From a virus: 64,000 bases of DNA. The notes under the pieces are model-generated. The model was not told the origin of the DNA. It saw nothing but the letters and a program-made list of their open reading frames with translations, and ran no database searches. The number at the start of each line of letters is the position of its first letter. Within the stretch, counting starts at the first letter, position 1. Shown one piece after another: positions 1 through 64,000 of this stretch. The stretch spans positions 1-64,000 of IMG/VR virus record IMGVR_UViG_3300037258_000301; one strand, written 5' to 3'. The position numbers and the translations under genes were made by a program.

Positions 1-2
1 GT

Positions 3-182
3 ATCGGGCCTGTGGCGGCCGGAAGACTCGCCGAGGACTTCCGGGCCCACCGAGAGGAATACGTCGCCACCCAGGCGGCTAGGCCAGCGTCTGAGTGGCG
101 AGCCGCGTGCGTGTCCTACTACGACGACTACACCCGACTCTGTGAGATCGCCACCGACGGTGGACTGATCGACTTCTGCTGA
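3..182 (+). CDS. 3' end of hypothetical phage protein (partial)
   Basis: Open frame from window edge ending ...DGGLIDFC* at 182. Confidence 0.6.
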   Translation: MGPVAAGRLAEDFRAHREEYVATQAARPASEWRAACVSYYDDYTRLCEIATDGGLIDFC

Positions 183-273
183 CCCTGGGCCGACCGAGGG
201 ATCCGTGCGTTACTGAGCCAGTCAGCACGACCGCGTTCCTGGAATCGCGTCACTCTCCTGAAGGAGTATCACC

Positions 274-609
274 ATGTCGTCCCTATCCGATCGTTCGATC
301 TATCTGAGCCGTGCCGCTGCGGGGTTGGATACCGAACCCATCGACGTGATCACCACCGCTACCTACCACTCCATGGAGGTGCTCAACCAGTTTCTGTACA
401 CCGGCCTGGTCGAGGCCAAGGGGTGCGTGAGTCGTATCGCCAACCCGGATCAGGACCCGGGTTGGGACTGCCTGATCGTCATTGACACCAAGGCCGTGGC
501 GTTGCGCAAGAGGTTCATGGACCTGATCCCGGAGATCGATGCCCTTCGGGGCATGATGGCCGATCTGGGCAGCCAGCTTGATGAGCAGGCCAGCGAGCTG
601 GACTCATGA
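274..609 (+). CDS. hypothetical helical protein
   Basis: AAGGAG RBS; overlaps next gene (ATGA). Confidence 0.75.
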   Translation: MSSLSDRSIYLSRAAAGLDTEPIDVITTATYHSMEVLNQFLYTGLVEAKGCVSRIANPDQDPGWDCLIVIDTKAVALRKRFMDLIPEIDALRGMMADLGSQLDEQASELDS

Positions 610-848
610 GCACCCGCGAGACCATCGAGCACTACCAGCAGACCATCGCGCTGTTGGAGTCGGCGCACCTCATCTCGATGACGACCAATCTGGCCTTGGC
701 TCTGGAGCAGCTGACACAGACCGAGGATGATCCCCTCACGTTCACAAGGCTGCTGGGTGAAGTGAAGGCCAACCTGGAATCGAGCCAAGCTGAAATCATG
801 GGGATCGTGCGACTCATCCAAGATCGCGTCGACTACCTGAGGTCCTGA
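606..848 (+). CDS. small amphipathic helical-hairpin protein
   Basis: 80 aa, heptad pattern, coupled overlaps. Confidence 0.75.
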   Translation: MSTRETIEHYQQTIALLESAHLISMTTNLALALEQLTQTEDDPLTFTRLLGEVKANLESSQAEIMGIVRLIQDRVDYLRS

Positions 849-1111
849 TGGGTGAGATCGATCAGGCCATCCAGCTGCTGAAGGCGGCCGATGCCGACCT
901 CAGTGCCGACGCGGTCATCAGCCTCTCCTACCAGGTGTCGAGCGCGGTGGCCTGTCTGCACCAGGTCGGATCTCAAGGCAACGCGCTGGGGATCGCCGAG
1001 ACTCTGGGCAGTGTCGAAGTCCAGTTACAGCAGATCGCCGCGACCATCGGTAACCAGAAGATGGAGATCCAGAGCATGGTGCTCTGGCTGCAACGCTTGG
1101 GTGGATCCTGA
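848..1111 (+). CDS. small amphipathic helical-hairpin protein
   Basis: 87 aa, TGATG overlap. Confidence 0.75.
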   Translation: MGEIDQAIQLLKAADADLSADAVISLSYQVSSAVACLHQVGSQGNALGIAETLGSVEVQLQQIAATIGNQKMEIQSMVLWLQRLGGS

Positions 1112-1290
1112 TGGACGACGGCCCCCTTGGCCCGCACTGGTGGGATGAGTTCAATACCCCCACCCCCACACGTCAGCCGGTCGCCCGGACCCCGCGACCG
1201 CGCTGGCCACTCATTCTTGGCAGCCTGCTGCTGATCGGCCTGACCGTGTTGATCAGCTACCCCTCGTTCCCTCCCCTGACAGGAAACTGA
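1111..1290 (+). CDS. small membrane protein
   Basis: 59 aa read by hand (MDDGPLG...PLILGSLLLIGLTVLISYP...GN*), TGATG overlap. Confidence 0.55.
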   Translation: MDDGPLGPHWWDEFNTPTPTRQPVARTPRPRWPLILGSLLLIGLTVLISYPSFPPLTGN

Positions 1291-1292
1291 TC

Positions 1293-1487
1293 ATGAGTAG
1301 GTTCACTCCCCTGGAGCAGGAGTTGGCCACCGAAGCCCTGGAGCTTCTCCTGGCCGACGGCACTTCCGAATACCGCGCCATGGAACTCATCTACGGGGCC
1401 GTGCTGGCCTGGAAGAAGGGCACTATCAAGCGCGACCCCGTGCAGTTCGCGCACCATCTCATCTCGCTACGGAAGGCAACTCGATGA
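1293..1487 (+). CDS. hypothetical protein
   Basis: TGATCATG junction. Confidence 0.7.
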   Translation: MSRFTPLEQELATEALELLLADGTSEYRAMELIYGAVLAWKKGTIKRDPVQFAHHLISLRKATR

Positions 1488-1711
1488 AACTCAATAAGTG
1501 CCCCGTGATTGTGAGCGATGCTCCCTCTGGGAACTCTCCCGAGCGTCGCATCATGGTGTCCTGCATCCAGCACGGACTCATCGACGATCACTACATGCCC
1601 CGCACCAACGGCTACATCGCCGCGATGAGAACCGCCCAAGAGCACGCCCTGACCGCACATGGCCTCGGCGACAACGGCGTCTGGAACGCGGTCCCGCAGG
1701 AGATGAGATGA
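1484..1711 (+). CDS. hypothetical protein
   Basis: ATGA overlaps on both sides. Confidence 0.65.
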   Translation: MKLNKCPVIVSDAPSGNSPERRIMVSCIQHGLIDDHYMPRTNGYIAAMRTAQEHALTAHGLGDNGVWNAVPQEMR

Positions 1712-1923
1712 GTCAGCACCCGCTCGACCCTACCCAGCGCTTACATCATCCCTGTATCAACGAGGGGTGCGCGATCCTGCTCGACGAGTCGGGTTACTGC
1801 TGTGACCTGTGTGAACGTGATGCCCCGACTGGGCAATCCTCCCTCTACCACACACGCTCGTGCCTGCTGCGCTCACAGGATCTGATCAGGGGTGCACGGG
1901 GAATCGTGATGACCAAGAACTGA
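1708..1923 (+). CDS. small Cys-rich protein
   Basis: ATGA overlap, AGGAG RBS, CxxxxC and CCxxC. Confidence 0.6.
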   Translation: MSQHPLDPTQRLHHPCINEGCAILLDESGYCCDLCERDAPTGQSSLYHTRSCLLRSQDLIRGARGIVMTKN

Positions 1924-1927
1924 CCCC

Positions 1928-1975
1928 TTGGCGGTGTCAGGGGCACGCGATACTCTTCTTCCTGTCACCAGCTCC
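1928..1975 (+). promoter_or_regulatory. repeated early promoter (TTGGCG-N17-TACTCT...GTCACC)
   Basis: One of five near-identical intergenic copies. Confidence 0.8.
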
Positions 1976-1993
1976 ACACCACCGGAGGTCTTC

Positions 1994-2320
1994 ATGACCC
2001 AGCTCATCGTCACCGACGGCCAGATCTTCTCCTCCAACGGCGGCGACAGCGCCGAGCTGAAGCTGGCTGCTTCGGTGGCGGCCGTGGCCGCAGCGCTGTA
2101 CCGCGAGCCCACCGAGAGCTTCTTCATCGCCGACCACACCCACGAGGAGCTGCCCAAGGGCAGCGCGTTGGTGGCGTGGGAGGGCGGCGACTTCGATTAT
2201 GGCTGGACCGTCGACTTCACCGGCAACCAACCCGAAGCGCAGGAGATCGCTCGCTCGCTGGGGGTCTTCCTGGAGCCGATCAACAGCGTCATCCTCGGCA
2301 TCTACCCAGTGAAGGACTGA
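1994..2320 (+). CDS. hypothetical protein
   Basis: GGAGG RBS after promoter motif. Confidence 0.75.
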   Translation: MTQLIVTDGQIFSSNGGDSAELKLAASVAAVAAALYREPTESFFIADHTHEELPKGSALVAWEGGDFDYGWTVDFTGNQPEAQEIARSLGVFLEPINSVILGIYPVKD

Positions 2321-2325
2321 TCATC

Positions 2326-2589
2326 ATGGGCAATGTCATCCCCTCGCGTGATTTCACCAGTGGTATCTCCTACCAGGAGCTGGTCCAGCTCCGTCGCCTG
2401 ACCACGCTGAACCAGCTCACTTACGAGCTTGACCGTGTCACCGAGCAGGGCGCTACCTTCCGCATGACCGTGACTCCTCGTTACGGTACGCAGAAGCCCG
2501 CCGTCTACTGGGGAGTAGTTACCCCCGCGCACCCCGAGATTCGCATGGTCAACAGTCGCAAAATCGCTCGCACTGAGATCAGGGACTGA
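2326..2589 (+). CDS. hypothetical protein
   Basis: TGATCATCATG junction. Confidence 0.7.
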   Translation: MGNVIPSRDFTSGISYQELVQLRRLTTLNQLTYELDRVTEQGATFRMTVTPRYGTQKPAVYWGVVTPAHPEIRMVNSRKIARTEIRD

Positions 2590-2594
2590 TCGTC

Positions 2595-2789
2595 ATGAGC
2601 AAGGGCAGCAAGGCCACTTTCGGCTTCCAGGAGGGGCAGGACCACATCGTGGCGGCCCCGTCCCGGGCCCGGGTGGCTCACGTGCAGGGCCTGCGGACCT
2701 CATCGGCCGCCGGCACCCAAGACCACTCACCGCGTCGGCAGCGTTCCCGTGGGGCCGCTCGCCAGGCCGCCATCCGAGGGAGTTACTGA
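2595..2789 (+). CDS. small basic hypothetical protein
   Basis: TGATCGTCATG junction. Confidence 0.7.
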   Translation: MSKGSKATFGFQEGQDHIVAAPSRARVAHVQGLRTSSAAGTQDHSPRRQRSRGAARQAAIRGSY

Positions 2790-2791
2790 TC

Positions 2792-3067
2792 ATGAGCAAC
2801 CTCATCGCCCTGGAAGAGTACCGGCCCGCGTGGGAGATCGGCGGCATGCTGGTGCCAGGCAAGATCATCCAGATCGAGCGGGGCTGGCAGATCCGGATGG
2901 ACGACGGCTCTTGGGAGAGCGTCCACGCCGTCGAGGAGTGGTACGACACCGAAGGCACGCGTGATCCGGTGGTCGTCGTGGTCCTCGCCGATGGCACCCG
3001 CTGCGACCCCGTCTACTCCACCGACGTCATCATGTCCCGCCGCTACGCACCCGAACCGAAGGACTGA
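2792..3067 (+). CDS. hypothetical protein
   Basis: TGATCATG junction. Confidence 0.75.
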   Translation: MSNLIALEEYRPAWEIGGMLVPGKIIQIERGWQIRMDDGSWESVHAVEEWYDTEGTRDPVVVVVLADGTRCDPVYSTDVIMSRRYAPEPKD

Positions 3068-3069
3068 TC

Positions 3070-3336
3070 ATGACCGACCTGACCAAGCCCGTCTCCCTGA
3101 ACATCCCCGACGAGGCACTGGAGCTGATCATCGAACTGGACGCCGTCGAGGCGGGTATCCGGCTTGCCATCGCGGCCGAACTGGACCGGCTCGCCGATGA
3201 ATGGGGACCCAAGCCCCTCCCCGCCAACGTCACGCTCATCCCCGGATCCGCCCTGGATCTTCAGCGTGAGACGAACTGGACTTGTGCGGTTCGTCTTCGT
3301 GGACGTGCGCGAGAACTGCGAGGCGAATCATCGTGA
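3070..3336 (+). CDS. hypothetical protein
   Basis: TGATCATG junction. Confidence 0.75.
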   Translation: MTDLTKPVSLNIPDEALELIIELDAVEAGIRLAIAAELDRLADEWGPKPLPANVTLIPGSALDLQRETNWTCAVRLRGRARELRGESS

Positions 3337-3599
3337 CCACCTACATCAACGTCGGCGCCAAGAACCGTGACGGCGTCCGCTACGCCAGCAAGAAGGCTCT
3401 CCGGACCGCGCTGGCCGAGGATCCCTCCGAGGTGTTGTTCGACCGCACCAGCTACCTCCAGGATCACCTGCCGGCCGTGTTCTGCGGTGATGCCCTGCCC
3501 GACGGCGCCACCCTGGTAGTGGCCGGGCCCGACCCCTACGAGAAGCGCAACTGGTTCGCCAACGTCGTGCAGACCGCCAGCGGAACGAAGGTGACCTGA
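3333..3599 (+). CDS. hypothetical phage protein
   Basis: GTGA overlap; GPDPYEKRNWFA motif. Confidence 0.7.
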   Translation: MTTYINVGAKNRDGVRYASKKALRTALAEDPSEVLFDRTSYLQDHLPAVFCGDALPDGATLVVAGPDPYEKRNWFANVVQTASGTKVT

Positions 3600-3865
3600 T
3601 GGCCACGACCGAGACCGCAGAGGAGTACTGGGATCGGGTAGGTCACAAGTCCCGTTGTGAACGGTGGGGTGATGAGGACGGCACTTGGGACTGCACCTGC
3701 GGTACTCCGCCTTCGCCGTCGACCAAGGTTCCCGGCCTCGACCTCAAGATGCTGGCCTACGACCTGACCGAGGTGCTGTCCAACGAGCATCGGATCGACG
3801 TCGCCTCCCAGGACGTGCTGCGGGCGCTTCCCGCGTTCCTGACCGCCCTCGGCGTGGAGGGCTGA
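3599..3865 (+). CDS. hypothetical protein
   Basis: TGATG overlap. Confidence 0.7.
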   Translation: MATTETAEEYWDRVGHKSRCERWGDEDGTWDCTCGTPPSPSTKVPGLDLKMLAYDLTEVLSNEHRIDVASQDVLRALPAFLTALGVEG

Positions 3866-3870
3866 TCATC

Positions 3871-4305
3871 ATGCCTTTAAAGGACTACACAACCACGGTG
3901 GCCGTCTCGAAGACCCTGACGGAGATCTCGAAGCACCTCGTCCGGGTCGGTGCCCGAGGTGTCAGCCAGGAGTACGACAGCCGAGGACACCTGATCGGTC
4001 TGGGGTTCGCCATCCAGCTCGGTCCGGAGATCCTGCACTACCAGCTGCCCGTTCGTACCGGCGCGGTGCACGACGTCCTGAAGCGTCAGCGGGTCGGGAC
4101 GCGCTATCTCACGCCCGAGCATGTGGAGCGGGTGGCGTGGCGCATCCTCGGCGACTGGATGGCCGCGCAGGCTGCGATCATCGAAACCGAGATGGTGACT
4201 CTGCCGCAGATCATGCTGCCGTACCAGATGGTCGAGCCCGGCACCACCATCTACGACAAATGGGAAATCCAGCACAACAAGATTCTGGAAGCGGGAGCGT
4301 CATGA
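3871..4305 (+). CDS. conserved-looking phage hypothetical protein
   Basis: YTT...RVAWRIL.DW...MLPY pattern seen in a common phage family. Confidence 0.75.
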   Translation: MPLKDYTTTVAVSKTLTEISKHLVRVGARGVSQEYDSRGHLIGLGFAIQLGPEILHYQLPVRTGAVHDVLKRQRVGTRYLTPEHVERVAWRILGDWMAAQAAIIETEMVTLPQIMLPYQMVEPGTTIYDKWEIQHNKILEAGAS

Positions 4306-4478
4306 GCTTCTACCACGACGATGAGGATGACACCTGGGAACGCGACACCCGCAACCGCGTCACGCTGATCAAGACGGCCGACGGCAGCATGATCGGCGAC
4401 CCCGAGTACACCGATGTTCCCTTCGCCGACGCCGCGCGCTTCTACGGCCTGGTGAAGTGCACCGTGGAGGACTCATGA
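4302..4478 (+). CDS. hypothetical protein
   Basis: ATGA overlaps. Confidence 0.6.
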   Translation: MSFYHDDEDDTWERDTRNRVTLIKTADGSMIGDPEYTDVPFADAARFYGLVKCTVEDS

Positions 4479-4672
4479 GCGCACGCGAATACGTCACGTT
4501 GCCGGTGTACATCGAGACCCGGACGGAGAGTCTCATCAACGAGGTCCAGATCCCCAAGGCCGAGTGGGACGCCATGACGCACGAGCAGCGCGAGAGGTGG
4601 GCCGAGGACGCAGCCGAAGCGACCTTTCGCAGCGTGTGTAGCTACGGCTACGACATCGGCGAGGTGAGGTGA
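4475..4672 (+). CDS. hypothetical protein
   Basis: GGAGG RBS, ATGA overlap. Confidence 0.7.
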   Translation: MSAREYVTLPVYIETRTESLINEVQIPKAEWDAMTHEQRERWAEDAAEATFRSVCSYGYDIGEVR

Positions 4673-4738
4673 TGAGCGACGTGCCCTTCCCCGATCGGGA
4701 GTGCTTCTTCCGGTGGGCCCCGGCCGAGGCGCATTCAT

Positions 4739-4772
4739 CCTCATTCGACTCCTCATTCGACTCCTCATTCGA
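4739..4772. repeat. 12-bp tandem repeat CCTCATTCGACT, about 2.8 copies
   Basis: Read directly. Confidence 0.9.
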
Positions 4773-4780
4773 TCGGAGAA

Positions 4781-5071
4781 ATGACCATGAGCGACGGAAG
4801 ATACATGAAGTGGCACCCTGCCCCGAGAGGCCAGATTATGACTGACGAGGAGATATTCGCGGAGCACGTCGGCAAAACTGGTGACTCGTCTCTGCGCCTG
4901 TGCCCGGCCCGGACGGTCACCGTGGAGTACCCGAACCTTCCATTCGCTCGTACCGAGCACTGGAGGTGCGATCGCTGGGATGAGCACGACGACGAGTCGC
5001 ACGTCTGGAAGCGCACCCGCGCCCCCGAGAGTTCTGTGGGTGAGGTGCCGCAGGAGGTGCTGGGGTCATGA
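4781..5071 (+). CDS. hypothetical protein (start uncertain)
   Basis: ORF track; overlaps next gene. Confidence 0.55.
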   Translation: MTMSDGRYMKWHPAPRGQIMTDEEIFAEHVGKTGDSSLRLCPARTVTVEYPNLPFARTEHWRCDRWDEHDDESHVWKRTRAPESSVGEVPQEVLGS

Positions 5072-5373
5072 GCACCTCGCGGGAATTCATCGACGAACTG
5101 GCCAGTCAGTGTGGTTGGCACGGCATCGGTGAGGTGGGGCGCGGTCCCGTGGAGTATCGGCGGGAGCGTCCTGCCTCGGATGGCCGTAATGAACGGCTCT
5201 ACGTTTGGTTCAGTGTTCACGGCAACGTGCTGCATGCCCGCTACTTCCCGCAGCTCTACTCGCACACCGAAATCGACGTGCCCCACCAGGCCCGCGACGT
5301 CGTGATCGCCTGGTTGCAGCTTCCGGCAACGGCCACCGTGTCGCAGCACCGCGCTGCCGCAGACCCCAGCTGA
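5068..5373 (+). CDS. hypothetical protein
   Basis: ATGA overlap. Confidence 0.65.
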   Translation: MSTSREFIDELASQCGWHGIGEVGRGPVEYRRERPASDGRNERLYVWFSVHGNVLHARYFPQLYSHTEIDVPHQARDVVIAWLQLPATATVSQHRAAADPS

Positions 5374-5396
5374 TCGATCATTCTGAGAGGTACCTG

Positions 5397-5630
5397 ATGA
5401 CACGGAAGATCCTCCTCATCGCTCTCGTGTGGCTGGGCGTGTGTCTGGTCCCCATTGTGCTGTTCTCCCTCTTCGTGCCAGCGCCGTGGAATGACTTCGC
5501 GGCAGACTTCGGAATGGCAGTGGGAGGGGCAGCCATGATCATTACGTTGCAGATCAAGCCGATCGATGAGTGGAGGCGTAGCCCCTCCACGGCGCCGAGG
5601 GGACGGGCATGGCTCAAGTCTGGTCGGTGA
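5397..5630 (+). CDS. small two-TM membrane protein
   Basis: GAGG RBS, two hydrophobic segments. Confidence 0.7.
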   Translation: MTRKILLIALVWLGVCLVPIVLFSLFVPAPWNDFAADFGMAVGGAAMIITLQIKPIDEWRRSPSTAPRGRAWLKSGR

Positions 5631-5885
5631 CTGTCGGGGTGGCTCTGCGCCGGCCACCCGTCATCGACGAGTACCGGCACACCCAGGTCTGGGCCGAGAC
5701 CGGCACCGAAGCGGAACTGATCGCCTGTCAGGTGGCCGCGTGCACCTGCGTGATGCCGGTCTTCTCGATCGTCGAGATCTAGGAAGGAGGAGCGCTCATG
5801 AACAAAGACGAGTGGCTCACCGACTCCCGCGAGGGCTGAGTGCCCCACAGAGCGCCGTAACGGCCTCTGTCTGATAGATGAGACC

Positions 5886-5946
5886 CGAAGCCCCGTTCGA
5901 CCTCCAGGTGTGTCTCTGAGAGGTCGGACGGGGCTTCGTCTGTTTG
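5886..5946 (+). terminator. long hairpin, probable terminator
   Basis: CGAAGCCCCGTTCGACCTC...GAGGTCGGACGGGGCTTCG then TCTGTTT. Confidence 0.7.
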
Positions 5947-6198
5947 CGCCTGACTCTCCATCGCCCCGGAATCACGTCGATATCCAGCCAGAGCAAGATC
6001 ATCAGGAAAAAGTTATACGGATAGTGATAATCCCTGATCAGAGGCCGAATTTTGCCCGTCCTCATCCCGGGGGAAAGTGGCTATTTTACGGCCATTTTCA
6101 CGATCAACATAACACTCTGTGATGGATGGCTTTCGTCGTGAATCTACGCTTGCCAGCTCGCGCCGCAAGCGTACTCATGAGCGCAAGCCGAACGATCC

Positions 6199-6246
6199 TT
6201 GGTGGACTCAGGGCATCGCGGTACTCTTCCTTTTGTCACCAGCTCC
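6199..6246 (+). promoter_or_regulatory. repeated early promoter (TTGGTG-N17-TACTCT...GTCACC)
   Basis: Copy of motif. Confidence 0.8.
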
Positions 6247-6264
6247 ACCCCTTCGGAGGGCGTC

Positions 6265-6441
6265 ATGCGCACCATCGTCTTCACCACCCAGGCCATCACT
6301 CGGGCCGCCGAGCAGGCACCCGAGGGTCTGACCGTGACCGGTATTCGCGACACCACCGACTACGCCGACCTCGTCCGCCGGGCACTGGCTACCGGTCGGC
6401 CCTCCGCATGGAACCGCAACAACTACCCCGGAACGGACTGA
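6265..6441 (+). CDS. hypothetical protein
   Basis: GGAGG RBS after promoter. Confidence 0.7.
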   Translation: MRTIVFTTQAITRAAEQAPEGLTVTGIRDTTDYADLVRRALATGRPSAWNRNNYPGTD

Positions 6442-6443
6442 TC

Positions 6444-6692
6444 ATGAGCGACGGCGATCCGCTCCAGTGGAACCCGAGCATGCCCTACGTGCGCGGCCTC
6501 AACGACATGATCGATCAGACGATCTACTGGAACGAGCACCTCGGGGACTATGTCTGGTTCGGCAAGGCACGCAAGACCCGGTGGCAGCTGATCGCAGTGA
6601 ACGCCGACGGCACGTTGTTCATCGCCGCGAGCTTGGACGCCAAGCGATTCCATGCCAACCCCAACAACTGCACCCTCTGCGGAACGGATTGA
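6444..6692 (+). CDS. hypothetical protein
   Basis: TGATCATG junction. Confidence 0.7.
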   Translation: MSDGDPLQWNPSMPYVRGLNDMIDQTIYWNEHLGDYVWFGKARKTRWQLIAVNADGTLFIAASLDAKRFHANPNNCTLCGTD

Positions 6693-6694
6693 TC

Positions 6695-6901
6695 ATGATT
6701 GCCGTCGGAGACACAGTCCTCACCCGGACCGGCAAACTACGAATCGTCACCAGCGTCTGGAAGGCCACCGATCCCGCAAAGGTAGGCGGAGTCCATATCC
6801 GCCGAGACTGTGCCGATACTCGCGCACTGCGCGATGGTAAGCCGTTCGGGTCCACCCGCACCTACGCCCTCACTGAACTGACCGCAGTGGAGGAATTCTG
6901 A
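6695..6901 (+). CDS. hypothetical protein
   Basis: TGATCATG junction. Confidence 0.7.
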   Translation: MIAVGDTVLTRTGKLRIVTSVWKATDPAKVGGVHIRRDCADTRALRDGKPFGSTRTYALTELTAVEEF

Positions 6902-6903
6902 TC

Positions 6904-7068
6904 ATGAAGTACCGCATCACCGTCACCCTTGCCGACAGCGCGGACGAAGAAGCGGCCCTGGCCGTTCGCGACGAGATTACGAACATCGACGGCGTGACGT
7001 CATCCCACATCGACTGCCTGCACGGTCCCGGTGACCTGTGCGAATACTGCGACGAGTTTGGACTCTGA
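6904..7068 (+). CDS. small hypothetical protein
   Basis: TGATCATG junctions on both sides. Confidence 0.65.
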   Translation: MKYRITVTLADSADEEAALAVRDEITNIDGVTSSHIDCLHGPGDLCEYCDEFGL

Positions 7069-7070
7069 TC

Positions 7071-7235
7071 ATGCCTAACCACCAGTTCCGTCTTCGGAGC
7101 CACCTGAGCGGCTTCGACCACGTCATCGACTCGGGCATCTCCGAGGACGAGTGGCGTGCGATGTCCGAATACGAGAAGGCGGACGAACGCAACCAGACCC
7201 TGTGGGCATGCGTCGACGTTGTGGATGAGGACTGA
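7071..7235 (+). CDS. small hypothetical protein
   Basis: TGATCATG junctions on both sides. Confidence 0.65.
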   Translation: MPNHQFRLRSHLSGFDHVIDSGISEDEWRAMSEYEKADERNQTLWACVDVVDED

Positions 7236-7237
7236 TC

Positions 7238-7465
7238 ATGACTCTGATCGAAGCCATACATGTGGTCGTCGACGACATTCGCGCCGAGGAGTTCGACCGT
7301 ATCTGGACGTTTGCCGATGCGATCGAGTCGACCCGTCAAGGCTTGACTCTTGACAGCTTCGACGACGAGGACGAGGACCTCTACGGGCCCGGCGTTGTCG
7401 ACGCCTACCGCCTCGTCCTGTCCGCCACCGACGTCGAGATCTCTCAGGCATTGGAGCAGCTGTGA
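7238..7465 (+). CDS. acidic hypothetical protein
   Basis: TGATCATG junction. Confidence 0.7.
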   Translation: MTLIEAIHVVVDDIRAEEFDRIWTFADAIESTRQGLTLDSFDDEDEDLYGPGVVDAYRLVLSATDVEISQALEQL

Positions 7466-7911
7466 TCACCCGCGTGTTCGTCGATCCGAGGGCCAACTTC
7501 GGCACCGGTGTCGTCATCATTGAGGTCGACAATGGCGACGGAGACCTGTTCAGCGTGAACGAGTCCGGCATCCTGACCGACGTCCCGGTCCTGGAGTCCG
7601 CCACCGCCGTGGCCGTCTACCAAACCCTGATGTCCCAGAGCGCACCCGAGCTGCCCAGTGGCTACTCCTGGCAGTTCATCAGCTCGGACGGCCGCGACAT
7701 CACCCCGGACGTCTATGCCGTGTACGACGCCAGGTCGGCCCGGCTGTGGCGCGAGAACGGGGACCTGGTGGCCGAGGTGAGTCGGACAGGTCCCGACGAA
7801 TCCTGGTGTGGTCAGGTCAAGCCCGGCACCACCAAAATCTTCTACTCACTCGATGACCTGGTCGCCGAGGCCAGGAACCTGAACTACCTCACGGAGGGCC
7901 TTGATGACTGA
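7462..7911 (+). CDS. hypothetical protein
   Basis: GTGA overlap. Confidence 0.7.
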   Translation: MITRVFVDPRANFGTGVVIIEVDNGDGDLFSVNESGILTDVPVLESATAVAVYQTLMSQSAPELPSGYSWQFISSDGRDITPDVYAVYDARSARLWRENGDLVAEVSRTGPDESWCGQVKPGTTKIFYSLDDLVAEARNLNYLTEGLDD

Positions 7912-8039
7912 CCTGAACGACTTTGTGGCCGCCGACTATGCGGCGCTGTGTGAGGGCTGCGGCTCCTTGTTCGATGAAGATCTGCTCGACGAATTCGGCT
8001 ACTGCGAGGACTGCGCAGAGACCCAGGAAGAGGATTCCG

Positions 8040-8717
8040 ATGACTGACCTGACCGAGCACCAGCTGCTCAACGCCGCCAAGGAAGCACTGGAGCGTCCCT
8101 CCTACTTCGGCTACTACGGTGACCTGCCCCTGTTCGAGACATGGGGTCTGACCTTCACGCAGAACCGCGACTCCGACGCACAGGACCGCAGCAACTACCG
8201 GCGGATCTTCGAGGATCTCAAGAAGTACGCCGCCGAACACGAGGGACGGATGTTCAATGCCGACCCGGATGACTACGTGCAGGACTACCGGTCCAGCCAC
8301 TGGATGCACGGCTGGCAGGAACAGATCGTCGTGCGGGTGCTCAAGGATCTGGAGGGCCCGCTGGAGGTCGACAACCTCACCAAGACGTTCATCCGGGCCA
8401 CCGAGATCGCCATTGAGCTGCGCGACTGCTCGATCTACGACGAGGACGACCTGAACACGCTGGAGTCGGAAGAAGACGACGAGCGCTTCGAGCAGGCGTG
8501 GGGCGACATGCTGCGCCGGTGGGATGACGACGAAGGCCCTGAACCCACCGAGGACGAGAAGTGGGCCGTGAGTCAGAAGCTGCACGAGTCCGAGGATCCG
8601 GAGGGTTACGACCCCGACGAGCTGTCCGAGGTACTCAAGAGCCTGCGCCCGGCCTTGGAGAGCGCCAACCAGCGCATCGTCGATGACCCCCACCAGCTCG
8701 ACCTGTTCCGGAACTGA
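8040..8717 (+). CDS. acidic phage hypothetical protein
   Basis: GAGG RBS; NRDSD..DRSNY and HWxHGW motifs. Confidence 0.75.
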   Translation: MTDLTEHQLLNAAKEALERPSYFGYYGDLPLFETWGLTFTQNRDSDAQDRSNYRRIFEDLKKYAAEHEGRMFNADPDDYVQDYRSSHWMHGWQEQIVVRVLKDLEGPLEVDNLTKTFIRATEIAIELRDCSIYDEDDLNTLESEEDDERFEQAWGDMLRRWDDDEGPEPTEDEKWAVSQKLHESEDPEGYDPDELSEVLKSLRPALESANQRIVDDPHQLDLFRN

Positions 8718-8726
8718 GGAGTGTCG

Positions 8727-8951
8727 ATGTTCGACTTGACGAAGCTGGACGTCCTGCACATCGAACTGCTGACCGTGGCCAGTCAAGAGGGGATGCTGCC
8801 GGCGAAGACCCTCGGCCCATTCCCGGATCAGTGGGCGGCCGTGGAGGACCTGCTCGACGAGGATCTCCTGACCGAGATCACCGATGCGGGGGGTGACGTG
8901 ACCGGCTGGCAGCTCACCCGCGCTGGACAGGCCGTGACCAATCAGCTCTGA
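8727..8951 (+). CDS. small protein, possible winged helix
   Basis: C-terminal WQLTRAG wing-like motif. Confidence 0.6.
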   Translation: MFDLTKLDVLHIELLTVASQEGMLPAKTLGPFPDQWAAVEDLLDEDLLTEITDAGGDVTGWQLTRAGQAVTNQL

Positions 8952-8954
8952 GGC

Positions 8955-9002
8955 TTGGTGGTGTCAGGGAGACGCGATACCGTTCTTCCTGTCACCCGCT
9001 CC
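8955..9002 (+). promoter_or_regulatory. repeated early promoter (TTGGTG-N17-TACCGT...GTCACC)
   Basis: Copy of motif. Confidence 0.8.
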
Positions 9003-9022
9003 CCCATCTTCTGGAGAACATC

Positions 9023-9208
9023 ATGACTCGCAGGATTACCCCTCTCGACGAGCTGTACGCGATCCAGCAGCGTGATCCCGACGGTGGCGAGGTCGAGCCC
9101 ACCGAGGAGGACTACCGCCAGTTCCGCGTGTGGATCGTGGCGAACTACGGCATCGATGCCATGCACGACTACCTCGACGGCAACTGGGCCCCCGAACCTG
9201 AGGTGTAG
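9023..9208 (+). CDS. hypothetical protein
   Basis: GGAG RBS after promoter. Confidence 0.7.
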   Translation: MTRRITPLDELYAIQQRDPDGGEVEPTEEDYRQFRVWIVANYGIDAMHDYLDGNWAPEPEV

Positions 9209-9237
9209 TCCCCGCTCTCTCCCGAAAGGAAGATCGA

Positions 9238-9684
9238 ATGAGCATCACCCATCAGTGGTTCACCACCATGACCGAGGTGCGTGACACCTTCAACGACGAT
9301 GGCAACCATTTCTTCGACGAGTCCACCCTGCGCTTCTTCAGCTCCGAGATCGACGACGAGATCTACGGCGGCCGGGTGTTCGTGACCTCTGAGCAGCAGG
9401 AGGAGACCTATCCGCGCCTGTACACGGTGCGCGTGATCGAGTATCAGGACGAGGACAAGCACTACACGGTGGCCAGCCTCGGCTTTGGGGCTCTCGACAC
9501 TCACGAGGAGGCCCATGACGCTGCCTATCGTGCCGGTGAGCTGGCCGATAGTGGTCTGCTGCCCGGCTACTTCCAGTATGGCCAGGAAGCTGCCCTGGCC
9601 CGTGCCCTGGACATCCCGGATACTAGTGACTGTGACGGGTGGGTATTCGACCACACCACGACCCTCGGATTCCGGCAGGTCTGA
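9238..9684 (+). CDS. phage hypothetical protein (DUF7447-like)
   Basis: HFF...TLRFF.S...FVTSE...R.YTVR pattern. Confidence 0.65.
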   Translation: MSITHQWFTTMTEVRDTFNDDGNHFFDESTLRFFSSEIDDEIYGGRVFVTSEQQEETYPRLYTVRVIEYQDEDKHYTVASLGFGALDTHEEAHDAAYRAGELADSGLLPGYFQYGQEAALARALDIPDTSDCDGWVFDHTTTLGFRQV

Positions 9685-9686
9685 TC

Positions 9687-9989
9687 ATGTATTTCGACGA
9701 AGAGCAGTGGCTGGCGCACTACTTCGCTACCGAGGTGTGCGCGCAATGCGGGTGGGATGCTGATCAGCATGAGGTCCGCTACGACGCCTTCGACAAGCCG
9801 CATGCCATATGCCTGGACCCGATCCCCGATCATTACTCAGATCGCCAGTTCCGACGTGAGCTGGCGCAGCGGGTCGCGATCAGCACCGGCGCGACCCGGA
9901 AGGGACGAGTGCATAACGAGATCACCGGAACCGTAGGTGGCCCCATCATCCAGGCCGGCACCATCGAGAATGGCATCACCTTCAACTGA
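9687..9989 (+). CDS. hypothetical protein
   Basis: TGATCATG junction; CxxC...H. Confidence 0.7.
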   Translation: MYFDEEQWLAHYFATEVCAQCGWDADQHEVRYDAFDKPHAICLDPIPDHYSDRQFRRELAQRVAISTGATRKGRVHNEITGTVGGPIIQAGTIENGITFN

Positions 9990-9999
9990 GGAGCAGATC

Positions 10000-10251
10000 A
10001 TGGGACGGACCGCACGGACCGAGGAGCCACGGATCACGGCCCCTCCGCAGCCCTACGAGTTGGCCACCTTGCTCGTCATGCTGCGCAAGGTCCGCGACAC
10101 CGTCATCCTTGGTGAGATGTTCACCGACGATCTGACCAACGTGATCGCGGACCTGGAGCGGTACGCGCAGCAGATCAACAACTGCTCGCACATCGAACCC
10201 CACAACCGACACTGGTGTGGCCACCCGTTGTGTCCGGAAGGTTCCTCATGA
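10000..10251 (+). CDS. hypothetical protein
   Basis: GAGGAG RBS. Confidence 0.7.
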   Translation: MGRTARTEEPRITAPPQPYELATLLVMLRKVRDTVILGEMFTDDLTNVIADLERYAQQINNCSHIEPHNRHWCGHPLCPEGSS

Positions 10252-10586
10252 ACGATGCTCACCCCGGTGGCATGCCGAACATCGGCGGGCCGCCGGGGCT
10301 GGGTCAGCAGGTGCACCGCTACGCCCCGCTGGCCGAAGCCACGCTTCAGCTCGTGGTGGACGCGATCGACGAACTCGCGCACGCTCAGCCGGGTCATATG
10401 GCGGTCGTGGTGACCACCCTGCCGGCTCAGGAGGGGCAGCGCATGCAGTCCCGCCGGGTGAAGGGTTCCTACCACGTGCTGGCTTATGCCGTGTGGTCCA
10501 CCGGTGATATCACGCCGATCATCTGGGGTGATCTCGGCCCCCTCACCATCCCGGCCAATATTCCTCAGGATTGGACATTGATATGA
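10248..10586 (+). CDS. hypothetical protein
   Basis: ATGA overlap. Confidence 0.7.
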   Translation: MNDAHPGGMPNIGGPPGLGQQVHRYAPLAEATLQLVVDAIDELAHAQPGHMAVVVTTLPAQEGQRMQSRRVKGSYHVLAYAVWSTGDITPIIWGDLGPLTIPANIPQDWTLI

Positions 10587-10777
10587 GCACACTGGGTTCG
10601 ATCAGCACGCGGTACATCGATCAGCTGCGGCGCGCCGCTGAGGTAACGGATAGTCCTGAGCATCGCGAGTGGTTCACCACGGTTGCTGATGATCTGGAAG
10701 CGCGGCGTCCGGTGCGCAACCTTGATGAGGTCATGCGGTTCGTCAAGGAGAATCAGGAGGGTTCGACTCCCTCCTGA
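10583..10777 (+). CDS. hypothetical protein
   Basis: ATGA overlap. Confidence 0.65.
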   Translation: MSTLGSISTRYIDQLRRAAEVTDSPEHREWFTTVADDLEARRPVRNLDEVMRFVKENQEGSTPS

Positions 10778-10781
10778 TCCA
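10750..10781 (+). ncRNA. tRNA minihelix-like hairpin (acceptor-like stem stacked on T-arm)
   Basis: GAATCAG-GAGGG-TTCGACT-CCCTC-CTGATCC-A. Confidence 0.45.
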
Positions 10782-10857
10782 CAGAGTGACCACCATCCGG
10801 TCAACCCGGACTGGGGTTGGCGCTCTTGCGGTTGCCAGATCCCTCAAGCTGGATGGA

Positions 10858-10924
10858 GTGCTGTAGCTCAACGGCAGAGCGAGGACCGCAAGTCCACACG
10901 TCAGGTTCGACTCCTGACCAGCAC
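10858..10924 (+). tRNA. atypical tRNA-like element, GCA (Cys) at anticodon position
   Basis: GTGCTG/CAGCAC acceptor, TAGCTCAACGGCAGAGC D-arm, TCAGG-TTCGACT-CCTGA T-arm; short anticodon arm, no U33, no encoded CCA. Confidence 0.6.
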
Positions 10925-11039
10925 GCGGGCACGGGATTAGCCTTCCCTACGGATGTGAGCCCTCCAATCCGGTAACAGGTAGGTGAGTCTGATCAGCTCA
11001 TCGGTTTTCGATGGAACGTTGCCGGGTTGTTAGGCCCGC
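10925..11039 (+). ncRNA. putative multi-branch structured RNA
   Basis: GCGGGC/GCCCGC outer stem enclosing GGATT/AATCC, TAACA/TGTTA, GGTGAG/CTCATC. Confidence 0.4.
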
Positions 11040-11129
11040 TGCCTAGTCGGTGTGCAATGTCGGCACCGCGTTCAAGTCAGGCCAACGCACTACTTGATAC
11101 AACAACGAATTCGGATTGTGAGGGAGACC

Positions 11130-11435
11130 ATGACTGAGTGGTCGATGTACGGCTCGTATGACGAGAAGCGAGATCACTGGCTCGCCCTCGGCGACCGGCG
11201 CCACGTCTACTTCCACGGCTGCACGACACCGGCCCCGGTCATGGTCACCGAAGACCCCCAGGGCACGCACCTCGGCTGGATCGACAGTGACGGCACCACG
11301 CCCGTGATGATCCTGCGCAAGGAGATCTTCGAGATTCAGTTCCCCTACGGCAGCAGAGCGGAAGTGGAGCGCGGCGCAGGCCGTGTCGTGCAGCTCTCGA
11401 TCCGGCTGAAAGAGGACGACGGTGGGCGCGGCTGA
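11130..11435 (+). CDS. hypothetical protein
   Basis: GGGAG RBS. Confidence 0.7.
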   Translation: MTEWSMYGSYDEKRDHWLALGDRRHVYFHGCTTPAPVMVTEDPQGTHLGWIDSDGTTPVMILRKEIFEIQFPYGSRAEVERGAGRVVQLSIRLKEDDGGRG

Positions 11436-11853
11436 AATCTTGGACATCCAGGCAACGATGCTGGATCGGCTGACCCCACTCTCAGGAATATGTCGCATAC
11501 ACCGAAAGGCAATGATCATGAAATCCATGCCCCCCACCACCACGATCCGCGCCGATGAGGTCACGGTGGCCATGACCGTGTATCGCAACGAGACCCTGGA
11601 GAACTGCCGGCGTACTGGAGAGGTTGTCGCCAGTGTGTCGACCAGCATCGAGGGTAGCGACGGGCCCGTCGTGCTCATCCGCACCGAGCAGCGTCCGGAC
11701 TGGTCCTGGTCCCTGTATCCGCATGAACTCGTTCTGATCGACGCCGCGACGGCACGATAGAAATACACCACACACTCGATCCGGCTGAAGGAGGTCATGA
11801 TGAGCGCTGCGGAAGTCCTGGACATCCAGGCAACGATGCTGGATCGGTTGACC
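11396..11853 (+). repeat. about 80-bp imperfect direct repeat (11396-11475, 11775-11853) with identical 29-bp core
   Basis: TGGACATCCAGGCAACGATGCTGGATCGG at 11441-11469 and 11819-11847. Confidence 0.9.
11422..11760 (+). CDS. hypothetical protein (may start at 11518)
   Basis: N-terminus duplicates next gene; TGATCATG at 11513. Confidence 0.6.
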   Translation: MGAAEILDIQATMLDRLTPLSGICRIHRKAMIMKSMPPTTTIRADEVTVAMTVYRNETLENCRRTGEVVASVSTSIEGSDGPVVLIRTEQRPDWSWSLYPHELVLIDAATAR

Positions 11854-12798
11854 ACCTCCGGATCGAAGTTCTCCGAGTTGATTGCTCGGCAGAGCACCTA
11901 CCGGCAGGACGGCACCCGTACGACCTTGGAAGATGGGTTCGCCGCGACCAATGACGTCACGGTGTTGCTGTCGATGGCCGAGGCGTATCACGTCAGCAAG
12001 GACATGACGCCGCTGATCCGGTGGGCGGCCTCCCAGCTGGACGAGACCGACCACTTCACCCGAGAGATGGCCCCGTCGGAATACGGCTTCGTTCGTTTCG
12101 AGGAGCCGTTGGTCATGCACGACGCGCGCGGCAAGATCATGAAGGCCAATCTGCTGCTGTGGGGACCGCGTCCGATCGAAGACGCCCTCGGCAAGCGCAA
12201 CGTGGTGATCTTCTACTACTTCAACGACCTGAACGATCCTGACGACTACACCGAGGAGCTGTTCGAGGACACTCCTCGTCACGAACTCGTGACTATGTTC
12301 AACCGTTACATGCTCTCGGGGTTCGAGCACGCCGACGAGCACATGCGGTTGGGACCGGCCATGGTGATGCCCAGCGAGAAGGTACTCAGGTGGCTGACCG
12401 ATGACGGCGCCACCCCCTCCGAGTACACCAACATGCTGCGCCAGTTCTACGCCTTCTGGTTGCTCACCCAGCAGACGATCGCTCGCCGGGAAGACGCGGA
12501 TGTGCCTCGGCCGTTCGCGCGTCGAGCCAAGCGCATGGGGCTGCCCCCGAGGGTCTCCGTCATCCACCTGCGGCATGAGTCCGCCCCCGGTGAGGGTCTC
12601 GGTGAGACGGATGTGCGGTGGTCGCACCGGTGGCTCGTGCGGAGTACCTGGCAGTGGCGGGCCTGCGGACAGGATCATCCTTACGCACAGCCCTACGAGA
12701 AGGGCTGGCACTGCCGGACCTGGGTGGCCGCCCACGTCAAGGGGCCGAAGGGTCTGCCGCTCGTGCAGTCGACCAAGGTCTACTCGCTGGACCGGTAG
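11797..12798 (+). CDS. actinophage hypothetical protein
   Basis: AAGGAGG RBS; C-terminal HRWLVR...WV..HVKGP motif. Confidence 0.8.
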   Translation: MMSAAEVLDIQATMLDRLTTSGSKFSELIARQSTYRQDGTRTTLEDGFAATNDVTVLLSMAEAYHVSKDMTPLIRWAASQLDETDHFTREMAPSEYGFVRFEEPLVMHDARGKIMKANLLLWGPRPIEDALGKRNVVIFYYFNDLNDPDDYTEELFEDTPRHELVTMFNRYMLSGFEHADEHMRLGPAMVMPSEKVLRWLTDDGATPSEYTNMLRQFYAFWLLTQQTIARREDADVPRPFARRAKRMGLPPRVSVIHLRHESAPGEGLGETDVRWSHRWLVRSTWQWRACGQDHPYAQPYEKGWHCRTWVAAHVKGPKGLPLVQSTKVYSLDR

Positions 12799-12828
12799 TT
12801 CGATGGAGTGTAGTAGCGCCCTGACTCC

Positions 12829-12876
12829 TTGGTGATGTCAGGGCCTCGCGGTAGAGTCGCGCATGTCACCAGCTCT
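12829..12876 (+). promoter_or_regulatory. repeated early promoter (TTGGTG-N17-TAGAGT...GTCACC)
   Basis: Copy of motif. Confidence 0.8.
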
Positions 12877-12892
12877 ACCGGCAGGAGTGCTC

Positions 12893-13282
12893 ATGAACGA
12901 CATCGACGTACCCTCGTGGCTTGTCAAAGGCGCCGAGGTGTTGGCCTACACGGAGACGTATTCAGATGGCCGCTATCGCCATCCCGTGATCACCAAAATC
13001 AAGAAGATCTCCACCCGCTCTTTCACCCTGGAAGCCGAGGACGAGCCGCGCTACTCCCTGATCGACTGTTCATGCACCCAACGCGACAGCTGGTCGGCCG
13101 GTACCCGCTACGTCGTGCCCCTGACCAGCGATCAGGCCCGGTATGAGATCCGCCGTGAGAAGGAGCGCAGCCAGATGAAGCTGACCCGTTACGCGGTCGA
13201 GGTGTGGCGACGAAGCCCCACCGGAGAGAACCGATTGGCTGCCATCGCCGCACTTCAGGCCATCGAGAACGACCAAGCCTGA
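12893..13282 (+). CDS. hypothetical protein
   Basis: AGGAG RBS after promoter. Confidence 0.75.
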   Translation: MNDIDVPSWLVKGAEVLAYTETYSDGRYRHPVITKIKKISTRSFTLEAEDEPRYSLIDCSCTQRDSWSAGTRYVVPLTSDQARYEIRREKERSQMKLTRYAVEVWRRSPTGENRLAAIAALQAIENDQA

Positions 13283-13341
13283 TCGTCATATGGTTCCTGC
13301 GTCACCACTTCCATCATCCTTCTCACATTCGGGAGTCAATC

Positions 13342-13569
13342 ATGTCCGATCACCTGCGCGTCACGACCAGCGACCGAGGCTTCACATCGCTGCCCCCCAT
13401 CCTCGACGAGTACGGCGGCACGGCGACGGTGTACGAGTCCTCGGCCGCCAGTGCTCCGCACATCTGGCTCAACGTCAAGGGTTCCGGCAGGTTGCACCTG
13501 ACCGTCGAGAGCGCCCAGCAGTTGGCTGAGCAGCTCATGTACCTCGTGCAGAACCACTACCAGAACTGA
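13342..13569 (+). CDS. actinophage hypothetical protein
   Basis: YGG..VYESSAA..PHIWL motif. Confidence 0.75.
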   Translation: MSDHLRVTTSDRGFTSLPPILDEYGGTATVYESSAASAPHIWLNVKGSGRLHLTVESAQQLAEQLMYLVQNHYQN

Positions 13570-13572
13570 GGC

Positions 13573-13788
13573 GTGATGACGAAGATCCGGATCACCGCGA
13601 CCATCGTGTACGAGAACGAGATGCCCGACTCGGACTTCGCCGAGGCCGGCTACGAAGACGCCACCACGCTCGACGAGGCAATCGCCCTGGAGAAGGAGTG
13701 GCTGGCCGAAGATGGCGACTACCTCTTCCAGGGATTGACGGCCACCCCCAGCACCGTGACCATCCAGATCGACAAGATCGGAACCTGA
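13573..13788 (+). CDS. hypothetical protein
   Basis: GAGG RBS, TGATG overlap. Confidence 0.65.
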   Translation: MMTKIRITATIVYENEMPDSDFAEAGYEDATTLDEAIALEKEWLAEDGDYLFQGLTATPSTVTIQIDKIGT

Positions 13789-14567
13789 TGCAAGGCGTCA
13801 ACCATGCCGTCTCCGGATTGGCCGTCGGGCTGGCCACCGCGCCGTTGCTGGGGATGCACACCCTGCCGGCCGCCATCCCCTACGCGGTCATGCTCGCCGG
13901 GTTCGCGCTGTCCAACGATCTGGACTGCGACCATGCCAAGGCGTCTACCGCGTTGGGACCGGTCTCGGAGTTCCTGTCCTGGTTTCTGCGGCATCTCTCC
14001 GCGTTCTCCTTCAAGCTGACCGCCGGGCCCCGCGACAAGCCCTCGGCGGGCACCCACCGGCACTTGACCCACACTCTGGCCTTCGCGGCCTCTGCGGGGG
14101 TCCTGGCTTGGTTTACGGGGCGACTGAGTCTGTGGGCCGTCTTCGGGTGGCTGGTGTTCGGGGTGTTCAGTGCCTGTGCTGCCCTAACGCTCAAGGCCGA
14201 GGGCAAGCCGCCCCGTCGTACCGCCCGCGCCTTGTTGGGGGTGTTCGCGGTGACCCTGTTCGGTCCGGCCATGTTCAGTGCCAGTGCAGTGTCCTGGGGT
14301 GCGGCCGAGACCGCCCTGGTCAGCGCTCAGCACTGGTTGCCGGTCGCGGTGGGCCTGGGCTGTCTCGTGCACCTGATCGGGGACGCCATGACGGTCTCCG
14401 GGGTGCCGGCCTTCTGGCCGCTGCACCTGCGTCAAGGTCAAGCCTGGTTCTGCGTGCACCTGCTGCCCTATCGGATCCGCCTGCACACCGGCAAGCGTTT
14501 CGAGCAGTGGATCGTGCACCCGCTGTTCCTACTCGGTGTCGCCGGCACCGCGTTCATCCTGCTGTGA
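13788..14567 (+). CDS. membrane-bound metal-dependent hydrolase (YdjM-like)
   Basis: N-terminal H, DLD, HRHLTHTL, HLIGDAMTVSGVP motifs; multiple TM helices. Confidence 0.8.
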   Translation: MQGVNHAVSGLAVGLATAPLLGMHTLPAAIPYAVMLAGFALSNDLDCDHAKASTALGPVSEFLSWFLRHLSAFSFKLTAGPRDKPSAGTHRHLTHTLAFAASAGVLAWFTGRLSLWAVFGWLVFGVFSACAALTLKAEGKPPRRTARALLGVFAVTLFGPAMFSASAVSWGAAETALVSAQHWLPVAVGLGCLVHLIGDAMTVSGVPAFWPLHLRQGQAWFCVHLLPYRIRLHTGKRFEQWIVHPLFLLGVAGTAFILL

Positions 14568-14578
14568 GGAGACTCGAT

Positions 14579-14908
14579 ATGTCTGAAACTTTCAAGATTG
14601 TCACTATCTGTGGATCGATGCGTTTCTACGACACCATGGTCAAGGTCGCGGAGCAGGAGACTGCGGCTGGCCACATTGTGCTGATGCCGTTCTGCGCCAT
14701 CGACTCAGACGAGCAGAACGGTTACTTGAAGTCGATGCTCGACCGAATGCACTTCGCCAAGATCGATATGTGTGATCACATCATTGTGGTGACCGACGAG
14801 AACGGCTACGTCGGTACCAGCACCCGCCGGGAGATGGCCTACGCCATCAAGAACGGCAAGCTGCTCGACGGAACCCTTGACGTCCGCGACATCGCTCCGC
14901 TGATTTAA
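14579..14908 (+). CDS. nucleoside 2-deoxyribosyltransferase-like protein
   Basis: TICGSMRF...KID.CD.I.V...GYVG.ST..E..YA...GK. Confidence 0.65.
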   Translation: MSETFKIVTICGSMRFYDTMVKVAEQETAAGHIVLMPFCAIDSDEQNGYLKSMLDRMHFAKIDMCDHIIVVTDENGYVGTSTRREMAYAIKNGKLLDGTLDVRDIAPLI

Positions 14909-15087
14909 GGAGAGTCGATGAGTGACATGACTCCCGACCAGATCGCTCGTGAACTACGTACAGAGGCGGCACAAGCTTCTCGGCCCGGTCAAATGGATCG
15001 TCTGGAGCGCCTCGCCGATGCCGTGTTGGCCTTGGTCGAGAAGCCTCAACTCGACGTTCCTGACTTCTCGGCGACTCCGGATCAGCT

Positions 15088-15465
15088 ATGACTGATCTCG
15101 GGGAACCCACGATCGAGCGACTCAAGACCGTCCAGGCTCAGTTGGGCATGACGGATACTCACCTGTGCTGGCTCGGTGAACGCACCTTCGTCCTAGCCCA
15201 CACCGACGAGGAGCGCGCCACCATCGATCTGGAGGACTGCGAGCTGCATCAGTGGCTGATCGACTGCACCGCAGCTCCGGCGGTGGCGGGCTACTACAGC
15301 GTCGAACCGCATATTCCCGACCTCGACAGCGAACCCTATGGGGTCGCTCCGTGGCAGTTCCTGAGCATGAGCCGCATGGATCGGGGCCCGTGGCTGGCCG
15401 GCGACGGTCAGTCCTGGGTCTACACCGGCACGCCGGACTGGCGGGCAGATGGTGAGGAGTCATGA
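15088..15465 (+). CDS. hypothetical protein
   Basis: ORF track; overlaps next gene. Confidence 0.65.
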   Translation: MTDLGEPTIERLKTVQAQLGMTDTHLCWLGERTFVLAHTDEERATIDLEDCELHQWLIDCTAAPAVAGYYSVEPHIPDLDSEPYGVAPWQFLSMSRMDRGPWLAGDGQSWVYTGTPDWRADGEES

Positions 15466-16064
15466 CTGACGCCGAGCGGCTGGTGGCGTTCATCAACGCG
15501 CGCCTGGATGAGGATGAGCAGACCGCGTCCATGGCGACCGACGGCCCGTGGGTGGCCCGCAGCACCGAGGTCGGGTGGTGTGTCGACGTCGACCCCATCA
15601 CCCGAGGCATCTACGTGTTCGGCCCAAGCGATACCCCCGCCGTGGATATCTGGCATGTGGCCCGCCAGAACCCTCTGCGGATCCTGCGCGGGGTCGCGGC
15701 CAAGCGCGGGATCATCCAGGACTGGCTCGGCGAGAACGCCCCCTCCTACCCCAGTCTCAGTGACGATGAACTACACATCGCCCGTAGGCATCCGGCCTAC
15801 GAGTATGCGACCACCGAGGGACAACGCAAGGCGTGGGACTACTCCCACGTGCCGCCCGAAGGTGACGGGTGGGAACGCAACATCACCAGCGACGACGACG
15901 AGGGGTGGGAGCGCTTCTCCTACACCGAGGAGTCCTACTGGCGCCGGCTTCGCCCGCAAGGCCCTCGGGTGTGGAATCCACCCACGCCGCGTCACCTTCA
16001 ACGGCTGGCTTCGGAATGGTCGGATCATCCCGACTTCGAGGAGGAGTGGAGTATCGATGAGTGA
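15462..16064 (+). CDS. DUF6221-like actinophage protein
   Basis: FINARLDEDE...HVARQNPLRILR.V.AKR...LA.EW.DHPDFEEEW. Confidence 0.75.
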   Translation: MTDAERLVAFINARLDEDEQTASMATDGPWVARSTEVGWCVDVDPITRGIYVFGPSDTPAVDIWHVARQNPLRILRGVAAKRGIIQDWLGENAPSYPSLSDDELHIARRHPAYEYATTEGQRKAWDYSHVPPEGDGWERNITSDDDEGWERFSYTEESYWRRLRPQGPRVWNPPTPRHLQRLASEWSDHPDFEEEWSIDE

Positions 16065-16302
16065 TCCACTGGAGTTACTCGACGCCTACGCCGGATCGAC
16101 GGTTTACCTCGAAGGGCACGGTGAATACTCGGCCGACAGGCTGACTCCGGCGGCGTTCGCCGCCCTCCGCGCGGTACTGGCCTATCACGACGAGAGCCGA
16201 CATGAGCCCGTGTGCGTCAACTGCTACGACGAGTTCGGCAACTACCGGCTGTGGCCGTGCCCCACGGTCAAGCGCATCCTCAAGGCCCTGGAGGGGGCAT
16301 GA
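16057..16302 (+). CDS. small Cys-containing phage protein
   Basis: CxxC...WPCPTV motif. Confidence 0.7.
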   Translation: MSDPLELLDAYAGSTVYLEGHGEYSADRLTPAAFAALRAVLAYHDESRHEPVCVNCYDEFGNYRLWPCPTVKRILKALEGA

Positions 16303-16369
16303 CGGTCAATATCACGTCTGGGTTCGGGTGATGCGGCTCGGCTAGCAGCTGCCCGCTCATCCTTATCTA

Positions 16370-16399
16370 CACCCCATCGGGACCACCCCCGGTGGGGTG
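16370..16399. terminator. hairpin between convergent genes
   Basis: CACCCCATCGG...CCGGTGGGGTG. Confidence 0.55.
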
Positions 16400-16414
16400 T
16401 TGTCGTGTGCAGCC

Positions 16415-17296
16415 CTATGCCGCCCGTGGGTACTGGTAGGGGGCTGAGTCGTGATAGGACTCCCCATGAGTTTCCCGCTCGGTGAGCATGGCCTTGAACG
16501 TGACCAGCTGCTCGTCGGTGAACTCCATCGCCCAGACTTCTCTGTCGTTGCGACGGGACACCCCGGTGATGATCCGTTGGCTGACCAGCCACTTCCGCTC
16601 TGACCGGGTAATGCGGTAGGTCTTTCGCTTTTCGGGTCGATCCAGGGCCGCCCGGGCGTCAGCCTCGTCGTTGTTGACGGGAGGCCCCGTGCGGGCCTCT
16701 CCCAGGATCTTGCTGGGCCGCACGTGCTTGCCTGCGGGTACGAACGTCAGGACGTCCAGCAGGGCCCCGGAGACGCTGTCGGACACGTCAATGGCTCGGG
16801 GTTGAATTCCGGCCAGGTCCAGGTTGGTGAAGATGGTGCAGCCCGGCCCCTCGGGGTCCGGGATCGGGAGGGCCCCAGCGCCGGCCTTGCGGATCCTGGC
16901 CAGTTGACGTTCCCGCTCCCAGCGGTCCTTACAGATCAGGAAGTACACGACGCCACCCAGGGCCGCGAAGTTGTCGGCCTGCTTGACTGCGATGTCACCG
17001 GCCTTACGAGGTCCACAGAACTTGCAGGCCCAGGTCCCGCAGGGTACCCAGGTTCCCTCGGGAGAGTCTTCCTCCCAGAGGTACTGCATCCGCAGGCAGC
17101 GGTCAGCGAAGTCCAAGATGGCTCGGGCCTGCTCGTGGAGGGAGACGTTCCCGGCCAGGATGGCGGCCTCGTCGATCTCCACGAGGATCTCCCACCAAGT
17201 CTTCCTCGTCCGGGGTTGACCGGTGAGGGTGGCCAGGGTTGCCATCCGGTCGTCGTAGGACAGCCAACTCCACTTCTCTGCCGTAGGAAGATCCAT
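16415..17296 (-). CDS. Rep-like protein with rolling-circle-initiator-type Zn finger (start uncertain; frame open to 17611)
   Basis: RC...PCGTWACKFC motif; no clear HUH motif. Confidence 0.45.
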   Translation of the reverse strand: MDLPTAEKWSWLSYDDRMATLATLTGQPRTRKTWWEILVEIDEAAILAGNVSLHEQARAILDFADRCLRMQYLWEEDSPEGTWVPCGTWACKFCGPRKAGDIAVKQADNFAALGGVVYFLICKDRWERERQLARIRKAGAGALPIPDPEGPGCTIFTNLDLAGIQPRAIDVSDSVSGALLDVLTFVPAGKHVRPSKILGEARTGPPVNNDEADARAALDRPEKRKTYRITRSERKWLVSQRIITGVSRRNDREVWAMEFTDEQLVTFKAMLTERETHGESYHDSAPYQYPRAA

Positions 17297-17575
17297 ATCC
17301 TTCTGACCTGCGATAACCGGTCTACTTCTAGAGAGGTTCTTCTTTACCCTTGAGGTAGGCCGGTTTGTGCTGGTCACAGACTTGTGGGAGTGCCTCAACG
17401 AAGTCCGGAGGCTGGTAGTGCCATCGTCTAGACTATGAGTTACAGTACTCATCGAACGGTTCCTTCGTGAGAGTAGGGATGGTTCACCGAACGGTTCCCT
17501 TTCCGGCGCGCGGTTGGCTCTTCGTGATGGTGGGGACAGTTCATTGAGGCTCCGTGGTAGGTGACTCAGCTTTTC

Positions 17576-17608
17576 AAGAAGGCCCGCCGTTACCAGGCGG
17601 GCCTTCTT
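17576..17608. terminator. bidirectional hairpin terminator downstream of GntR gene
   Basis: AAGAAGGCCCGCC-N7-GGCGGGCCTTCTT. Confidence 0.8.
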
Positions 17609-17637
17609 CATGTCTGGACTGATTCTGCCCTACGCGA

Positions 17638-18366
17638 TCACGGATCGCTACGAGGGGTAGTCCCCAGGGGGCTTGACCACTTCAGCACGGTTGATCCGTG
17701 GCAGACCTTGACGGCCACTTCCACCACTCGACCATCCACGAGACTGACGGTGCGCACCACCTGTGTGGCGATGACCTGACCGGTCAGTCCCAACGCCTTC
17801 TTTTCCCACGGGAGAGCAAACCGGGAAGTCACTTCCTCCAGCACTCGGTCCTGGGCGACCCCCAGTCGCTCGGCTGCGAGTTCTCGGGAGCCACCGGTCG
17901 AGGTCGGATCACCAAGTTCGGGTGTCACCGCAAACACGAACGCGGGGTAATACGAGGTCGACACGTGCACGGGCACCCCGTCACGGCTGACCACCCGCCG
18001 ACGAAGGTGAACCGGAGTTCCTGGCGCCACCTCAAGGCGGGAAGCGACGGTCTCGTCCGCGCCGACGGCCCCGATCTCCAGGATCTGGGAGATCTCTCCG
18101 AGCCCCAACGCCTTGCCGGTAGCCGCGTAGACGTCGAGGCGATTTGAGGTGTTCGAGCTGCTCGACAGCGCGACCCAGGTGCCACGGCTATCGGCTTGGG
18201 TCAGGCCCTCCATCTTGAGCACCCCGTAGGCCCGCGCCGCAGTCTTCATGGAGACCCCCCATGTCTCCATGGTGTTCTGAAGAGTCGGCATCCTCTCGCC
18301 TGGGCGCATCTCTCCGCGATGAATCTTGTCTCGGTAGTGCTCGGCGATCTCGGGATAACCGGCCAT
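17638..18366 (-). CDS. GntR/HutC-family regulator with UTRA domain (KorA/TraR-like transfer repressor)
   Basis: Y.EIA...I..GE.RPGERMPT...WGVS..TA.RAY..L..EGL wHTH plus UTRA-like C-terminus; divergent from transfer genes. Confidence 0.9.
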   Translation of the reverse strand: MAGYPEIAEHYRDKIHRGEMRPGERMPTLQNTMETWGVSMKTAARAYGVLKMEGLTQADSRGTWVALSSSSNTSNRLDVYAATGKALGLGEISQILEIGAVGADETVASRLEVAPGTPVHLRRRVVSRDGVPVHVSTSYYPAFVFAVTPELGDPTSTGGSRELAAERLGVAQDRVLEEVTSRFALPWEKKALGLTGQVIATQVVRTVSLVDGRVVEVAVKVCHGSTVLKWSSPLGTTPRSDP

Positions 18367-18390
18367 GTCGCTGATTCTCCTCTCATCAGG

Positions 18391-18476
18391 TTAGTACTTC
18401 GCTGTACCTTTGCCTTGCGGTACTATACCCTCCGTACTAGATTGCGGGATAGAGTCGATCGACTTTAACCGTACGG
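18391..18476. promoter_or_regulatory. divergent promoter/operator region
   Basis: TTGCGG-N17-TAGATT on +; five GTAC-centred boxes. Confidence 0.55.
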
Positions 18477-18717
18477 GGAGAGAGGTTCGCTTGATGACCG
18501 CCACACGGGCCAACGAGGCACCGGGCAACGCAGTCTCAGGGACTCACTCCTTCTCCACCATCCAGTCCAGCCCCCATCGTGAACTGCCGAGTCGCGTCAC
18601 CACCCTCGGCGACTCCCCCGCCCCGCCCCTGCCGGTCACCTCCACGGTGACCCACGAGCTGGGGGAGTCGCCGACCCCGTCTTGCACTACCAACATCGAA
18701 CGGAGGGGTGTCTGATC

Positions 18718-20034
18718 ATGTGGCCGTTCACCTCTCACACCACTGACGTGTCCGCGTGGCGCCGAGTACGTAACGCCCGCATCGAGCGTCGGGCCACGGC
18801 ACTGACCAACCTTGCCAGTGCTACTCAGAATCTGGCCGAATCCGAATTCACGTTGACCGCTGCTCGGGATCTACAAGCAGATGTTCGTGAGCATCCCACG
18901 CCGTCGCCCAGCAGGAAGACGATGACCACGGCGGATCGGCTCTGGACCGTGATGATCGGGATCCTGGCCAATGGTGCGGCGATCTTCATGGCGATCATCG
19001 CACTGGGGCTCGGTACCACCTTCTGGGCCGCCCACCTGCCATCCAGCGCTCAGTCGGTACACATATTCGCGGTGCCACTGCCCATCGATCTCACCACCAT
19101 GATTCCGGTGGGGTTCGAGTCCACCATCTGGGTGCTCACCGCCATGGCCACCGTGCTGGCCTGCTTCTCGTTGCGCTCGGGTGCCTACACACGCCCGATG
19201 TGGGCAATCGCCTCGGTAATCGCCCTGATCAACGGAGTTCACAACTCGACCTACGACCTGCTTGGCGGCCTCGGTCTCGGAGCCCTCTCGCTGGCCTCCC
19301 CGTATCTGGTGCACAAGTACGTGCTGTTCGTGCGGTCTATGACGCATGGCAAGACGATTCTGGAATCCATCATCGGAAACCAGTCCCGGTGGAAGTTCAT
19401 CGGGAAGGTTGCGGCGGCTCTCGCGCACGCTCTGATGAAGTCGGCCGTCTCGATCCTGGACTTCATCCTGCACCCGGTCTTGACCATCCTCGCCGTCCTG
19501 CTGTGGCGCATGCACCGAGGCATCAGCTACGGCCATGCCCACGGGGTCGTCGTCACGCATCTGCGTAACCGGCGGGCCGGCTGGGAGAAGCAAGGTGACC
19601 GCCAGATCCAGACCTACCAGCTGCGGCTGATTGATCTGATCGACCCGGTGGAGATCGCCGCTCCGCGCTCTCCTCGGAAGCGCTCCAGCACTCCGGTGCC
19701 GCGCGCCGCTCAGGCGGAGGCCAAGGAGGTCCCGGTGGCCGTCATCCCGCCCACGGAGGAGCCCGAGCCCACGAATCTGGTGTCGATCGAGCAGCTCACC
19801 GGTCGGCCGGAATGGGTCACTCATGACATGACCCCGGCCGAGGCCATGACGGCCCACCTGAATCACCTGGGTGAGACCCAGGGCGTGCTGCTGGAACGGT
19901 GGGCGAACAGCGTCGGTTACCGCGACAAGTACAGCCCCGGCCTGGGTCGCAAGACGCTCTACACGTGGCGCAAGCAGCAGGCGAGCGTCACCGTCACCGA
20001 TGACGCTTCTGACGTCGCGGTCGGGGGCGAGTGA
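18718..20034 (+). CDS. SpdB2/DUF2637-like multi-TM spread protein
   Basis: Several TM helices, Pro-rich linker, soluble C-terminal domain; first gene of operon divergent from GntR. Confidence 0.6.
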   Translation: MWPFTSHTTDVSAWRRVRNARIERRATALTNLASATQNLAESEFTLTAARDLQADVREHPTPSPSRKTMTTADRLWTVMIGILANGAAIFMAIIALGLGTTFWAAHLPSSAQSVHIFAVPLPIDLTTMIPVGFESTIWVLTAMATVLACFSLRSGAYTRPMWAIASVIALINGVHNSTYDLLGGLGLGALSLASPYLVHKYVLFVRSMTHGKTILESIIGNQSRWKFIGKVAAALAHALMKSAVSILDFILHPVLTILAVLLWRMHRGISYGHAHGVVVTHLRNRRAGWEKQGDRQIQTYQLRLIDLIDPVEIAAPRSPRKRSSTPVPRAAQAEAKEVPVAVIPPTEEPEPTNLVSIEQLTGRPEWVTHDMTPAEAMTAHLNHLGETQGVLLERWANSVGYRDKYSPGLGRKTLYTWRKQQASVTVTDDASDVAVGGE

Positions 20035-20470
20035 TGGAACGCATGACGCTCTCGGTGACGGTGGACCGTCATGGCGGAACGGTGTCCGACCGTCAGTGCG
20101 ATGACGGTGACGGTGGAACGGTGACGCTTGTGGAACGGTCATGGAACGTCAGTGGCCGTTCCACCGTCACCGTCATGACGGAACGCTATGACGGTGACGG
20201 TGTCCAGGCGTCACTGCGGGAACGCCCAGCTAGGACGCCAGTGACGGTCAACGCTGACGGTGGCTTGACCGTTCCGTTGACCGCCACTGACGGACGGTCT
20301 CGCACCGTTCTCCTGACGGGCCCGGATCAGCTCAGCGTCCTTGACGGCTTGCGTGAGTGGCTGATGCACCGTCCCGGCGTGACGCTCGCGTCACTGACGT
20401 TCCGTGGTAATTCGTGGAACGCCGAAGTGACGACCACCGTCATTGAGAACGCTGACGGAACGGTGCGGGC
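19985..20470. repeat. dense field of TGACG/CGTCA and GAACG/CGTTC motifs (candidate clt-like site)
   Basis: Hand count about 29 TGACG and about 14 GAACG (both strands) in about 480 bp. Confidence 0.8.
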
Positions 20471-20690
20471 GTCGCGCCAAGAGCGTCCCGAGTGGCTGAG
20501 CGACGAACTACTGGCCGGTACCGCCTCCACGGCGATGTTCGCCTATCTCGATCACAACCCGGACACCGATGAGGTCGAGTTGACTCGATGGGCGCGTCAA
20601 TATTTCCGCATTCGGCCGGGCTACGGCCGGAAAATCAAGCTCCGCTGGCGGCAACAACGGACATTTCTGGTGATTCGTCACTCACAGTGA
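20031..20690 (+). CDS. protein with repeat-encoded N-terminus and C-terminal domain paralogous to upstream gene
   Basis: RPEW...AM.A.L.H...L.RWA...PG.GRK...WR.Q shared with 18718-20034. Confidence 0.65.
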   Translation: MMERMTLSVTVDRHGGTVSDRQCDDGDGGTVTLVERSWNVSGRSTVTVMTERYDGDGVQASLRERPARTPVTVNADGGLTVPLTATDGRSRTVLLTGPDQLSVLDGLREWLMHRPGVTLASLTFRGNSWNAEVTTTVIENADGTVRASRQERPEWLSDELLAGTASTAMFAYLDHNPDTDEVELTRWARQYFRIRPGYGRKIKLRWRQQRTFLVIRHSQ

Positions 20691-20834
20691 AGTTTTTAAA
20701 AACAAAACTTCGGAGGGTGTCGATCTCCGAAGTCCTGAACAGCACAAACAGCTTTCGCAGTCAGTAAGACAAAAACTTTCCAAAACTTCTCCACCCGGAT
20801 TTCCGCTACATACCGTCACAGAAAGGGCGGCACA

Positions 20835-21341
20835 GTGAAGGAAGCAACCAGCGCGGCGGTGGGGTTGGTGGCACTTGTTGCCGTCATCCTCATCTGGACC
20901 ATCGGCCACAAACACACTCCGCGCCTCGTCCTGGCCCTGACCATCACCGCGAGCGTCTGTTTTCTCTCTACCCGCATCGGCACCTGGATCAAGGACGTCA
21001 TGCATGACGTCAACAGTTGGATGGGTGACGTGCTGGGATGGCTGTTCGGTGCGACCTTCGTCGGGTTCATCGCCTTCGTCTGCGCCTACATCATCGTGAT
21101 CGACCTCAAGGCCAGTGGCGGGGGCGGCCGTGGTGGCGGGGGCGGCGGAGGAGGGGGTGGTGGTGGCAGCTTCCTGCGGCGCCTCAAGGGGCACTCCGTC
21201 TCTGACCGCACCCTCGTCGCCGGGGGTGTCCTGCCTTTCGCCGCGATCGCCCTGCCGGGCCTGATCGGCCTGGGCATCCTCACCGTCCTGAGCTGGATCT
21301 CCGGCACCGTGGCCGGCGGCATCGACCTGTTGTTCCGCTGA
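20835..21341 (+). CDS. Spd-like membrane protein with poly-Gly loop
   Basis: 4-5 hydrophobic segments; GAAAGG RBS. Confidence 0.7.
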   Translation: MKEATSAAVGLVALVAVILIWTIGHKHTPRLVLALTITASVCFLSTRIGTWIKDVMHDVNSWMGDVLGWLFGATFVGFIAFVCAYIIVIDLKASGGGGRGGGGGGGGGGGGSFLRRLKGHSVSDRTLVAGGVLPFAAIALPGLIGLGILTVLSWISGTVAGGIDLLFR

Positions 21342-21369
21342 GCGCATCTACCCCACAGAAGGAATCCCC

Positions 21370-21699
21370 ATGACCGATACGTCCACTCCCCAGCTGACGG
21401 TCGACGGCCTGCTGATCTCCGCGAAGGGCCATCTCGCCGCCGCGAGCACCACCACCAGCCACCAGTCCCGTCACCACAGCCGGATCGCTCACCGGTACGC
21501 CTGCTGCGCGTCTCTGCTCATCAGTGATCCGTTGGCCGCCAGTGACCTCAACGAGGTGGTTGTCCTGCTACACCAAGCCCAGACCCACGGGCCCTACGAC
21601 TTCGGTCAGGACGAGATCGACTACCTCAATCTCGCCTGGATCCGTCTCGACATGGCCGAGGTCGCCCATCGTGGCCGGCTGTCCCTGAAGGAGAGCTGA
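21370..21699 (+). CDS. hypothetical protein
   Basis: AAGGA RBS. Confidence 0.7.
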   Translation: MTDTSTPQLTVDGLLISAKGHLAAASTTTSHQSRHHSRIAHRYACCASLLISDPLAASDLNEVVVLLHQAQTHGPYDFGQDEIDYLNLAWIRLDMAEVAHRGRLSLKES

Positions 21700-21700
21700 C

Positions 21701-23077
21701 ATGCCGCTCTGGTTCATCCTGATCTTGCTGGTCGCGCTGTACTTCGGCATGAAGAAGGGCGCTTTCCGGTTGGGTAGCTCGATCGCCAACGCCTACAAGA
21801 GCGGCAAGGCCGATGCCGGAGCCTCGAAAGCTGCGCGGCGCAGCCTCACCTCCGATGCGGTCGACGCCGGCCACGGTGGCACCACCCGCAAGGCCGCCTC
21901 TACTACGGCCGCCGCTCTGGGCGCCACCGTCAGTGGCACCCGGGTGCACGCGCACGCCGCCCGGCGGGGTTTCGCCGAAGGGTGGAAGGAGGGCAAGGCG
22001 AAGGTCTTGGCCCGCCGGGACCCCAGCAAGGATTTCGTGCCGACCGGTACGCACGCCACTGCGAAGGAAGGTGATGGGGTGCCCTGGTGGCGTCGCTGGG
22101 GCAAGAACAAAGGCAAGTCGGCCAAGTGCGCGGTCATCGTCACCACCCACCTGCCCGATGGCAGCATCAAACAGGCCCCCTGCGGCAAGCGCTACTCCCT
22201 GCTGCCGGACCCGAACGGGGTCATTCTCACCAACTGCGGCGCCCACCCGCTCGACACCGAACTTGCCCCGCCAGCTCCCGCACCCGTCCGGGCCCCCACT
22301 GCCGCCCCCGGCCCCGGTCGCCCGACGATCGAACCGATGGAATTCGAGAAGTGGGTGGCCTGCACCAACCTGATACCAGCCGGAGTCAATCCCTTCCTCC
22401 CACCTGGTACTCCAGAGCACCCGTCGAGGATTCCCTGCGGGGAGTTGTATGAACTCGTTCCCAATGCCGCAGGCGTCATGCCCACCTCGTGTGCGCGTTG
22501 TCGCGAATTTTTCCCTACCCGCACCAAAGAGAACACAAAGGAGAACCCCTCCATGACCACACCTACCGTTCCCGCTGCCCCCGCACCGGCAACTCCTGCA
22601 CCGGCTGCCCCCGCACCGGCCGGCGAGGTCACGAGCATGACTGAGTTGTTGGGTGAGCTGGAGCGCATCCAGAAGGAGAACCTCGCCGAACTCGACGATG
22701 CCAAGGCTGACGCCGCTCGGGCCACCACCGACATGGAAGATGCCGGGGCTGACCTGAGCTTGGCCAAAACTGAGGCCGCCTCGATCGACACGATGGTGGG
22801 GTGCCTGAGCCGTCCCGAGCTGAAGCTGGACCCCGCCTCGATCGGGGACGTCTCCGCTCAGATCGACGGGGCACAGCAGCGCATCAAGCTGGCCGCTGAC
22901 CGTCTCGGCGCCGCCGAGGCTCGGTTGAACCTGGCCAACAGCCGCGCCCAGATCGCCGAGGGTCGTCTGGCCGCCGCCAACAAGGCGCACGCCAGCATCA
23001 AGGCGCGTCACGACGTGCACCGTGAGGCTCACGCCGCCTCCCCGGTGCCCGCTGCCGGCGCCGAGTTCTACGAATAA
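21701..23077 (+). CDS. membrane-anchored Pro-rich/coiled-coil transfer-associated protein
   Basis: N-terminal TM, Cys clusters, C-terminal coiled coil; directly upstream of traB-like gene. Confidence 0.7.
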   Translation: MPLWFILILLVALYFGMKKGAFRLGSSIANAYKSGKADAGASKAARRSLTSDAVDAGHGGTTRKAASTTAAALGATVSGTRVHAHAARRGFAEGWKEGKAKVLARRDPSKDFVPTGTHATAKEGDGVPWWRRWGKNKGKSAKCAVIVTTHLPDGSIKQAPCGKRYSLLPDPNGVILTNCGAHPLDTELAPPAPAPVRAPTAAPGPGRPTIEPMEFEKWVACTNLIPAGVNPFLPPGTPEHPSRIPCGELYELVPNAAGVMPTSCARCREFFPTRTKENTKENPSMTTPTVPAAPAPATPAPAAPAPAGEVTSMTELLGELERIQKENLAELDDAKADAARATTDMEDAGADLSLAKTEAASIDTMVGCLSRPELKLDPASIGDVSAQIDGAQQRIKLAADRLGAAEARLNLANSRAQIAEGRLAAANKAHASIKARHDVHREAHAASPVPAAGAEFYE

Positions 23078-23107
23078 CCAGCACGAGTAGCAGGAAGGCA
23101 CATCACG

Positions 23108-26100
23108 ATGGTCAACTCCCGACCTGGCATGAAGTCGAAGAAGGGATTCCTGGGGAAGTTGTTCTCCCTGGGTGGTCGCGGTCTTCGGCATGTCGTCAAG
23201 AAGGGTGTCCACCACGGCCACAAGCACCGGGTTCGTCTGGTGCCGGTGTACGTGGGCATCGTGATGTGGCTGCTTGCTTCCGTGCTCTACCTGGTCCCGC
23301 AAGGCTGGAAGACCGCATTCCTGCCGGTCGGTCTCACCGCGCTGGTGCTGTTCCTCTACGGACGGCACCGGCGCGGTGAGAAGCCCGCTCGTCCCATCCC
23401 CACCCGCCACCACCTCTACCTGTGGGTCTGCTGGGCCGGCGCCTCGGCATGGTTCATTCTCGCCGCGTTGTGGGGTCCGCTGACCCACTTGTTCTCCGGG
23501 GTGCTGCTGATCGGCGTGCTCGCCTCGGGAGTGCCCTACTGGTGGCACCGCTTTGCTCGCGCCCACTACCAGCCCGCGCCCGCGCCCGTCGCGGAGAAGG
23601 TTGTCGAGAAGGACACGGTCGAGCCAGAGATCGCCCTGTGGGTCAAGAAGGTCCAGAAGGACGGTGGCGCGGTCCCCGGTACCGAACTGGATGGCTTCGA
23701 ACGGCTGGAGAACGGCAATGGGTGGGAGAGCCCGTTGAAGTTCACCGACGACAAGGTGGGGATCGAAGAGGCGTTCGCTCAGCAGGTGCGGTTGAGTCGC
23801 ATCTACGACGTGCCGCTGCCCAACATCGTGCTGCGTCCCGCCCCGGACGGGCGTCCCACCCGAGGGCACATCACCGTGCTGCAACGCAACCCGCTGGCTA
23901 TCCCGACCCTGTGGGCTGGCCCTTCCATGACCGAGGACGGTACCTGCCGGATCGGTGTTCACCCCGACGGCCGGGAAGCCCGGATCCGCCTCTGGCGTCC
24001 CGACTCGGGCGCGGTGCACATGCTCATGGCCGGCTGCACCGACTCCGGAAAAGCGCTTGCACTCGATACTCCTGTTCCCACGCCGAATGGCTGGACGACG
24101 ATGGGCGAGTTGGCTGTGGGTGATCAGGTGTTCGATGAGCATGGGCAACCCACTCAAGTCATCGCCGCGACTGAAGTGATGATGGATCGTCCTTGTTATG
24201 AAGTCGAGTTTTCGGATGGCACCGTGATCGTCGCCGATGCCAAGCACCAGTGGGTGACGACTACCCATCAGGGGCGCCGTCAACAAAAGCCTCGTCGAGC
24301 AACTTTTCGTGATTCACCAGAGGCACGAGCACTCGTCTCCGACGTGACCACTTCCGTACTCGCCCAGCCCGATCGGCTCGTTTGTGTTCAGGACGTTGTT
24401 GACCTTGTGGGGAAGCGGTTCGAGGCACGTATCCGAACCATCATGGACAGGTTGCCGTCCGCCCCGAAGGCGGTTGAGCGATCAAGGACTCAGACTCGTG
24501 CTGGTTGTACTTACACGCATGTACAGCGCTATGCGGGCTGTTCGGCTCATGCCGTATACAAGGAGCTTGACCTGCGAGTCTCTGCTGATCGAGGCGCACA
24601 TCGAGTAGCTCCAGCAGATACTGGACCGATTACGACGGAGCACATCGCGGCAACGCTGCACCCAACGGGAGATGCCGGTCGGGTCAATCACGCAATTGAG
24701 CTTTGTGGTGCGCTGGAATACGCAGAAAAGGATCTTCCAGTTGCTCCCTACACCCTCGGTGCGTGGTTGGGTGATGGTGACTCTCGCGATCCGTCTCTTA
24801 CGGCATTCGATCCAGAAGTGCTTGATCGTGTTCGTGTGGACGGCTACCTCATCAAGGGGCGTAGCGAGGTGGGTCACTACGGCATTGTCATCGAAGGTAC
24901 TGAGCACGCCAAAGACGGATCTAGCATGACTGCGATCATGCGGAAGTTGGGAGTTCTCAGCAACAAGCACATCCCAGACATCTACCTACAGAGTTCTGTC
25001 GAGCAACGTCGCGCTCTTCTGGCTGGTTTGCTGGACACCGACGGTTACTGCTCGGTACATGGTGTGGTGGAGTTCGCGGTAACGGACCCTCGTCTGGCAC
25101 ATGATGCGTTGGAGCTAGTGCTAGGTCTTGGCTACAAGGCCACCTTCCGAGAGAAGCCCGTTCCGATGGGGCGTCCTGGACGTACCGTCGCGTACACGGT
25201 GGAATTCACTGCTCCGGAGCCGGTGTTCGGTCTCTCTCGCAAGGCGGTTAGGCAGCGTCCGATGAAGAGGCAGGCTCGATCGCAACGTCGGTACATCGTC
25301 GATGTGCGGTCGATCCCCTCTGTGCCTGTGCGCTGTATTCAGGTGAATGCTGTGAGCAGCCTCTATCTGGCAAGCCGAAGCTGTATTCCTACGCACAACA
25401 GCAGATTGACCGATTTGCTCCTTGCTGAGGAGCGGCATTCGACGCTGGTCTCCAGCTTCGTGATCGACCCGCAGGGTGGCCAGTCCCTGCCGGCCTGGCG
25501 TGATGCCGTGGCCGAGTTCGCCACCGACGCCGCCGAAGGCCGGGACCTGCTGGAGCATGCCGTCGATATCATGTTCTGCCGCAACAAGGTGCTGTCCAAG
25601 GAGGTCTGGTACGACGCCAAGGGTCGTGAGCGCGTCGGCAAGGACTTCTTCGAGCCCACCCCCGAGCGCCCGCTGATCTCGATCACCGTGGACGAGGCCC
25701 AGGCTATTCTGGCCGATCCCCGCGCGATCAAGGCCGCCGAGCAACTGGCCGGCATGGCCCGTAAGTGCGGCCTGGCACTGCGTCTGATCACGCAACTACC
25801 GCTGCTCGCGCAGCTGGGCAACTCGATGTATCTACGCGGACAAGTCGCGGCCGGCAACGTCATCGTGCTGCGTACCGCCGAGCGGCTCTCCGGGCAGGTC
25901 GCGTTCAACGGCGCCCTGCCCGGCGCCGACCCGGCCATGCTGCCTCGCGTGTGGCCGGACGGTTCCACCACGGCCGGTCTGGGCTACCTGCTGGGGGCCA
26001 GCGCCCACCAGTCCATGTACCGAACCGACTTCCTCAACCGGGAGAACGTCTACGACTGGGTGGTCTCCGGCGAGACCACCTACGTTGACGCGGCCTCACG

Positions 26101-26383
26101 TCCCCAGCCCGAGGCTCCCCGCCTGCACGCGGTACCCAACAATCCGGAGCCTCCTTCCGGTGATCAGCCGTGGCAGAGCGGTAGGGCCCGGGAACGGATC
26201 CTCGCCTACCTGGCCTCGTCCGAGACGGTTCGCCGGACCACCGTCATCGCCGCCGCCTGCGGTATCGACAAGTCCACCGCGTCCAACATGCTCCGCGTGC
26301 TGGTCGGCGAGGGTCTCGTGCGCGATCACGGGCGCGGGGACTGGTCGCACATCGATTTGGCATTCCAGTCCGCGTCCTACTGA
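23108..26383 (+). CDS. traB: TraB-type FtsK/SpoIIIE DNA translocase, intein-containing
   Basis: N-terminal TMs; Walker A AGCTDSGK|S split by intein; Walker B ISITVDEAQ; ARKCG...ITQ; C-terminal wHTH. Confidence 0.85.
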   Translation: MVNSRPGMKSKKGFLGKLFSLGGRGLRHVVKKGVHHGHKHRVRLVPVYVGIVMWLLASVLYLVPQGWKTAFLPVGLTALVLFLYGRHRRGEKPARPIPTRHHLYLWVCWAGASAWFILAALWGPLTHLFSGVLLIGVLASGVPYWWHRFARAHYQPAPAPVAEKVVEKDTVEPEIALWVKKVQKDGGAVPGTELDGFERLENGNGWESPLKFTDDKVGIEEAFAQQVRLSRIYDVPLPNIVLRPAPDGRPTRGHITVLQRNPLAIPTLWAGPSMTEDGTCRIGVHPDGREARIRLWRPDSGAVHMLMAGCTDSGKALALDTPVPTPNGWTTMGELAVGDQVFDEHGQPTQVIAATEVMMDRPCYEVEFSDGTVIVADAKHQWVTTTHQGRRQQKPRRATFRDSPEARALVSDVTTSVLAQPDRLVCVQDVVDLVGKRFEARIRTIMDRLPSAPKAVERSRTQTRAGCTYTHVQRYAGCSAHAVYKELDLRVSADRGAHRVAPADTGPITTEHIAATLHPTGDAGRVNHAIELCGALEYAEKDLPVAPYTLGAWLGDGDSRDPSLTAFDPEVLDRVRVDGYLIKGRSEVGHYGIVIEGTEHAKDGSSMTAIMRKLGVLSNKHIPDIYLQSSVEQRRALLAGLLDTDGYCSVHGVVEFAVTDPRLAHDALELVLGLGYKATFREKPVPMGRPGRTVAYTVEFTAPEPVFGLSRKAVRQRPMKRQARSQRRYIVDVRSIPSVPVRCIQVNAVSSLYLASRSCIPTHNSRLTDLLLAEERHSTLVSSFVIDPQGGQSLPAWRDAVAEFATDAAEGRDLLEHAVDIMFCRNKVLSKEVWYDAKGRERVGKDFFEPTPERPLISITVDEAQAILADPRAIKAAEQLAGMARKCGLALRLITQLPLLAQLGNSMYLRGQVAAGNVIVLRTAERLSGQVAFNGALPGADPAMLPRVWPDGSTTAGLGYLLGASAHQSMYRTDFLNRENVYDWVVSGETTYVDAASRPQPEAPRLHAVPNNPEPPSGDQPWQSGRARERILAYLASSETVRRTTVIAAACGIDKSTASNMLRVLVGEGLVRDHGRGDWSHIDLAFQSASY
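24053..25399 (+). mobile_element. class 3 intein with LAGLIDADG homing endonuclease (449 aa)
   Basis: Starts ALALDTP, block B HQW, block F VRCIQV, ends IPTHN|S; LGAWLGDG and LAGLLDTDG; codon usage shifts. Confidence 0.92.
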
Positions 26384-26393
26384 CATCGACCCC

Positions 26394-26440
26394 TTGGCGG
26401 TGTCAGGGGATCGCGTTAGAGTGTTTTCGTCACCAACACT
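26394..26440 (+). promoter_or_regulatory. repeated early promoter (TTGGCG-N17-TAGAGT...GTCACC)
   Basis: Copy of motif 10 bp after traB stop. Confidence 0.8.
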
Positions 26441-26459
26441 TTGCCCCTGGAGATCTCCT

Positions 26460-26867
26460 ATGACGACGCCCTCGTCGGCCCTTGCCTACCACCATGCCGA
26501 AGCGACCACCTGGGTCAACGACCCGCACCTGTCGATCACCGAACTGATCTGTGACGAGTACCGGATCACCCTGCGTGTACGGGACGCCCAGTCCCTCCTG
26601 TGGGCCCATGATCGACTCGGTACCTGGAAAGCTTTGGGATACCCACAGGTCTCGACGTTCGACGGTGCTCCCGAGTTGGCCGACCGATTCGTTCCGCATG
26701 CCTTCCTCGCGGTCACCGGTCGCTACTTCATGCTCGACGGCCCGAACATCGAGATGGTCGTCACCGTGATGACCACTGATCCCGCCGCGCTCGATCTGCT
26801 GCATTCTCGCGAGGCCAACGTGGATCTGATCGAGGCCATCGCCGCGCTCGAACTCAAGGAGAACTGA
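26460..26867 (+). CDS. hypothetical protein
   Basis: GGAG RBS after promoter. Confidence 0.7.
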   Translation: MTTPSSALAYHHAEATTWVNDPHLSITELICDEYRITLRVRDAQSLLWAHDRLGTWKALGYPQVSTFDGAPELADRFVPHAFLAVTGRYFMLDGPNIEMVVTVMTTDPAALDLLHSREANVDLIEAIAALELKEN

Positions 26868-26869
26868 TC

Positions 26870-27217
26870 ATGTCTGCACGTCGACGGGTGGGGATCGTAG
26901 AGATCCTCAAGGCCCGGACCTATCCCCTCACCACTGACCAGGACGCTTCTCTCCTGGACACCCCCACCGCCCTGATCGAACCCGGTGAGTACCCGGTTTA
27001 CCGGGAAGGTGGCCGCTACTACTGGGAGATGACCGGCCACGTCAACGGGCGCGGCATCGAGAACCTCGGCGACGGCATGTTTCTGATGAACCGCGCCGAT
27101 GTCGCCACCGACGAAGAAGTCACCGTCACCTCGCACTGGTTCGACCCGCTGGAATGGGACGAGTTCCTTGCCGATCCCCAGACGCTCACCCGATTCTCCT
27201 TCACCCTAAAGGGCTGA
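26870..27217 (+). CDS. hypothetical protein
   Basis: TGATCATG junction. Confidence 0.75.
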   Translation: MSARRRVGIVEILKARTYPLTTDQDASLLDTPTALIEPGEYPVYREGGRYYWEMTGHVNGRGIENLGDGMFLMNRADVATDEEVTVTSHWFDPLEWDEFLADPQTLTRFSFTLKG

Positions 27218-27219
27218 TC

Positions 27220-27405
27220 ATGAGTACTGACCTGAAGGTCGGTGAGCGCTTCACCCCGGTTGGCTACCGCACCGAACTCACCCTCGTCTCCATCACCGAC
27301 CACACCGACGACAGCATTGGTCACATCATCCTCGAAGCCGTCGACTCCGAGGACTTCGCCTGGTTCGTGTGGGATGGCGTCGTTATCCGAGGAGAGCACC
27401 GATGA
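27220..27405 (+). CDS. hypothetical protein
   Basis: TGATCATG junction. Confidence 0.7.
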   Translation: MSTDLKVGERFTPVGYRTELTLVSITDHTDDSIGHIILEAVDSEDFAWFVWDGVVIRGEHR

Positions 27406-27650
27406 GCGACTTGACCGACAAGATGATCACGGCAGGTGCAATGAAGATTGCAATGCACTGGGGTGTCGCGAAGCCAAGCGCGTCGCACACCAAGGAAGCT
27501 CGTGCCGCTATCGCCGCCGCGCTCGACGTATTGGCTGAAGAGGGGTACTCGCTGGCGTACCGAGAAGAGCCGTCAAGCCGAGCGAAAGCCGGACACATCA
27601 CATACCCGAACCCCGTCGTCTTGGCGCGAGAGATCCAGGAGCGATCATGA
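27402..27650 (+). CDS. hypothetical protein
   Basis: ATGA overlap. Confidence 0.7.
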   Translation: MSDLTDKMITAGAMKIAMHWGVAKPSASHTKEARAAIAAALDVLAEEGYSLAYREEPSSRAKAGHITYPNPVVLAREIQERS

Positions 27651-27898
27651 ATAACCGCGACGGTGAAGCGACCGAGCGCAATGAACTCATCGAGATCCTG
27701 AGCAAGCTCTACCAACACACGCCGGAGTACATCGCTGGCATGATCATGGCTGGTTGGCGCCGGTCTGCCGTCAACCTGGCGCAGCTCGATCGGGCCATGG
27801 ACGCGTTGCAGCCTTACGGGGTGACTAGGTCTGATGCTCTGGACGCGGCTTCGGATGTTGCCCGCGCCCTCGGCCTCACCCTGGATGGCGACACATGA
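27647..27898 (+). CDS. hypothetical protein
   Basis: ATGA overlap. Confidence 0.7.
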   Translation: MNNRDGEATERNELIEILSKLYQHTPEYIAGMIMAGWRRSAVNLAQLDRAMDALQPYGVTRSDALDAASDVARALGLTLDGDT

Positions 27899-28074
27899 GT
27901 GACCTCACTGACGCGATAAGCGTCAAGCACGAAGATCCACACTTCTATGACATAGACGGCGAGTCCTGGTGCCTATGTCACTGTGCCGATTGCGTGGCGA
28001 TAGCCGACACCAGGAAAGAATTCAAGTGCATATGCCCTGATTGCGGTTGTACCGATCACGAGACTGGTGCGTGA
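27895..28074 (+). CDS. small Cys-rich protein
   Basis: 59 aa, CLCHCADC...CICPDCGC; coupled on both sides. Confidence 0.6.
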   Translation: MSDLTDAISVKHEDPHFYDIDGESWCLCHCADCVAIADTRKEFKCICPDCGCTDHETGA

Positions 28075-28322
28075 TGAGTGACTTCACCGACAAGATGATC
28101 GCGGCAGCGAATACCGCCGTCGCTAACCACGATTTCACAGACTGCGACTTCGACCCCGATTCGGTCGATGACGCCTGTACCCGAGTCGCCGTAGCCGCCG
28201 CATTCCGCGTGCTGGCCGATCACCTGGGGCCGATGACGGGAAACGTGGCCGAGCGAGCGGCGTTCGTCACCGTGTCGATGTTGATCACCGTGATGGCCAA
28301 CGAGATCGAGGACTCGCCATGA
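28074..28322 (+). CDS. hypothetical protein
   Basis: TGATG overlap. Confidence 0.65.
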   Translation: MSDFTDKMIAAANTAVANHDFTDCDFDPDSVDDACTRVAVAAAFRVLADHLGPMTGNVAERAAFVTVSMLITVMANEIEDSP

Positions 28323-28639
28323 GCGCCACCCAGACCGTCTTCGTCTCGATCGGCAACTCAGACGACAAGCTCACCCAGAAGGAGTGGGCGCAGTTCTGCA
28401 CCGACTTGAACGCGACCGTTCGCGGTCTGACTACGCGTGTCCTGGGCGAGTGGTACTCCAAGCCCGGCGAGCAGTGGCAGAACATGTGCGTCGCGAGTGA
28501 TCTGGATCCCGGTGCGCTCCAGGCCCTGTTGGTCGCGTTGGAGGCGATGCGCAAGGTCTACCGGCAGGACTCGATCGCCGTATTGCCGGGCACGACGTAT
28601 TTCGTAGATGGATCTTTGTCCGCACTCACAAAGGAGTAA
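28319..28639 (+). CDS. actinophage hypothetical protein
   Basis: SIGNSDDKLTQ.EW...YRQDSIA motif. Confidence 0.75.
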   Translation: MSATQTVFVSIGNSDDKLTQKEWAQFCTDLNATVRGLTTRVLGEWYSKPGEQWQNMCVASDLDPGALQALLVALEAMRKVYRQDSIAVLPGTTYFVDGSLSALTKE

Positions 28640-28641
28640 TC

Positions 28642-28830
28642 ATGGGTTGGCTCTCTATGGGTGAACCCCAGCATCACTGTCTGTTTCCCATGCTTTACGA
28701 CGGCCCGCTCGAAGAAGGCTATGTCGATTACATCGGCGAGCGTGTGTACGTCGGCGCACGGTGGCAGTGCACCGAATGCAGGCAGATCTGGGTCCTTAGC
28801 GACGATAAAACGTGGAAGCGAGAATCATGA
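28642..28830 (+). CDS. small Zn-ribbon-like protein
   Basis: AAGGAG RBS; WQCTEC. Confidence 0.65.
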   Translation: MGWLSMGEPQHHCLFPMLYDGPLEEGYVDYIGERVYVGARWQCTECRQIWVLSDDKTWKRES

Positions 28831-29339
28831 GCGACACCTCTTTCTATCGGGCCAAGCCCGCGCTGCGCGCTGACCTGCTCGACTTCAAGGGCCGGTACGG
28901 CGAATTCGTCCAGACCGTGGTGAAGCCCTTCTCCGATGAGTGGCCCCACAACCAGCCCGTCCGAGACCCCTTCGGCGGCGTCGTCGGATTCGAGGACAAC
29001 CATCCGGAAGACCCACCGGAGGGCCTGAGCCGCAGCCAGAAGCGTGGCTATCTGATCCCCGTGCGCGGGAAGAAGGGTGCGATCTGGCAGGAGCGACTGG
29101 ACACCTTCCAGACCGTCCCGCGCCTCCAGAGCGTGCTGGAGCGACACAACGTGCCCTCGGAGGTCACCGACCTGGCGCATAGCCGGATCTGCCTCGTCGA
29201 CTGGATGGACTTCGGTGATGATGGCGCGGTGCTGTTCCTGAACACCGACTTCAATCCGGTGCCTGACGCGGTCGAGGTCATGCCACGCAGCGAGTTCTGG
29301 GCCCTCCATGAGGCACGTTGCCCCACCGATAGCTCATGA
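28827..29339 (+). CDS. hypothetical protein
   Basis: ATGA overlap. Confidence 0.75.
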   Translation: MSDTSFYRAKPALRADLLDFKGRYGEFVQTVVKPFSDEWPHNQPVRDPFGGVVGFEDNHPEDPPEGLSRSQKRGYLIPVRGKKGAIWQERLDTFQTVPRLQSVLERHNVPSEVTDLAHSRICLVDWMDFGDDGAVLFLNTDFNPVPDAVEVMPRSEFWALHEARCPTDSS

Positions 29340-29524
29340 ACATCAAAAAGCTCGTCGGCCTGGTGCGCACCTGCTGGTTCTGTGGAGATGACGATGGTCT
29401 CCGCACCCAGGTGTGGTGGCGGGGATTCTGGCGTAACGCCTGCCCGCGCTGCGTGGATCTCCATAACCGAGGTGAACTGACCGAGACGGTCGAGGCCGAA
29501 CTGGTGGAGGAGGAAGCCGGATGA
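29336..29524 (+). CDS. small Zn-finger protein
   Basis: CxxC...CxxC. Confidence 0.65.
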   Translation: MNIKKLVGLVRTCWFCGDDDGLRTQVWWRGFWRNACPRCVDLHNRGELTETVEAELVEEEAG

Positions 29525-29678
29525 ACGCCCATGCGCAGGCATACGGTGCCCGATGGCTTCACGATGCGCAGGACAGTCCCGAGGACGAACGACTGATCGT
29601 GGAGCTGCATGAGTTGCTCTACTCGTCAGTAATCCCCGACGATGGCCCTGTCCGTCTCGCTCGATCTCTGGAGTTGGC

Positions 29679-29963
29679 ATGACCGATCTGCCGGATGAAG
29701 TCACGACCGCCGCGTCCATCGTGGCGATGCGACTGATGGCCGAGAATCTGACCAAGTGGCATGAACTCGTGGGCAAGGTCGTACACACCGACCTGGCCCT
29801 GGGTTATCCCAAGCTCAGCGCCGAATGGTGCCGCCTGATCCAGGAGGCGATCTTGGCGACCGCCATGGCCATGCAACCGGAACGCAAGCTCTACGACGCC
29901 GCCCTGCACACCCTCACGGTGGCTACCCGGCATGCCGCAGCAGCGGCGAAGGGAGTCGACTGA
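29679..29963 (+). CDS. hypothetical protein
   Basis: GGAG RBS. Confidence 0.7.
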   Translation: MTDLPDEVTTAASIVAMRLMAENLTKWHELVGKVVHTDLALGYPKLSAEWCRLIQEAILATAMAMQPERKLYDAALHTLTVATRHAAAAAKGVD

Positions 29964-30388
29964 TGGGCCGGCACGCCAAGGAGGGTCACAGTCCCGCTCC
30001 GGCGGCCTCAGCCCCCTTGGCGGGTCGGCACCGCGCCGATGTACGACACCCTGACACCTCCGCGATCACCATCTCCGGATTTTTCCGGCGTTCCCGCCAT
30101 TCTTCCCGTCGGGAACAGGATCCGAACGAGTTCCCCGAGCCAGAAGGTGCCACCCCCGGCTGGGGTGGCACTCTCCAGGGGATGCGGGCCGTCACCCCCG
30201 CCGTACGTCCCCGCCCTCTGGTCGAGGCTCGGGCTACCGGTCCCGTTCCTCTCGATCAACTTTTCGAGCCCGATTCGGTGCTCGAACCACCCACCCACTA
30301 CCGCCTGCTCGTCCCGCCTCCCGCTCGCTCCGTCACCGTGAGCGGGACAGTCTTCACGGGCGGCCTGGGTCATACCCCTGGAGTCTGA
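29963..30388 (+). CDS. Pro/Arg-rich hypothetical protein
   Basis: TGATG overlap; ends at TGATCATG. Confidence 0.6.
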   Translation: MGRHAKEGHSPAPAASAPLAGRHRADVRHPDTSAITISGFFRRSRHSSRREQDPNEFPEPEGATPGWGGTLQGMRAVTPAVRPRPLVEARATGPVPLDQLFEPDSVLEPPTHYRLLVPPPARSVTVSGTVFTGGLGHTPGV

Positions 30389-30390
30389 TC

Positions 30391-30765
30391 ATGTGTCGGA
30401 GCGAGAATGCCGACCCCGCCACGCTTTGCCGTGAGGTCATCCGTCTGGCCGTGAAGGACCATCGGTGCGATGAGTGCGGTCGTACCATTTCCGCCGGAGA
30501 ACGCTACGAGTTCGTTCACGGCCTCTACGACGGCCACTGGGACACCTACCACACCTGCCAGCACTGCCAGGCCGCCCGAGCATGGTTGGAGCGTGAGTGC
30601 GGCGGCTGGGTCTACACCGAGGTGCGCGATGAGCTGATCGAGCACTGGGAAGAAGACTGGATCTACCGCACCATCTGGCTGGCCCGCGTCATCGCCGGCA
30701 TGAAGCACCGCTGGCACGACGGCAGACTGCCGGTGCCCGCTACTCCGCCCGTCGTGGCGGCGTAG
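30391..30765 (+). CDS. conserved-looking phage Zn-binding protein
   Basis: H.C.EC...I..GERYE...YDG.W..Y.TC..C. Confidence 0.75.
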   Translation: MCRSENADPATLCREVIRLAVKDHRCDECGRTISAGERYEFVHGLYDGHWDTYHTCQHCQAARAWLERECGGWVYTEVRDELIEHWEEDWIYRTIWLARVIAGMKHRWHDGRLPVPATPPVVAA

Positions 30766-30767
30766 CC

Positions 30768-30977
30768 ATGGCCAGAAGGATCTTCATCTGCCCGTCGGGC
30801 GATCCCGTATTGAGCGATCCCAACCCGGCCTGTCCTCGGCATGAGCTGCACACGCCCTTGCCGAAGGGCTATGTCGACCGGTTCGACTGGTGCGCGAGCA
30901 TGGCTTACCGGGGCGCCCAGCAGTCTCGGTGTCCTGGCTGCAACCTGTACGTGATCTGGAGTGGAGGACGGGAATGA
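30768..30977 (+). CDS. small Cys-rich protein
   Basis: CP.H...Q.RCPGC.LY.IW. Confidence 0.7.
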   Translation: MARRIFICPSGDPVLSDPNPACPRHELHTPLPKGYVDRFDWCASMAYRGAQQSRCPGCNLYVIWSGGRE

Positions 30978-31033
30978 CTGATGCCCTCGGAACCGAGCAG
31001 CTCTACGAAAAAGATCATCCGGAGGCGTGATCG

Positions 31034-31312
31034 ATGGCGATCCAGCTTCTCTCCGGGCAGGTCTGGGTATCCGTCGGGAGGCGTAACCGAGGCCGTCGGG
31101 TCCAGATCGAGCATCTCGCGACGGACACGCTGATCAACCAGCGCACCGCGCCGGTGGCGATCTGTACGGTCCTGACGGATTGCGACAAGCATGCGGCAGT
31201 CTTGGGTTCCCCATCGCACCGCAGTGCCATCGGTCGCACTGTCGTCATCGAGATGCGTCAGTTCGACCAGAACAGCTACCGGCTGATCTCCCAGCCGAAG
31301 GAGAGCACATGA
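31034..31312 (+). CDS. hypothetical protein
   Basis: GGAGG RBS. Confidence 0.65.
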   Translation: MAIQLLSGQVWVSVGRRNRGRRVQIEHLATDTLINQRTAPVAICTVLTDCDKHAAVLGSPSHRSAIGRTVVIEMRQFDQNSYRLISQPKEST

Positions 31313-31548
31313 GCGAGATCAGCACACCCGAAGCGATCGCCGTAATCACTCGGCACTTCATGCACGGCGCGATCGAGCACGAGGCCGAGAACGGTTGGGA
31401 ACTCTACCCGGAGATCAGCGAGAACGACTGGGTCAGGGTCCAGGGGGCTGCCCAGAGCCTCTTGGGTGAGTTGCCCACCCGGGAAGAGTTCGAGTGTGCC
31501 TATCAGCACCTGGAAGCGCGGGCACAGGAGCATCCCGGCGGCGAATGA
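31309..31548 (+). CDS. hypothetical protein
   Basis: AAGGAG RBS, ATGA overlap. Confidence 0.7.
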   Translation: MSEISTPEAIAVITRHFMHGAIEHEAENGWELYPEISENDWVRVQGAAQSLLGELPTREEFECAYQHLEARAQEHPGGE

Positions 31549-31581
31549 TGCGTCGAGAGTCCCTGACGCGTTGAAAGAGGC

Positions 31582-32535
31582 ATGAGGATTCTCGTCAGTG
31601 GTAGCGCGGGGTTCGTCGGTCGGCACTATGTCGACTTCCTGTTGAGAGAGGGCCATGAGGTCTTTGGCTTCGACATCAAAGACGATGCGCATCCCCATCA
31701 GGATCATCCGCGCTACCACCACGAGGCCGAGCTGGATGCCCGTGACCACTTCTCCTTCCCGCGAGAGCGGTTCGCTTTTGGCACCGACCAGTTCGATGTG
31801 GTCATTCATCTCGCCGCGATCGTGGGCGGTCGAGCGACCATTGACGGTGAGCCGTTGACAGTCGCTACCGACCTCGGTATCGATGCCGCGTTCTTCAACT
31901 GGTGCTTCCTCACTCGTCCGCAACATGTCATCTACTTCTCCTCCAGTGCCGCTTACGGTGTTGAGCTTCAGCGTGAACCCGGCTATCTGCTCCAGGAGAC
32001 CGATCTGGCGGTGGCCGGGGGTGGCCGGATTCTCCTGCCGGACATGACCTACGGTTGGTCCAAACTTACCGGCGAGTACCTTGCTCACCACCTTCGCCAA
32101 GCAGGTGTTGACGTGCACGTCTTCAGACCGTTCTCGGGGTATGGCAGCGATCAGGGAGCCGAATATCCGTTCGGGGCGTTCATCGACCGGGCCCAACGAC
32201 ACGCCGACCCCTTCGAGATCTGGGGTACCGGCGACCAGTGCCGGGATTGGGTACACATCGACGACGTGGTGCGGGGCACCTGGGAGATCACCCTGACCGC
32301 GCCGCCCGACGTGTACAACATCTGCACTGGCAAGCCAACGAGCTTCACCACTTTGGCTCGGCTCGTGACGACGGCCGCTGGATATAGTCCCGAAGAGTTC
32401 CGTTTCCTGAAGGAAAAGCCGAGTGGCGTGCAGTATCGTGTGGGCGACCCAACTACGATGTTGCGTTACTTCAAACCAAAAATCACTTTGGCCAATGGCA
32501 TCGCCATGGCACTGGATGAAAGAGGTCATGGGTGA
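31582..32535 (+). CDS. NAD-dependent nucleotide-sugar epimerase/dehydratase
   Basis: GSAGFVG, HLAA, SSSAAYG, YGWSK, RDWVHIDD. Confidence 0.92.
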   Translation: MRILVSGSAGFVGRHYVDFLLREGHEVFGFDIKDDAHPHQDHPRYHHEAELDARDHFSFPRERFAFGTDQFDVVIHLAAIVGGRATIDGEPLTVATDLGIDAAFFNWCFLTRPQHVIYFSSSAAYGVELQREPGYLLQETDLAVAGGGRILLPDMTYGWSKLTGEYLAHHLRQAGVDVHVFRPFSGYGSDQGAEYPFGAFIDRAQRHADPFEIWGTGDQCRDWVHIDDVVRGTWEITLTAPPDVYNICTGKPTSFTTLARLVTTAAGYSPEEFRFLKEKPSGVQYRVGDPTTMLRYFKPKITLANGIAMALDERGHG

Positions 32536-33245
32536 GTCGAGAATGGCTGACCATGTTGGTGCCCACTCGGGGGCGCCCACAGAACGCGGCAGAGCTACTG
32601 GCTGCCTGCGACAAGACGAATACCGACGCACGTACCACGATCATTTTCGGGGTCGATGCCGATGACGAGTCCTTCGATGACTACGACGAGGTGGTGCGGG
32701 CAGACACGGCTACGCCCGCCATGGTGCTGACCGTCCAGCCGGGCGATCGACGAGGCATGGTCGGTGCGCTCAACCAGATGGTGGCCGCGCTGCCCACTAG
32801 CCCGCACATGGTCAGGTCGGCGGTGGGATTCATGGGGGACGACCATCGACCCCGTACCCAGAACTGGGACCGTAAACTGCTCGCCGCGTTAGGTGAGGGC
32901 TGCTTCGCGGTGGCTTACGGCGACGACCTGATCCAAGGCCCGAACCTGGCCACGGCCGTGGTGATGACCGACGACATCCCGAAAACTTTGGGCTACATGG
33001 CACCGCCGGTCCTGACGCATCTGTTCGTCGACAACGTCTGGCTGGACTGGGGTGTCGCCACCAAGTTGACCTACCTGCCCGAGGTGATCATCGAGCACGT
33101 GCACCCGGTCACCGGCAAGATCCCCTTCGACGAGGGATACACGGCGGTGAACAACGGTGCGCTCTACGACGCCGATCACGCCGCCTACCTGGAGTACTGC
33201 ATCAACCAGCTCGTTTCGGACGTCGAGAAGCTGACGTCCATATGA
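32532..33245 (+). CDS. GT-A fold glycosyltransferase
   Basis: LVPTRGRP, GFMGDDH, HLFVD, IIEHVHP. Confidence 0.8.
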   Translation: MSREWLTMLVPTRGRPQNAAELLAACDKTNTDARTTIIFGVDADDESFDDYDEVVRADTATPAMVLTVQPGDRRGMVGALNQMVAALPTSPHMVRSAVGFMGDDHRPRTQNWDRKLLAALGEGCFAVAYGDDLIQGPNLATAVVMTDDIPKTLGYMAPPVLTHLFVDNVWLDWGVATKLTYLPEVIIEHVHPVTGKIPFDEGYTAVNNGALYDADHAAYLEYCINQLVSDVEKLTSI

Positions 33246-33862
33246 CCGAGTGGCAGCTGTTCCCCGACGGGACGGTGCCGTACTTCACGACACCGGAGTT
33301 TTTCGAGGCCCATCCGTGGATCTCGCCCGTGCATCAGCTCGGTCACGCCGAGCGCACCGCGATGGTGGCGAACCTGATCCGCACCTTCGTCGCCGATTAC
33401 GACATCAGCAGCCTTGTCGATCTCGGTTGTGGTGATGGCAGCCTGCTCGGCCAGCTCAAGGACATCCCCATCTCAATGTGGGGATACGACGCCGGCACGC
33501 AGAACCGGCAGCGCGCGATTGACGAGGGGCTCGACGTTCGTCAGGCCGACCTGCTCACCACGACGCTGGAGTACGGCGAACTGATCGTGGCGACCGAGGT
33601 CGTCGAACACCTGGTCGATCCTCGGAAGTTCATCGCTGGGCTTCCTGGTGATCGGCTCGTCCTCTCGTCCCCCTCGGCAGAGACGGGGGACTGGCATTAC
33701 GAGCACCACTCCTTTGCCTGGGACATGCCCGGCTATGCCGCGATGATCAGTGACTGCGGCTGGTGCATCATCGACCACGTCGAATGCGTGGCCCCCGACA
33801 ACATCCACGGGGGCGTGCAACGTCCCCAGCGCTTCCAGGCCGTCGCCGCGATCAAGGGATGA
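33242..33862 (+). CDS. class I SAM-dependent methyltransferase
   Basis: VDLGCGDG, EVVEHLVDP. Confidence 0.88.
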   Translation: MTEWQLFPDGTVPYFTTPEFFEAHPWISPVHQLGHAERTAMVANLIRTFVADYDISSLVDLGCGDGSLLGQLKDIPISMWGYDAGTQNRQRAIDEGLDVRQADLLTTTLEYGELIVATEVVEHLVDPRKFIAGLPGDRLVLSSPSAETGDWHYEHHSFAWDMPGYAAMISDCGWCIIDHVECVAPDNIHGGVQRPQRFQAVAAIKG

Positions 33863-33865
33863 CGC

Positions 33866-34450
33866 ATGACCGAATGGCAACTGTTCGAACCCGGTACGGT
33901 GCCCGAGTGCACAACCGCTTCCTGGTATGCCGATCGACCCCGAGGACCACACCTCGATGAGGGCATCCACCAGGGGCGCCTGAGGCTCGCCAGTGAGATG
34001 GCGACCGACGCGGCCAATCGACATGGCTGTGCCGCCATCGTGGATCTGGGGGCCGGGGACGGAGGTCTGCTCTCCACCGTCAAAGGCATCCCCGCGTGGG
34101 GCTACGACCTCCAGTCCTCGAACGTCGATCCGGCCCGTGCCGAGCGGGGCGTGGATGTCCGCTATGGCGACGTGGTGGCCGGCGAGGTGGAATGGGCCGA
34201 TCTGGCCATCTGTACCGAGATGCTGGAGCACCTGCTCGACCCGCATGCCTTCGTTCGCCGGATCGCCGAGCATTCCCGGGTGTTGGTGGCCAGCTCGCCC
34301 TACACCGAGACCGATGAGTCCCATTACGCCTTTCATGTCTGGGCGTGGGACCAGGACGGTTACCGGGTGCTCCTGGAGCAGGCCGGTTACCGGATCGAGC
34401 GACATGAGACCGTGGATCTGTTCCAGGTCATCCAGGGGGTGCTGGCATGA
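33866..34450 (+). CDS. class I SAM-dependent methyltransferase (paralog of upstream gene)
   Basis: VDLGAGDG, EMLEHLLDP; same MTEWQLF..GTVP start. Confidence 0.88.
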   Translation: MTEWQLFEPGTVPECTTASWYADRPRGPHLDEGIHQGRLRLASEMATDAANRHGCAAIVDLGAGDGGLLSTVKGIPAWGYDLQSSNVDPARAERGVDVRYGDVVAGEVEWADLAICTEMLEHLLDPHAFVRRIAEHSRVLVASSPYTETDESHYAFHVWAWDQDGYRVLLEQAGYRIERHETVDLFQVIQGVLA

Positions 34451-35073
34451 CCAGCGGCATCAGCGTCGTGATTCCCTCGATTACCCCACGCGCGGACATG
34501 CTCGTCCGCGCGGTGGAGTCGGTGGCCCATCAGCTGCTGCCGGCCGACGCGATCATCGTGGAGGTCGACAACGGTCGCACCGGTGCTCCGGACACTCGAC
34601 AGCGGGGCCTGGAGAAGGTCACCACCGAGTGGGTCGCCTTCCTCGACGACGACGATCTGATGGATCCCCACCATCTGGCCACCCTGCTGGCCACGGCCAA
34701 GGAGTACGGCGCCGATTACGTCTGGTCGCGGTTTCGGATCGGCTACCCCGACGGCACCGTCGTGGATGGCCCGAGCCCGCTGAGCCAGGCCACCTTCGAG
34801 CAGTTCGATCCGGACAACCCGGCCCAGACCACGGTGACCACCTTGGTGCGTACCCGACTCGCCCTGGAGGTCGGGGGGTTTGCCGCGTTCGAGGACTCCC
34901 AACGGCATATCGACGGGCAACGCATCGGCGAGGACTTCGACTTCACCATGCGTATGCACAAGGCCGGCGCCGTCTTCCGGCACGCGCCGGTGGTGACTTG
35001 GACGTGGAGTCACTGGGGGGTAGGCGGTCCAGGAGTACCCGGAAACACAAGCGGAAGTGCCAGTAGATGGTAA
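34447..35073 (+). CDS. GT2 glycosyltransferase
   Basis: ISVVIPS, WVAFLDDDD, VGGF, GEDFD. Confidence 0.9.
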   Translation: MTSGISVVIPSITPRADMLVRAVESVAHQLLPADAIIVEVDNGRTGAPDTRQRGLEKVTTEWVAFLDDDDLMDPHHLATLLATAKEYGADYVWSRFRIGYPDGTVVDGPSPLSQATFEQFDPDNPAQTTVTTLVRTRLALEVGGFAAFEDSQRHIDGQRIGEDFDFTMRMHKAGAVFRHAPVVTWTWSHWGVGGPGVPGNTSGSASRW

Positions 35074-35165
35074 GGCCCTCTCTACCAGCCTCTCGTTGAC
35101 CTCATGTCCTGAGGCGCCTGACACCTTGAAATAGGTGAAGGACGCCTCAGGAAGGGGTCAACGAG

Positions 35166-36119
35166 ATGACCTTCATGTTGGACTGCTCGCACTATCAGGG
35201 CACCATCAACTGGCCGCAGGTCAAGGCCGCCGGTTGCGTGGGCGTCATGGTGAAGACCACTGACGGTGCCACCGGGGTCGACGCGAACTGGCAGATCAAC
35301 CATGCCGGCGCTCAGAGCGTGGGTCTCCCGGTATCCCCCTATCACTTCTCTGAAGACGGTAACCCCGCCACCGAGGCCGCGCACTTCGCTTCGATCTGGT
35401 CGGCGGGATGGGACTTTCGACCGTGGCTGGATGAGGAGAAGACGACCGCCAACGCGGCATTCATCCGGACATTCCGCAGTACCTGGCGAGGGATCACGAA
35501 CTACCCCCTGTTCGGGGTATACAGCTCCGAGAACCTCCTCACCGGCCGGCTGGCCCCCTCTGGCTGGATCGACCCGCAGACCGGTATCTGGGCCGCGCGT
35601 TACGCCCCCTCGCTTGGCTGGGACGAGGACCAGCTGCTCATCTGGCAGTTCTCCTCGGCCGCGACCATCCCCGGGGTTCTGGGGCATGTGGACGAGTCCG
35701 AGTTCATGCACGGGTGGGCACCCGGTACTGACGGTGCTCTTCTGGCCCCGACCACCAGCACGGAGGAAGACATGATCCAGACCTTCAGTTTCGATCCCAC
35801 CTACGCCGCCGGTGCCACCCCGACCAGCGCCCGGCACGTCTTCGGCACCGAGACCAACTCCATGTCGCAGGTCGCCAACCAGTCCTGGATCTGGGTGAAG
35901 TCCGGCTGGGGCTCGATGGACGCGGTGCACATCATCGCCATCGGGGACGCGCCGGCCGGTAGTGCTACCGCGCGGTATCTGGCTGATCAGACCTGGACCT
36001 CGATCGCTGGGGACGCCGGTCGCTGCTTGATGGTCGCGCCGGATGGCACCGACCAGTACTCTGTCGAGGTCACCTCCAGTGCTCCCTACACCGTCACGAT
36101 CGCGGTCAAGAGCAAGTAA
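35166..36119 (+). CDS. endolysin, GH25 muramidase with C-terminal beta-rich domain
   Basis: LDCSHYQG.INW, VKTTDG, YHF, LDEE, IWAARY, IWQFSS, VD. Confidence 0.9.
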   Translation: MTFMLDCSHYQGTINWPQVKAAGCVGVMVKTTDGATGVDANWQINHAGAQSVGLPVSPYHFSEDGNPATEAAHFASIWSAGWDFRPWLDEEKTTANAAFIRTFRSTWRGITNYPLFGVYSSENLLTGRLAPSGWIDPQTGIWAARYAPSLGWDEDQLLIWQFSSAATIPGVLGHVDESEFMHGWAPGTDGALLAPTTSTEEDMIQTFSFDPTYAAGATPTSARHVFGTETNSMSQVANQSWIWVKSGWGSMDAVHIIAIGDAPAGSATARYLADQTWTSIAGDAGRCLMVAPDGTDQYSVEVTSSAPYTVTIAVKSK

Positions 36120-36138
36120 CCCTGGCCCCATCTTTGGC

Positions 36139-36171
36139 TGAGGACCCCGTGGCATCGCTGCGGGGTCCTCA
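36139..36171 (+). terminator. hairpin after endolysin
   Basis: TGAGGACCCCG...CGGGGTCCTCA, no U tract. Confidence 0.55.
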
Positions 36172-36392
36172 TCGTTCGAAAGGTGCCCCATGCTCTCCAT
36201 CTTCACCGACCGAGCCGCGCCGCCGTTCGGTCGACCACTCGTCCTGGAAAACGACCGACATGAACGAGTCCTGTGGACCGGCAAGCGCTGGTACGACCCA
36301 TCGGCCAGCAATGGCGACCTCCAGTCACAGGAGGCATGGCCGCCCGATCCCTACGTCTATGGTTCGGGCCCCTGGCATGCGGTGATCTCTCG

Positions 36393-36554
36393 ATGACCGA
36401 GCAGCTGGAGCCCGAGAACGTCGAGCTGCTAGCCAGGCTGACTCAGTTGATCGGCGAGTACGACAGCCCTACCGAGGCGGCCCAAGCCCTCGTTGACCGT
36501 GGTCGGCAGGCTCCCGAGCCTCCTGACGAGGATTGTGACGATGACGGCCGGTAG
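36393..36554 (+). CDS. small acidic hypothetical protein
   Basis: ATGA overlap. Confidence 0.55.
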   Translation: MTEQLEPENVELLARLTQLIGEYDSPTEAAQALVDRGRQAPEPPDEDCDDDGR

Positions 36555-36790
36555 CGAGGACGTCTTTCGCGCGCTCGATGTGATCAAGCGTCGGGATGTG
36601 GCGGAGATCCTCAACCACTTTTCCCTGTTGGGGTGGCGCTTGTCTCATCCCGAGACGGGCGCGGTGATGGATCCCGCAGTCCTGGCCCGACACATCCTGG
36701 AACATCGCTCCTCCCCCTTGGTGCCATCCGGGGAGGGAGGTACTGTTGAGCCGTCACCAACCTCGACCTCTCCCGAAGGAGGTACCCCCG

Positions 36791-37024
36791 ATGGGAACTA
36801 CGACGATCCAGACGAAGCCCTGTCCTGAGTGCGGTCGAGCAGCTCAAGAGCTGTCCGTGCCTGACGACGCCGCGTTGCGGTACTACAACGGCGCGACGAT
36901 CCAGAGTGCCTTTCCGATGCTCTCGGCCGACGAGCGCGAGCTACTCATCAGCGGCCTACACAGCGAGTGCTGGGAGAGGCTGATGGCGCTCTATGACGAA
37001 GAGCTGGTCGGGGAGGAGACATGA
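36791..37024 (+). CDS. small Zn-binding phage protein
   Basis: AAGGAGG RBS; CPEC...IQ.AFP.LS...RE.LISG.H..CW. Confidence 0.75.
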   Translation: MGTTTIQTKPCPECGRAAQELSVPDDAALRYYNGATIQSAFPMLSADERELLISGLHSECWERLMALYDEELVGEET

Positions 37025-37181
37025 GTCGCACCCACAGCGTCCCCTTCACCATCAACAACGAACGCGTCGGCACCGCAGTGGTCGTGGAGCGGGATGACTT
37101 GCCGAGAACCATTCCTATCCCACCGGAGTCGCCCTTGATCCAGTAGGATGTACTCACGGGTTCACGTCAGAACCCGTTCAA

Positions 37182-37322
37182 CCCCCAGGGGCTCCAGGGG
37201 CCCGCCCGGCAAAGTCTGCTTCTTAGGACGATCACGCGTAGAGCCCAACGGCTCCGCCTGATTCGTCCGGGAGTTGGTGACGCGACAAGGCAGATGATGA
37301 GGTTCAAATCCTCACTGGGGGA
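37182..37322 (+). ncRNA. 141-nt tRNA-like RNA with extended central arm
   Basis: CCCCCAG/CTGGGGG 7-bp acceptor, TGAGG-TTCAAAT-CCTCA T-arm, D-like hairpin; followed by terminator. Confidence 0.65.
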
Positions 37323-37327
37323 CGAGC

Positions 37328-37370
37328 ACAGCCCCGGTACGAATCCCGTACCGGGGCTGTTTGCTGTTTG
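37328..37370 (+). terminator. intrinsic terminator
   Basis: ACAGCCCCGGTACG-AATCC-CGTACCGGGGCTGT then T-rich tail. Confidence 0.85.
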
Positions 37371-37615
37371 GCGGACGTCGAGTGCGCCGCTCACCCGGTG
37401 CGATCGACCACCGAGCGTATCGATACCCCAGCCTTGTCAGTAACGCGCGACACTGGAAGTACGCGGTGCGCCGGCCGGAGTGTCGACCCTCACCTCCGGC
37501 CGGAGCCCGCAATCAAGGTATGAGAGATGAGATCAGCTTGCGCGATCCAGGGGATCATGCGTTACTGTCCTCTCCGTCACCAACCCCCAGTCACCGGGCC
37601 GCACCCGGAGGAGCG

Positions 37616-37816
37616 ATGAGCTTCCAGATCCTTGACGATGATGAGGTCCCTTCGGAGACCGTCGAGTTCACCGTGCGGATTACTGGCTCGACCGACGACA
37701 TCGGTCGTCTGCTGGATTTTCTGTCCGCATCTACCCACCCGCGTGTCGAGTTCGATCCTCCGGGTTGGACCAAGACCTTCTACGGATTCGAGCTGGACGT
37801 ATGGAACCTGACATAG
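37616..37816 (+). CDS. hypothetical protein
   Basis: GGAGGAG RBS; variant promoter motif at 37538-37581. Confidence 0.65.
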   Translation: MSFQILDDDEVPSETVEFTVRITGSTDDIGRLLDFLSASTHPRVEFDPPGWTKTFYGFELDVWNLT

Positions 37817-38091
37817 AAGACGATGGCCTCGACCCGAGACACAAGCGGGTCATGATTTCCGTCAAGGGCAACCGTCATCAAGAGATGATCGACGCCGCCA
37901 TCCTGGAGGCAGCGGCCTTCCTGGGCATGATGCCCAGAGAGCTGACCGTCCTGTCCTGCGGGATGGCCACCCCCGTCGAGTACACCCGCTTCCCGACCGA
38001 CCTCAACCACGACATCATGCCGGAACTGTGGGCCATGGAGGTCTTGGTCGGCGTCTTCATTCCTCCCAAGAACCCGGAGAAGGACTCATGA
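37765..38091 (+). CDS. hypothetical protein (start uncertain)
   Basis: ORF track; overlaps next gene. Confidence 0.55.
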   Translation: MDQDLLRIRAGRMEPDIEDDGLDPRHKRVMISVKGNRHQEMIDAAILEAAAFLGMMPRELTVLSCGMATPVEYTRFPTDLNHDIMPELWAMEVLVGVFIPPKNPEKDS

Positions 38092-38318
38092 CCGACACTG
38101 TCGAATTTGACACCCCCGAGTACGCCGCGCAGCACGAGCAGATCGATGAGATGGCCACCTTGGCCACGCTGGAGCAGTTGCTGGCCGAGGCCAACGAGGT
38201 GCTCATCGACTTCGAGGTGCCTGAGCCGTTGCCTGAGGACGCCTATCCCACCGTGGCCCAGATCGAGGCCGACCTGGATGCCGAGGTCGATGAGGAGCCA
38301 GAGGAGGTCAAGGAGTGA
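38088..38318 (+). CDS. acidic hypothetical protein
   Basis: ATGA overlap. Confidence 0.7.
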   Translation: MTDTVEFDTPEYAAQHEQIDEMATLATLEQLLAEANEVLIDFEVPEPLPEDAYPTVAQIEADLDAEVDEEPEEVKE

Positions 38319-38686
38319 CCACTCCGGAGACTCCGCAACGCATCCGCATCCCGGATCCCACTGGAGATGCCTTCGTGGACTACCTGGAGATCCGTATCGC
38401 GCAGGTTTTGTGCCGTCAACCGGCGGGTGGGCATCGGGAGGACGAGGGTCGCCAGTTCGCTTTCGCGATGGGGCTGGCGACGGCTCGGTGGGTCTATCTC
38501 CTCCAGCACGACATCGTCAACGAGATCGTCGGCCCTGTCGAGTTCGTCGCCGCACTCAAGGGACGGCTGGCCACCCTGTCCGCACAAGAGACCGGCGTAC
38601 TCATCTCAATCGCCCTGGACTCAGCCAACTATGCCGAAGTTCGTCACGGTCGACGTCAACTACGCGATCTGCTACTGATCGACTAA
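38315..38686 (+). CDS. hypothetical protein
   Basis: GTGA overlap. Confidence 0.7.
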   Translation: MTTPETPQRIRIPDPTGDAFVDYLEIRIAQVLCRQPAGGHREDEGRQFAFAMGLATARWVYLLQHDIVNEIVGPVEFVAALKGRLATLSAQETGVLISIALDSANYAEVRHGRRQLRDLLLID

Positions 38687-38700
38687 AGGAGGTACACGAC

Positions 38701-39237
38701 ATGGCTGGTTGCGGTAGCCGCTATCACGCCAATCAGCTGATCAGCTGCGAGAATCCGGCACCCAACCATGTCGTGTGCACCGCGTTCGACCCCGAGCAGT
38801 GGACGCACCTGCACTGGGACAACCCCACCTATGAGCCGCCACCCGAGCCGGAGAGCAAAGCCGGTGGCCGCGAGAAGGCCCGCAAGGTAGCTGCCAGGAC
38901 TGAACCGCCCTGGACCATGATGGATACCGTCAGGAAGACCGCCACGGGGTTAGATAGCTCCTCCACGCGGTGGACCGACGAGCAGCGAGCCCAGGTCACC
39001 GAGACGATCATCCGGTTGGCCTACTCTCGTCGAGCGATCACCGCCGACGACATCTGGGCCGCCTGCCCCGAGGTACCACCTGGTCCCGGCGTACACGCGC
39101 TCCTCACTCGCGCCGTCCAAGAGAAGCTCCTGACCAAGGGTGACTTCGCGGACAGTCAGCGCAATGACCGCGCCGATCACGACCGTGGCCGGCGGTTACG
39201 GGTGTGGCGTTCGCTGGTTTACGGCACGTCCACCTGA
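38701..39237 (+). CDS. hypothetical protein, possible C-terminal wHTH
   Basis: AAGGAGG RBS; ITADDIW...RVWRSL. Confidence 0.7.
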   Translation: MAGCGSRYHANQLISCENPAPNHVVCTAFDPEQWTHLHWDNPTYEPPPEPESKAGGREKARKVAARTEPPWTMMDTVRKTATGLDSSSTRWTDEQRAQVTETIIRLAYSRRAITADDIWAACPEVPPGPGVHALLTRAVQEKLLTKGDFADSQRNDRADHDRGRRLRVWRSLVYGTST

Positions 39238-39251
39238 GGCCAATCTCGCAA

Positions 39252-39287
39252 CTGTGCCCGATCAGGAGTCGCCGAGCTAACTGGTGA
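39252..39287 (+). promoter_or_regulatory. putative late promoter CTGT-N22-NAAN3GTGA (further copies at 35104, 49192, 55894, 57320, 60589, 62074, 63881)
   Basis: Same bipartite motif and 21-23 bp spacing upstream of late genes. Confidence 0.55.
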
Positions 39288-40951
39288 CCCAGCTTTTGAT
39301 CGGGAGGCCGATATTCATGCCGACGGACCGCGACGCGCAACAACTGCTCCATGAGGCCGCGAACGCGCCCAGCCTGGCCGAGGCCCGCCGTTTGGTCGGC
39401 GAGGCCGAGCTGGTGAAGACCGCGCTCGTCCACAAGGCCACTCAGGATCGCGAGGTGGATCTGGCTCAGGCGATCGTGCGCGATCATCTGACGCCGGTCT
39501 CCGTGTTCGAGCATCACACCGCAGCGACCGACTGGCTCGGCGAGATCGATACGACACCGCCGGAGGACATGGATCATCAGATCCTCGCCCAGGCCAGCCT
39601 CTGGTACGGCAACGTGCATCCCGAGGTGAAGTCCTTCCCTTCCGAGTTCGCCGAACAGGCACGGGGGAAGGCCCACAAACTCGCCGGCGCCTACGGACCC
39701 TCGGCGGACGCGGCCGAGGAACTGTTCCTGGGACATGTCGCTGCCTGTCATGCGCGCGAGGTCAAGGCCGGTGTCGTCAAGCTCGCCGTTGAGGCTCCCA
39801 CCGCGCCGGACACTTCCCCGATGCCCTCGGGCTCGGCGTATGAGGGTCTGCCCGAGAACATCACCACTTCTGAGCGTGCCCCCGCCATCCAGGCCCTGGA
39901 GCAGAACAACGGCGCCGGTGGCGCGACCGACGTGGTGCCCATCAACGATCCCGGCCTGGGCGCGGCCGATACCCAGGTGGACCGCACCAACAACGACCTC
40001 GGTGACCAGTCCGTCGCCGATCTCACCAGTCAGGTGGACCGCACCTCGACGGCGAGCCGGCATGTCGCAACGAAGGGAATCCCCACCATGCAGCACGCGC
40101 AGTGCCCGACGTGCGGAGGCCACGGCCGGGTTGCCGTGCGCGTGGCCCCGCAGCCAACCATCGTCGACATCGTTCGGATGGGCGTTTCGGGTCTGGACCA
40201 GGTCGATCAGATCGTCGACCCACACGACAACGGCCCCGACACCAACCCGGCTCCGGGACAGGCCGAGACCTACCCCACCGACGTGGCGTTCCCGTGGACG
40301 ATGAGCCCGGCCAACGTCCAGCAGACCATCAGTGAGAACCAGCAGCAGCTCGCCGAGCGGGAGCAGCGCAAGGGCGCCTCCCTGGAACGCACCGCACGCA
40401 AGGAGGGCAACGCCGCCTACCGCGCGTTCGTCGAGCACAACATGAAGCGGCTGGACCCTGGCAAGAACTTCGACCCGCAGCACCGGCACGTCACGCTGCA
40501 CCAGGCCGCGACCCAGTTCGCGTTGAAGGCGTATGCCGTCGTCAAGCGGGCCGGCACCGACGACTCCGGTTGGATCGGTGACATGGGTGCCGGCGGCTAC
40601 TCCACCGGCGAGCAGGACTGGAACGAGTCCGCCATGTCCGGCGCGAACAACCTTCAGACCCCGGACCCGGTCTATGGCTGGGGCGGTGACAACCCCTCAC
40701 AGCCACTCAAGCCCTACGGCGCTGATGAGGCCGACGACGCCACCAACAACCCGGATGAGTGGGCGCCGGGGCAGCCGACCCAGATGGACATGGGTGGGCG
40801 TGGCCAGGCCACCAATGGTGCCCCGGCGCCCGGCTTCCCGAACGCACCAATGAGCCATGGTGCTTCCGTGGACAGCGATCCGAAGCTTCAGGAGCTGCTG
40901 GCCCTGGCTCGTCGGCGTCGAGCGTTCCTGGAGAGCAAGCAGAACGCCTGA
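39284..40951 (+). CDS. head-region protein (probable virion/internal protein)
   Basis: 555 aa, low-complexity segments, CPTCGGHG, first gene of late block. Confidence 0.7.
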   Translation: MTQLLIGRPIFMPTDRDAQQLLHEAANAPSLAEARRLVGEAELVKTALVHKATQDREVDLAQAIVRDHLTPVSVFEHHTAATDWLGEIDTTPPEDMDHQILAQASLWYGNVHPEVKSFPSEFAEQARGKAHKLAGAYGPSADAAEELFLGHVAACHAREVKAGVVKLAVEAPTAPDTSPMPSGSAYEGLPENITTSERAPAIQALEQNNGAGGATDVVPINDPGLGAADTQVDRTNNDLGDQSVADLTSQVDRTSTASRHVATKGIPTMQHAQCPTCGGHGRVAVRVAPQPTIVDIVRMGVSGLDQVDQIVDPHDNGPDTNPAPGQAETYPTDVAFPWTMSPANVQQTISENQQQLAEREQRKGASLERTARKEGNAAYRAFVEHNMKRLDPGKNFDPQHRHVTLHQAATQFALKAYAVVKRAGTDDSGWIGDMGAGGYSTGEQDWNESAMSGANNLQTPDPVYGWGGDNPSQPLKPYGADEADDATNNPDEWAPGQPTQMDMGGRGQATNGAPAPGFPNAPMSHGASVDSDPKLQELLALARRRRAFLESKQNA

Positions 40952-40979
40952 GCGGCCAGAGCGGGAAGGGGCACACCCC

Positions 40980-41339
40980 ATGGACTTCCGTGCGGCACAT
41001 CGGAAGATCGCTGATGGCCTGTCTTCGGACATGGCGATGGACAGTTCAATGGAGGACGCCAGTCTTCCGGCGACTCGCCAGACCTTCCAGCCTCCTCCGG
41101 CGACGGACGGCTTGGACCCTGCCGCCTCGGGTGGCGCAGCCCCGATGAATGCGGTCGAGCCCTTCGGTAAGCCCGTGGTCAGTGACCCGCTGCTGCCAGG
41201 CCCGGCCGGCCACGAATCCGACCGAGGACCGGTGCCCTACACCGGTCCGGGACCCGATGTTGACGTGACGACACTGCACGGGGCAAGCCTGGGGCTGCGT
41301 GCGGAGACCTACCAACGAAAGACGACGAGGTTCCGATGA
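40980..41339 (+). CDS. Pro-rich head-region protein
   Basis: GGAAGG RBS; ATGA overlap. Confidence 0.65.
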   Translation: MDFRAAHRKIADGLSSDMAMDSSMEDASLPATRQTFQPPPATDGLDPAASGGAAPMNAVEPFGKPVVSDPLLPGPAGHESDRGPVPYTGPGPDVDVTTLHGASLGLRAETYQRKTTRFR

Positions 41340-43222
41340 CCACGGATCTGCTCTGGACAGAGGCGAGTCGGGATCTGGAAGCGGAGCACGCTCAGCTGCG
41401 CCTGTTCGAGGCCCAGCAACGCACGGCGGATCTCTGGCCGTTCGTGGCTCTGGCGCGCTCCCAGGAGGAGCTGGGGCATCGGCTGGCCCTGATCCAGGAC
41501 ACCCTCACCGAGCGAGTCCCAGACCTGAGCCTGCACGGCGCCCTGATTGAGGGTTTGACGGCCAACCTGCTGCTCCAGGGCTACTCCACCGACCCGAACC
41601 AGGACAGTGGCGAGGACGAGGCCCCCAATGCCTCCACCTCGGGTCTGATCGGCAACGGGTCGAGCCTCCAGGACCAGGACGGCACTCCCGATCTCACCGC
41701 GTCCCGCAAGCCCGTCCAGATCTGGCATGAGGGCAAGCGTCAGTGGATCACCGTCACCGCTGATGCTCCCGGCAACCCGGCCTACTTCTCCGGCGGACCG
41801 GAAGCGGGCCCGAACACCGGTCAGACCGGGAGTTTCCCGGTTGAGCCCGGTGGCCCTGACCCGGTGGACCCCATCAACGGCAACGTGCCGCTCTCTCCCA
41901 CCAATGTGCTCGAACCAGCCAATCGGTTCCCGGCCCAGCCGCAGCCTTGGACCGTCCCGGCCGACAAAGGCTGGGTTGAGTATCCGATGACCTTGGGGAC
42001 CACCACGGCCACCCTGCACACCCATCCTGGTTTCGGTCCTGGCGTGGTCATGCAGGGCAGCCAAGGGAAACTGGGTGAATGGAACACTCTGCACTCGGCC
42101 AGCAACTTCGTTCCTGAACAGGCCAACCCGAACTATTTCGACCAGGGTCAGGTCGGCCTGGAGTCGCCGGAGGGTGCCGGGTTTCCGGTAGATGAGGCTC
42201 TCCCGGAACCCAATGAGCGAGTGGATCTCTACCAGAACGCCATGCCTGCCGGTGCGGGTGGAGCGGGGGTCAGTGCCCCTGGTGCGTACGGTGGCCCCGC
42301 CGTCAACTTCACCAACCCGCCGCAGTATGTGACCAGCGCGATCCGGAACAACGTCGGCACCTGCGCGGCCGATGGGTGCGGCCGGCCCGTCTATCGGCAG
42401 GGTGCCAAGTGGCATCATCTGGACGCCCATCTCAAGGGTGACCACAACGTCATGCTCGACGCCGATCACCCGTGGGTACAGGAGATGGCGCACTCCTCGG
42501 CGAAGATCCGTAAGGTGCGCGGTGGCTACGCGGTCTTCGACGGTAACGGTGAACGCCAGACCAAGGCGATGCTTTACTCGGCGGCACTGAAGGCCAAGCA
42601 GGCCAACCAGTACATCCGCAAGGATGGGGATCAGTGGGTCATCACCCAAAAGGGCACCGGCAAAGTTCTGTCACATCACGACAGTGAAGAAGAGGCCGAG
42701 AAGTCTTTCTCCGCCATGGAGATGCACAAGCATGAGGGGCGTTTCGTACGGCTAGCCGACGGTACCGACCCCAGTGCCGCAGCCGCTTTCAGCTTGCCCG
42801 AGACCGGTGGCAGTCCGATGAATACTCCCGCTCCCGCCGCGCCTCCGTCCATGGCACAGGGCGGTGCTGGCGCCGAGGCCATGCCACCGATGCAGAAGCC
42901 CAGTGGCGGCTCAACCGCGAACGTCCCCACTCCAGGAGTCACGGGGTCGCGGGACCCTCACGTGGTCGCCCTGTTCCATGTCGGTGAAGACATGGTGCGT
43001 GGACGACCGACCTCGGAGAGTCCCACCGGGGTGCCGGACGAGTTCACGGCCAACACCTGGGAAGGCCCGCTGAAGACTCATCCGCGTCAGTCCCCCGAGC
43101 AACGCGGCATCAACACCCCGCAGACCCCGAGCACCCCGATTCCGCAGATCAGCTCTTCGGACAACCCGGGCCAGAACGAACGGTCGGCAGAGCAGGACGA
43201 AGACGACGAGGACGAGGATTGA
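41336..43222 (+). CDS. head-region protein, largely disordered
   Basis: 628 aa; small IRKDGDQWVI...GKVLSHHDSEEEA domain; acidic tail. Confidence 0.7.
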   Translation: MTTDLLWTEASRDLEAEHAQLRLFEAQQRTADLWPFVALARSQEELGHRLALIQDTLTERVPDLSLHGALIEGLTANLLLQGYSTDPNQDSGEDEAPNASTSGLIGNGSSLQDQDGTPDLTASRKPVQIWHEGKRQWITVTADAPGNPAYFSGGPEAGPNTGQTGSFPVEPGGPDPVDPINGNVPLSPTNVLEPANRFPAQPQPWTVPADKGWVEYPMTLGTTTATLHTHPGFGPGVVMQGSQGKLGEWNTLHSASNFVPEQANPNYFDQGQVGLESPEGAGFPVDEALPEPNERVDLYQNAMPAGAGGAGVSAPGAYGGPAVNFTNPPQYVTSAIRNNVGTCAADGCGRPVYRQGAKWHHLDAHLKGDHNVMLDADHPWVQEMAHSSAKIRKVRGGYAVFDGNGERQTKAMLYSAALKAKQANQYIRKDGDQWVITQKGTGKVLSHHDSEEEAEKSFSAMEMHKHEGRFVRLADGTDPSAAAAFSLPETGGSPMNTPAPAAPPSMAQGGAGAEAMPPMQKPSGGSTANVPTPGVTGSRDPHVVALFHVGEDMVRGRPTSESPTGVPDEFTANTWEGPLKTHPRQSPEQRGINTPQTPSTPIPQISSSDNPGQNERSAEQDEDDEDED

Positions 43223-43223
43223 T

Positions 43224-44225
43224 ATGACTGAGCAGCGTCCCGTGCCGGTGATCTGCCTGGGGTGCGGACACCGCGAGGTGCTGCCCCTGCGTGAGATCAC
43301 CGCAGCCTTGATGTGTACCTGTGGTTCGGACGATCTTGATGTGTTCGACGAGCACACGGCCGCCGGCCCGCACGAGTACGGCTCCACCTCGGTACCCACC
43401 CATCAGGCACCGTCGACGATTGACGGGTGGAACGAGTATCAGGGTCCGATGCCGGGACCCAACGAGCAGAGCAACGGCATTCCGACTCCGATCACCTGTC
43501 CGATCTGCCACGGCTCCGGTTTCGACCCACAGGACAGCGAGGGTGGCGGCTTCGGTGGCACGTGCCGTACCTGCCGTGGCTCCGGCATCTACACGCCGAT
43601 GACCGAAGCGACACCCCCCATGGTCGCCCGCCATCCGTACCCGAGCAACCAGACCAAGGTGCCATTCATGGGTAGCCCCGGCGTGACGGCGGCCGTCGAC
43701 ACTACTGAGCCCCCGACCAATGAGTACCAGCTTCGACACACCACCCCGGAGTACACCTCGCAGGGACCTCGGGGACCGGCCAAGCCCAATCGGTCCTACG
43801 ACTCCGGTGACGCCGAGACGTACTACCCCAAGGCACAGAACCGCTCTCCTGCGGTGCACCATCGCAAACCACACGACTACTCCAGCGAGACGGCCAAGCC
43901 ATTCTCGATGCCGGGGTCCTCCTGTCCGAACTGTGGGGATGGCCCACTGAGTTTGCGCAAGGACGCCGACGAGAACGCGTGGGCATCGTGCCCGAACTGT
44001 GGCCCGTTGGTGAACATCGATCGGCATCCCGAGTACGACCCGTACAACCTGCGATGGGGAACCGAGCTACCCAAGCAGAAGTTCAAGGAGGGTCGTCGGC
44101 TGGTGGGGAACACCAAGAAGACGGGCCGATTGCTGTCCATCATTTCCAGTGTTCAACAGTCCAATCCGGGCCTGAGCATGCGCGAAGCGGTCACGCTGGC
44201 TCGGCAGACGGTGGCGAGGTACTGA
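43224..44225 (+). CDS. multi-Zn-ribbon head-region protein
   Basis: CLGC, CTC, CPICHGSG, CRTCRGSG, CPNC x2. Confidence 0.75.
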   Translation: MTEQRPVPVICLGCGHREVLPLREITAALMCTCGSDDLDVFDEHTAAGPHEYGSTSVPTHQAPSTIDGWNEYQGPMPGPNEQSNGIPTPITCPICHGSGFDPQDSEGGGFGGTCRTCRGSGIYTPMTEATPPMVARHPYPSNQTKVPFMGSPGVTAAVDTTEPPTNEYQLRHTTPEYTSQGPRGPAKPNRSYDSGDAETYYPKAQNRSPAVHHRKPHDYSSETAKPFSMPGSSCPNCGDGPLSLRKDADENAWASCPNCGPLVNIDRHPEYDPYNLRWGTELPKQKFKEGRRLVGNTKKTGRLLSIISSVQQSNPGLSMREAVTLARQTVARY

Positions 44226-44229
44226 CCCG

Positions 44230-44736
44230 ATGGCATTCCTGCGCGAAGGGTTCACGATCACCTTCATCGGCTCGCATGACGCCGATGGGGTGACCTTGGG
44301 CGACAAGGGTCGTCTCCTGGCCTTCGCCAGCGATCATGCCGCCCATGTCCAGTGGTTGACCGGGATCCGCGAAGGTCAAGTGACTCTCACGGACATCGAG
44401 GACATCGACAACGCCTCGCAGAAGTACGCCATGGCGCACCACGATGACCTTGCCGACTCGTTGGAGATGGGATCACTCCAGACGGTAGGGGCCCGTTCGG
44501 TTTACGACATCGCTGGCCCGGAAGGAACCCTGGTGCACATGGCCTCCCAGGGCCAGCTCGGCGGGCTCGCACCCATCGCCGATGGGGTACTGGGTTGGGT
44601 CTGTACCAAGATCCGAACTGAGAGTGCCTTCATGTCGGCACTCGCTGGGCTAGACCCGGATGAGCAAGAAGAGATCATTCAGATGGCTGCGTGCACGGTG
44701 CTTCGAGACACGTTCGGAGGCACCGATGACGATTGA
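44230..44736 (+). CDS. hypothetical head-region protein
   Basis: ORF track, contiguous operon. Confidence 0.7.
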   Translation: MAFLREGFTITFIGSHDADGVTLGDKGRLLAFASDHAAHVQWLTGIREGQVTLTDIEDIDNASQKYAMAHHDDLADSLEMGSLQTVGARSVYDIAGPEGTLVHMASQGQLGGLAPIADGVLGWVCTKIRTESAFMSALAGLDPDEQEEIIQMAACTVLRDTFGGTDDD

Positions 44737-46936
44737 GCAGCATCCACATGAGGCATGGCAAAGCGCTGTATTCGGTTGCGCCCACATCAGTCAGCATCGC
44801 ACCCTTGCGCATCACCACGTTGCCACCCAGCACCTGGCAGATTTGCTTCGACCGATCTCTCGGGATGAGCAGGTGGCGCGCCTACGCACCATGGATGCCG
44901 GATTCGCTCATGACATGCAGGAGCGTCATCGCCCCTTCGATCCAGTAGCGGATGTGGTGCGTGGTGCTCGTACTTACAATCGTTCCCACGGCCTCGACGA
45001 TCCGCATTCGCTGCCCTACCACCAAGTGCGTACGACTTCCAACACCATCGACCGGGTGGGGAGCGCTTATGGTGCACTACCGGACTTTGACAAGCGTGCT
45101 ATCCCACATTTCCATGCTATGGGTGAAGAAGTAGGGCGTCAGTTCGACCACCTCACGCGTCCTCGCCATCAGGGGGGCATGGGCGTCAACGTCGAATCTG
45201 TTGATCACGATCCCTACGCCAACGTGCACGAGATGGTGCATGATCTGCGGAACAACAACCGTCTCCAGGTCATGGGCACTCACGTTACCGGCGGTCACCC
45301 GTACTTCTCCAACGATCAGAATGATCGATTCCGGGCAGTGCATGATGCTTTCGGCCATGCGGCGACCGGGCGTGGCTTTGATGCCAGCGGTGAGGAGGGT
45401 GCCTATCTCGCGCATTCTCGGATGTTCACCCACCATGCGCTACCGGCCATGCAGAGCGAAACGCGTGGCCAAAACGGCTTCGTACACCTCAACAATGACT
45501 TCGGACCGCAGAAGGTCGCGCTGCTACCCGAACATATCCGCAATATTCCCGTCATCGGCGCCACTCCGACCCAGCGTGTTGCGAAGGCTACCGACTGGGA
45601 CGAGTACCGCCGTATCCAGGATGCCCAGGATCGACGCTATGAGCGTCCTGGCATCGTCGGAGGCCAGGAAGAGCACGACCAGTTCTATGGCCGTGGCGAG
45701 CACGCTGGGGCTGGTACCGAGCACCGCCTGACACCGCAGGAGTGGATGCGGCACTCGCACGAGCCCAGCTTCGATGAACTCCCCCCGCAGGAGCACGAAT
45801 GGCATTGGGGCTATGACCTGGGGGCCCAGCACTCCCAGCACATCGACAACGGCGAGTTCGACCATGCCTACTCCGGTTCGGCACACCCCGACCACTTCTT
45901 CTCCGGCTACACCGAAGGGCTGAGTTCGGTTGCCTCAGCCAATCCACTGTCCACTCCGCAGGGCGTTGTCGCCCACGAGGAAGGTCGACAGAGCGTTCGG
46001 GACATCAACGGCACGCCGCTCTGCGACTGGCACGCCGACCGCGCCAAGGAGCTGATGGGGCTCTCCGACCAGATTGGCCGACAGACCGGCCTGATCGACG
46101 AGACGGAGCCCCACACCCACACCGAGACCCCGACCTACCCTGGCCAGTGCGCTGCCTGTGCGAGCGCTCAGGGGAAGAATGAGGGTCGCCCGTGGGAGGC
46201 TCCGCAGGGTGGTTTCCGGCCGTCCCCCATGAGCGAGCACCAGGTTTCGCAGCGCGCGTGGCCGAACAAGCCAAGAAGGACGGGACCCATGCCGCTGTTG
46301 CCGCAGTCGATGTCCTACCGCGTGGCCGTTCGTCGTGGTCAGGGAGTGCTCCCCCAGCGATCGGACGGTCTTCAACGGATAGCTCACCACATCAGCACGG
46401 ATATGCCCGATATAGTAGTTTTGCATAAATTGGCGCATGATTCCGGAGATGGGCAGACAATTCTGCATTGTCCGTTCTGTGGCTCAGGCCAGGTGATTGC
46501 TACTTCCGACGGCGGGGTGAATTGCGAGTTCTGTAAGGCCAGCTTTACGGTGCAAATTCAACCGCAGTACCCGGCTTTCCCACAGAGCATCGATGGTGCG
46601 CCCGTCAACGTGCCCGGCATGGGTCCGGACTTCTCGCCCTACGGTGGCACTCCACCCGGCGCAGAGGCCCCCATGCCGATGGATGGCGAGGAAGATGACA
46701 CCGACGAGGGCGACCCGATGGGTACCAACGCCGACGAGACCGAGCCGCCACCAGAAGATGATGAGGACGACGAGGACTCGAACAACAACGGGCCGATCAC
46801 CAAAAAGACCTATCGGACCATGACCGGAGTCCGACTTGATCGGGAGGCGTACCTCAGGCATCTCGCGCTGGCCTGTTCCCCTGATACCCAGCAGGTGCTA
46901 CGTCGTGTGCGCGCGGTGAACGGAACCGGCGCATGA
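44726..46936 (+). CDS. multi-domain His-rich head-region protein
   Basis: FRAVHDAFGH...GEE..Y..H...ETRGQN domain, CPFCGSG...CEFC Zn ribbon, acidic tail. Confidence 0.7.
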   Translation: MTIEQHPHEAWQSAVFGCAHISQHRTLAHHHVATQHLADLLRPISRDEQVARLRTMDAGFAHDMQERHRPFDPVADVVRGARTYNRSHGLDDPHSLPYHQVRTTSNTIDRVGSAYGALPDFDKRAIPHFHAMGEEVGRQFDHLTRPRHQGGMGVNVESVDHDPYANVHEMVHDLRNNNRLQVMGTHVTGGHPYFSNDQNDRFRAVHDAFGHAATGRGFDASGEEGAYLAHSRMFTHHALPAMQSETRGQNGFVHLNNDFGPQKVALLPEHIRNIPVIGATPTQRVAKATDWDEYRRIQDAQDRRYERPGIVGGQEEHDQFYGRGEHAGAGTEHRLTPQEWMRHSHEPSFDELPPQEHEWHWGYDLGAQHSQHIDNGEFDHAYSGSAHPDHFFSGYTEGLSSVASANPLSTPQGVVAHEEGRQSVRDINGTPLCDWHADRAKELMGLSDQIGRQTGLIDETEPHTHTETPTYPGQCAACASAQGKNEGRPWEAPQGGFRPSPMSEHQVSQRAWPNKPRRTGPMPLLPQSMSYRVAVRRGQGVLPQRSDGLQRIAHHISTDMPDIVVLHKLAHDSGDGQTILHCPFCGSGQVIATSDGGVNCEFCKASFTVQIQPQYPAFPQSIDGAPVNVPGMGPDFSPYGGTPPGAEAPMPMDGEEDDTDEGDPMGTNADETEPPPEDDEDDEDSNNNGPITKKTYRTMTGVRLDREAYLRHLALACSPDTQQVLRRVRAVNGTGA

Positions 46937-49188
46937 GCGAACCGTTTAAGGTCAGTGACCGCCGAGGCCGCATCGTCGTTGGCCAATCCGTTGATGATGC
47001 GAAGAAGATGGCCAGCGACGCCACCGATTTGATGCGTCGCACTTTTGGCGACACCAATCCATACACTCAAGCGTTCTCTCGCAACCAGTCCACCGACCAG
47101 GTGGTCGATGAGATGCGACTGAATCGGCGCGTTGCCTCGATGCAGAAACGCGGCATGGGTGTCGGTGGCGTCAACGGTGCGTTCGGAGCCGGGGCCAATG
47201 TCTCCTTTGCGACCGGACGTCCCCGCGATCCGCTGTTCTATTGGCGAGAGAACAATCTCCCGTACGACATCACCAAAGACTCAGAGCTCAAAAAGATCAG
47301 AGCATTTTGTTCACTCCTGTATCTGACCCACCCGATCATCGCGTCCTGTATCGACATCTTCACAAAGTTCCCCTTGCAGGGTATGGAGATTCGGTGCTCG
47401 AAGGATGAGCAGATCGAGGAGTTCTACAACAACCTGTTCTTCGATGAGTTGGGGTACCGCAACTATCTCGTCGATGTGAGCCACCAGCGCTGGCTGCTCG
47501 GCGAGGCATGGCCGTTGGGGTCATTCAACGAGACCTTGGGTGTGTGGGAGGGCGAGGAGCTGCTCAATCCCGATGACGTCGAGGTAGAGCGTTCTGCCCT
47601 GGTCAAGGATCCCCGCTTCCTCATCCGGCTGCCTGAGACCCTGCGGAAGGTGCTTCAGGAGCGTTCGCCGCGCTGGGAGTACAACTCGCTGATCAAGAAC
47701 TATCCAGAGTTGCAGTCCTACGCGGCCGAAGACTCCCTGATGCCGGTCTCGAACATGCTGCTCAAGCAGATCCGGTTCAAGGCAGACACGTTCCACAAGC
47801 GTGGCATTCCGATCCTCATGCGGGCCTTCCGCTCCGTGGTGCAGGAGGAGATGCTCAACGCTGCTCTGGATGCCATTGCCGACCGGCTCTACACCCCGCT
47901 GATCCTGGTACGTCTTGGCGCGTCGGCTTCAGATCTGGGAACTGAAGTTCCGTGGATCCCCACCCAGGGTGATCTGGAGACCTTCGAAGAGGCCATGGAC
48001 GCCGCCTTGGCTGGCGACTTCCGAGTACTGGTCAACCACTTCGCCACCGACATCACCTCGGTGTTCGGACGAGAGAACATGCCCGACCTCTCCGGCGACT
48101 TCGACCGCATCACCGATCGGCTTCTCCAGGTGTTTGGTATCAGTCAAACCATGCTCAACGGTGCAGAATCGGGCGAAACGTACGCGGCTGATGCTCTGAA
48201 TCGCGACATGATGGCCACCCTGCTCACCGATCACCAACTTCAACTTCAGAACTTCTTCGATGATCGCGCTCGGATCGTGGCGGAGGCACAGGAGCACTAC
48301 GACTTCGAGGTCCGGGGCGGTATCCGGTACGTCAAGATGGAGGAAGTCCTCAAGGTCGATGAGGAGACCGGCGAGGAGACCATCGTCGAGCAGCCCAAAC
48401 TGCTGGTCCCCGAACTGTGCTTCGCCACCATGACCCTCTCCGACAAGCAGACCGAACGAGCCTTCCGCGAGGAACTCGTCCAGGGCGGTGTGCCGCTGAC
48501 CATCAAGTCCCGCATCGTCGGCATGGGCATCGACTTCGATCAGATGCTGGAGGAGAAGCAGAACGAGCAGGTTCGACTGGCCGTTGCCGAGCAGGAAACC
48601 CGGCGAGAGACGTTCAAAGCCCTACGGGATCAGCGTCTGCCGATCCCCGTTGATCTCCAGTCCGACTTCCAGCCCGTGGCCAAGCAGCCCGGCCAGCCAC
48701 TCAATCCGGCTCAGGATGCCGCACTGCCACTATTGGGGGCGCAACCCCAGGATCTGCCGGCGTTGGCCCCGACGATGGACGATCAGACGATGGAAGACCA
48801 GCAGGATGCCCCCGGTCCGCAAGACCAGGATGGTCCGAGCCCGATGATGCTGATGCCGATGAACGCGGTACCCCAGGATGGGGATCAACGACCGCCAGAA
48901 TCTGACGAGCAGAGGCAAGGCATGCCTAAGCCGGCACGCAAATACCTCTCACAGAAGATCTCGAAGACGGCCCAGGCCGACTATGACCGGCAGATACGTG
49001 GCCAGATCCATGAGGCCACCCTCAAGCACTATGAGGCACCGGACAACTCCGAGGAAGACCAGGATCGTCCCGAGCATTGGCAGCCGACCGGTAAGTTCGC
49101 CGGGCCGGCACATCTCGGGATGCGTCAGCATGTCCAGATCCCCGAGTCGATGATCTGGCGCGACGAGGATGATGGCGAGACCACGTAA
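46933..49188 (+). CDS. portal protein
   Basis: 751 aa; RPRDPLFYW...NLPY, HPIIASCIDI, LLNPDDV, RGIPILMRAFR pattern of Bxz1-like portals; position. Confidence 0.8.
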   Translation: MSEPFKVSDRRGRIVVGQSVDDAKKMASDATDLMRRTFGDTNPYTQAFSRNQSTDQVVDEMRLNRRVASMQKRGMGVGGVNGAFGAGANVSFATGRPRDPLFYWRENNLPYDITKDSELKKIRAFCSLLYLTHPIIASCIDIFTKFPLQGMEIRCSKDEQIEEFYNNLFFDELGYRNYLVDVSHQRWLLGEAWPLGSFNETLGVWEGEELLNPDDVEVERSALVKDPRFLIRLPETLRKVLQERSPRWEYNSLIKNYPELQSYAAEDSLMPVSNMLLKQIRFKADTFHKRGIPILMRAFRSVVQEEMLNAALDAIADRLYTPLILVRLGASASDLGTEVPWIPTQGDLETFEEAMDAALAGDFRVLVNHFATDITSVFGRENMPDLSGDFDRITDRLLQVFGISQTMLNGAESGETYAADALNRDMMATLLTDHQLQLQNFFDDRARIVAEAQEHYDFEVRGGIRYVKMEEVLKVDEETGEETIVEQPKLLVPELCFATMTLSDKQTERAFREELVQGGVPLTIKSRIVGMGIDFDQMLEEKQNEQVRLAVAEQETRRETFKALRDQRLPIPVDLQSDFQPVAKQPGQPLNPAQDAALPLLGAQPQDLPALAPTMDDQTMEDQQDAPGPQDQDGPSPMMLMPMNAVPQDGDQRPPESDEQRQGMPKPARKYLSQKISKTAQADYDRQIRGQIHEATLKHYEAPDNSEEDQDRPEHWQPTGKFAGPAHLGMRQHVQIPESMIWRDEDDGETT

Positions 49189-49238
49189 CTACTGGTGGCC
49201 TTCTCTCGGGGACCCCGTAATCAGTGAGGAGGCCCATC

Positions 49239-49571
49239 ATGAGCCTGGGAGCGCGTACGGCCCGACACGACACCGTAGGGAGCCGGCACGAGGCCGTCCA
49301 TCCCGAGGACTATGCCGACTTCGCCGTGCAACAGCACGTGCGCACCCTCGACGGGCTGCTGGGCGTCGTCACGGCGGTCAATGACGGGCCTGTCGAGGGG
49401 TATGAGGATTACACCGTCACTCTGGACAAAGGCATGGGTGTCGGTACCTACACCAGTTCTCAGCTCAGTGCCGTCGGTGAGCCTGGTGAGGTCGGGCATA
49501 CTGCCGTGTCGGATTATCCTGAACTTGGCACGATCCTGACCGATCGGCCCGACCCCGCCAAGGAGAGCTGA
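49239..49571 (+). CDS. hypothetical head-region protein
   Basis: GAGGAGG RBS. Confidence 0.7.
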   Translation: MSLGARTARHDTVGSRHEAVHPEDYADFAVQQHVRTLDGLLGVVTAVNDGPVEGYEDYTVTLDKGMGVGTYTSSQLSAVGEPGEVGHTAVSDYPELGTILTDRPDPAKES

Positions 49572-49754
49572 ATGGATCCTTTGGTGCGGGTGGCCTACGA
49601 GGGGTACGGCGAGCACACCCATTGGCTGACCTTCGACGGCCGACCTATGCCCTCCTGGGCCGCGCTGACCCCTCGTACGAGGGATGCCTGGGCGGCTGCC
49701 ATTGAGGCCGTACTGAAAGCACAGGGCGGAGAGACGGATGTGGCACCCCTCTGA
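49572..49754 (+). CDS. small phage protein
   Basis: AYE.Y...G.PMPSW..L...AW motif. Confidence 0.65.
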   Translation: MDPLVRVAYEGYGEHTHWLTFDGRPMPSWAALTPRTRDAWAAAIEAVLKAQGGETDVAPL

Positions 49755-52700
49755 TCGGCTGTTCGCGCACTACGCGGCCGAGCAACCACAGGAGAGTGAG
49801 CCCGTCGCGGACGTCTCCGACCTGCCGCACACGTGCTCCTACTGTGGCTCCCAGGAGTTCGAGCAGCCCGAAGACACCGGGCGCGGTCTGCGGGCCATCT
49901 GCTCGGCCTGTGGGGGCGCCATGCTGCGCACCGAGGATGGTCAGTGGAGTCCGGCCGGTCTGAACGCCACCCACAACCACCCGCGCCCGGATGGTGACCC
50001 CGCTTCCGGTGGTGTCGGGGGCGCCGCGAACGTCGGTGTGGACCCGGACCGGATGAACGACGCTTCGGCCCGGCATGGATCACTCGACGTGATAGCGGCG
50101 CGCGCGTACCAGGACGATCCCTACGTCATGGCGAAGCCGGGCGACAAGGTACCGTGCCCGACCTGTGACGGCCACGGATCCTACGAGGAAGACGAACCCA
50201 AATCGGACGGGCAGGTCGCGCGCGAAGGTATCCCCGACGACGCCCCCGAGGGGGACTTCTACAACACCGTCACCAAGCCGTGCGAAGACTGCGATGAGCG
50301 TGGCTACCACGTACGCCAGACCGACCGGGAAGAGTTGGATACGGCCCGCGCCGAGGGCAACACTCAGTACGTCAAGGACTTCACCGAGAAGCACGAGGAC
50401 GAACCACACCCGGACCGCGTCAAGATGCCCTCCTGCCCGCCGGAGTGCCGCTTCCCGACAGCCCGCCGGGTTCACACACCCAAGCTGAGCGCGCTGAACG
50501 ACGAAGTTCCGTGGTGCGCACACCTCTACCACGGCAACTGCACCTACCCGGGCGACAAGCTGCCCAACGGCACCGTCCTCGGCATCCCGCAGGACCGGGG
50601 CCCGTGCCCGTGGAAGCACAACGCCTTCCAGCAGGCCGCGTGCCCGATCTCCGCGCCGGGCCCGATGGCCGTCATGCAGGTTAGTGCGGCACTGCACGAG
50701 GCGATGCCGTCACGTAAGCATCCGGCACCTGAGGACTTGTCCTACGACACCTATCACCCGAAGCCGGGCGAGCAGTACTTCGACGAGGCCGAAGAGAGCA
50801 ATCCCGGCTGGTCCCACCATCTGCTTCGGGCTCACCGCTCCAGCGTGGATGTTGGCGGGTCGCAACCGCACATGGTTGGCAGCGTCTACTACAGCCACCA
50901 GCCCGACGGTCCCGTGCCGATGGTCAAGGTGCACAAAATGCTCGTCGGCCACCAGTATCGCAGTCAGGGCGTGGCCAGCGCGATGCAGGACGAGTTGCAT
51001 CGCCAGTATCCGGGTCACTTCATCGACCACGGGGATCGGACGGCGGACGGCCACGGCTGGGCCTCCCAGTACGAGGCGCCCTCAGATCACATCATGTCGC
51101 AGGTAACCGGGATGATGAAGATTGTGGCGTTCTCCTGGGACGAGATCGGTGATCGTCACCCGCACATCTACGGTGACTCCGAGATTCACGGAGAAGCCGC
51201 CGATGGGGCCGACGGTCCCGGTATCGGTGACGCGGCGAACTACCTCGCGCACGAACGTCCCGACGATCCTGACGCCGAGCACCACTCGGTGTACGACATG
51301 GACTTTCATGAGGAGCACGTCGACCCGCGACACATCGACTACTCCCCTTCCGGCCGTGACGACTACCGGGTCAGTCATGCGATGGAGGGATACCGTGAAC
51401 ATCCCGACACAATGCCGCCGCTGGTGCTGGTCAAACGCCACCACGTCTACCAGGTCGCCGACGGCCACCACCGGGCCGAAGCCGCCGACGCGGTAGGGGC
51501 TCACGTGCGTGCCTATGTGGCTCACTCGCCCTATCCCGACGAGCCTTTCCGGGACGGCGAGAAGGGGCCTTTCCATCGCGCGGAACCGATCGATGAGGCT
51601 CTGCACCACGAGGCCGCCTGGGCCGACGTACGGAACAAGGCCAAGAGGATCAGGCGTGAAGGCGGCGTTACCATCGTCGTCGCCTCGACCGACGGGGTGG
51701 CCGGCGAGGTCCGGGGCGACACGCACGTCTACGAGACCGCGATCACCTGGGTGCCCGGCACCACCCGCACCGCCTACTGGACCTGTGGGTGCATGTACGG
51801 CGCTTACGCGCACGGTCCCCGCTGGGATGATCGGCCGTGTAGCCACGTGCTGGCCATGCGCTTCGAGGCCCAGTCCCGTTCGGCCCACGGTCGAGAGATC
51901 GAAGTCGACCAGAAACGCCCGGAGTGGCTCAAGCCGCAGACTTCAGTCATGGTGCAGTACGAACGGCCGAGCGAGGATCATCCGCAGGGTCGTGACCTGA
52001 CTCGTCGGGCCGTGCCGCCGGGCAATATGCGATCCACCTGGGATTCCCGATCCCGCACGAGGAGGTCTTCCTTGGAACGCACAGCGGCCATCGCGCAGGC
52101 CCAGGCCATGTTCGCCGAGGACCAGGACCCGGCCGAGGTCATCGAGCAGCTCGTGGCTACGGGTGCGACGCGCCTGGAGGCCCAGGTCGTCGTATTGGCC
52201 GCACGTGGTCGCATGGCCATCGTGCACACCGGCAAGCGATGCCCCGAATGCGGCGCTGAGCTGGACTCCACGGCTGGCCAGTGTGATGAGTGCGGTGCGG
52301 TGCTCGCGGACCGCAGCATCACGCACAGGGCCTCTTGGGGTGATGACGAGCAGCGGTGCCCGCACTGTGGTGGCTACATCGGTCCGTCGGCGTTCAAGGT
52401 CGGGAAATGCCCGCACTGCGGTCACGCGCTGGCCCACAAGACTGGTGCCGCTGACCATGGAGTGTGGTACCACGGTGCCCCTCCTGAGCGCGCAGAACAA
52501 GTACGACGAGAGGGTCTACCGAAATCCTACGGTGGCGAGTACGACCTGCGCCTGACCAGCTCTCCGCAACAGGCCAAGATCTATGGCGACATGCCTGGAC
52601 ATGGGGCGAACGCCACCGTCTTCGAGTTCCACATTCCGCACAACCATCCGGCCCTGCATCCGGTCTACGAGCACAACCTGTTCGATGAGCGCGCCCATGG

Positions 52701-54687
52701 CGTTGCCCTGAAGCAACCGCTGGGCCCTGAATACATCGCCGCCGAGCACAAGGGCACCGATCACATCGCAGCAGCCATTCCGCCCGGCTACGAGGGCGCG
52801 CAGGGGCCGTTCGAGGACGAGTACAGCGAACCACACGTCTACGCGCGTGACATCCACAGCGGCGCCGGCAACTGTGTGTGCGGGGGTGGGCTCGGTGACT
52901 CCATCCACCTCCAGGCCGCGCCCGGCGTCGATGTGCCCGAGCACCAGAGGACCGCTTCCAGCGATCTCGACTACCGCCCACACCGCACTCAGGATGCCCG
53001 CTCAGACGCGCCCATCTTCGGCAAGGGGGTCGACGACTGGGGCCTGACCCTGGTTGACTGCCCGCAATGCGGTGGACAGTCCGGTTGCGGCCACTGCGGG
53101 GGGACCGGGCAAGTGATCTCCACCGGCGACACCACGGCCAACCCGACCCCCGACCAGAACCCGGTGGCCGGCGACACCATCCGCGAGGATGGCATCTCCG
53201 ACACCAGCGCACTGCATCATGAGGCGATGAATGACTACGCCGATCCGATCAGGGGCAAAGTAGGTCCGAAAGTAAATCGGGTCAAGGGTTCGCAGGTACA
53301 ACCGGGGCACGTCATTCCCATGCGGCCCGATCCGTACAACGTAGGCGATTCGTATGCATGGCAGGAAGTTGCTCATAAGGAGCGTTGGCCAGAGGGCAAT
53401 AACTACAAGATCACGAACTCCTCTGGCTCGCACTACACCGTGGTGAGTCCTCACGAGTACGTGCAAGTTCATTCCGATACAGGGCCTGAGCACACGGCGG
53501 CCAAGACGCAATCGGGCCCTTCGGTTGCTGGAGTTGCTCTCAAGGCCGCTGACACGGGCCGCATCCTGATGCTCCAACGCGGCCTGGAGGACGAGAAGGA
53601 CCCGGCACGCGGTCTATGGGAGCATCCCGGTGGCCACATCGAGCCCGGCGACAAGACCACCCTCCATGCTGGACTCAGGGAGTGGGAAGAAGAGGTTGGT
53701 CAGCCCTTCCCCGAGGGTGGCGTTGTTACTCACGCCTGGACGAGTCCGAACGGTGTCTATCAGGGCCATGTGGTGGTGATTCCCCGCGAGCGCGACCTGG
53801 TCATGCATGACGGTCGGGTAGTGCCGAACCCGGATGACCCCAAGGGGGACAAGGCGGAACAAGCGGCCTGGTGGCATCCTGATCATGCCCGGAAGAACCC
53901 AGCCCTGCGGCCCGAGGTCAAGGCCACTCCCTGGAACAAGATCAAGGAGGCTGGAGTCGACGCCGGCCTGAAGGTCGCCGCATTGCTCTCACGTGAAGGC
54001 GCCGCGTGGGACAGCCTGTACTCATTGGAGGAGAGCCAGCCGGTCACACCGCCGCCGCACTCGAACAGCGAGAACCCGGCCAGTACCGGCTTCCTCACCA
54101 ACCAGGATCCCGCTTCCTGGTCCGAGGTCACCAAGAAGCCGCATCACTTGCTGCCGGCCGACTCGCTGGACTCACCGCTGGCCACACTGCACTCCGTACC
54201 CGAGGGCGCACTCCCGTTCACTGACGGAGACGCCGAGGACTCCACGTCGGGCACCGAGGACCCCTACAACAGCCAGACCGATACCGAATCGCTCGACGGG
54301 GACACCGACACCATCCCGGATGCGGAGATGGAAGGCTCTCCCATGGAGAATCTGGGCGGGACAGCCAAGCGTTCGGTCGCGGAGATCGTCGAGCAGTTCC
54401 AGCGCACGGCGGGGGCGGTAGCACTTCAGTCCGGTAGCGAAGGAGGTAGTGACGTGGGATTCTCCGACGGTGAGATCGCGGCCAAGGCCAAAGAGCGGCT
54501 GGCCGGCATGAGCAAGACCGCACTCAAGAACTTCAGCTTCGCCGAGCAGCAGGAACTGATCGGAGAGGGGCAGGGTTCCCGGGCCAGGAATTTTGGGGAC
54601 CTATCCCTCTCCGGAACGCACTATGAGGCGCTCCAACAGGCATTGGACACTGCCGGAGTGAACGATGACGACATTCTGATCCTGTGA
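49738..54687 (+). CDS. 1649-aa polyvalent protein: Zn ribbons, GNAT-like, ParB/Srx-like, SWIM, ADP-ribosyltransferase-like, Nudix
   Basis: V.HQYRSQGVASAM; PPLVLV...VADGHHRAEAA; WTCGC...CSHVLA; WYHG...GL...LTSSP..A..Y; PGGHIEPGD...GLREWEEEVG. Confidence 0.8.
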   Translation: MWHPSDRLFAHYAAEQPQESEPVADVSDLPHTCSYCGSQEFEQPEDTGRGLRAICSACGGAMLRTEDGQWSPAGLNATHNHPRPDGDPASGGVGGAANVGVDPDRMNDASARHGSLDVIAARAYQDDPYVMAKPGDKVPCPTCDGHGSYEEDEPKSDGQVAREGIPDDAPEGDFYNTVTKPCEDCDERGYHVRQTDREELDTARAEGNTQYVKDFTEKHEDEPHPDRVKMPSCPPECRFPTARRVHTPKLSALNDEVPWCAHLYHGNCTYPGDKLPNGTVLGIPQDRGPCPWKHNAFQQAACPISAPGPMAVMQVSAALHEAMPSRKHPAPEDLSYDTYHPKPGEQYFDEAEESNPGWSHHLLRAHRSSVDVGGSQPHMVGSVYYSHQPDGPVPMVKVHKMLVGHQYRSQGVASAMQDELHRQYPGHFIDHGDRTADGHGWASQYEAPSDHIMSQVTGMMKIVAFSWDEIGDRHPHIYGDSEIHGEAADGADGPGIGDAANYLAHERPDDPDAEHHSVYDMDFHEEHVDPRHIDYSPSGRDDYRVSHAMEGYREHPDTMPPLVLVKRHHVYQVADGHHRAEAADAVGAHVRAYVAHSPYPDEPFRDGEKGPFHRAEPIDEALHHEAAWADVRNKAKRIRREGGVTIVVASTDGVAGEVRGDTHVYETAITWVPGTTRTAYWTCGCMYGAYAHGPRWDDRPCSHVLAMRFEAQSRSAHGREIEVDQKRPEWLKPQTSVMVQYERPSEDHPQGRDLTRRAVPPGNMRSTWDSRSRTRRSSLERTAAIAQAQAMFAEDQDPAEVIEQLVATGATRLEAQVVVLAARGRMAIVHTGKRCPECGAELDSTAGQCDECGAVLADRSITHRASWGDDEQRCPHCGGYIGPSAFKVGKCPHCGHALAHKTGAADHGVWYHGAPPERAEQVRREGLPKSYGGEYDLRLTSSPQQAKIYGDMPGHGANATVFEFHIPHNHPALHPVYEHNLFDERAHGVALKQPLGPEYIAAEHKGTDHIAAAIPPGYEGAQGPFEDEYSEPHVYARDIHSGAGNCVCGGGLGDSIHLQAAPGVDVPEHQRTASSDLDYRPHRTQDARSDAPIFGKGVDDWGLTLVDCPQCGGQSGCGHCGGTGQVISTGDTTANPTPDQNPVAGDTIREDGISDTSALHHEAMNDYADPIRGKVGPKVNRVKGSQVQPGHVIPMRPDPYNVGDSYAWQEVAHKERWPEGNNYKITNSSGSHYTVVSPHEYVQVHSDTGPEHTAAKTQSGPSVAGVALKAADTGRILMLQRGLEDEKDPARGLWEHPGGHIEPGDKTTLHAGLREWEEEVGQPFPEGGVVTHAWTSPNGVYQGHVVVIPRERDLVMHDGRVVPNPDDPKGDKAEQAAWWHPDHARKNPALRPEVKATPWNKIKEAGVDAGLKVAALLSREGAAWDSLYSLEESQPVTPPPHSNSENPASTGFLTNQDPASWSEVTKKPHHLLPADSLDSPLATLHSVPEGALPFTDGDAEDSTSGTEDPYNSQTDTESLDGDTDTIPDAEMEGSPMENLGGTAKRSVAEIVEQFQRTAGAVALQSGSEGGSDVGFSDGEIAAKAKERLAGMSKTALKNFSFAEQQELIGEGQGSRARNFGDLSLSGTHYEALQQALDTAGVNDDDILIL

Positions 54688-54867
54688 GGGGTACGTGACC
54701 GGGAAACACCGCAAGGACAAGTCCAGGAGTTCTCGGATCTCGTCCCGTGAAGAGCAGGACCAAGTTGCCAAGATGACAGAGGAGGAACTCAAGGCTGAAG
54801 AGGACAAGCTTCTCTTCCCACCGAAGGATGGCACGCTCGACCAATAGTTCGTCGAATAGGACATTTC

Positions 54868-55869
54868 ATGCCCACTCCCAATGCCCCCACCGGAGTCGTT
54901 GCGACGGCGGGGGCTGGTCAGGCCACCCTGACCTTCACCGCGTCGAGCAATGCCGTCGCCGCCGGGGTGACGGGCTATACGGCCACGTCCATCGACAGCA
55001 CTACGCCGGCCAACGGCGGTCAGACCGCTACCAGCGCCGGCAGCCCGATGACCGTCATGAGTTTGACCAATGGTGACAGTTACACGTTCACGATCGTCGC
55101 CAACGCTTCGGGCGGTCCTTCCTCTGCCTCGACGGCCTCTAATGCGATCACGCCAGTAGCAGTGCCTGGAGTGCCGTTGAATGTCGCGGCGATCGCTGGC
55201 AACACTTCGGCCACGGTCAGCTTTACCGCGCCGACCAGCAACGGCGGCAACGCGATCACGAGTTACACCGTGACGGCGGCTGACACTACGGTGCCGACCA
55301 ACGGTGGGCAGACGGTCAGTGGCTCTTCCAGTCCACTGTCCCTGAGTGGGCTGACCAACGGGGACGGCTACACGTTCACGGTGACCGCCACGAACAACGT
55401 TGGCCGCTCTGCCTCTTCGGCCGCATCCAACCTCATCATTCCCGCGTCACCGGCCACCACGGGTACGCCTCCCGCGCCCTACCCCAACGCACTGAGTTTT
55501 GCCGTCACCAAGGCGATCAATCTTGATCAGCTCGATGATGAGTTGGCTGCCGCGCTGGGTCAGAGTGTGATGATCGCTATCACCGGAGTGAACTACGTAC
55601 CGCCACCGAGCAGCATCTCTCCCACGAACCCGGCGACGGTATGGGTAGTCCCGAACACCGTCAACTCCACCGTTGCCCAGACCGTCATCACCAACCATGT
55701 CGCCAACGCGGACTACAACCTGCCGGCTCAGACCCAGGCATTCCTCGCCGTAATCGCGGCTGTTCAGGCCAACAATTCGATCACCTTGACCTCTCCCCAA
55801 CTCAACACCGCCGTTGTGGGACTACTGCTCCAGGTGGAGACGTTGCTCGCGGATGGTGGCGTTCCGTAA
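54868..55869 (+). CDS. fibronectin type III domain virion protein (two FN3 repeats)
   Basis: P.AP..V.A.AG...AT..F...Y..T...LTNGD.YTFT..A repeated twice. Confidence 0.85.
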   Translation: MPTPNAPTGVVATAGAGQATLTFTASSNAVAAGVTGYTATSIDSTTPANGGQTATSAGSPMTVMSLTNGDSYTFTIVANASGGPSSASTASNAITPVAVPGVPLNVAAIAGNTSATVSFTAPTSNGGNAITSYTVTAADTTVPTNGGQTVSGSSSPLSLSGLTNGDGYTFTVTATNNVGRSASSAASNLIIPASPATTGTPPAPYPNALSFAVTKAINLDQLDDELAAALGQSVMIAITGVNYVPPPSSISPTNPATVWVVPNTVNSTVAQTVITNHVANADYNLPAQTQAFLAVIAAVQANNSITLTSPQLNTAVVGLLLQVETLLADGGVP

Positions 55870-55981
55870 GCCCCTGACAGATCATTCGTCTCGCTGTGCA
55901 GGGACCTCTTCTCACGCAAGAAATTGTTGAGAGTAGACCGGCGAACGATGATGGGCTGGGAATCCAGGAGGTCCCTCCACG

Positions 55982-56431
55982 ATGAAGACGCTTGGAGCGT
56001 GGCTGAAGACCACGATCAAGACGTGGATCAAGTTCGATGATTCTCAGTCGCGCCTGATCGTGATGACCATCGTGTTCTTCTGCCTGGGTATCACCCTGTG
56101 GCTGCAACCCAGCAGGTTCCACAACACGCCCTCCTACGCCAATCTTTTGGCGTTGATCCCTACGGAGGGGTGGGGATCCATCTATCTGACTACGGCAGCA
56201 CTCTGTACTAGTTGCATCGTGAGCTATCCCCTCCGGTGGCTGACTACCGTTACGCATACGGTAGGAATCACATTGCTCGGGGTGTGGTGGTTGGCTTTTT
56301 GGATTCGGTGGCTAACGGATGGGGGGACGACAATCGTCAACGTACTGTCGTGGGGGGTGTTTCTTTACCTCATGGTCCGATCGGCCATGAAGCTGGATGA
56401 CCAGGTGAGTACTCCAGGAGGGACCCCTTGA
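55982..56431 (+). CDS. four-TM membrane protein (holin candidate)
   Basis: AGGAGG RBS, four hydrophobic helices. Confidence 0.6.
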   Translation: MKTLGAWLKTTIKTWIKFDDSQSRLIVMTIVFFCLGITLWLQPSRFHNTPSYANLLALIPTEGWGSIYLTTAALCTSCIVSYPLRWLTTVTHTVGITLLGVWWLAFWIRWLTDGGTTIVNVLSWGVFLYLMVRSAMKLDDQVSTPGGTP

Positions 56432-56811
56432 TAGATGCCTCCACTCTCACCAACATCGTCGCCGTAGCGGCAGCAGTTGCCGGGACGATCGGCATCCCGC
56501 TTTGGAATAGGCATCGGGCGAAGACGAAAGAGCAGGACATGACTGACGTGGTGTCCTGGAAGGAGATCGTCAAGGCATTGCAGACAGAAGTCGCTCGACT
56601 GAGAACTCAGCTGCGTGACTCGGAGCATGATTATCAGAAGCAACTGGACGATATGGGTAGCAAGCACCGAGAGCAGATCAAGACGTTGGACTCCGATTGG
56701 GAAACCCGGATGGCCACGGCTCAGACTCGGATGGCCTCGATGGAAAGTCAGATCACGGTCCTGAACCAGCAGTTGACTAGTGCTCTACGTGGCGGAGGAA
56801 GCTTGTCGTGA
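56428..56811 (+). CDS. N-terminal TM plus coiled-coil protein
   Basis: Single TM then heptad repeats, typical of lysis-cassette membrane proteins. Confidence 0.65.
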   Translation: MIDASTLTNIVAVAAAVAGTIGIPLWNRHRAKTKEQDMTDVVSWKEIVKALQTEVARLRTQLRDSEHDYQKQLDDMGSKHREQIKTLDSDWETRMATAQTRMASMESQITVLNQQLTSALRGGGSLS

Positions 56812-57149
56812 GCGGTCCCGGGTGGGCATTGTCTGCCGTGTACCTCTTCGTCAGCCTGGAGAGCGTCCTCATCCAGGTGCTATCGCTGCTACGCCTACGG
56901 GGAGGCAAGCGGGATCTCACCCATCGCCACCTGGTACGTACCGTCCTGACCCGAGTGATCGTGATGTCGGTGTACGTGGGAGTGGGTGTCACGAACTTGA
57001 TCACTCATACGCTGTTGTCGATTCCGGCACTGGCGATTTTCACGGGGGCGGCTCTGGTGTGGCAGGTCAACAGCTTGCTCGACGTGCGACTTCGGAACAA
57101 GCTCAACGGTCACTCCGACGTCTCATCCACCACCGCGAATTCTCGATGA
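56808..57149 (+). CDS. three-TM membrane protein
   Basis: Hydrophobic segments; GTGA overlap. Confidence 0.65.
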   Translation: MSGPGWALSAVYLFVSLESVLIQVLSLLRLRGGKRDLTHRHLVRTVLTRVIVMSVYVGVGVTNLITHTLLSIPALAIFTGAALVWQVNSLLDVRLRNKLNGHSDVSSTTANSR

Positions 57150-57355
57150 GCAACCGCTGGGTGATCAAGGTCCTCGATGAGAACCGGGTCGACTTGTTGC
57201 GCTCGGGCCGGCAGGTACGCGCCGAGGTGAGTCCGACCGAGGCCAAGCGCTACCTCAAGGCCCACGCGGCGCCCGGCGATGTGGCGTTCACCGAAGACCA
57301 GACCGGGTATCGCACCCGGCTGTCCCCTCGTCAGCCGCGCCGCCGTAAGCGGTAG
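57146..57355 (+). CDS. small basic protein
   Basis: ATGA overlap. Confidence 0.6.
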   Translation: MSNRWVIKVLDENRVDLLRSGRQVRAEVSPTEAKRYLKAHAAPGDVAFTEDQTGYRTRLSPRQPRRRKR

Positions 57356-57372
57356 AGGAACGAGGAGGCCCC

Positions 57373-60300
57373 GTGCTCAAGTACGCGACGCTGGAGATCC
57401 TGGACGCCCGTATGGGGCATCCCAATGTACGACTACGCACCGCGCACCGGGCCGTGTTCAACTACATCCCCCGCGAGGGCTACCTCTACGTTCGCTCCCG
57501 AGCCATCAGCAGCAGGACCAACGACAACTACGACCACTTCTCGGCTGAGGAGATCAAGGGGAACGGCAGCACTACGGGCTACAAGACCTTCATCGGCAAG
57601 CCCGTCTTCGTCAATCATCACAATGAGGATCATCGCCGGATGCGTGGCGTCATTATTGACGCGGTGTTGCATAAGGACCGCAATCCCGATGGCTCACCGG
57701 ATACCTGGTCCGAAGTGTTGATGGAAGTCGACGCGGTGCGCTTCCCGAAGTTGGCCCAAGCAATTTTGGCTGGCCACATCGATCGCACCTCGATGGGTGT
57801 CGATGTCGAGCGGAGCACCTGTTCAGTGTGTGCCAATGTCGCCCAAACCCCCAGCGACTACTGCCGACACATCCCCGCGATGAAGGGGAAGCGTTACCAG
57901 TCCGTCGATTACAAGACGGGCGCGAAGAAGACCAATCTCGTCTATGAGAAGTGCGCCGGCCTGAAGTTCTTCGAGAACAGCCTTTTGGTCGAGGAACCAG
58001 CCGACCCATCTGCATATTTGCTTGATCATCCAGTATTGGGGCCCGGATTAGAGCACATGCTTCCACGTACGGCCAGCTCTAATGGACGAGATGGTCATGT
58101 CGGACACTCCGAAGCGGTCTCCAATTTCTTTCATGGTCAACTGACCACGCCTGGTTCGACCACGCCCAATCGCCACCCGAGGCAACAACTCCCGCTTGAT
58201 GAGTCGAACATCCTCTTCAGTCAGAGTCGCCCAGGGGTTGCGGGAGCCGGGCAGGCTTCTTCCGCGAATCACCATGTCTCGCGAGTTGTCGGCGTTGGAC
58301 CCCAGCAGCCAGTGGTGGCGGTTATGGCAGAGGGGGACATCGCAGGTATGCCGTACCACGTCGCCAGGCGGAATGGGACCGACCAACGTTTCGTAGCCCC
58401 ACCGATGGGAGCGCACCGAGGATCGCTTGGCGTCGTCCAGGGACAGACGGCCGTACCCGTTGCCGAAAGTCCCGCCAGTCCACAGATGGCAAGCATCAGG
58501 ACCACCGCTGGTGTCGATGCTGGCCAGGTAGCGTTCCAGGACGGTTTTGGTTCGAACGAAAGTGCCATGTCGGGACCTGCTGACCATAGCCTTCATATTA
58601 GCAGAACTGCTATGCACCGCGCCGACGCACTGATCATGCGCAAGACCCGTGCGGCCGACCTCTCCGACGAGGATCTAGTGGACACCGACGAAGAGCTGAA
58701 GCAGAGGGCCCGCATGCTCGGCAAGCCAGGTCAGGTTTCGAAGATCCACAAGACCGTGCAGCAGGAACGCAAACGTCGGGTCGGAGCGGTGGACCCTCGC
58801 ATCTTCGATGTGCCGGCCGACGCCTCTCCCGGATTGCCTCGTTACACCTCGGCCGGGGCATGCCCGGCTTGTCGAGGTACCGACACTATCCGGGTCGAAT
58901 CCGTTCGTGAATGCGGCGAATGTGGACACCTCTGGATGGTCGCGATGGTCGATCCGGACCAGCTGCTCGTCCAGGCCGCTCCACGTCACCAGGACCCGGC
59001 TCAGCACCCCTGGTTCCAGGCCAATCCCGTGTCCCATCAGCATGTCGTCGACATGTGGAACAAGGCCACGCCGGATGAGAAGAACTCTGGTCGTCGCTGG
59101 TACCCGGATGCTCACTTGGTGGCTCAGTCTCTGGGTAAGTTGCACCCTGACCACCCGCTCAACGGTGGTACCAAGACCGAGAAGCATGCCTACGTCGACA
59201 ACCCCGACGAGACTGACCAGAAGCACACTCACATGGCTGCCGGTGTGTTGGCCACCTACTCACCGCAGAGTCCGTGGACAACCAACATGCACAACGCGGC
59301 CCGCGCCCTGCACGAAGGCAAGGGCATCGGCGGCAAGGGCGGCGGCGTGATGGCCTCCCAACAGCAGTCCGACTCCGCCAGTCGGATCATGTCCGGCGAG
59401 AAGTACACCGACGTACTCAAGGGCCCGAAAGTCAGCGACTTCGCTCATTTGATCGAGCACGGCGGCGATGAGCATGCTGACGACCCTCATGTGGTCGTCG
59501 ATCGACATGCCCTCTCGGTGGCCACCGGGAAGCGCATGACCGAAGAGGACTACAACAGCTTCCCCAAGTCCAACCGGCATTACTACGGCCACGTCGTGCA
59601 GGCATACAAGGACGCGGCTGACCAGATCGGCCGCAAGGGCGGCGAACCGATCGCTGGACACCAGGTGCAGGCTGCCACCTGGTTGGCTCAGCAGCGGCAC
59701 AACCAGGCGTCCGAACGGGCTATCCAAGGTCAGGACAGTAATGTCGACCGGCTGAACAAGGGGCGTGAGCGCTCTCGGCAGCGGGCCGAGGAAGGGTGGT
59801 CCCAGTTCAAGCAGGAGCATGGCCTGAGTATTGGCGGTGAACCCGGCACCGGTTACACGGCTCGCAAGTTGGCCTACGGCGAACAGAAGGCTCCTGCTGA
59901 TGTGGATACTCTGCGGGACGAATCCTGCCCGATCTGTGGTGAGTCCACGGCTGCCTATGACGGTCGCAACTGCGGTGTCTGTGGTTGGGAGGCCCCGCCG
60001 AAGATGTTCGCCGATCCTGATCTGGAGATGGCCAAGCAAGTCGACCTGCGCAAGGACGTGCTTGACCCATCCGGACAGGACGGCACTGATGTCGGCGACT
60101 TCGCCGACGAGTCCGCTGGTGGCCTGGAGGTCGGTGAGGATCAGCCCGACCTGGTCTGTGACAACTGCGGTACTACGTTCGATGCGGGCCAGCCGCAGAC
60201 CACCAACACCGAGGATCCCGAGGCGGGCGATCGCGGTGACGGTCCGGCCGAGGGGGACGTCTGCCCCGAGTGTGGCGTGGGTGAATTGGTACCTCCGGAC

Positions 60301-60624
60301 GTCCTGGAGGGTGATCAGAATGAAGAAGGGCCTGAGGGATCCCTGGAGGTCGGTCCCACGGATGATGTGGATTCTCAGGGTGGGAATCCCAACGCCGTCG
60401 ATCCGAGCGGATTTGAGCAGAGTTCCGACGTGCAGGACGAAGAAGAGCCCGAGGTCGATGAGGATCAGGACTCCGACAATCCATTCGCCAAGGGAGATGC
60501 CTCTTCCGACGATGAGGACGAAACAGGCGAGGACGAAGACGAGGACGACGTTCCGCCGAAGAAGGCCAAACCCCAAACCAAGCACTCGCTGCGCGATCGC
60601 GTCTTCGGACCTCGGAATAGGTGA
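57373..60624 (+). CDS. prohead (capsid maturation) protease polyprotein with glycosylase-like domain, Zn ribbons and acidic tail
   Basis: N.NYD.F...KTFIGKPVFVNH...TSMG..V..S.CSVC...C.HI...FFENS.LV.EPADP; position before scaffold and MCP. Confidence 0.8.
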   Translation: MLKYATLEILDARMGHPNVRLRTAHRAVFNYIPREGYLYVRSRAISSRTNDNYDHFSAEEIKGNGSTTGYKTFIGKPVFVNHHNEDHRRMRGVIIDAVLHKDRNPDGSPDTWSEVLMEVDAVRFPKLAQAILAGHIDRTSMGVDVERSTCSVCANVAQTPSDYCRHIPAMKGKRYQSVDYKTGAKKTNLVYEKCAGLKFFENSLLVEEPADPSAYLLDHPVLGPGLEHMLPRTASSNGRDGHVGHSEAVSNFFHGQLTTPGSTTPNRHPRQQLPLDESNILFSQSRPGVAGAGQASSANHHVSRVVGVGPQQPVVAVMAEGDIAGMPYHVARRNGTDQRFVAPPMGAHRGSLGVVQGQTAVPVAESPASPQMASIRTTAGVDAGQVAFQDGFGSNESAMSGPADHSLHISRTAMHRADALIMRKTRAADLSDEDLVDTDEELKQRARMLGKPGQVSKIHKTVQQERKRRVGAVDPRIFDVPADASPGLPRYTSAGACPACRGTDTIRVESVRECGECGHLWMVAMVDPDQLLVQAAPRHQDPAQHPWFQANPVSHQHVVDMWNKATPDEKNSGRRWYPDAHLVAQSLGKLHPDHPLNGGTKTEKHAYVDNPDETDQKHTHMAAGVLATYSPQSPWTTNMHNAARALHEGKGIGGKGGGVMASQQQSDSASRIMSGEKYTDVLKGPKVSDFAHLIEHGGDEHADDPHVVVDRHALSVATGKRMTEEDYNSFPKSNRHYYGHVVQAYKDAADQIGRKGGEPIAGHQVQAATWLAQQRHNQASERAIQGQDSNVDRLNKGRERSRQRAEEGWSQFKQEHGLSIGGEPGTGYTARKLAYGEQKAPADVDTLRDESCPICGESTAAYDGRNCGVCGWEAPPKMFADPDLEMAKQVDLRKDVLDPSGQDGTDVGDFADESAGGLEVGEDQPDLVCDNCGTTFDAGQPQTTNTEDPEAGDRGDGPAEGDVCPECGVGELVPPDVLEGDQNEEGPEGSLEVGPTDDVDSQGGNPNAVDPSGFEQSSDVQDEEEPEVDEDQDSDNPFAKGDASSDDEDETGEDEDEDDVPPKKAKPQTKHSLRDRVFGPRNR
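58048..58587 (-). CDS. HNH homing endonuclease with C-terminal HTH, nested antisense in protease gene (start 58587, 58596 or 58617)
   Basis: CHLWTG...GYG...HR...GPIP.G.VVRHTCD...C.N..H...G...DN..DM...GR; EIGDRFGVS..TIS.I..GRTWKH. Confidence 0.9.
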   Translation of the reverse strand: MVSRSRHGTFVRTKTVLERYLASIDTSGGPDACHLWTGGTFGNGYGRLSLDDAKRSSVRSHRWGYETLVGPIPPGDVVRHTCDVPLCHNRHHWLLGSNADNSRDMVIRGRSLPGSRNPWATLTEEDVRLIKRELLPRVAIGRGRTRRGQLTMKEIGDRFGVSDMTISSIRAGRTWKHVL

Positions 60625-60658
60625 CCCACCAGCAATGATCGAAGGAGAAGAGTAGATC

Positions 60659-61576
60659 ATGGCCATGCGTCCCACGCTTCAGGCGCTTGCTGAACAGCAG
60701 CAGGAACTGAATGCTCTCCGCAACACTGTCGGTGCTCAGGCTGCCCAGCTCACTCGGCAGGCCAGCCAACTCGCCGCACAGGGCACCACCATCGAGCGTC
60801 TCGGGCGTGGCCTGTTCTCGCTGGCCTCCATGGCGGGCGGTGACGTGCAGTCCAAGATTGCCTCGGCCATGCTCAAGCGGGCCGACGTGCAGAACCCGGC
60901 CCAGCCGGTACCTGAACCGCCGGCCGGACCGCCCACCGAGTCCACCCAGGAAGCGGAAACTCCGGAAGCGTTCGCCAACGTTCAGGATCCCGGTCTCGTT
61001 CCTGGATCCACCAATGACGTGGCAGCCGATGCCACCACCACCTCCTACACGCCGGGTATGGATATCGCCAGCCAGCCCTTCCACCAGCTCATCGACGTCA
61101 CCCAGCCAGTCGACGGAACACAGAACCCGCGCCCGCTTCAGGAGACCAAGACGCTCACCGATGTGCGCGTGGGGGATCCGATGAACCCGCAGACCGCGTT
61201 CCCGCTCGGAGGCGAGTTCGCCAATGCGCAACGTACCTCCAGCAAAACCGCAGCGGCCGATGCGTCCCGACGCACCATGGCCTCTCTGCGACTGGCTCGG
61301 CTGCGTCTTCAGGCCGGTACCGCCGAGGGCGAGTCGGACTTCGTGGTCGCCGCGATGATCGAAAAGGATGCTCAGGTGTCCACGGCCGCGATCGAGCAGG
61401 AAATCTCCACGCTGGAGAACGTGAAGAAGGCGGCATCCAGTCGTGCAGCCAACGCTCGACTGGTACCGAAGTCGGCCAACCGGCAGCCCCGCCCCTCCCT
61501 ACAGGGAGGCACTTCACACACCGCCAGTGCGGCTCCCGTGAGCACGGAGACTGAAGACGCCGACTTGTTCGATTAA
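60659..61576 (+). CDS. putative scaffolding protein
   Basis: Coiled-coil N-terminus, ends DADLFD; between protease and capsid genes. Confidence 0.65.
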   Translation: MAMRPTLQALAEQQQELNALRNTVGAQAAQLTRQASQLAAQGTTIERLGRGLFSLASMAGGDVQSKIASAMLKRADVQNPAQPVPEPPAGPPTESTQEAETPEAFANVQDPGLVPGSTNDVAADATTTSYTPGMDIASQPFHQLIDVTQPVDGTQNPRPLQETKTLTDVRVGDPMNPQTAFPLGGEFANAQRTSSKTAAADASRRTMASLRLARLRLQAGTAEGESDFVVAAMIEKDAQVSTAAIEQEISTLENVKKAASSRAANARLVPKSANRQPRPSLQGGTSHTASAAPVSTETEDADLFD

Positions 61577-61586
61577 AGGTCACGGG

Positions 61587-62009
61587 ATGGCCGATGTGAC
61601 GTCCTCCGAGGAAGTGCAGACGCCTATGTTCGTGTCAGCAGCAGAGTTTCACGACTCCATGTCCCGGACCCACCACCAACTGGCGCAGGTCTGGGACCAT
61701 ATCGGAAGATTGGAAGCACGAATGACTGACTTCACCACGGCGCTGTCGGACTTGGATGCCGCCGACGCCAGCATCATCAGCGAGCTGTCCGCTCTTGTCA
61801 CCCAGGTGCAGACCCTCCAGGGTCAGATCACCAGTGGTGACACTGCTGCCGCTGCGGCGCTGGCTGCTGAGATCGAGACTCGGGTCACCGCCCTCAACAG
61901 CGCGGTACAGAGTGCCCAGTCCACCCTCAATCCGGCCCCGTCCGGTGATGCGAGTACTGCTCCCACCGATCCCACCACTCCGACCGACCCGGCTGCTCCT
62001 GCGGCCTGA
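61587..62009 (+). CDS. small coiled-coil protein (may start at 61722)
   Basis: Heptad pattern, Pro/Thr tail. Confidence 0.6.
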   Translation: MADVTSSEEVQTPMFVSAAEFHDSMSRTHHQLAQVWDHIGRLEARMTDFTTALSDLDAADASIISELSALVTQVQTLQGQITSGDTAAAAALAAEIETRVTALNSAVQSAQSTLNPAPSGDASTAPTDPTTPTDPAAPAA

Positions 62010-62023
62010 CGGTTCCTCGAACG

Positions 62024-62066
62024 GAAACCCCCAACGCTGTGGACCTCGGCGTTGGGGGTTTCTTTT
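62024..62066 (+). terminator. intrinsic terminator
   Basis: GAAACCCCCAACGC...GCGTTGGGGGTTTC-TTTT. Confidence 0.88.
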
Positions 62067-62176
62067 GCCCTCACTGTCGTGTCTTGACCTCTACCGGTGG
62101 GAACGAGCAGAGGAGGGAGTCCTTCCCGGAAGCCCCTTCTGGATTGAATAACTCCAATGAAGGGATGGGAGGGAAA

Positions 62177-62698
62177 ATGATCCGGACACCGCTGAATCTC
62201 AGCTACATCAAGCGTGAGTTGCGCCCGCTGTACGGCTGGTCTCAGGCGACGCCGAAGGCTGCTTTCGTCGATCCTTCGTGGACGTCATCCGTTGACATCT
62301 ATCCCGGCATGGTCATGCAGAAGATGTTGGGCGACAACGTCACTCTGCTCAATGCCTCGGGTACCCCGTATGGTCTCGCATCGTTCCTGATGGCCCCCAA
62401 GCTGGGCATCGACGAGATCACCGAGACAGGCGTCAACGCCTGCGCGGTATGGGTTATGGGTCCCGACGCCGAGTTCGAGATCCTCGCGCCGTCATTCGAC
62501 ACCACGGCGACCTGGACCGACCCCGGCAACGGCACCACCGCCTTGGTCTACGCGTACACCACGGGGGCCTATCAAGGCGTGTTGTGCCCCTCCACTGGTT
62601 CGCAGGGCTCCGTCAGTGCACTTCCGGTCGCCCGGCTGTTGCAGGTGGCCTCGACATCCAAGATCCGTATCGGCGGCCTTCAGGCCCGGACTGCGTGA
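62177..62698 (+). CDS. capsid decoration/minor head protein
   Basis: GGGAGG RBS; directly upstream of MCP; beta-rich. Confidence 0.65.
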   Translation: MIRTPLNLSYIKRELRPLYGWSQATPKAAFVDPSWTSSVDIYPGMVMQKMLGDNVTLLNASGTPYGLASFLMAPKLGIDEITETGVNACAVWVMGPDAEFEILAPSFDTTATWTDPGNGTTALVYAYTTGAYQGVLCPSTGSQGSVSALPVARLLQVASTSKIRIGGLQARTA

Positions 62699-62708
62699 GG
62701 GAGTGACG

Positions 62709-63809
62709 ATGACGAACACTTTGGTTCGCACCAGCGCCCTCGGGGGCCGGATCGCGAAGAAGTCTGACGACTACGTGTCGCAGATCCTGGCCCGTCGTGA
62801 GAAGAGCGGTGCGCTCTCCCACGAAGCCAAGGTCGACAAGCTGGCACTGATCCTCTCCGACGAGAGCAACGGCATCAAGCGTCTCGGCGTCGGCATGATC
62901 GGCCCGATTCAGCTCAAGCTGCGGTATCAGGGCATCACCCGCAACGTGCTCATCGAGGACCCGGTCACCCCGGGCACCCCCGTCGAGTACGACGTGTGGG
63001 ACGACCTTGGCCAGGCATACATCATGTCCGGGCACGAGGGCGAAGTCCGCATCACCCCGTTCGAAGGCAAGCGCGTTCCGATCCGGTTCTTCCGTATCGC
63101 CTCGCGCCCCGCGATCCGCAAGGAAGACCTGTTCTACCTGCGGATCAACGCTGTCGAGCAGGCGCAGGACGAGACCAAGCAGGCCATCCTCAAGCAGGAA
63201 GACTCGCGGCTGCTCGTACTGCTCCAGTCCGCCGCGAATGCCTACGCCACGCGGCCGGACCACGTCATCACCCCGAACCACAACGTCACGGAGGCCAGCG
63301 GATACTTCACCCCCGCCGGCCTGTACGAGGCAGTTCGTCAGACCGACATGCACGAGTTGCAGTCGGCCCGCATTCTGGTGAACCCCTACGACTTCCGTGA
63401 CTTCTACCAGTGGGACATCAACACCACTGGCTGGGCCTTCAAGGACAGGGTGGTGGCCGGAGAGACCATCACCACGTTCGGTGAGTTCCAGTTCCAGCGG
63501 TCGATCATGGTCCCCGCCGGCACGATGTACCTCACCCCGGAGCCGAACTTCCTCGGCGTCTTCCCGGTTCTCTACTCGCTCGATGTCGAGGAGAACCACA
63601 ACGTGGAGGCGTTCTGGAAGGGCTGGGTGTTCGACGAGATGGTCAACATGACCATTCTCAACCCGCGTGGCATCGCTACCGTCACGAAGGCGTCGGAAGC
63701 GCTCTACTCCGACCCGACGTCGCTCGGTGGTGCCGCAACCGGCCTCACCTCGCCGCCGGCCACGGAGTCCGCGCTCAACCCGCCAGGCGCCTACACCACC
63801 TGGCCGTGA
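62709..63809 (+). CDS. major capsid protein (HK97 fold, Bxz1-like)
   Basis: MIGPIQLKLRYQGITRNVL.ED, FEGKRV, LRINAVEQAQDETKQAILKQED, ILNPRG; strongly biased codons. Confidence 0.9.
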   Translation: MTNTLVRTSALGGRIAKKSDDYVSQILARREKSGALSHEAKVDKLALILSDESNGIKRLGVGMIGPIQLKLRYQGITRNVLIEDPVTPGTPVEYDVWDDLGQAYIMSGHEGEVRITPFEGKRVPIRFFRIASRPAIRKEDLFYLRINAVEQAQDETKQAILKQEDSRLLVLLQSAANAYATRPDHVITPNHNVTEASGYFTPAGLYEAVRQTDMHELQSARILVNPYDFRDFYQWDINTTGWAFKDRVVAGETITTFGEFQFQRSIMVPAGTMYLTPEPNFLGVFPVLYSLDVEENHNVEAFWKGWVFDEMVNMTILNPRGIATVTKASEALYSDPTSLGGAATGLTSPPATESALNPPGAYTTWP

Positions 63810-63824
63810 TCGGTCCGCTCCACG

Positions 63825-63857
63825 GAAGCCCCCACCGTCTCGGCGGTGGGGGCTTTC
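63825..63857 (+). terminator. terminator after MCP
   Basis: GAAGCCCCCACCG...CGGTGGGGGCTTTC. Confidence 0.8.
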
Positions 63858-63931
63858 CCCTCGATCGCGAAGAAGAACCACTGTAGGGCCCAGTCATGGA
63901 CCGGAATCAATCATTGAGCAAGGAGGTCCCC

Positions 63932-64000
63932 ATGCCCACCATGGTGCGTAATCACCAAGCAGGACCCACCACCTTCAGCGACGACGCGACCGGCCAGAAG
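63932..64000 (+). CDS. 5' end of next structural-region gene (partial)
   Basis: AAGGAGG RBS, open to window end. Confidence 0.65.
   Translation, partial: MPTMVRNHQAGPTTFSDDATGQK

What the first reader, a model, noticed from the sequence alone, without database searches (positions are those of the whole stretch)
19985..20470. Hidden TGACG/GAACG repeat field inside coding sequence (candidate clt/TraB loading site)
Seen: about 29 TGACG/CGTCA and about 14 GAACG/CGTTC pentamers by hand count in about 480 bp, on both strands and in different codon phases, where only one or two of each would be expected. This explains the odd T/V/D/G-rich N-terminus of ORF 20031. Established: TraB wHTH domains bind arrays of short repeats (clt). 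Inference: the DNA is a cis-acting binding array (clt- or centromere-like) overprinted on a gene; mixed orientation would be unusual for a clt.
Basis: partly seen in the sequence, partly recalled or inferred. Interest (0 to 1): 0.78.

Follow-up and report, generated by a model that had tools for sequence, protein, structure and literature searches.

The report
Docking-site array for phage membrane protein
A 480-bp stretch of a large actinobacterial phage holds about 45 copies of a short DNA word written through a gene, and comparison with related elements suggests these are docking sites for the DNA-binding tail of the membrane protein encoded just upstream, not for the nearby TraB DNA pump.

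Summary
It is the genome's only such cluster. The cores are TGACGGTG and GGAACGGT, on both strands and in several codon phases.

It is a real cis-acting array overprinted on ORF 20031:
- The frame stays open despite 23 out-of-frame TGA triplets.
- Against relatives, all three codon positions are equally conserved in the array. Flanking domains show the usual third-position decay.

The array starts at the stop codon of a SpdB2-like membrane protein (18682-20034). That protein ends in a ~65-aa three-helix domain ("C1"). In 11 of 13 related loci that extend past the gene (a 14th breaks off after 170 bp), the most repetitive 400 bp starts within 60 bp of that stop. The word differs between lineages and follows C1.

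The TraB reading fails a double dissociation. L003 and L012 have 92% identical TraB tails but different words. The window, L002 and L003 share one word with TraB tails only 20-35% identical.

Most likely the array docks the phage DNA onto the membrane Spd/TraB apparatus. This is a new variant of the SpdA/sps and TraB/clt theme. Earlier notes of this scan report similar arrays on other genomes.

The parts
17638..18366 (-). GntR/UTRA-family regulator, divergent from the module (TraR/KorA-like position)
   Evidence: Pfam GntR 1.6e-8 and UTRA 4.2e-17. The same divergent gene is present in L001, L006, L013, L014 and L016 but absent beside the module in L002, L003, L010, L012 and L015.
18682..20034 (+). 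SpdB2-like polytopic membrane protein (P0002; on record from the ATG at 18718). It has an N-terminal coiled-coil-like stretch, about 4-5 hydrophobic helices, a Pro/Ala/Glu-rich linker and the C-terminal domain C1.
   Evidence: Translation. Hydrophobic segments at residues 90-108, 126-161, 193-217 and 240-274. Homologues P0004-P0007. 21 of the 44 sequences scanned in the C1 alignment hit Pfam DUF2637; P0002 itself does not at E<0.01.
19804..19995 (+). Coding region of domain C1 (about 65 aa, three helices, basic third helix PGLGRKTLYTWRKQQ): the proposed reader of the array
   Evidence: A profile of C1 finds 46 representatives among 1.84 billion proteins, 44 of them convincing, and there the domain is always C-terminal. 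AlphaFold model pLDDT 87.9 with helices at 20-31, 36-45 and 56-72. C1 identity tracks the array motif.
19985..20470 (.). The repeat array: about 48 GA(A)CG cores, one per 10 bp, with cores TGACGGTG and GGAACGGT on both strands. The dense part is 19985-20320.
   Evidence: Equal conservation at all three codon positions against L003 and L002.
20101..20176 (.). Perfect 21-nt inverted repeat (34-nt spacer) in the best-conserved block of the array
   Evidence: Conserved in L002 and L003. The single-strand DNA fold of 20040-20300 has z = -6.7.
20031..20690 (+). ORF 20031 (P0001, 219 aa), translationally coupled to the upstream gene (GTGATG overlap). Residues 1-88 are array-encoded and predicted disordered, 89-147 form a small beta-alpha-beta domain, and 150-219 form C2, a paralogue of C1.
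   Evidence: (C1/C2 BLASTP E 3e-9). None of 23 TGA triplets is in frame, P about 9e-5. C2 shows protein-type conservation: nucleotide identity at codon positions 1/2/3 is 0.69/0.66/0.46.
20651..20834 (.). Intergenic region after ORF 20031. It holds the most AT-rich 60-bp window of the whole genome (63% AT) and a CTTCGGAG...CTCCGAAG hairpin.
21701..23077 (+). 458-aa protein of the module with no family assignment (only a weak SMC-like coiled-coil hit); counterparts of 353-464 aa occur in related loci
23108..26383 (+). TraB/FtsK-like ATPase interrupted by a LAGLIDADG intein, with a C-terminal wHTH
   Evidence: Pfam LAGLIDADG_3 and HTH_IclR. NCBIfam plasmid_TraB gives 2.8e-4 here, and for the intein-less counterparts 2.2e-11 (L001) and 6.9e-34 (L014), all below the curated cut-off.

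Best explanation
The field is a cis-acting docking array for the small C-terminal three-helix domain (C1) of the SpdB2-like membrane protein encoded immediately upstream, and probably also for its soluble paralogue C2 on ORF 20031. Many copies of a 6-8-bp word (TGACGGTG / GGAACGGT) are packed at about one per 10 bp in either orientation. C1 domains hang on a roughly 50-residue flexible linker from the membrane protein, which may oligomerise as SpdB2 does, so many of them could bind side by side. This would tether this one spot of the phage's double-stranded DNA to the membrane next to the TraB-like translocase of the same operon. The likely purpose is to present the DNA for TraB/Spd-type movement between hyphal compartments or cells. 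The array is written through the start of ORF 20031, whose first ~90 residues are a disordered passenger peptide that only has to stay open.

Shown: the array is real, unique and under DNA-level selection, and its position and co-variation with C1 hold across related loci. Inferred: that C1 binds it, the membrane tethering, and the transfer or spread purpose.
For: 1. Uniqueness and density.
2. DNA-level selection. Between the window and L003, nucleotide identity at codon positions 1/2/3 is 0.88/0.93/0.68 in C1 and 0.69/0.66/0.46 in C2, but 0.70/0.69/0.72 in the dense array. Between L002 and L003 the array gives 0.86/0.91/0.92.
3. The frame is kept open: none of 23 TGA triplets is in frame. Residues 1-88 have pLDDT about 25, while C2 reaches 76-93 in the same model.
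4. Conserved position. In 11 of 13 related loci that extend past the gene (a 14th, L006, breaks off 170 bp after the stop), the most repetitive 400-bp window of the whole locus starts within 60 bp of the stop codon of the C1 gene (robust z 8-42). First motif copies lie between -43 and +61 bp of the stop.
5. The word changes with the C1 lineage:
   - GLGRKTL with TGACGG
   - GLGRTVL with TGTCACGG (three loci)
   - GFGRKAL with GTCACGG plus GTCCCGG
   - DYGRNVRRQW with CAACCG
   - DYGRG/N with CCGGTACC
   - DYGRKIKLEW with CGGCAC
   Most words share an ACCG core.
6. Double dissociation from TraB. L003 and L012 have TraB 86% identical overall and 92% in the last 75 aa, C1 50% identical, and disjoint motifs (TGACGG 21 against 0, GTCACG 2 against 19, GTCCCG 0 against 15). 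The window, L002 and L003 share one motif, with C1 81-94% identical and TraB tails 20-35% identical.
7. C1 folds confidently into three helices with a basic third helix (4 K/R, no D/E). The top weak structural matches are DNA-binding three-helix domains: BEN, transposase HTH and homeodomain.
8. Published context. SpdB2 of pSVH1 has the same layout, binds DNA, interacts with the TraB C-terminus and has homologues in actinophages. SpdA, which binds a motif inside its own gene, was proposed as the interface between DNA and the translocation apparatus (PMC4447253, PMC4170104).
Against: - No binding experiment exists.
- C1 has no significant structural or sequence relative (best VIA Z 5.0, Foldseek E above 1; PDB profile search empty). 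DNA binding is therefore inferred.
- C1 is encoded right next to the array, so physical linkage alone would make them co-inherited. The window, L002 and L003 arrays are alignable and thus not independent.
- Two family members lack an adjacent array. L013 shows none in the 890 bp available. L014 carries its array 3.4 kb away, after the TraB gene.
- P0002 itself does not reach Pfam DUF2637, and no BLAST link to plasmid SpdB2 proteins was found.
- The genome's most AT-rich window lies 180 bp beyond the array, which would also suit an origin.
- The transfer or spread purpose is untested for any phage of this kind.
Confidence: 0.55

Rival explanations
1. The binding partner is the same (C1/C2), but the purpose differs. 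The array would be a centromere-like or positioning site, or a stability site, like sps/SpdA2 of pIJ101 or stbDRs/StbA of R388. It would hold or distribute the element's DNA in the mycelium, or gate transfer, rather than load it for transfer.
For: SpdA2 binds a motif inside its own gene, and losing it affects segregational stability but not transfer (PMC4170104). StbA binds ten 9-bp repeats and balances stability against conjugation (PMC3098194). The nearest model in the protein atlas is a cluster partly annotated StbA-like, and the fifth is KfrA_N.
Against: The atlas and Foldseek similarity to StbA did not hold on realignment (7pc1: Z 2.5, rmsd 9.6). The window looks like a large virulent-type myovirus, and no partition ATPase or plasmid-maintenance genes were seen near the module. 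The array always sits inside the tra/spd-like operon.
Confidence: 0.2
2. It is a classical clt: the array is the loading site read directly by the C-terminal wHTH of the TraB-like translocase, as the 8-bp TRS repeats are on pSVH1.
For: A TraB homologue with a C-terminal wHTH lies in the same operon. Known clt sites are clusters of 5-9-bp direct and inverted repeats (PMC3583192). No other repeat cluster was found at the 3' ends of the TraB genes in eight loci.
Against: Double dissociation between the motif and the TraB tail. The position is 3 kb upstream of traB and tied to the stop codon of another gene in 11 loci. The array is far larger and denser (about 45 copies in 480 bp) than characterised clt sites (3-9 repeats in 54-175 bp).
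Confidence: 0.08
3. It is an iteron-type origin of replication for a plasmid-like mode of the element, with the adjacent AT-rich stretch as the unwinding element.
For: The iteron of the Streptomyces theta plasmid pWTY27 is also made of 7-8-bp words in both orientations plus long inverted repeats. The most AT-rich 60 bp of the genome lies at 20651-20710. In 4 of 11 loci the most AT-rich window of the locus falls 0.6-1.2 kb downstream of the C1 gene's stop codon. The region has strong cruciform potential.
Against: No Rep, primase or helicase gene adjoins the array in any locus. The invariant neighbour is a membrane protein. There is no inflection of cumulative GC skew at 20 kb. The AT-rich windows sit in ordinary intergenic gaps at variable distances and reach only 50-55% AT in most loci.
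Confidence: 0.08
4. It is an operator field for transcriptional control of the module, bound by the divergent GntR/UTRA repressor or used for autoregulation by C1/C2.
For: A GntR/UTRA regulator stands beside the module in 6 loci. TraR of pSVH1 binds a specific site in the spd operon (PMC4447253). StbA also represses through its repeats.
Against: Several loci with full arrays have no adjacent GntR gene (L002, L003, L010, L012, L015). About 45 sites spread over 480 bp inside a coding region, 1.6 kb from the divergent promoter region, is unlike an operator. Autoregulation by C1 as a side effect is not excluded.
Confidence: 0.05

Closest known systems
sps / SpdA2 of Streptomyces plasmid pIJ101 (Thoma et al. 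2014, PMC4170104)
   Same: A short DNA word sits inside a coding region of a tra/spd-type mobile element and is bound by a small DNA-binding protein of the same locus. The sps half-site GTGACG resembles the word here (GTGACGG). SpdA was proposed to link the DNA to the TraB/Spd apparatus (PMC4447253).
   Different: sps is a 12-bp palindrome (CGTCACGTGACG) present 1-3 times and nearly invariant between plasmids. It is absent from this genome. Here there are about 45 non-palindromic copies and the word changes between lineages. SpdA is a soluble 117-163-aa protein with an N-terminal binding domain. Here the domain is C-terminal and fused to a membrane protein. No sequence similarity to plasmid proteins was found.
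clt / TraB (TRS repeats) of Streptomyces conjugative plasmids pSVH1, pIJ101, pJV1 and pWTY27 (PMC3583192; Vogelmann et al. 2011, as cited there)
   Same: A cluster of short direct and inverted repeats acting in cis in an element that carries a TraB-family dsDNA translocase with a C-terminal wHTH.
   Different: Known clt sites are 54-175 bp with 3-9 repeats, lie at or beside the 3' end of tra, and are read by the TraB wHTH. This array is about 480 bp with about 45 copies, lies 3 kb upstream, is tied to another gene's stop codon, and its word does not follow the TraB wHTH.
SpdB2 spread protein of pSVH1 and DUF2637 (PF10935) membrane proteins (PMC4447253)
   Same: The upstream protein has the SpdB2 layout: N-terminal coiled coil, about four membrane helices and a cytoplasmic C-terminal part, encoded in a translationally coupled operon with TraB. 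SpdB2 binds dsDNA and its homologues occur in actinophages. 21 of the 44 sequences scanned in the C1 alignment hit DUF2637.
   Different: SpdB2 is reported to bind DNA non-specifically, and no cognate array is described. Here a discrete C-terminal domain co-varies with a dedicated array. P0002 itself is below the Pfam threshold. I did not test whether SpdB2 belongs to DUF2637, because pSVH1 is not in the collections.
StbA / stbDRs of plasmid R388 (PMC3098194; bioRxiv 10.1101/2022.04.29.490116)
   Same: An HTH protein binds an array of short repeats (2 x 5 copies of 9 bp). It positions the plasmid and sets the balance between maintenance and conjugation.
   Different: StbA is soluble, its repeats are direct and regularly spaced in a promoter, and conjugation there uses a relaxase and type IV secretion. 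Structural similarity of C1 to the StbA domain is not established (Z 2.5).
Streptomyces plasmid-phage pZL12 / phage ZL12 (GQ919031)
   Same: A tailed phage genome carrying GntR, a DUF2637-like membrane protein (pZL12.73c, matched by P0013 at 1e-4), a large protein and an FtsK/TraB-like gene in the same order. It is reported to conjugate as a plasmid (PMC4170104, PMC3583192).
   Different: pZL12.73c has a different C-terminus, and no dense array follows it (best window z below 5).

Membership tests
[quoted passage not shown] | Cluster of short direct and/or inverted repeats on an element that encodes a TraB-family translocase | tested here: met
   Array. TraB homology: NCBIfam plasmid_TraB, 2.8e-4 in the window and 2.2e-11 / 6.9e-34 in counterparts.
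[quoted passage not shown] | Located at or overlapping the 3' end of the tra gene (pWTY27, pSVH1) or otherwise a compact 50-200-bp site | tested here: not met
   The array ends 2.6 kb before the traB start and spans about 480 bp. In 11 loci it is tied to the stop codon of the SpdB2-like gene. No repeat cluster was found at TraB 3' ends.
[quoted passage not shown] | The repeats are the specific target of the TraB C-terminal wHTH (helix alpha-3) | tested here: not met
   This is a comparative test only. Near-identical TraB tails go with different words (L003/L012), and TraB tails 20-35% identical go with the same word (window/L002/L003). Biochemistry was not done.
[quoted passage not shown] | Required in cis for transfer | not testable with these tools
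   Needs mating or mobilisation assays.
sps / SpdA system | 12-bp palindrome CGTCACGTGACG (with or without a central T), 1-3 copies, in or next to spdA | tested here: not met
   The palindrome and its spaced variants are absent from the whole genome. Only the half-site GTGACG recurs: 12 copies on both strands.
sps / SpdA system | A SpdA homologue (conserved N-terminal ~40-50 aa) encoded at the site | tested here: inconclusive
   tblastn of P0001 and P0002 against 72,556 plasmids found no relevant match. No SpdA sequence was available for a profile comparison.
SpdB2-like / DUF2637 membrane proteins (for the upstream gene) | Match to Pfam PF10935 | tested here: inconclusive
   P0002 has no hit at E<0.01. 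21 of the 44 sequences scanned in the C1 alignment do hit it, best 4.2e-39.
SpdB2-like / DUF2637 membrane proteins (for the upstream gene) | N-terminal coiled coil, about four membrane helices and a cytoplasmic C-terminal domain, in a coupled operon with TraB | tested here: met
   Sequence and hydropathy, operon order, and the description of SpdB2 in PMC4447253.
Iteron-type replication origin | Repeat array adjacent to the gene of its initiator (Rep), plus an AT-rich unwinding element | tested here: inconclusive
   No Rep-like neighbour by Pfam, PHROGs or NCBIfam. An AT-rich window is present 180 bp downstream. No GC-skew inflection.
Helix-turn-helix DNA-binding domains (for C1) | Recognisable structural or profile match to a known HTH family | tested here: inconclusive
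   The three-helix model has pLDDT 88. The best VIA match is Z 5.0 (BEN domain with DNA) and Foldseek E is above 1. There are no Pfam, NCBIfam or PDB sequence matches.

The most novel reading that the evidence does not exclude
C1 would be the founding member of an undescribed family of sequence-specific DNA-docking domains fused to SpdB2-like membrane proteins. Each would co-evolve with its own array of 20-50 short words written across the next gene. This pair, not a TraB-read clt, would be the cis/trans specificity determinant that marks the element's DNA for TraB/Spd-type movement. Large tailed actinophages such as this one would then use it to spread their genomes through host mycelium without virions.
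Probability: 0.4. Interest if true: 0.8.

Novelty: new variant of a known kind. Interest (0 to 1): 0.68.

Why it matters
Streptomyces-type conjugation is thought to need only TraB and its clt, and the roles of the Spd proteins, and how they engage the DNA, remain open questions. This locus offers a concrete and testable answer for one lineage. A spread-type membrane protein would carry its own sequence-specific DNA-binding tail and its own large docking array, exchangeable as a cassette independently of TraB (compare L003 with L012). The natural specificity variants (at least six words) make swap experiments straightforward. The locus is also a clear example of a cis element overprinted on a gene where DNA-level selection overrides protein-level selection. 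It also bears on whether large tailed actinophages can move as naked dsDNA between hyphal compartments.

Tried and rejected
- **Amino-acid repeat or chance:** rejected. Motifs lie on both strands and in several phases, third codon positions are as conserved as the others, and the density is 14 sd above the genome mean.
- **Second array in the genome:** the window at about 91.9 kb with 11 CGTCA is ordinary coding sequence.
- **Close relatives in databases:** megablast against phages and plasmids gave nothing. tblastn of P0001 and P0002 against phages and plasmids gave nothing relevant. P0016 against plasmids and P0039 against phages also gave nothing.
- **More loci through the search for related loci:** single proteins gave nothing. 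Alignment A2 gave one locus, L007. A4 gave only a duplicate of L004.
- **StbA-like fold for C1:** suggested by the atlas and by a weak Foldseek row, but not upheld (Z 2.5, rmsd 9.6).
- **TRS-like repeats at TraB 3' ends:** none seen in eight loci.
- **pSVH1 record for a direct SpdB2 comparison:** not in the collections.
- **Vogelmann et al. 2011:** not held in the library, so TRS details are cited second-hand from PMC3583192 and PMC4170104.
- **Promoter and terminator scan of 18300-21000:** nothing above chance.
Full report
**What is there.** The window is the first 64 kb of a single 151,624-bp contig at 62-63% G+C, with nearly all genes on one strand. The contig encodes a portal, a major head protein and an endolysin. 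Its portal is 36-41% identical to those of large Rhodococcus, Gordonia and Mycobacterium cluster-C-type phages. It is therefore a large tailed actinophage with no close sequenced relative.

Around the finding lies a conjugation-type block:
- a divergent GntR/UTRA regulator (17638-18366, minus strand)
- a 450-aa membrane protein, P0002 (18682-20034)
- ORF 20031-20690, P0001 (219 aa)
- two small ORFs
- a 458-aa protein
- a 1091-aa ATPase with a LAGLIDADG intein and a C-terminal wHTH

The ATPase and its intein-less counterparts in related loci match NCBIfam plasmid_TraB at 2.8e-4, 2.2e-11 and 6.9e-34. All are below the equivalog cut-off, so they are distant TraB-family members.

**The observation.** The hand counts are exact: 29 TGACG/CGTCA and 14 GAACG/CGTTC in 19985-20470. 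Genome-wide, 500-bp windows average 2.0 (sd 1.96) and 1.4 (sd 1.36). The runner-up window has 11 and is plain coding sequence. The real words are longer: TGACGGTG (10 copies against 0.1 expected) and GGAACGGT (5 against 0.02). With the looser core GA(A)CG there are 48 copies, 31 plus and 17 minus, or one per 10 bp. The commonest spacing is 6 bp. A perfect 21-nt inverted repeat sits in the middle, and the single strand would fold far better than shuffles (z -6.7).

**Is it coding, and what is selected?** ORF 20031 overlaps the stop of the upstream gene (GTGATG). The 440 nt of array inside it contain 23 TGA triplets, 13 and 10 in the two wrong phases and none in frame (P about 9e-5). The other five frames are closed by 3-13 stops. 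The frame is therefore being kept open.

I aligned the window with the two loci that share its array (L003, L002) and compared nucleotide identity by codon position.

| Region (window vs L003 unless stated) | Pos 1 | Pos 2 | Pos 3 |
|---|---|---|---|
| C1 | 0.88 | 0.93 | 0.68 |
| C2 | 0.69 | 0.66 | 0.46 |
| Middle domain | 0.59 | 0.59 | 0.46 |
| Dense array | 0.70 | 0.69 | 0.72 |
| Dense array, L002 vs L003 | 0.86 | 0.91 | 0.92 |

The flanking protein domains show the usual third-position decay and the dense array does not. Selection in the array therefore acts on the DNA and not on the peptide. In an AlphaFold model of P0001, residues 1-88 (the dense array) have pLDDT about 25. A small beta-alpha-beta domain follows at 89-147, and the C-terminal domain reaches 76-93. 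The alignment is shallow, but the contrast within one model is informative. Short paralogues P0017 and P0018 consist of the middle and C-terminal domains only, without the array-encoded extension.

**The neighbour that always comes with it.** P0002 has an N-terminal coiled-coil-like stretch, four or five hydrophobic helices, a Pro/Ala/Glu-rich linker of about 50 residues and a C-terminal ~65-aa domain that I call C1. P0001 ends in a paralogue, C2 (BLASTP E 3e-9).

A profile of C1 finds only 46 representatives among 1.84 billion proteins. Two are spurious. In all the others the domain is C-terminal. Most carry 2-5 predicted membrane helices, and 21 of the 44 sequences scanned in the C1 alignment match Pfam DUF2637.

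Nearly all end in A-[VS]-G-(G)-E-stop. At the DNA level this is a GGGAG-type ribosome-binding site plus TGA for the coupled downstream ORF. This reading is my inference.

C1 models confidently (pLDDT 87.9) as three helices with a basic third helix. It has no significant structural or sequence relative. The best weak matches are DNA-binding three-helix domains (BEN Z 5.0, transposase HTH, homeodomains). A hint of StbA-like similarity from the atlas did not survive realignment.

**Comparative test.** I retrieved 14 loci encoding C1 proteins. One of them, L006, is truncated 170 bp after the gene. In 11 of the other 13, the most repetitive 400-bp window of the entire locus begins within 60 bp of the C1 gene's stop codon (robust z 8-42). 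The first copies lie between -43 and +61 bp of the stop, and the arrays run 300-450 bp into the next ORF.

The word differs by lineage:

| Loci | Word | Third-helix segment of C1 |
|---|---|---|
| Window, L002, L003 | CACCGTCA (= TGACGGTG) | GLGRKTL |
| L001, L009, L011 | ACCGTGACA | GLGRTVL |
| L012 | GTCACGG plus GTCCCGG | GFGRKAL |
| L007 | GCAACCGC | DYGRNVRRQW |
| L010, L016 | ACCGGTACC | DYGRG/N |
| L015 | ACCGGCAC | DYGRKIKLEW |

Most words share an ACCG core.

Two exceptions exist. L013 shows no array in the 890 bp available. L014 carries a 22-copy GCGAGACG array 3.4 kb away, beyond its TraB gene.

- L003 and L012 are sister elements. Their TraB proteins are 86% identical and the last 75 residues 92% identical, with an essentially unchanged putative recognition helix. 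Their arrays are disjoint: TGACGG 21 against 0, GTCACG 2 against 19, GTCCCG 0 against 15. Their C1 domains are only 50% identical, although the membrane parts of the same proteins are well conserved.
- Conversely, the window, L002 and L003 share the word and 81-94% identical C1 domains. Their TraB tails are 20-35% identical, and the membrane part of P0002 is unrelated to that of P0006.

C1 plus array therefore behaves as an exchangeable cassette whose joint lies in the linker of the membrane-protein gene.

The caveat is that C1 is physically adjacent to the array, so linkage alone predicts co-inheritance. But if TraB had to read the array, exchanging the cassette without TraB would break the system. 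The wholesale replacement of 20-48 copies by a new word also requires a trans-factor that changed with it, and C1 is the only DNA-binding candidate present in every locus. The GntR gene is missing beside the module in five loci with full arrays.

**Mechanism proposed.** Published work on pSVH1 shows the following (PMC4447253):
- SpdB2 has an N-terminal coiled coil, four membrane helices and a C-terminal domain.
- It oligomerises, forms pores and binds dsDNA.
- It contacts the TraB C-terminus.
- It has homologues in actinophages.

SpdA2 of pIJ101 binds a motif (sps, CGTCACGTGACG) inside its own gene, and SpdA was proposed as the interface between the DNA and the translocation apparatus.

Here the two roles appear merged. 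A SpdB2-like membrane protein carries a sequence-specific tail on a flexible tether. That would explain why either orientation and irregular 6-14-bp spacing are tolerated. A very dense array next to its gene would give high-avidity capture of that one locus at the membrane beside TraB.

I rate "real, selected binding array" at about 0.9, "read by C1/C2 rather than TraB" at about 0.7, and the full statement including the transfer or spread purpose at 0.55.

**Rivals.**
- **Positioning or stability role (0.2).** The same C1 binding could serve positioning or stability, as in sps/SpdA2 or stbDRs/StbA.
- **Direct TraB clt (0.08).**
- **Iteron origin (0.08).** This is not excluded. pWTY27's iteron is also built of 7-8-bp words in both orientations, and the genome's most AT-rich 60 bp lies 180 bp past the array. 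However, no Rep-like neighbour exists in any locus, GC skew shows no inflection, and the AT-rich windows in other loci are ordinary intergenic gaps.
- **Operator field (0.05).**

**Comparison with the known, and novelty.** The array fails two defining features of clt, namely position and co-variation with the TraB wHTH. It also lacks the sps palindrome, which is absent from the genome.

It works like those systems, as a cis array plus a dedicated binder in a TraB/Spd module, but differs in four ways:
- The binder is a new domain fused to the membrane protein.
- The array is an order of magnitude larger.
- The array is overprinted on the next gene.
- Its specificity diversifies.

The one experimentally studied phage with such a module, pZL12, has the DUF2637-like gene but neither C1 nor an array. 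I found no paper describing C1 or these arrays. I therefore class it as a new variant of a known kind.

Earlier notes of this scan describe similar arrays next to membrane proteins with DNA-binding tails on at least five other genomes. I saw them after reaching this reading, and they are not independent evidence.

Noticed in passing
window 20651-20834: The most AT-rich 60-bp window of the whole 151.6-kb genome (63% AT) lies in the intergenic gap just after ORF 20031, together with a CTTCGGAG...CTCCGAAG hairpin. In 4 of 11 related loci the most AT-rich window of the locus also falls 0.6-1.2 kb downstream of the C1 gene's stop codon.
   Followed up: partly
window 20014-20036, and the C-termini of P0004-P0049: Nearly all C1 proteins end in A-[VS]-G-(G)-E-stop. 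At the DNA level this is a GGGAG-type Shine-Dalgarno sequence plus TGA overlapping the start of the next ORF, so translational coupling to the array-bearing ORF is conserved across the family.
   Followed up: partly
L003 9596-10300 vs L012 8000-8700: Two sister elements (TraB 86% identical, same gene order) differ by a swapped C1-plus-array cassette. The window shares its cassette with L002 and L003 but has an unrelated membrane part. The recombination joint therefore lies in the linker inside the membrane-protein gene.
   Followed up: yes
L014 10950-11060 and 11370-11740: In this phage contig (portal, MuF and protease lie next to GntR, a DUF2637-C1 gene, a 318-aa gene and FtsK) no array follows the C1 gene. 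Instead TTCCAGTG-type repeats lie directly after the FtsK stop. A 22-copy GCGAGACG array lies 0.4 kb further on, across the end of a 221-aa gene and the start of a 91-aa membrane-protein gene on the other strand.
   Followed up: partly
L017 (Streptomyces phage ZL12, GQ919031) 6938-12825: The known conjugative plasmid-phage pZL12 has the same gene order: GntR, small genes, the DUF2637-like membrane protein 73c, the large protein 72c and the FtsK-like 71c. Its membrane protein has a different C-terminus and no dense array. Only a small GGGGCGGGG/CCCCGCCCC cluster lies at 8400-8560.
   Followed up: partly
P0017, P0018 (representative proteins, contigs not fetched): Short soluble paralogues (136-147 aa) consist only of the small beta-alpha-beta domain plus a C2-type domain, without the array-encoded N-terminal extension seen in ORF 20031.
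   Followed up: no
window 24053-25399: The TraB-like ATPase is split by a LAGLIDADG intein near its Walker A region. Its counterparts in L001, L002, L003, L012 and L014 (664-765 aa) lack it.
   Followed up: no
window 15462-16064: A DUF6221 protein (Pfam 2.5e-21) lies just upstream of the module. Related loci L002, L003, L010 and L012 carry a WhiB gene a few genes upstream of the C1 gene.
   Followed up: no

Follow-up and report, generated by a model that had tools for sequence, protein, structure and literature searches.

To our knowledge, phages carry many tRNA-shaped RNAs that do not decode, and a function is known for none of them, T4 RNA C included. tRNA-like shapes are also established as processing signals, in MALAT1/mascRNA and in the t-elements of plant mitochondria. 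The main determinant of RNase P is the minihelix formed by acceptor and T arm. RNA C of T4 was sequenced decades ago. Its function was described as unknown in a 2022 study of T4 (PMC9697503). The YrlA RNAs (RF02553) are non-decoding tRNA mimics of actinobacteria and actinophages, and the criterion used for them is a Ro60/TROVE gene that shares their strand at a distance of no more than ~4 kb (Chen et al., 2014, PMC4201824). The YrlA of M. smegmatis has a 7-bp 'acceptor', and both cleavage by RNase P and addition of CCA take place in vivo (PMC4201824).

In this work, a 141-nt tRNA-shaped element at the end of a phage lysis operon is described. It is a sequence orphan in the collections searched, and its kind, the phage tRNA mimic, is already known. 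A first-pass annotation of the same DNA had called it novel, and this holds for the sequence, which is without relatives in those collections, but not for the kind, which is represented by T4 RNA C (139 nt) and by the YrlA mimics. The proposal that it is a tRNA-shaped non-coding element outside tRNA, tmRNA and YrlA was borne out, in that no model of these recognises it.

Genomic setting of the element

The window, that is the whole 64,000-nt stretch of DNA that was analysed and to which all positions refer, is the first 64 kb of a 151,624-bp IMG/VR virus record that has 63% G+C and is estimated to be complete. The genes flanking the element are all on the + strand:

upstream of the element, + strand, sugar-modification cluster
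35166-36119, + strand, GH25 endolysin
37021-37146, + strand, 41-codon ORF, the last of several small genes downstream of the endolysin
from about 37616, + strand, next gene after the gap

The GH25 muramidase points to a bacterial host for the phage. The element lies on the sense strand of a 469-nt non-coding gap, where it closes the + strand lysis operon just before a strong terminator. Genes called independently on a 67-kb Logan contig from this phage likewise leave the gap empty, and a codon-position G+C signal is absent from it on both strands. Three overlapping ORFs (37148-37261 on the + strand, 37167-37394 on the - strand and 37294-37443 on the + strand) were rejected as coding sequences, being without such a signal. 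No promoter for the element was recognised in the sequence. In the whole 151-kb genome there are seven strong terminator-like hairpins, five on the + and two on the - strand, and three canonical T-arm motifs, which belong to the element, to a tRNA-Cys gene and to a minihelix adjoining this tRNA-Cys.

Neither a tyrosine nor a serine recombinase (integrase) was found in the phage, and none of Ro60/TROVE, RtcB, CCA enzyme, SmpB and Rnl2 is encoded in its 151 kb. A search for Rnl1, run without a working control, gave no match, and tblastn found no remnant of Rsr. An attP copy of the 3' end of a host tRNA was considered and rejected, as there is no integrase and the 21-nt word of the T arm and acceptor is absent from the tRNAs of 185,579 species genomes.

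Architecture of the element

The features of the locus, with the basis or the predicted pair probability in brackets, are as follows:

37156-37177, + strand, 8-bp hairpin, ACGGGTTC / GAACCCGT, with a 6-nt loop (sequence; forms in the fold of 37147-37380)
37182-37322, + strand, 141-nt tRNA-shaped element, whole (sequence and fold)
37182-37188, + strand, 5' strand of the acceptor, CCCCCAG (0.99-1.0)
37189-37203, + strand, first hairpin, at the D-arm position, 6 bp with a 3-nt loop (0.92-0.99)
37204-37214, + strand, 11-nt purine-rich linker, GCCCGGCAAAG (sequence)
37215-37294, + strand, long arm of 80 nt, at the anticodon-arm position (closing helix 0.68)
37226-37268, + strand, 17-bp interrupted hairpin with a CAAC loop, within the long arm (0.94-1.0, one pair 0.5)
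37298-37314, + strand, T arm, TGAGG-TTCAAAT-CCTCA (sequence and fold)
37315-37322, + strand, 3' strand of the acceptor, CTGGGGG, and discriminator A at 37322 (sequence)
37328-37370, + strand, intrinsic terminator with the tail TTGCTGTTTG (sequence)

In coordinates of the element itself (position 1 is 37182 of the window), the acceptor is 1-7/134-140, the first hairpin 8-22, the closing helix of the long arm 34-38/109-113, the 17-bp hairpin 45-87, the T arm 117-133 and the discriminator A141. The parts, namely acceptor, first hairpin, long arm and T arm, are ordered as in a four-way junction of the cloverleaf type and are followed by the discriminator A; CCA is not encoded. The DNA thus encodes a perfect 7-bp acceptor and a canonical 5-bp T arm, which are brought together in the predicted junction. 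The acceptor (37182-37188 with 37315-37321) has seven Watson-Crick pairs out of seven, the first being C1-G72, and the T arm has five of five, with an equivalent of G53-C61 and a canonical T loop. The minimum free energy of the element is -66.6 kcal/mol (z = -3.4, 200 shuffles). The ensemble pair probabilities of acceptor, first hairpin and T arm are in the range of 0.72-1.0, and that of the closing helix is 0.68.

The region between acceptor and T arm is less tRNA-like. The first hairpin abuts the acceptor without the 8-9 spacer, and the 11-nt linker stands where a tRNA has the single nucleotide 26. The GG in this linker could, in a putative tertiary role, be a stand-in for G18-G19 of the D loop. 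Because the D region lacks the 8-9 spacer and has a 3-nt loop and the 11-nt linker, an L-shaped fold is only putative. At the base of the long arm is the closing helix TCTGC/GCAGA (37215-37219 with 37290-37294; five of five Watson-Crick), the 5' strand of which is followed by TTCTTA, and 3 nt separate the arm from the T arm. According to the fold, the long arm is branched and asymmetric and not a single interrupted helix, because the 17-bp hairpin outcompetes the inner helices and leaves a 3' segment of 21 nt (37269-37289) with little predicted structure. The element has no anticodon arm that is acceptable to any tRNA model.

Outside the element, the 8-bp hairpin starts 10 nt past the stop codon of the ORF 37021-37146, ends 4 nt before the element and is without a U tract. 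The terminator consists of a 13-14-bp G+C-rich stem with a 5-7-nt loop (hairpin 37328-37360) and a T-rich tail after it, and it is separated from the discriminator by 5 nt.

Every complementarity listed in the first-pass annotation was located in the sequence. The 7-bp acceptor CCCCCAG/CTGGGGG followed by A pairs perfectly, with its discriminator at 37322; the hairpin given as GGGC/GCCC is real and forms the outer 4 bp of the 6-bp hairpin 37189-37203; and the canonical T arm, the 8-bp hairpin before the element and the strong terminator directly after it are all found as described, at 37298-37314, 37156-37177 and 37328-37360 with its T-rich tail. The interrupted helix proposed for the long arm was retained only in part: TCTGC/GCAGA forms with a probability of 0.68, whereas CGCGT/ACGCG and CCAAC/GTTGG are present as complementarities but have a pair probability of 0.00. 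The ordering of the parts also agrees with the earlier view that the element is not permuted in the manner of YrlA, since its 5' and 3' ends form the acceptor and its long arm is closed.

Searches for known RNA families and the expectation under chance

ARAGORN made no call for the element in the window, either by default or in intron mode (0-200 nt). At the relaxed setting -ps80, it gave a tRNA-Thr with a 54-nt 'intron' at 26-27, which was dismissed as implausible. With Rfam 15 at the gathering score, the element was unmatched in the window. Furthermore, when matches down to E <= 10 were admitted for 36900-37600, there was none to tRNA (RF00005), tmRNA (RF00023), YrlA (RF02553) or a ribozyme, and the YrlA model had no match at E <= 10 in the whole phage, while the same model finds units in relatives. 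In a scan of 1,414 derivatives with single deletions, there were 26 scattered ARAGORN calls with 11 identities, none of them Lys. An intron-containing tRNA and a known Rfam family had been named in advance as outcomes that would speak against a new kind of RNA. The deletion scan and the intron mode of ARAGORN did not reveal the former, and no family match in the window revealed the latter.

An acceptor and a T arm at 40-200 nt spacing are expected 0.27-0.37 times per simulated genome, so this pair of features alone is not significant. The expectation decreases to 0.047 per simulated genome when a 5-bp closing helix at the cloverleaf position is included. In addition, there are only seven 10-nt windows just upstream of strong terminators in 303 kb of strand sequence. 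The joint expectation under the chance null, with terminator placement included, is ~1e-5, and therefore the element is treated here as a real tRNA-type transcription unit, as predicted from its sequence, and not as a product of chance.

Homologue searches

No homologue of the element was found among GenBank phages by megablast and blastn, nor by pattern scans of IMG/VR. In 23 related IMG/VR loci, nhmmer, blastn-short and a structural descriptor did not find a homologue either, and the descriptor gave one chance-like match in ~370 kb of these loci. A single-sequence covariance model (R1) was run on the 23 related loci and on all 23 whole related records, and no homologue was obtained. Its best matches, in L082 and L084, have a 16-nt word in common with the element; both fall within an ORF of >1,000 codons and were set down to chance. 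A descriptor scan of four whole related genomes returned ordinary tRNAs only.

The 21-nt word of T arm and acceptor was present in no tRNA of GTDB (185,579 species genomes); its lone match there was assigned to chance, no tRNA being called at the site. In metagenomes, the T-arm word was found at 22 loci, which are coding sequence or unrelated odd tRNAs and were not retained. When the protein of the upstream gene was used as query, the matches came from this phage alone, on the 67-kb Logan contig. The phage is also present in SRR11832711. The nearest phages have only ~45% amino-acid identity in the conserved downstream genes. In the closest relative (G001), another gene comes directly before the homologue of the element's downstream gene, which means that the gap itself is not conserved.

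Transfer RNAs and tRNA mimics in related phages

The closest relative encodes 40 tRNAs, and its cluster of Trp, Asn, Asp and Asp tRNAs is 2.8 kb upstream of the homologue of the element's downstream gene. The present phage has one tRNA-Cys that is below the threshold (25.9 bits, with a cut-off of 29) and a doubtful 'tRNA-Ile'/minihelix at 10690-10782 with the mismatches expected of decay. Loss of tRNAs is thus under way in the lineage, given 40 tRNAs in the closest relative and about one in the present phage, and this keeps alive the reading of the element as a relic. No similarity was found between the element and the 44 tRNAs of the relatives. Among the 40 tRNAs of the closest relative, the combination of C1-G72 and A73 occurs in tRNA-Pro only.

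Five more distant relatives encode Ro60 (Rsr), and in four of these (L007, L010, L011 and L015) it adjoins a tandem array of YrlA-like units, four or five in number. The units have a permuted T arm, a closed acceptor, a D arm and the recurring word CGATGCG(A/T)AG...GGTTACTTC, and the arrays are ~2 kb upstream of the homologue of gene 39317-40951, on the opposite strand. Because of these Rsr-adjacent arrays, non-decoding tRNA mimics are part of the repertoire of this phage group, at a relative position similar to that of the element. A 144-nt unit of the L015 array that looks unpermuted was examined as a candidate homologue and rejected, as the alignment is not above shuffles (60 of 500 reach the score).

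A predicted non-decoding tRNA mimic

We hypothesize, at about even chances, that the element is a phage gene for a functional, processed, trans-acting and non-decoding tRNA mimic, a small RNA of tRNA descent. Its transcription would take place by read-through from the upstream operon or from a promoter that was not recognised. By analogy with tRNA biology and YrlA, host RNase P would cleave before C1, the 3' trailer with the terminator would be trimmed to the discriminator and, because CCA is not encoded, a host enzyme would add it. The product would be a stable RNA of ~144 nt with a tRNA-like acceptor/T end, in which an 80-nt branched arm replaces the anticodon arm. Acting in trans, it may tie up a host factor that recognises tRNA by its acceptor/T half; as the target one can guess at a synthetase, a modification enzyme or a defence nuclease directed at tRNA.

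This reading as a tRNA mimic is favoured by the architecture and stability of the element, its placement in the gap, the adjoining terminator and the low rate expected by chance. Moreover, each of the three tRNA-type stems is paired throughout (7/7, 5/5 and 5/5), unlike the 'tRNA-Ile' at 10690-10782, and precedents exist in T4 RNA C and in the YrlA-like arrays of distant relatives. On the other hand, it is weakened because no homologue was found, and hence no sign of covariation or purifying selection, because the D-arm region departs from that of a tRNA, because no promoter was recognised and no partner protein from tRNA biology is encoded by the phage, and because tRNA decay is ongoing in the lineage.

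The set C1-G72 and A73 is the acceptor identity set of bacterial ProRS, and judged by its letters the acceptor end would be of the proline-tRNA type. One can speculate, as a rather doubtful special case, that the RNA is a CCA-tailed decoy of the proline type, made late in infection, which titrates or misleads a host reader of the acceptor/T half. If so, prolyl-tRNA synthetase or a defence nuclease or toxin that cleaves tRNA could be among its targets, a second binding surface would be offered by the 80-nt arm, and the element would be an unpermuted, Ro60-independent counterpart of the Y-RNA-like mimics of its relatives.

Alternative explanations

A decayed tRNA gene, a relic of tRNA arrays in which insertion and drift replaced the anticodon and D regions and whose transcription and processing may persist without function, is an unlikely explanation that nevertheless deserves attention. 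The many tRNAs of the closest relative, with a cluster 2.8 kb upstream of the downstream-gene homologue, are in line with it, and so are the sub-threshold tRNA-Cys and the mismatched 'tRNA-Ile' left in the present phage, the element being a singleton without homologues, and the likeness of TCTGC-TTCTTA...GCAGA to an anticodon stem with half a Lys(CUU) loop, split by ~63 nt. However, scattered mismatches would be expected in a relic, and all three tRNA-type stems are perfect. None of the 1,414 single deletions gives a consistent tRNA in ARAGORN, the insert is itself a very stable and well-formed hairpin, the element is unlike any of the relatives' 44 tRNAs, and phage genomes tend to lose useless DNA. 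The same stretch (TCTGC / TTCTTA...G / GCAGA) is also readable as an anticodon stem with U33, CUU and A37, so that ~63 nt after position 37 would be spliced out of an intron-containing tRNA-Lys(CUU) to give a decoding tRNA. We find this hardly credible: the intron mode of ARAGORN was negative and removal of the insert yields no tRNA, the D arm departs from the canonical form and 3 nt would be left for the variable region. Moreover, a group I intron would need more than 63 nt, there is no match to a ribozyme family, and the host is bacterial by the GH25 endolysin, with neither RtcB nor Rnl2 in the phage. A mini-tmRNA, a decoy for SmpB or the ribosomal A site with the long helix mimicking P2, would share with the tRNA-like domain of tmRNA a degenerate D region and the replacement of the anticodon stem by a long helix, but it is just as hard to sustain, since the tmRNA searches of ARAGORN and Rfam were negative, the phage has no SmpB, and no reading frame for a tag is present. 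In addition, position 3-70 is C-G and not the G-U that alanyl-tRNA synthetase requires.

The element could also act in cis, as a signal of the t-element or mascRNA type at which RNase P cuts the transcript of the lysis operon, and we regard this as improbable. The upstream mRNA would then end in the hairpin 37156-37177, shielded against 3' exonucleases, with the released RNA as a by-product, a consequence to which we give the same low credence. The position of this 8-bp hairpin, 4 nt before the predicted RNase P site and directly after the last ORF of the operon, would suit such a role, as would the lack of a recognised separate promoter, and the principle is known from MALAT1/mascRNA and plant mitochondrial t-elements. 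A minihelix of ~35 nt would suffice for it, however, which leaves the 80-nt arm unexplained; the terminator 5 nt downstream already provides a protected 3' end, and the genome, with only three T arms in 151 kb, shows no such system. Chance, in the form of a G+C-rich structured terminator region with a fortuitous T-arm-like hairpin and a complementary 7-mer, is very improbable. Acceptor and T arm alone are indeed expected 0.27-0.37 times per genome of like size and composition, and the descriptor had one chance-like match in ~370 kb of related loci, but the closing helix lowers the expectation to 0.047 per genome and terminator placement lowers it jointly to ~1e-5, and the element is on the sense strand of an intergenic gap. 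Similarly remote is a Y-RNA-like role as partner of a Ro60 (Rsr) of the host, in which the element would correspond to YrlA without its permutation and have the Ro-binding site in the long arm. Five relatives encode Rsr, the arrays of four are at a similar relative position, and GGACGAUCACGCGUAG of the arm loosely recalls the GNCGAA motif (PMC4201824) and the array word CGAUGCGUAG. Nevertheless, this match is inexact and on the wrong strand for a simple permutation, the phage has no TROVE gene and, by tblastn, no Rsr remnant, no YrlA match was seen even at E <= 10, and the alignment with the 144-nt unit of L015 does not stand out from shuffles (60/500).

Among these explanations, we prefer the non-decoding tRNA mimic. 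As a clean, unpermuted example with a perfect acceptor/T module, a large foreign arm and its own terminator, the element is suited to tests of processing and of host partners. It also marks a gap in standard annotation, as both ARAGORN and Rfam pass over it. The value of a single case is limited, this being a singleton from a metagenomic phage, and it is a modest lead and not a discovery.

Comparison with known systems

By comparing the element with canonical tRNA (RF00005), the 7-bp acceptor, the 5-bp T stem, the TTCAAAT loop, the discriminator, the cloverleaf connectivity and the adjoining terminator are found in common, and C1-G72 with A73 is shared with bacterial tRNA-Pro. It departs from tRNA in having an 80-nt branched arm, against an anticodon arm of 17 nt, and no usable anticodon loop in its 141 nt, and it does not have the D arm of tRNA (8-9, a 3-4-bp stem, a 7-11-nt loop and G18-G19). 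Thus acceptor, T stem and discriminator are those of a tRNA, and the model match, the anticodon arm and the D arm are not. The element belongs neither to the intron-containing tRNAs nor to the tmRNAs. The tRNA-like domain of tmRNA and the TLD-only forms have the acceptor/T module, the degenerate D region and a long helix in common with it, but G3-U70, a tag ORF, pseudoknots and a match to the tmRNA model are all lacking. With mascRNA and the t-elements it shares a tRNA-like shape at the 3' end of a transcript, possible recruitment of RNase P and a stabilising structure upstream; these are ~40-60 nt long and eukaryotic or organellar, whereas the element has 141 nt and its own terminator.

The likeness to YrlA includes a length of ~110-150 nt and, after the cut by RNase P, an open acceptor end with a long stem. 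YrlA is circularly permuted, with a closed acceptor, an open long stem and a good D arm, whereas the element is unpermuted and has no D arm. Furthermore, YrlA is near rsr on the same strand and has the GNCGAA motif, whereas the phage of the element has no Ro60 gene and no match to RF02553; model match, permuted order and a nearby Ro60 gene are thus all absent. The species 1 RNA of T4 (RNA C, rnaC; NC_000866, 70908-71046) is likewise a phage-encoded stable small RNA, of 139 nt compared with 141 nt for the element. In both, a T arm (CCGGG-TTCGAAT-CCCGG in T4) is directly before the 3' strand that pairs with the 5' end, long stable hairpins are between the ends, and Rfam sees no tRNA. The two have no sequence similarity, and T4 RNA C sits within a tRNA gene cluster. 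Its terminal stem has two U-U mismatches, whereas the acceptor of the element is perfect, and the order of the arms also differs, a long hairpin being followed by a second hairpin in T4 RNA C and a short hairpin by the long branched arm in the element. Taken together, T4 RNA C is the nearest system in build, and YrlA is the nearest in biology.

Second occurrence of the phage and the region downstream of the element

The same phage was found in a second public data set, SRR11832711, in the form of a Logan contig of 67,168 bp, in which both the protein encoded upstream and the gene spacing are identical to those of the window. Behind the terminator of the 141-nt tRNA-shaped element, about 245 nt of non-coding DNA (window 37371-37615) precede the next gene, which starts at about 37616. 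This stretch shows no recognisable promoter, RNA family or repeat; presumably it serves the following operon as promoter and leader.

tRNA genes of the phage

The only tRNA of the phage that was judged plausible is a 69-nt tRNA-Cys(GCA) at window 10858-10926, with a shortened acceptor and a very short variable region; its score with the Rfam tRNA model RF00005 (25.9 bits) is below the gathering score of 29. A 93-nt "tRNA-Ile(GAT)" was also called by ARAGORN at window 10690-10782. Its acceptor is mismatched, its D stem has 3 bp and its anticodon stem is poor; a 68-codon ORF (10571-10777) ends within it. At this site Rfam recovered only a 32-nt acceptor/T-arm minihelix (window 10750-10781; mascRNA model, 19.2 bits). 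The site probably holds the relic of a tRNA, or else a mini-tRNA, and not a working tRNA. By comparison, the closest relative found (G001, about 45% amino-acid identity; stretch compared, 13.1-31.7 kb) carries 40 tRNA genes, whereas the phage has about one, so the tRNA load differs widely inside one phage group.

Y-RNA-like arrays and T4 RNA C

The following loci from distant relatives of the phage, and the T4 locus, were considered:
L015:5300-6130, (-), Y-RNA-like array upstream of rsr
L007:5800-6400, (-), Y-RNA-like array upstream of rsr
L010 and L011, about 5900-6500, (-), Y-RNA-like array upstream of rsr
L049:1909-2047, (-), T4 rnaC

In all four distant relatives, rsr (Ro60/TROVE) encodes a product of about 560-640 aa, and four to five Y-RNA-like units lie in tandem upstream of it on the same strand. 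Each unit starts with the word CGATGCG(A/T)AG...GG(G/A)TTACTTC, and a terminator closes the array immediately 5' of rsr. Some units contain the full permuted tRNA module, with sub-threshold matches to the YrlA model RF02553 of up to 39.5 bits; others have the T arm only. YrlA is already known in phages (PMC4201824), but arrays of such length may deserve separate attention.

Besides long hairpins, the fold of T4 RNA C (z = -4.6) has a canonical T arm at a distance of 9 nt from the 3' end, together with an imperfect 7-bp terminal stem (CGAUUCG/CGUUUCG). Rfam gave nothing beyond a weak tRNA-Sec match (17.5 bits). The build of T4 RNA C is tRNA-like.

Follow-up and report, generated by a model that had tools for sequence, protein, structure and literature searches.

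An antisense HNH endonuclease gene in codon register with the open prohead protease gene of an actinophage

The prohead protease gene of an actinophage carries on its opposite strand an intact HNH endonuclease gene, and the protease reading frame runs without interruption across it. The stretch that we have studied, hereafter called the window, comprises the initial 64,000 nucleotides of IMG/VR record IMGVR_UViG_3300037258_000301, a viral sequence of 151,624 bp classed by CheckV as complete. The anatomy of the locus recurs in related phages and has empty counterparts; the nested gene avoids particular codons, is the selected frame inside the insert and is exchanged as a cassette among alleles. 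We consider it probable that these features reflect a backwards, in-register insertion of an HNH gene which is read through unspliced by its host, has a promoter of its own and spreads by homing. In the mechanism that we propose, an HNH homing gene of the free-standing type would have entered in reverse orientation the linker following the protease domain, the element having shrunk to an ORF with a leaderless promoter of 13 nt and little else. The codons of the two genes being in register, selection would exclude TTA, CTA and TCA from the HNH gene, with one codon at the left junction doubling as its stop. Straight translation of the host message would then yield a polyprotein with a disordered spacer of ~180 residues between protease and cargo, involving neither RNA nor protein splicing. 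The nuclease itself would be made from a separate antisense transcript, probably leaderless, and would spread by its predicted cleavage of insertion-free alleles close to the conserved 3' terminus of the protease domain. The coordinates of the features discussed below are collected in table 1.

Table 1. Features of the locus, in window coordinates.
Feature	Position	Strand	Evidence or remark
Host gene, prohead protease-cargo polyprotein	57373..60624	+	ORF of 1083 codons; PHROG and Pfam matches
Head maturation protease domain, aa 27-214	57451..58014	+	phrog_18299, E 2e-27; phrog_2774, E 1e-51
HNH-HTH homing-type endonuclease gene, 179 aa plus stop	58048..58587	-	PHROG HNH families, HTH match, homologs
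Dual-use codon	58048..58050	both	TTA, Leu226 of conserved GPGL(E/D)H; reverse TAA, HNH stop
Inserted segment, 180-aa spacer of the host frame, aa 230-409	58060..58599	+	Gap versus P0003-P0008; ends ambiguous by a few codons
-10 box TAATAT, putative promoter of leaderless antisense mRNA	58595..58600	-	7 nt upstream of ATG 58587
C-terminal cargo: helical segment, Zn ribbons, DUF7178, acidic tail	58600..60624	+	
DUF7178, aa 615-774	59215-59694	+	Pfam PF23802, E 2e-32
Major head protein gene	62616-63809		~2 kb downstream of host gene; phrog_2522, E 1e-102

The host gene is identified as a prohead protease both by its profile matches and by its position in the head module. In the AlphaFold prediction the protease domain has pLDDT values mostly of 65-95, while those of the cargo reach 90-98 over aa 540-780, DUF7178 included. 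Alignment to insertion-free homologs shows that the cargo is continuous with the protease in the empty alleles. Long proteins with an N-terminal head protease are normal for this phage group, the same kind of fusion being present in Cluster C mycobacteriophages, for example gp249 of Tonenili, which has 1236 aa and lies just 5' of the capsid gene. Upstream in the head region of the window, a protein of 1649 aa (49738-54687, + strand) contains a NUDIX domain together with double Zn ribbons; in the related phages P0069 and P0091, NUDIX is fused to the protease-DUF7178 protein instead. Cargo domains thus appear to shuffle between these two giant genes. Contigs of ~150 kb that encode the protease-DUF7178 protein occur in many Streptomyces and Kitasatospora assemblies (P0062-P0115), one of them labelled as a plasmid, which suggests that phages of this group persist as extrachromosomal elements.

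The central claim of the preliminary description, namely an intact HNH gene nested antisense within an open protease-gene frame, is borne out: both ORFs exist, the HNH identity is supported by PHROG profiles and the codons of the two genes are in register (58048 - 57373 = 675 = 225 x 3). The nested gene lies directly 3' of the protease domain, inside the linker. Its product matches PHROG endonuclease/HNH families (1872/59/826) with E values of 3e-25, 3.5e-22 and 1.2e-21, and profile searches of PHROG and Pfam place a helix-turn-helix at its C-terminus. The match of the window protein to Pfam HNH_3 (PF13392) scores 22.0 bits, below the cutoff of 24.8, and a precomputed match to this family is present in most of its close homologs. 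The candidate catalytic and metal-binding residues H61, H80, C82, D83, C87, H92, N101 and D104, deduced from the alignment rather than from structure mapping, are among the columns that are invariant in 15 alleles. The 14 homologs compared here are 61-73% identical. The extent first assigned to the ORF, 58048-58617, needs shortening: this segment of the minus strand is indeed open, encoding 189 aa from a GTG, but the conserved N-termini of the homologs and the conserved -10 box indicate that the protein starts at ATG 58587.

The latter element also bears upon the expression of the nuclease. In the allele alignment, the motif TANNNT is found exactly 7 nt before the ATG or GTG in all 13 alleles whose start is present in the sequence, and the start is fixed at 58587 because of this conserved spacing. 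The extended -10 box initially proposed before ATG 58587 is therefore retained as a TANNNT element, but its TG extension is not conserved. The HNH start has no Shine-Dalgarno sequence, and a TANNNT placed 7 nt before a start that lacks such a sequence is the layout of actinobacterial leaderless transcripts. Scanning of 57300-59300 with the sigma-70 consensus returns no -35/-10 pair, and a terminator scan of the same region returns a lone terminator-like hairpin at 57634-57649, outside the insert. The nuclease is probably made from its own antisense, leaderless transcript, the conserved motif being its putative promoter.

The limits of the insert are defined by its empty alleles, in line with the alignment to insertion-free homologs that had been recommended as a check. 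The closest homologs, P0003, P0004 and P0005 (67-73% identical), are uninterrupted and read ...LGPGL(D/E)HL-AK(T/I)AVHRAD..., and the protein alignment shows that the window and P0002 (74% identical) are longer by 180 codons exactly at the HL-AK point; a gap at the same site appears when the DNA junctions are aligned with the empty alleles L004 and L005. Presence and absence thus concern one site, with precise empty alleles. The insertion itself is therefore confirmed, but its size is ~180 codons (58060-58599) and not the ~190 codons originally estimated. These ~540 nt are nearly all occupied by the HNH ORF, the final four codons of which, stop included, fall in host sequence. The dual-use codon that results at this junction is CTA (reverse TAG) in L003, and CTG, which gives no stop, in the empty L004 and L005. 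In each of 13 tabulated alleles the nuclease gene terminates on the reverse of a Leu or Ser codon of the host, and its C-terminal tail is longer or shorter accordingly.

The primary sample used to evaluate recurrence consisted of 14 loci retrieved by an HNH protein search, the sampling of which is independent of the state of the host frame. It was taken as unbiased because a search with the host protein is blind to broken alleles, all its best 120 matches carrying the protease domain. The HNH relatives are 61-82% identical and come from metagenomes, a MAG contig and a 152-kb contig of Streptomyces sp. NBC_01242. The latter (L012, JAPEOV010000003, 152,561 bp) has the same arrangement, and its public annotation lists both overlapping genes; this Streptomyces strain is the nearest lead to a host that can be cultured. 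In all 14 loci an intact HNH gene lies antisense and in register directly behind the protease domain, within an open host frame. The HNH gene is likewise intact, and the host frame open, in two further loci found via the host protein, so that stops fail to interrupt this frame in any of the 16 occupied loci examined, as the earlier interpretation demanded of homologs. A spacer at aa ~221-410 is present in 13 of the best 120 host homologs. Downstream of the HNH gene the cargo is diverse (36-49% identity or unrelated), and the sequence that constantly accompanies the nuclease is ...FFENSLLVExPADPTA..., the conserved 3' terminus of the protease domain; because this terminus is constant while the cargo varies, we infer that the target of the nuclease lies there. 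Among isolated phages, megablast of 56500-61600 yields no match and tblastn with the HNH protein yields only free-standing homologs of less than 40% identity, the nested layout being absent from that collection. Gene callers are inconsistent at L013, L014 and L024-L027, where they report either one long host ORF without HNH, or HNH with a host ORF shortened to a later start; the host frame is open across HNH in these loci despite the split calls. Since either the nuclease is overlooked or the host gene is shortened by such callers, insertions of this kind are probably under-annotated in high-GC phages.

The significance of the open host frame has to be evaluated against base composition. In L010 (1-3519, 71% GC) the in-register antisense frame of the entire host gene of 1153 aa is open for 1172 codons, which cautions against attaching weight to the mere length of antisense ORFs at such a composition. 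Given the codon usage of the hosts, with DNA of 62-71% GC, the chance of an open in-register antisense frame is 0.15-0.76 per locus, and free-standing HNH homologs at a GC of 0.65 are stop-free in antisense as well (4/4). The product of the per-locus probabilities (1e-4) was set aside, as it involves pseudocounts and assumes independence, and tests on codon families were used instead. These tests consider TTA, CTA and TCA, the sole sense codons of HNH that give stops in the host frame. None of them occurs in the 13 HNH alleles, against a raw expectation of 36.2 that is derived from the use of A-ending codons in the other four-fold families (3-19% per allele, at least 8% in 12 of the 13). Calibration with the ratio of observed to expected codons, which is 0.36 both in host genes (19/52) and in free-standing HNH controls (6/16.8), lowers the expectation to 13.2; the Poisson probability of finding zero is then 2e-6, a significance that is overstated because the alleles are related. 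If every combination of alignment column and third-base state contributes a single count, codons ending in A amount to 0/101 in Leu CTN plus Ser TCN versus 66/473 in the other four-fold families (Fisher's test, 2.7e-6), and this conservative count, which damps shared ancestry, gives a P of 0.0055 after the 0.36 calibration. There is thus reasonable evidence that the openness of the host frame is more than an effect of high GC and that selection keeps this frame open. From such selection it would follow that ribosomes read through the insert and that the downstream cargo matters, the host mRNA presumably being translated straight across the HNH gene.

Inside the insert, the substitution pattern shows the HNH frame as the one under selection. 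Comparison of the window with L003 indicates that the number of substitutions per codon is highest at host position 3 on both sides of the insert (0.39 in the protease, 0.45 in the cargo) and, in the spacer, at host position 1, which corresponds to HNH position 3 (0.38 per codon). Between the same two loci the HNH protein is 82% identical versus 56% for the spacer peptide. Because substitutions are concentrated at HNH position 3 and the nuclease is so much better conserved, the spacer peptide is a passive by-product of the HNH gene. Profile searches of PHROG and Pfam find no family match for the plus-strand frame of the insert. AlphaFold, run with 60 sequences, renders aa 233-404 as coil lacking secondary structure between a confident protease and a confident cargo, with a pLDDT of 25-30 that is partly lowered by the thin alignment in this region; the model is consistent with a spacer that is disordered and tolerated between folded domains. 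The previous suggestion that the antisense peptide becomes the spacer of a polyprotein agrees with the empty alleles, the 16/16 open frames, the avoidance of stop codons, the substitutions following the HNH frame and the predicted disorder, from which its translation is presumed. Its companion, that R-T-A-type sites bracket the insert, does not survive the comparison of alleles. PRTAS is the antisense of the conserved AGRTW at the HNH C-terminus, SRTA corresponds to the host AK(T/I)A and their resemblance is a coincidence; no R-T-A motif is common to the junction peptides of 13 alleles, others reading for example APRAARLD, TPRHAKLD and TPGLSLPD. A cleavage motif of the T4 or phiKZ type at GPGLE/H was also rejected, since close relatives have D or G in place of the required Glu.

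The preliminary description had noticed no intron or intein marks, and all the searches conducted since are in accord with it. An Rfam scan of 56500-60000 detects no intron at E<=10, and the RNA fold of the insert has a z-score of +0.92, no better than that of shuffled sequences. A group I or group II intron was therefore rejected, both a ribozyme core and an unusually stable fold being absent and the ORF-filled insert leaving no space for a ribozyme. No intein or Hint domain is recognized by Pfam and PHROG in the plus frame of the insert, and the residues at its junctions, ...EHM/LPR... and ...SLHI/SRT..., do not suit an intein; this candidate was equally discarded, true inteins of relatives being detected by the same means. 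Having neither a Hint domain nor a ribozyme, the insert is probably never removed. Of the inteins detected, the one in P0006, a relative of the protease gene, precedes C(R/K)HIP and matches PF05203 plus PF14890 (columns ~175-570 of alignment A1), while that in L016:1540-1801 ends ...VVHN/CYGL in the same gene that also holds an antisense HNH. Because inteins occupy two other sites in relatives, the protease gene is a hot spot for selfish elements of different strategies.

Comparison of alleles also reveals how the cassette behaves. Over 752 nt of cargo DNA, L013 and L016 share an identity of 99.2% that breaks off abruptly ~100 nt before the HNH start, and their HNH cassettes are only 78% identical; the length of the divergent flank differs by 57 nt, a multiple of three. 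The distribution is sporadic, with the closest relatives empty and hosts of 36-49% cargo identity carrying HNH proteins that are 64-72% identical. Horizontal movement is indicated both by the L013/L016 cassettes and by this excess of HNH identity over that of the host cargo. The sharp break, together with a distribution in which close relatives lack the HNH gene and distant ones have it, points to an actively exchanging cassette; exchange among alleles is apparent from the sequences, and would proceed through homing by the HNH protein.

Two other readings deny that the insert is translated as a part of a continuous polyprotein. The open frame might be a by-product of composition, the host gene then being split into a protease with a junk tail and a cargo that is either dispensable or translated from an internal start of its own. 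The per-locus chance of openness and the stop-free free-standing HNH genes of similar GC agree with such a split, as do the callers that divide L013, L014 and L024-L027 into HNH and a shorter host ORF. However, these calls reflect annotation rather than stop codons, the avoidance of TCA, CTA and TTA is significant even after calibration, all 16 loci are open and the empty alleles are single continuous ORFs. Moreover, inspection by eye finds no Shine-Dalgarno-like motif before the in-frame ATGs 58612 and 58636 from which an internal restart could proceed. We consequently judge the split unlikely. Still less credible is the removal of the insert as RNA, either by self-splicing of an intron, degenerate or of a novel type, that contains an antisense ORF or by host-assisted processing. 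There are group I introns elsewhere that harbour homing endonuclease genes in antisense, and divergent ribozymes can escape computational searches; yet the HNH coding sequence fills nearly all of the insert at the expense of any ribozyme core, the Rfam and folding results are negative and an intron needs no stop-free host frame, whereas stops are selected against here. These arguments render RNA removal highly improbable.

A further alternative considers that the HNH gene has ceased to be a homing element and has been domesticated for the benefit of the phage, for example as a packaging-associated nuclease or for antisense regulation of the late head operon. The location in the head module and the conservation of promoter and ORF in all alleles would fit this possibility, and a passage of PMC11855218 cites HNH proteins that assist terminases in some phages. 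The sporadic presence with empty close relatives, the divergent cassettes within near-identical flanks and the occupancy of just 13 of the best 120 host homologs are, on the other hand, all typical of a selfish mobile gene, and make domestication quite unlikely. A selfish antisense gene that is read through in register by its host remains the preferred interpretation.

Homing endonuclease genes are thought to survive within genes only via an intron or intein, or by splitting the gene. Those borne by inteins and group I introns show the same evolutionary behaviour as the present element and also target conserved phage genes, but they rely on a Hint domain or a ribozyme that this insert does not have. 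According to a review (PMC2988022), free-standing homing endonuclease genes are located between genes or split a host gene. The resemblance to mobE in nrdA of Aeromonas phage Aeh1 and to the seg and mob genes of T4 consists of a promoter-bearing nuclease gene without splicing element that lies beside a conserved target and spreads with flanking DNA. In contrast with the single open host ORF described here, however, those genes are intergenic or break the host into pieces that are translated separately.

The ShiLan domain provides the closest precedent, being an HNH inserted out of frame on the same strand of an actinophage methylase gene, with a stop-free host frame and no detectable splicing element (Gosselin et al. 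2023, PMC9957025; Arsenault, Gosselin and Gogarten 2025, PMC11855218). How its nuclease is translated is unexplained, leaderless initiation having been invoked (PMC11855218). The two systems share an HNH gene within a coding gene of actinophages, the lack of added host stops, of intron and of intein, a sporadic spread of the homing kind and a presumed read-through; our locus thus has the stop-free insertion without splicing domains but not the alternate frame of the same strand. In ShiLan the HNH occupies another frame of the same strand in a loop of a methylase, whereas the present gene is encoded by the other strand, in codon register, with its own conserved -10 box and a host codon as its stop, within the linker of a structural polyprotein. 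The 2025 paper does not contain the words 'reverse', 'antisense', 'opposite' or 'complement' and mentions no case on the opposite strand (PMC11855218). The 'third route' of neutralized insertion claimed at the outset therefore stands as a splicing-free, in-frame antisense solution, but it is not wholly new given the same-strand precedent published in 2025 (PMC11855218). The present locus is an antisense variant of hidden HNH insertion in a new host gene, to which it adds a putative promoter, a borrowed stop and a signature of selection.

It constitutes a cleaner version of presumed read-through than ShiLan, for it combines the opposite strand, a conserved putative promoter and a measurable codon signature in a structural gene of the head module. 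The read-through idea is also directly testable, as one mutation can be silent for HNH and nonsense for the host. Whether antisense in-register insertion into linkers represents a general third way for homing genes beside introns and inteins, maintained by selection on synonymous codons and favouring shrunken elements with a borrowed stop, is in our opinion evenly balanced; the same applies to the possibility that the spacer may serve as a tether or cleavable linker in the loading of cargo into proheads.

Some neighbouring ORFs deserve mention. Between genes of the head region, a coiled-coil ORF of 127 aa (56428-56811, + strand) has weak matches to Rz-like spanins (E about 2e-4), and the ORF of 149 aa that precedes it (55982-56431) looks hydrophobic when judged by eye. 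Beyond the window, ~2.6 kb past its end, two further HNH-like matches to the nuclease, with 40% and 30% identity, lie at 66579-67226 of G000:C1 within a single 266-aa minus-strand ORF of the same phage.
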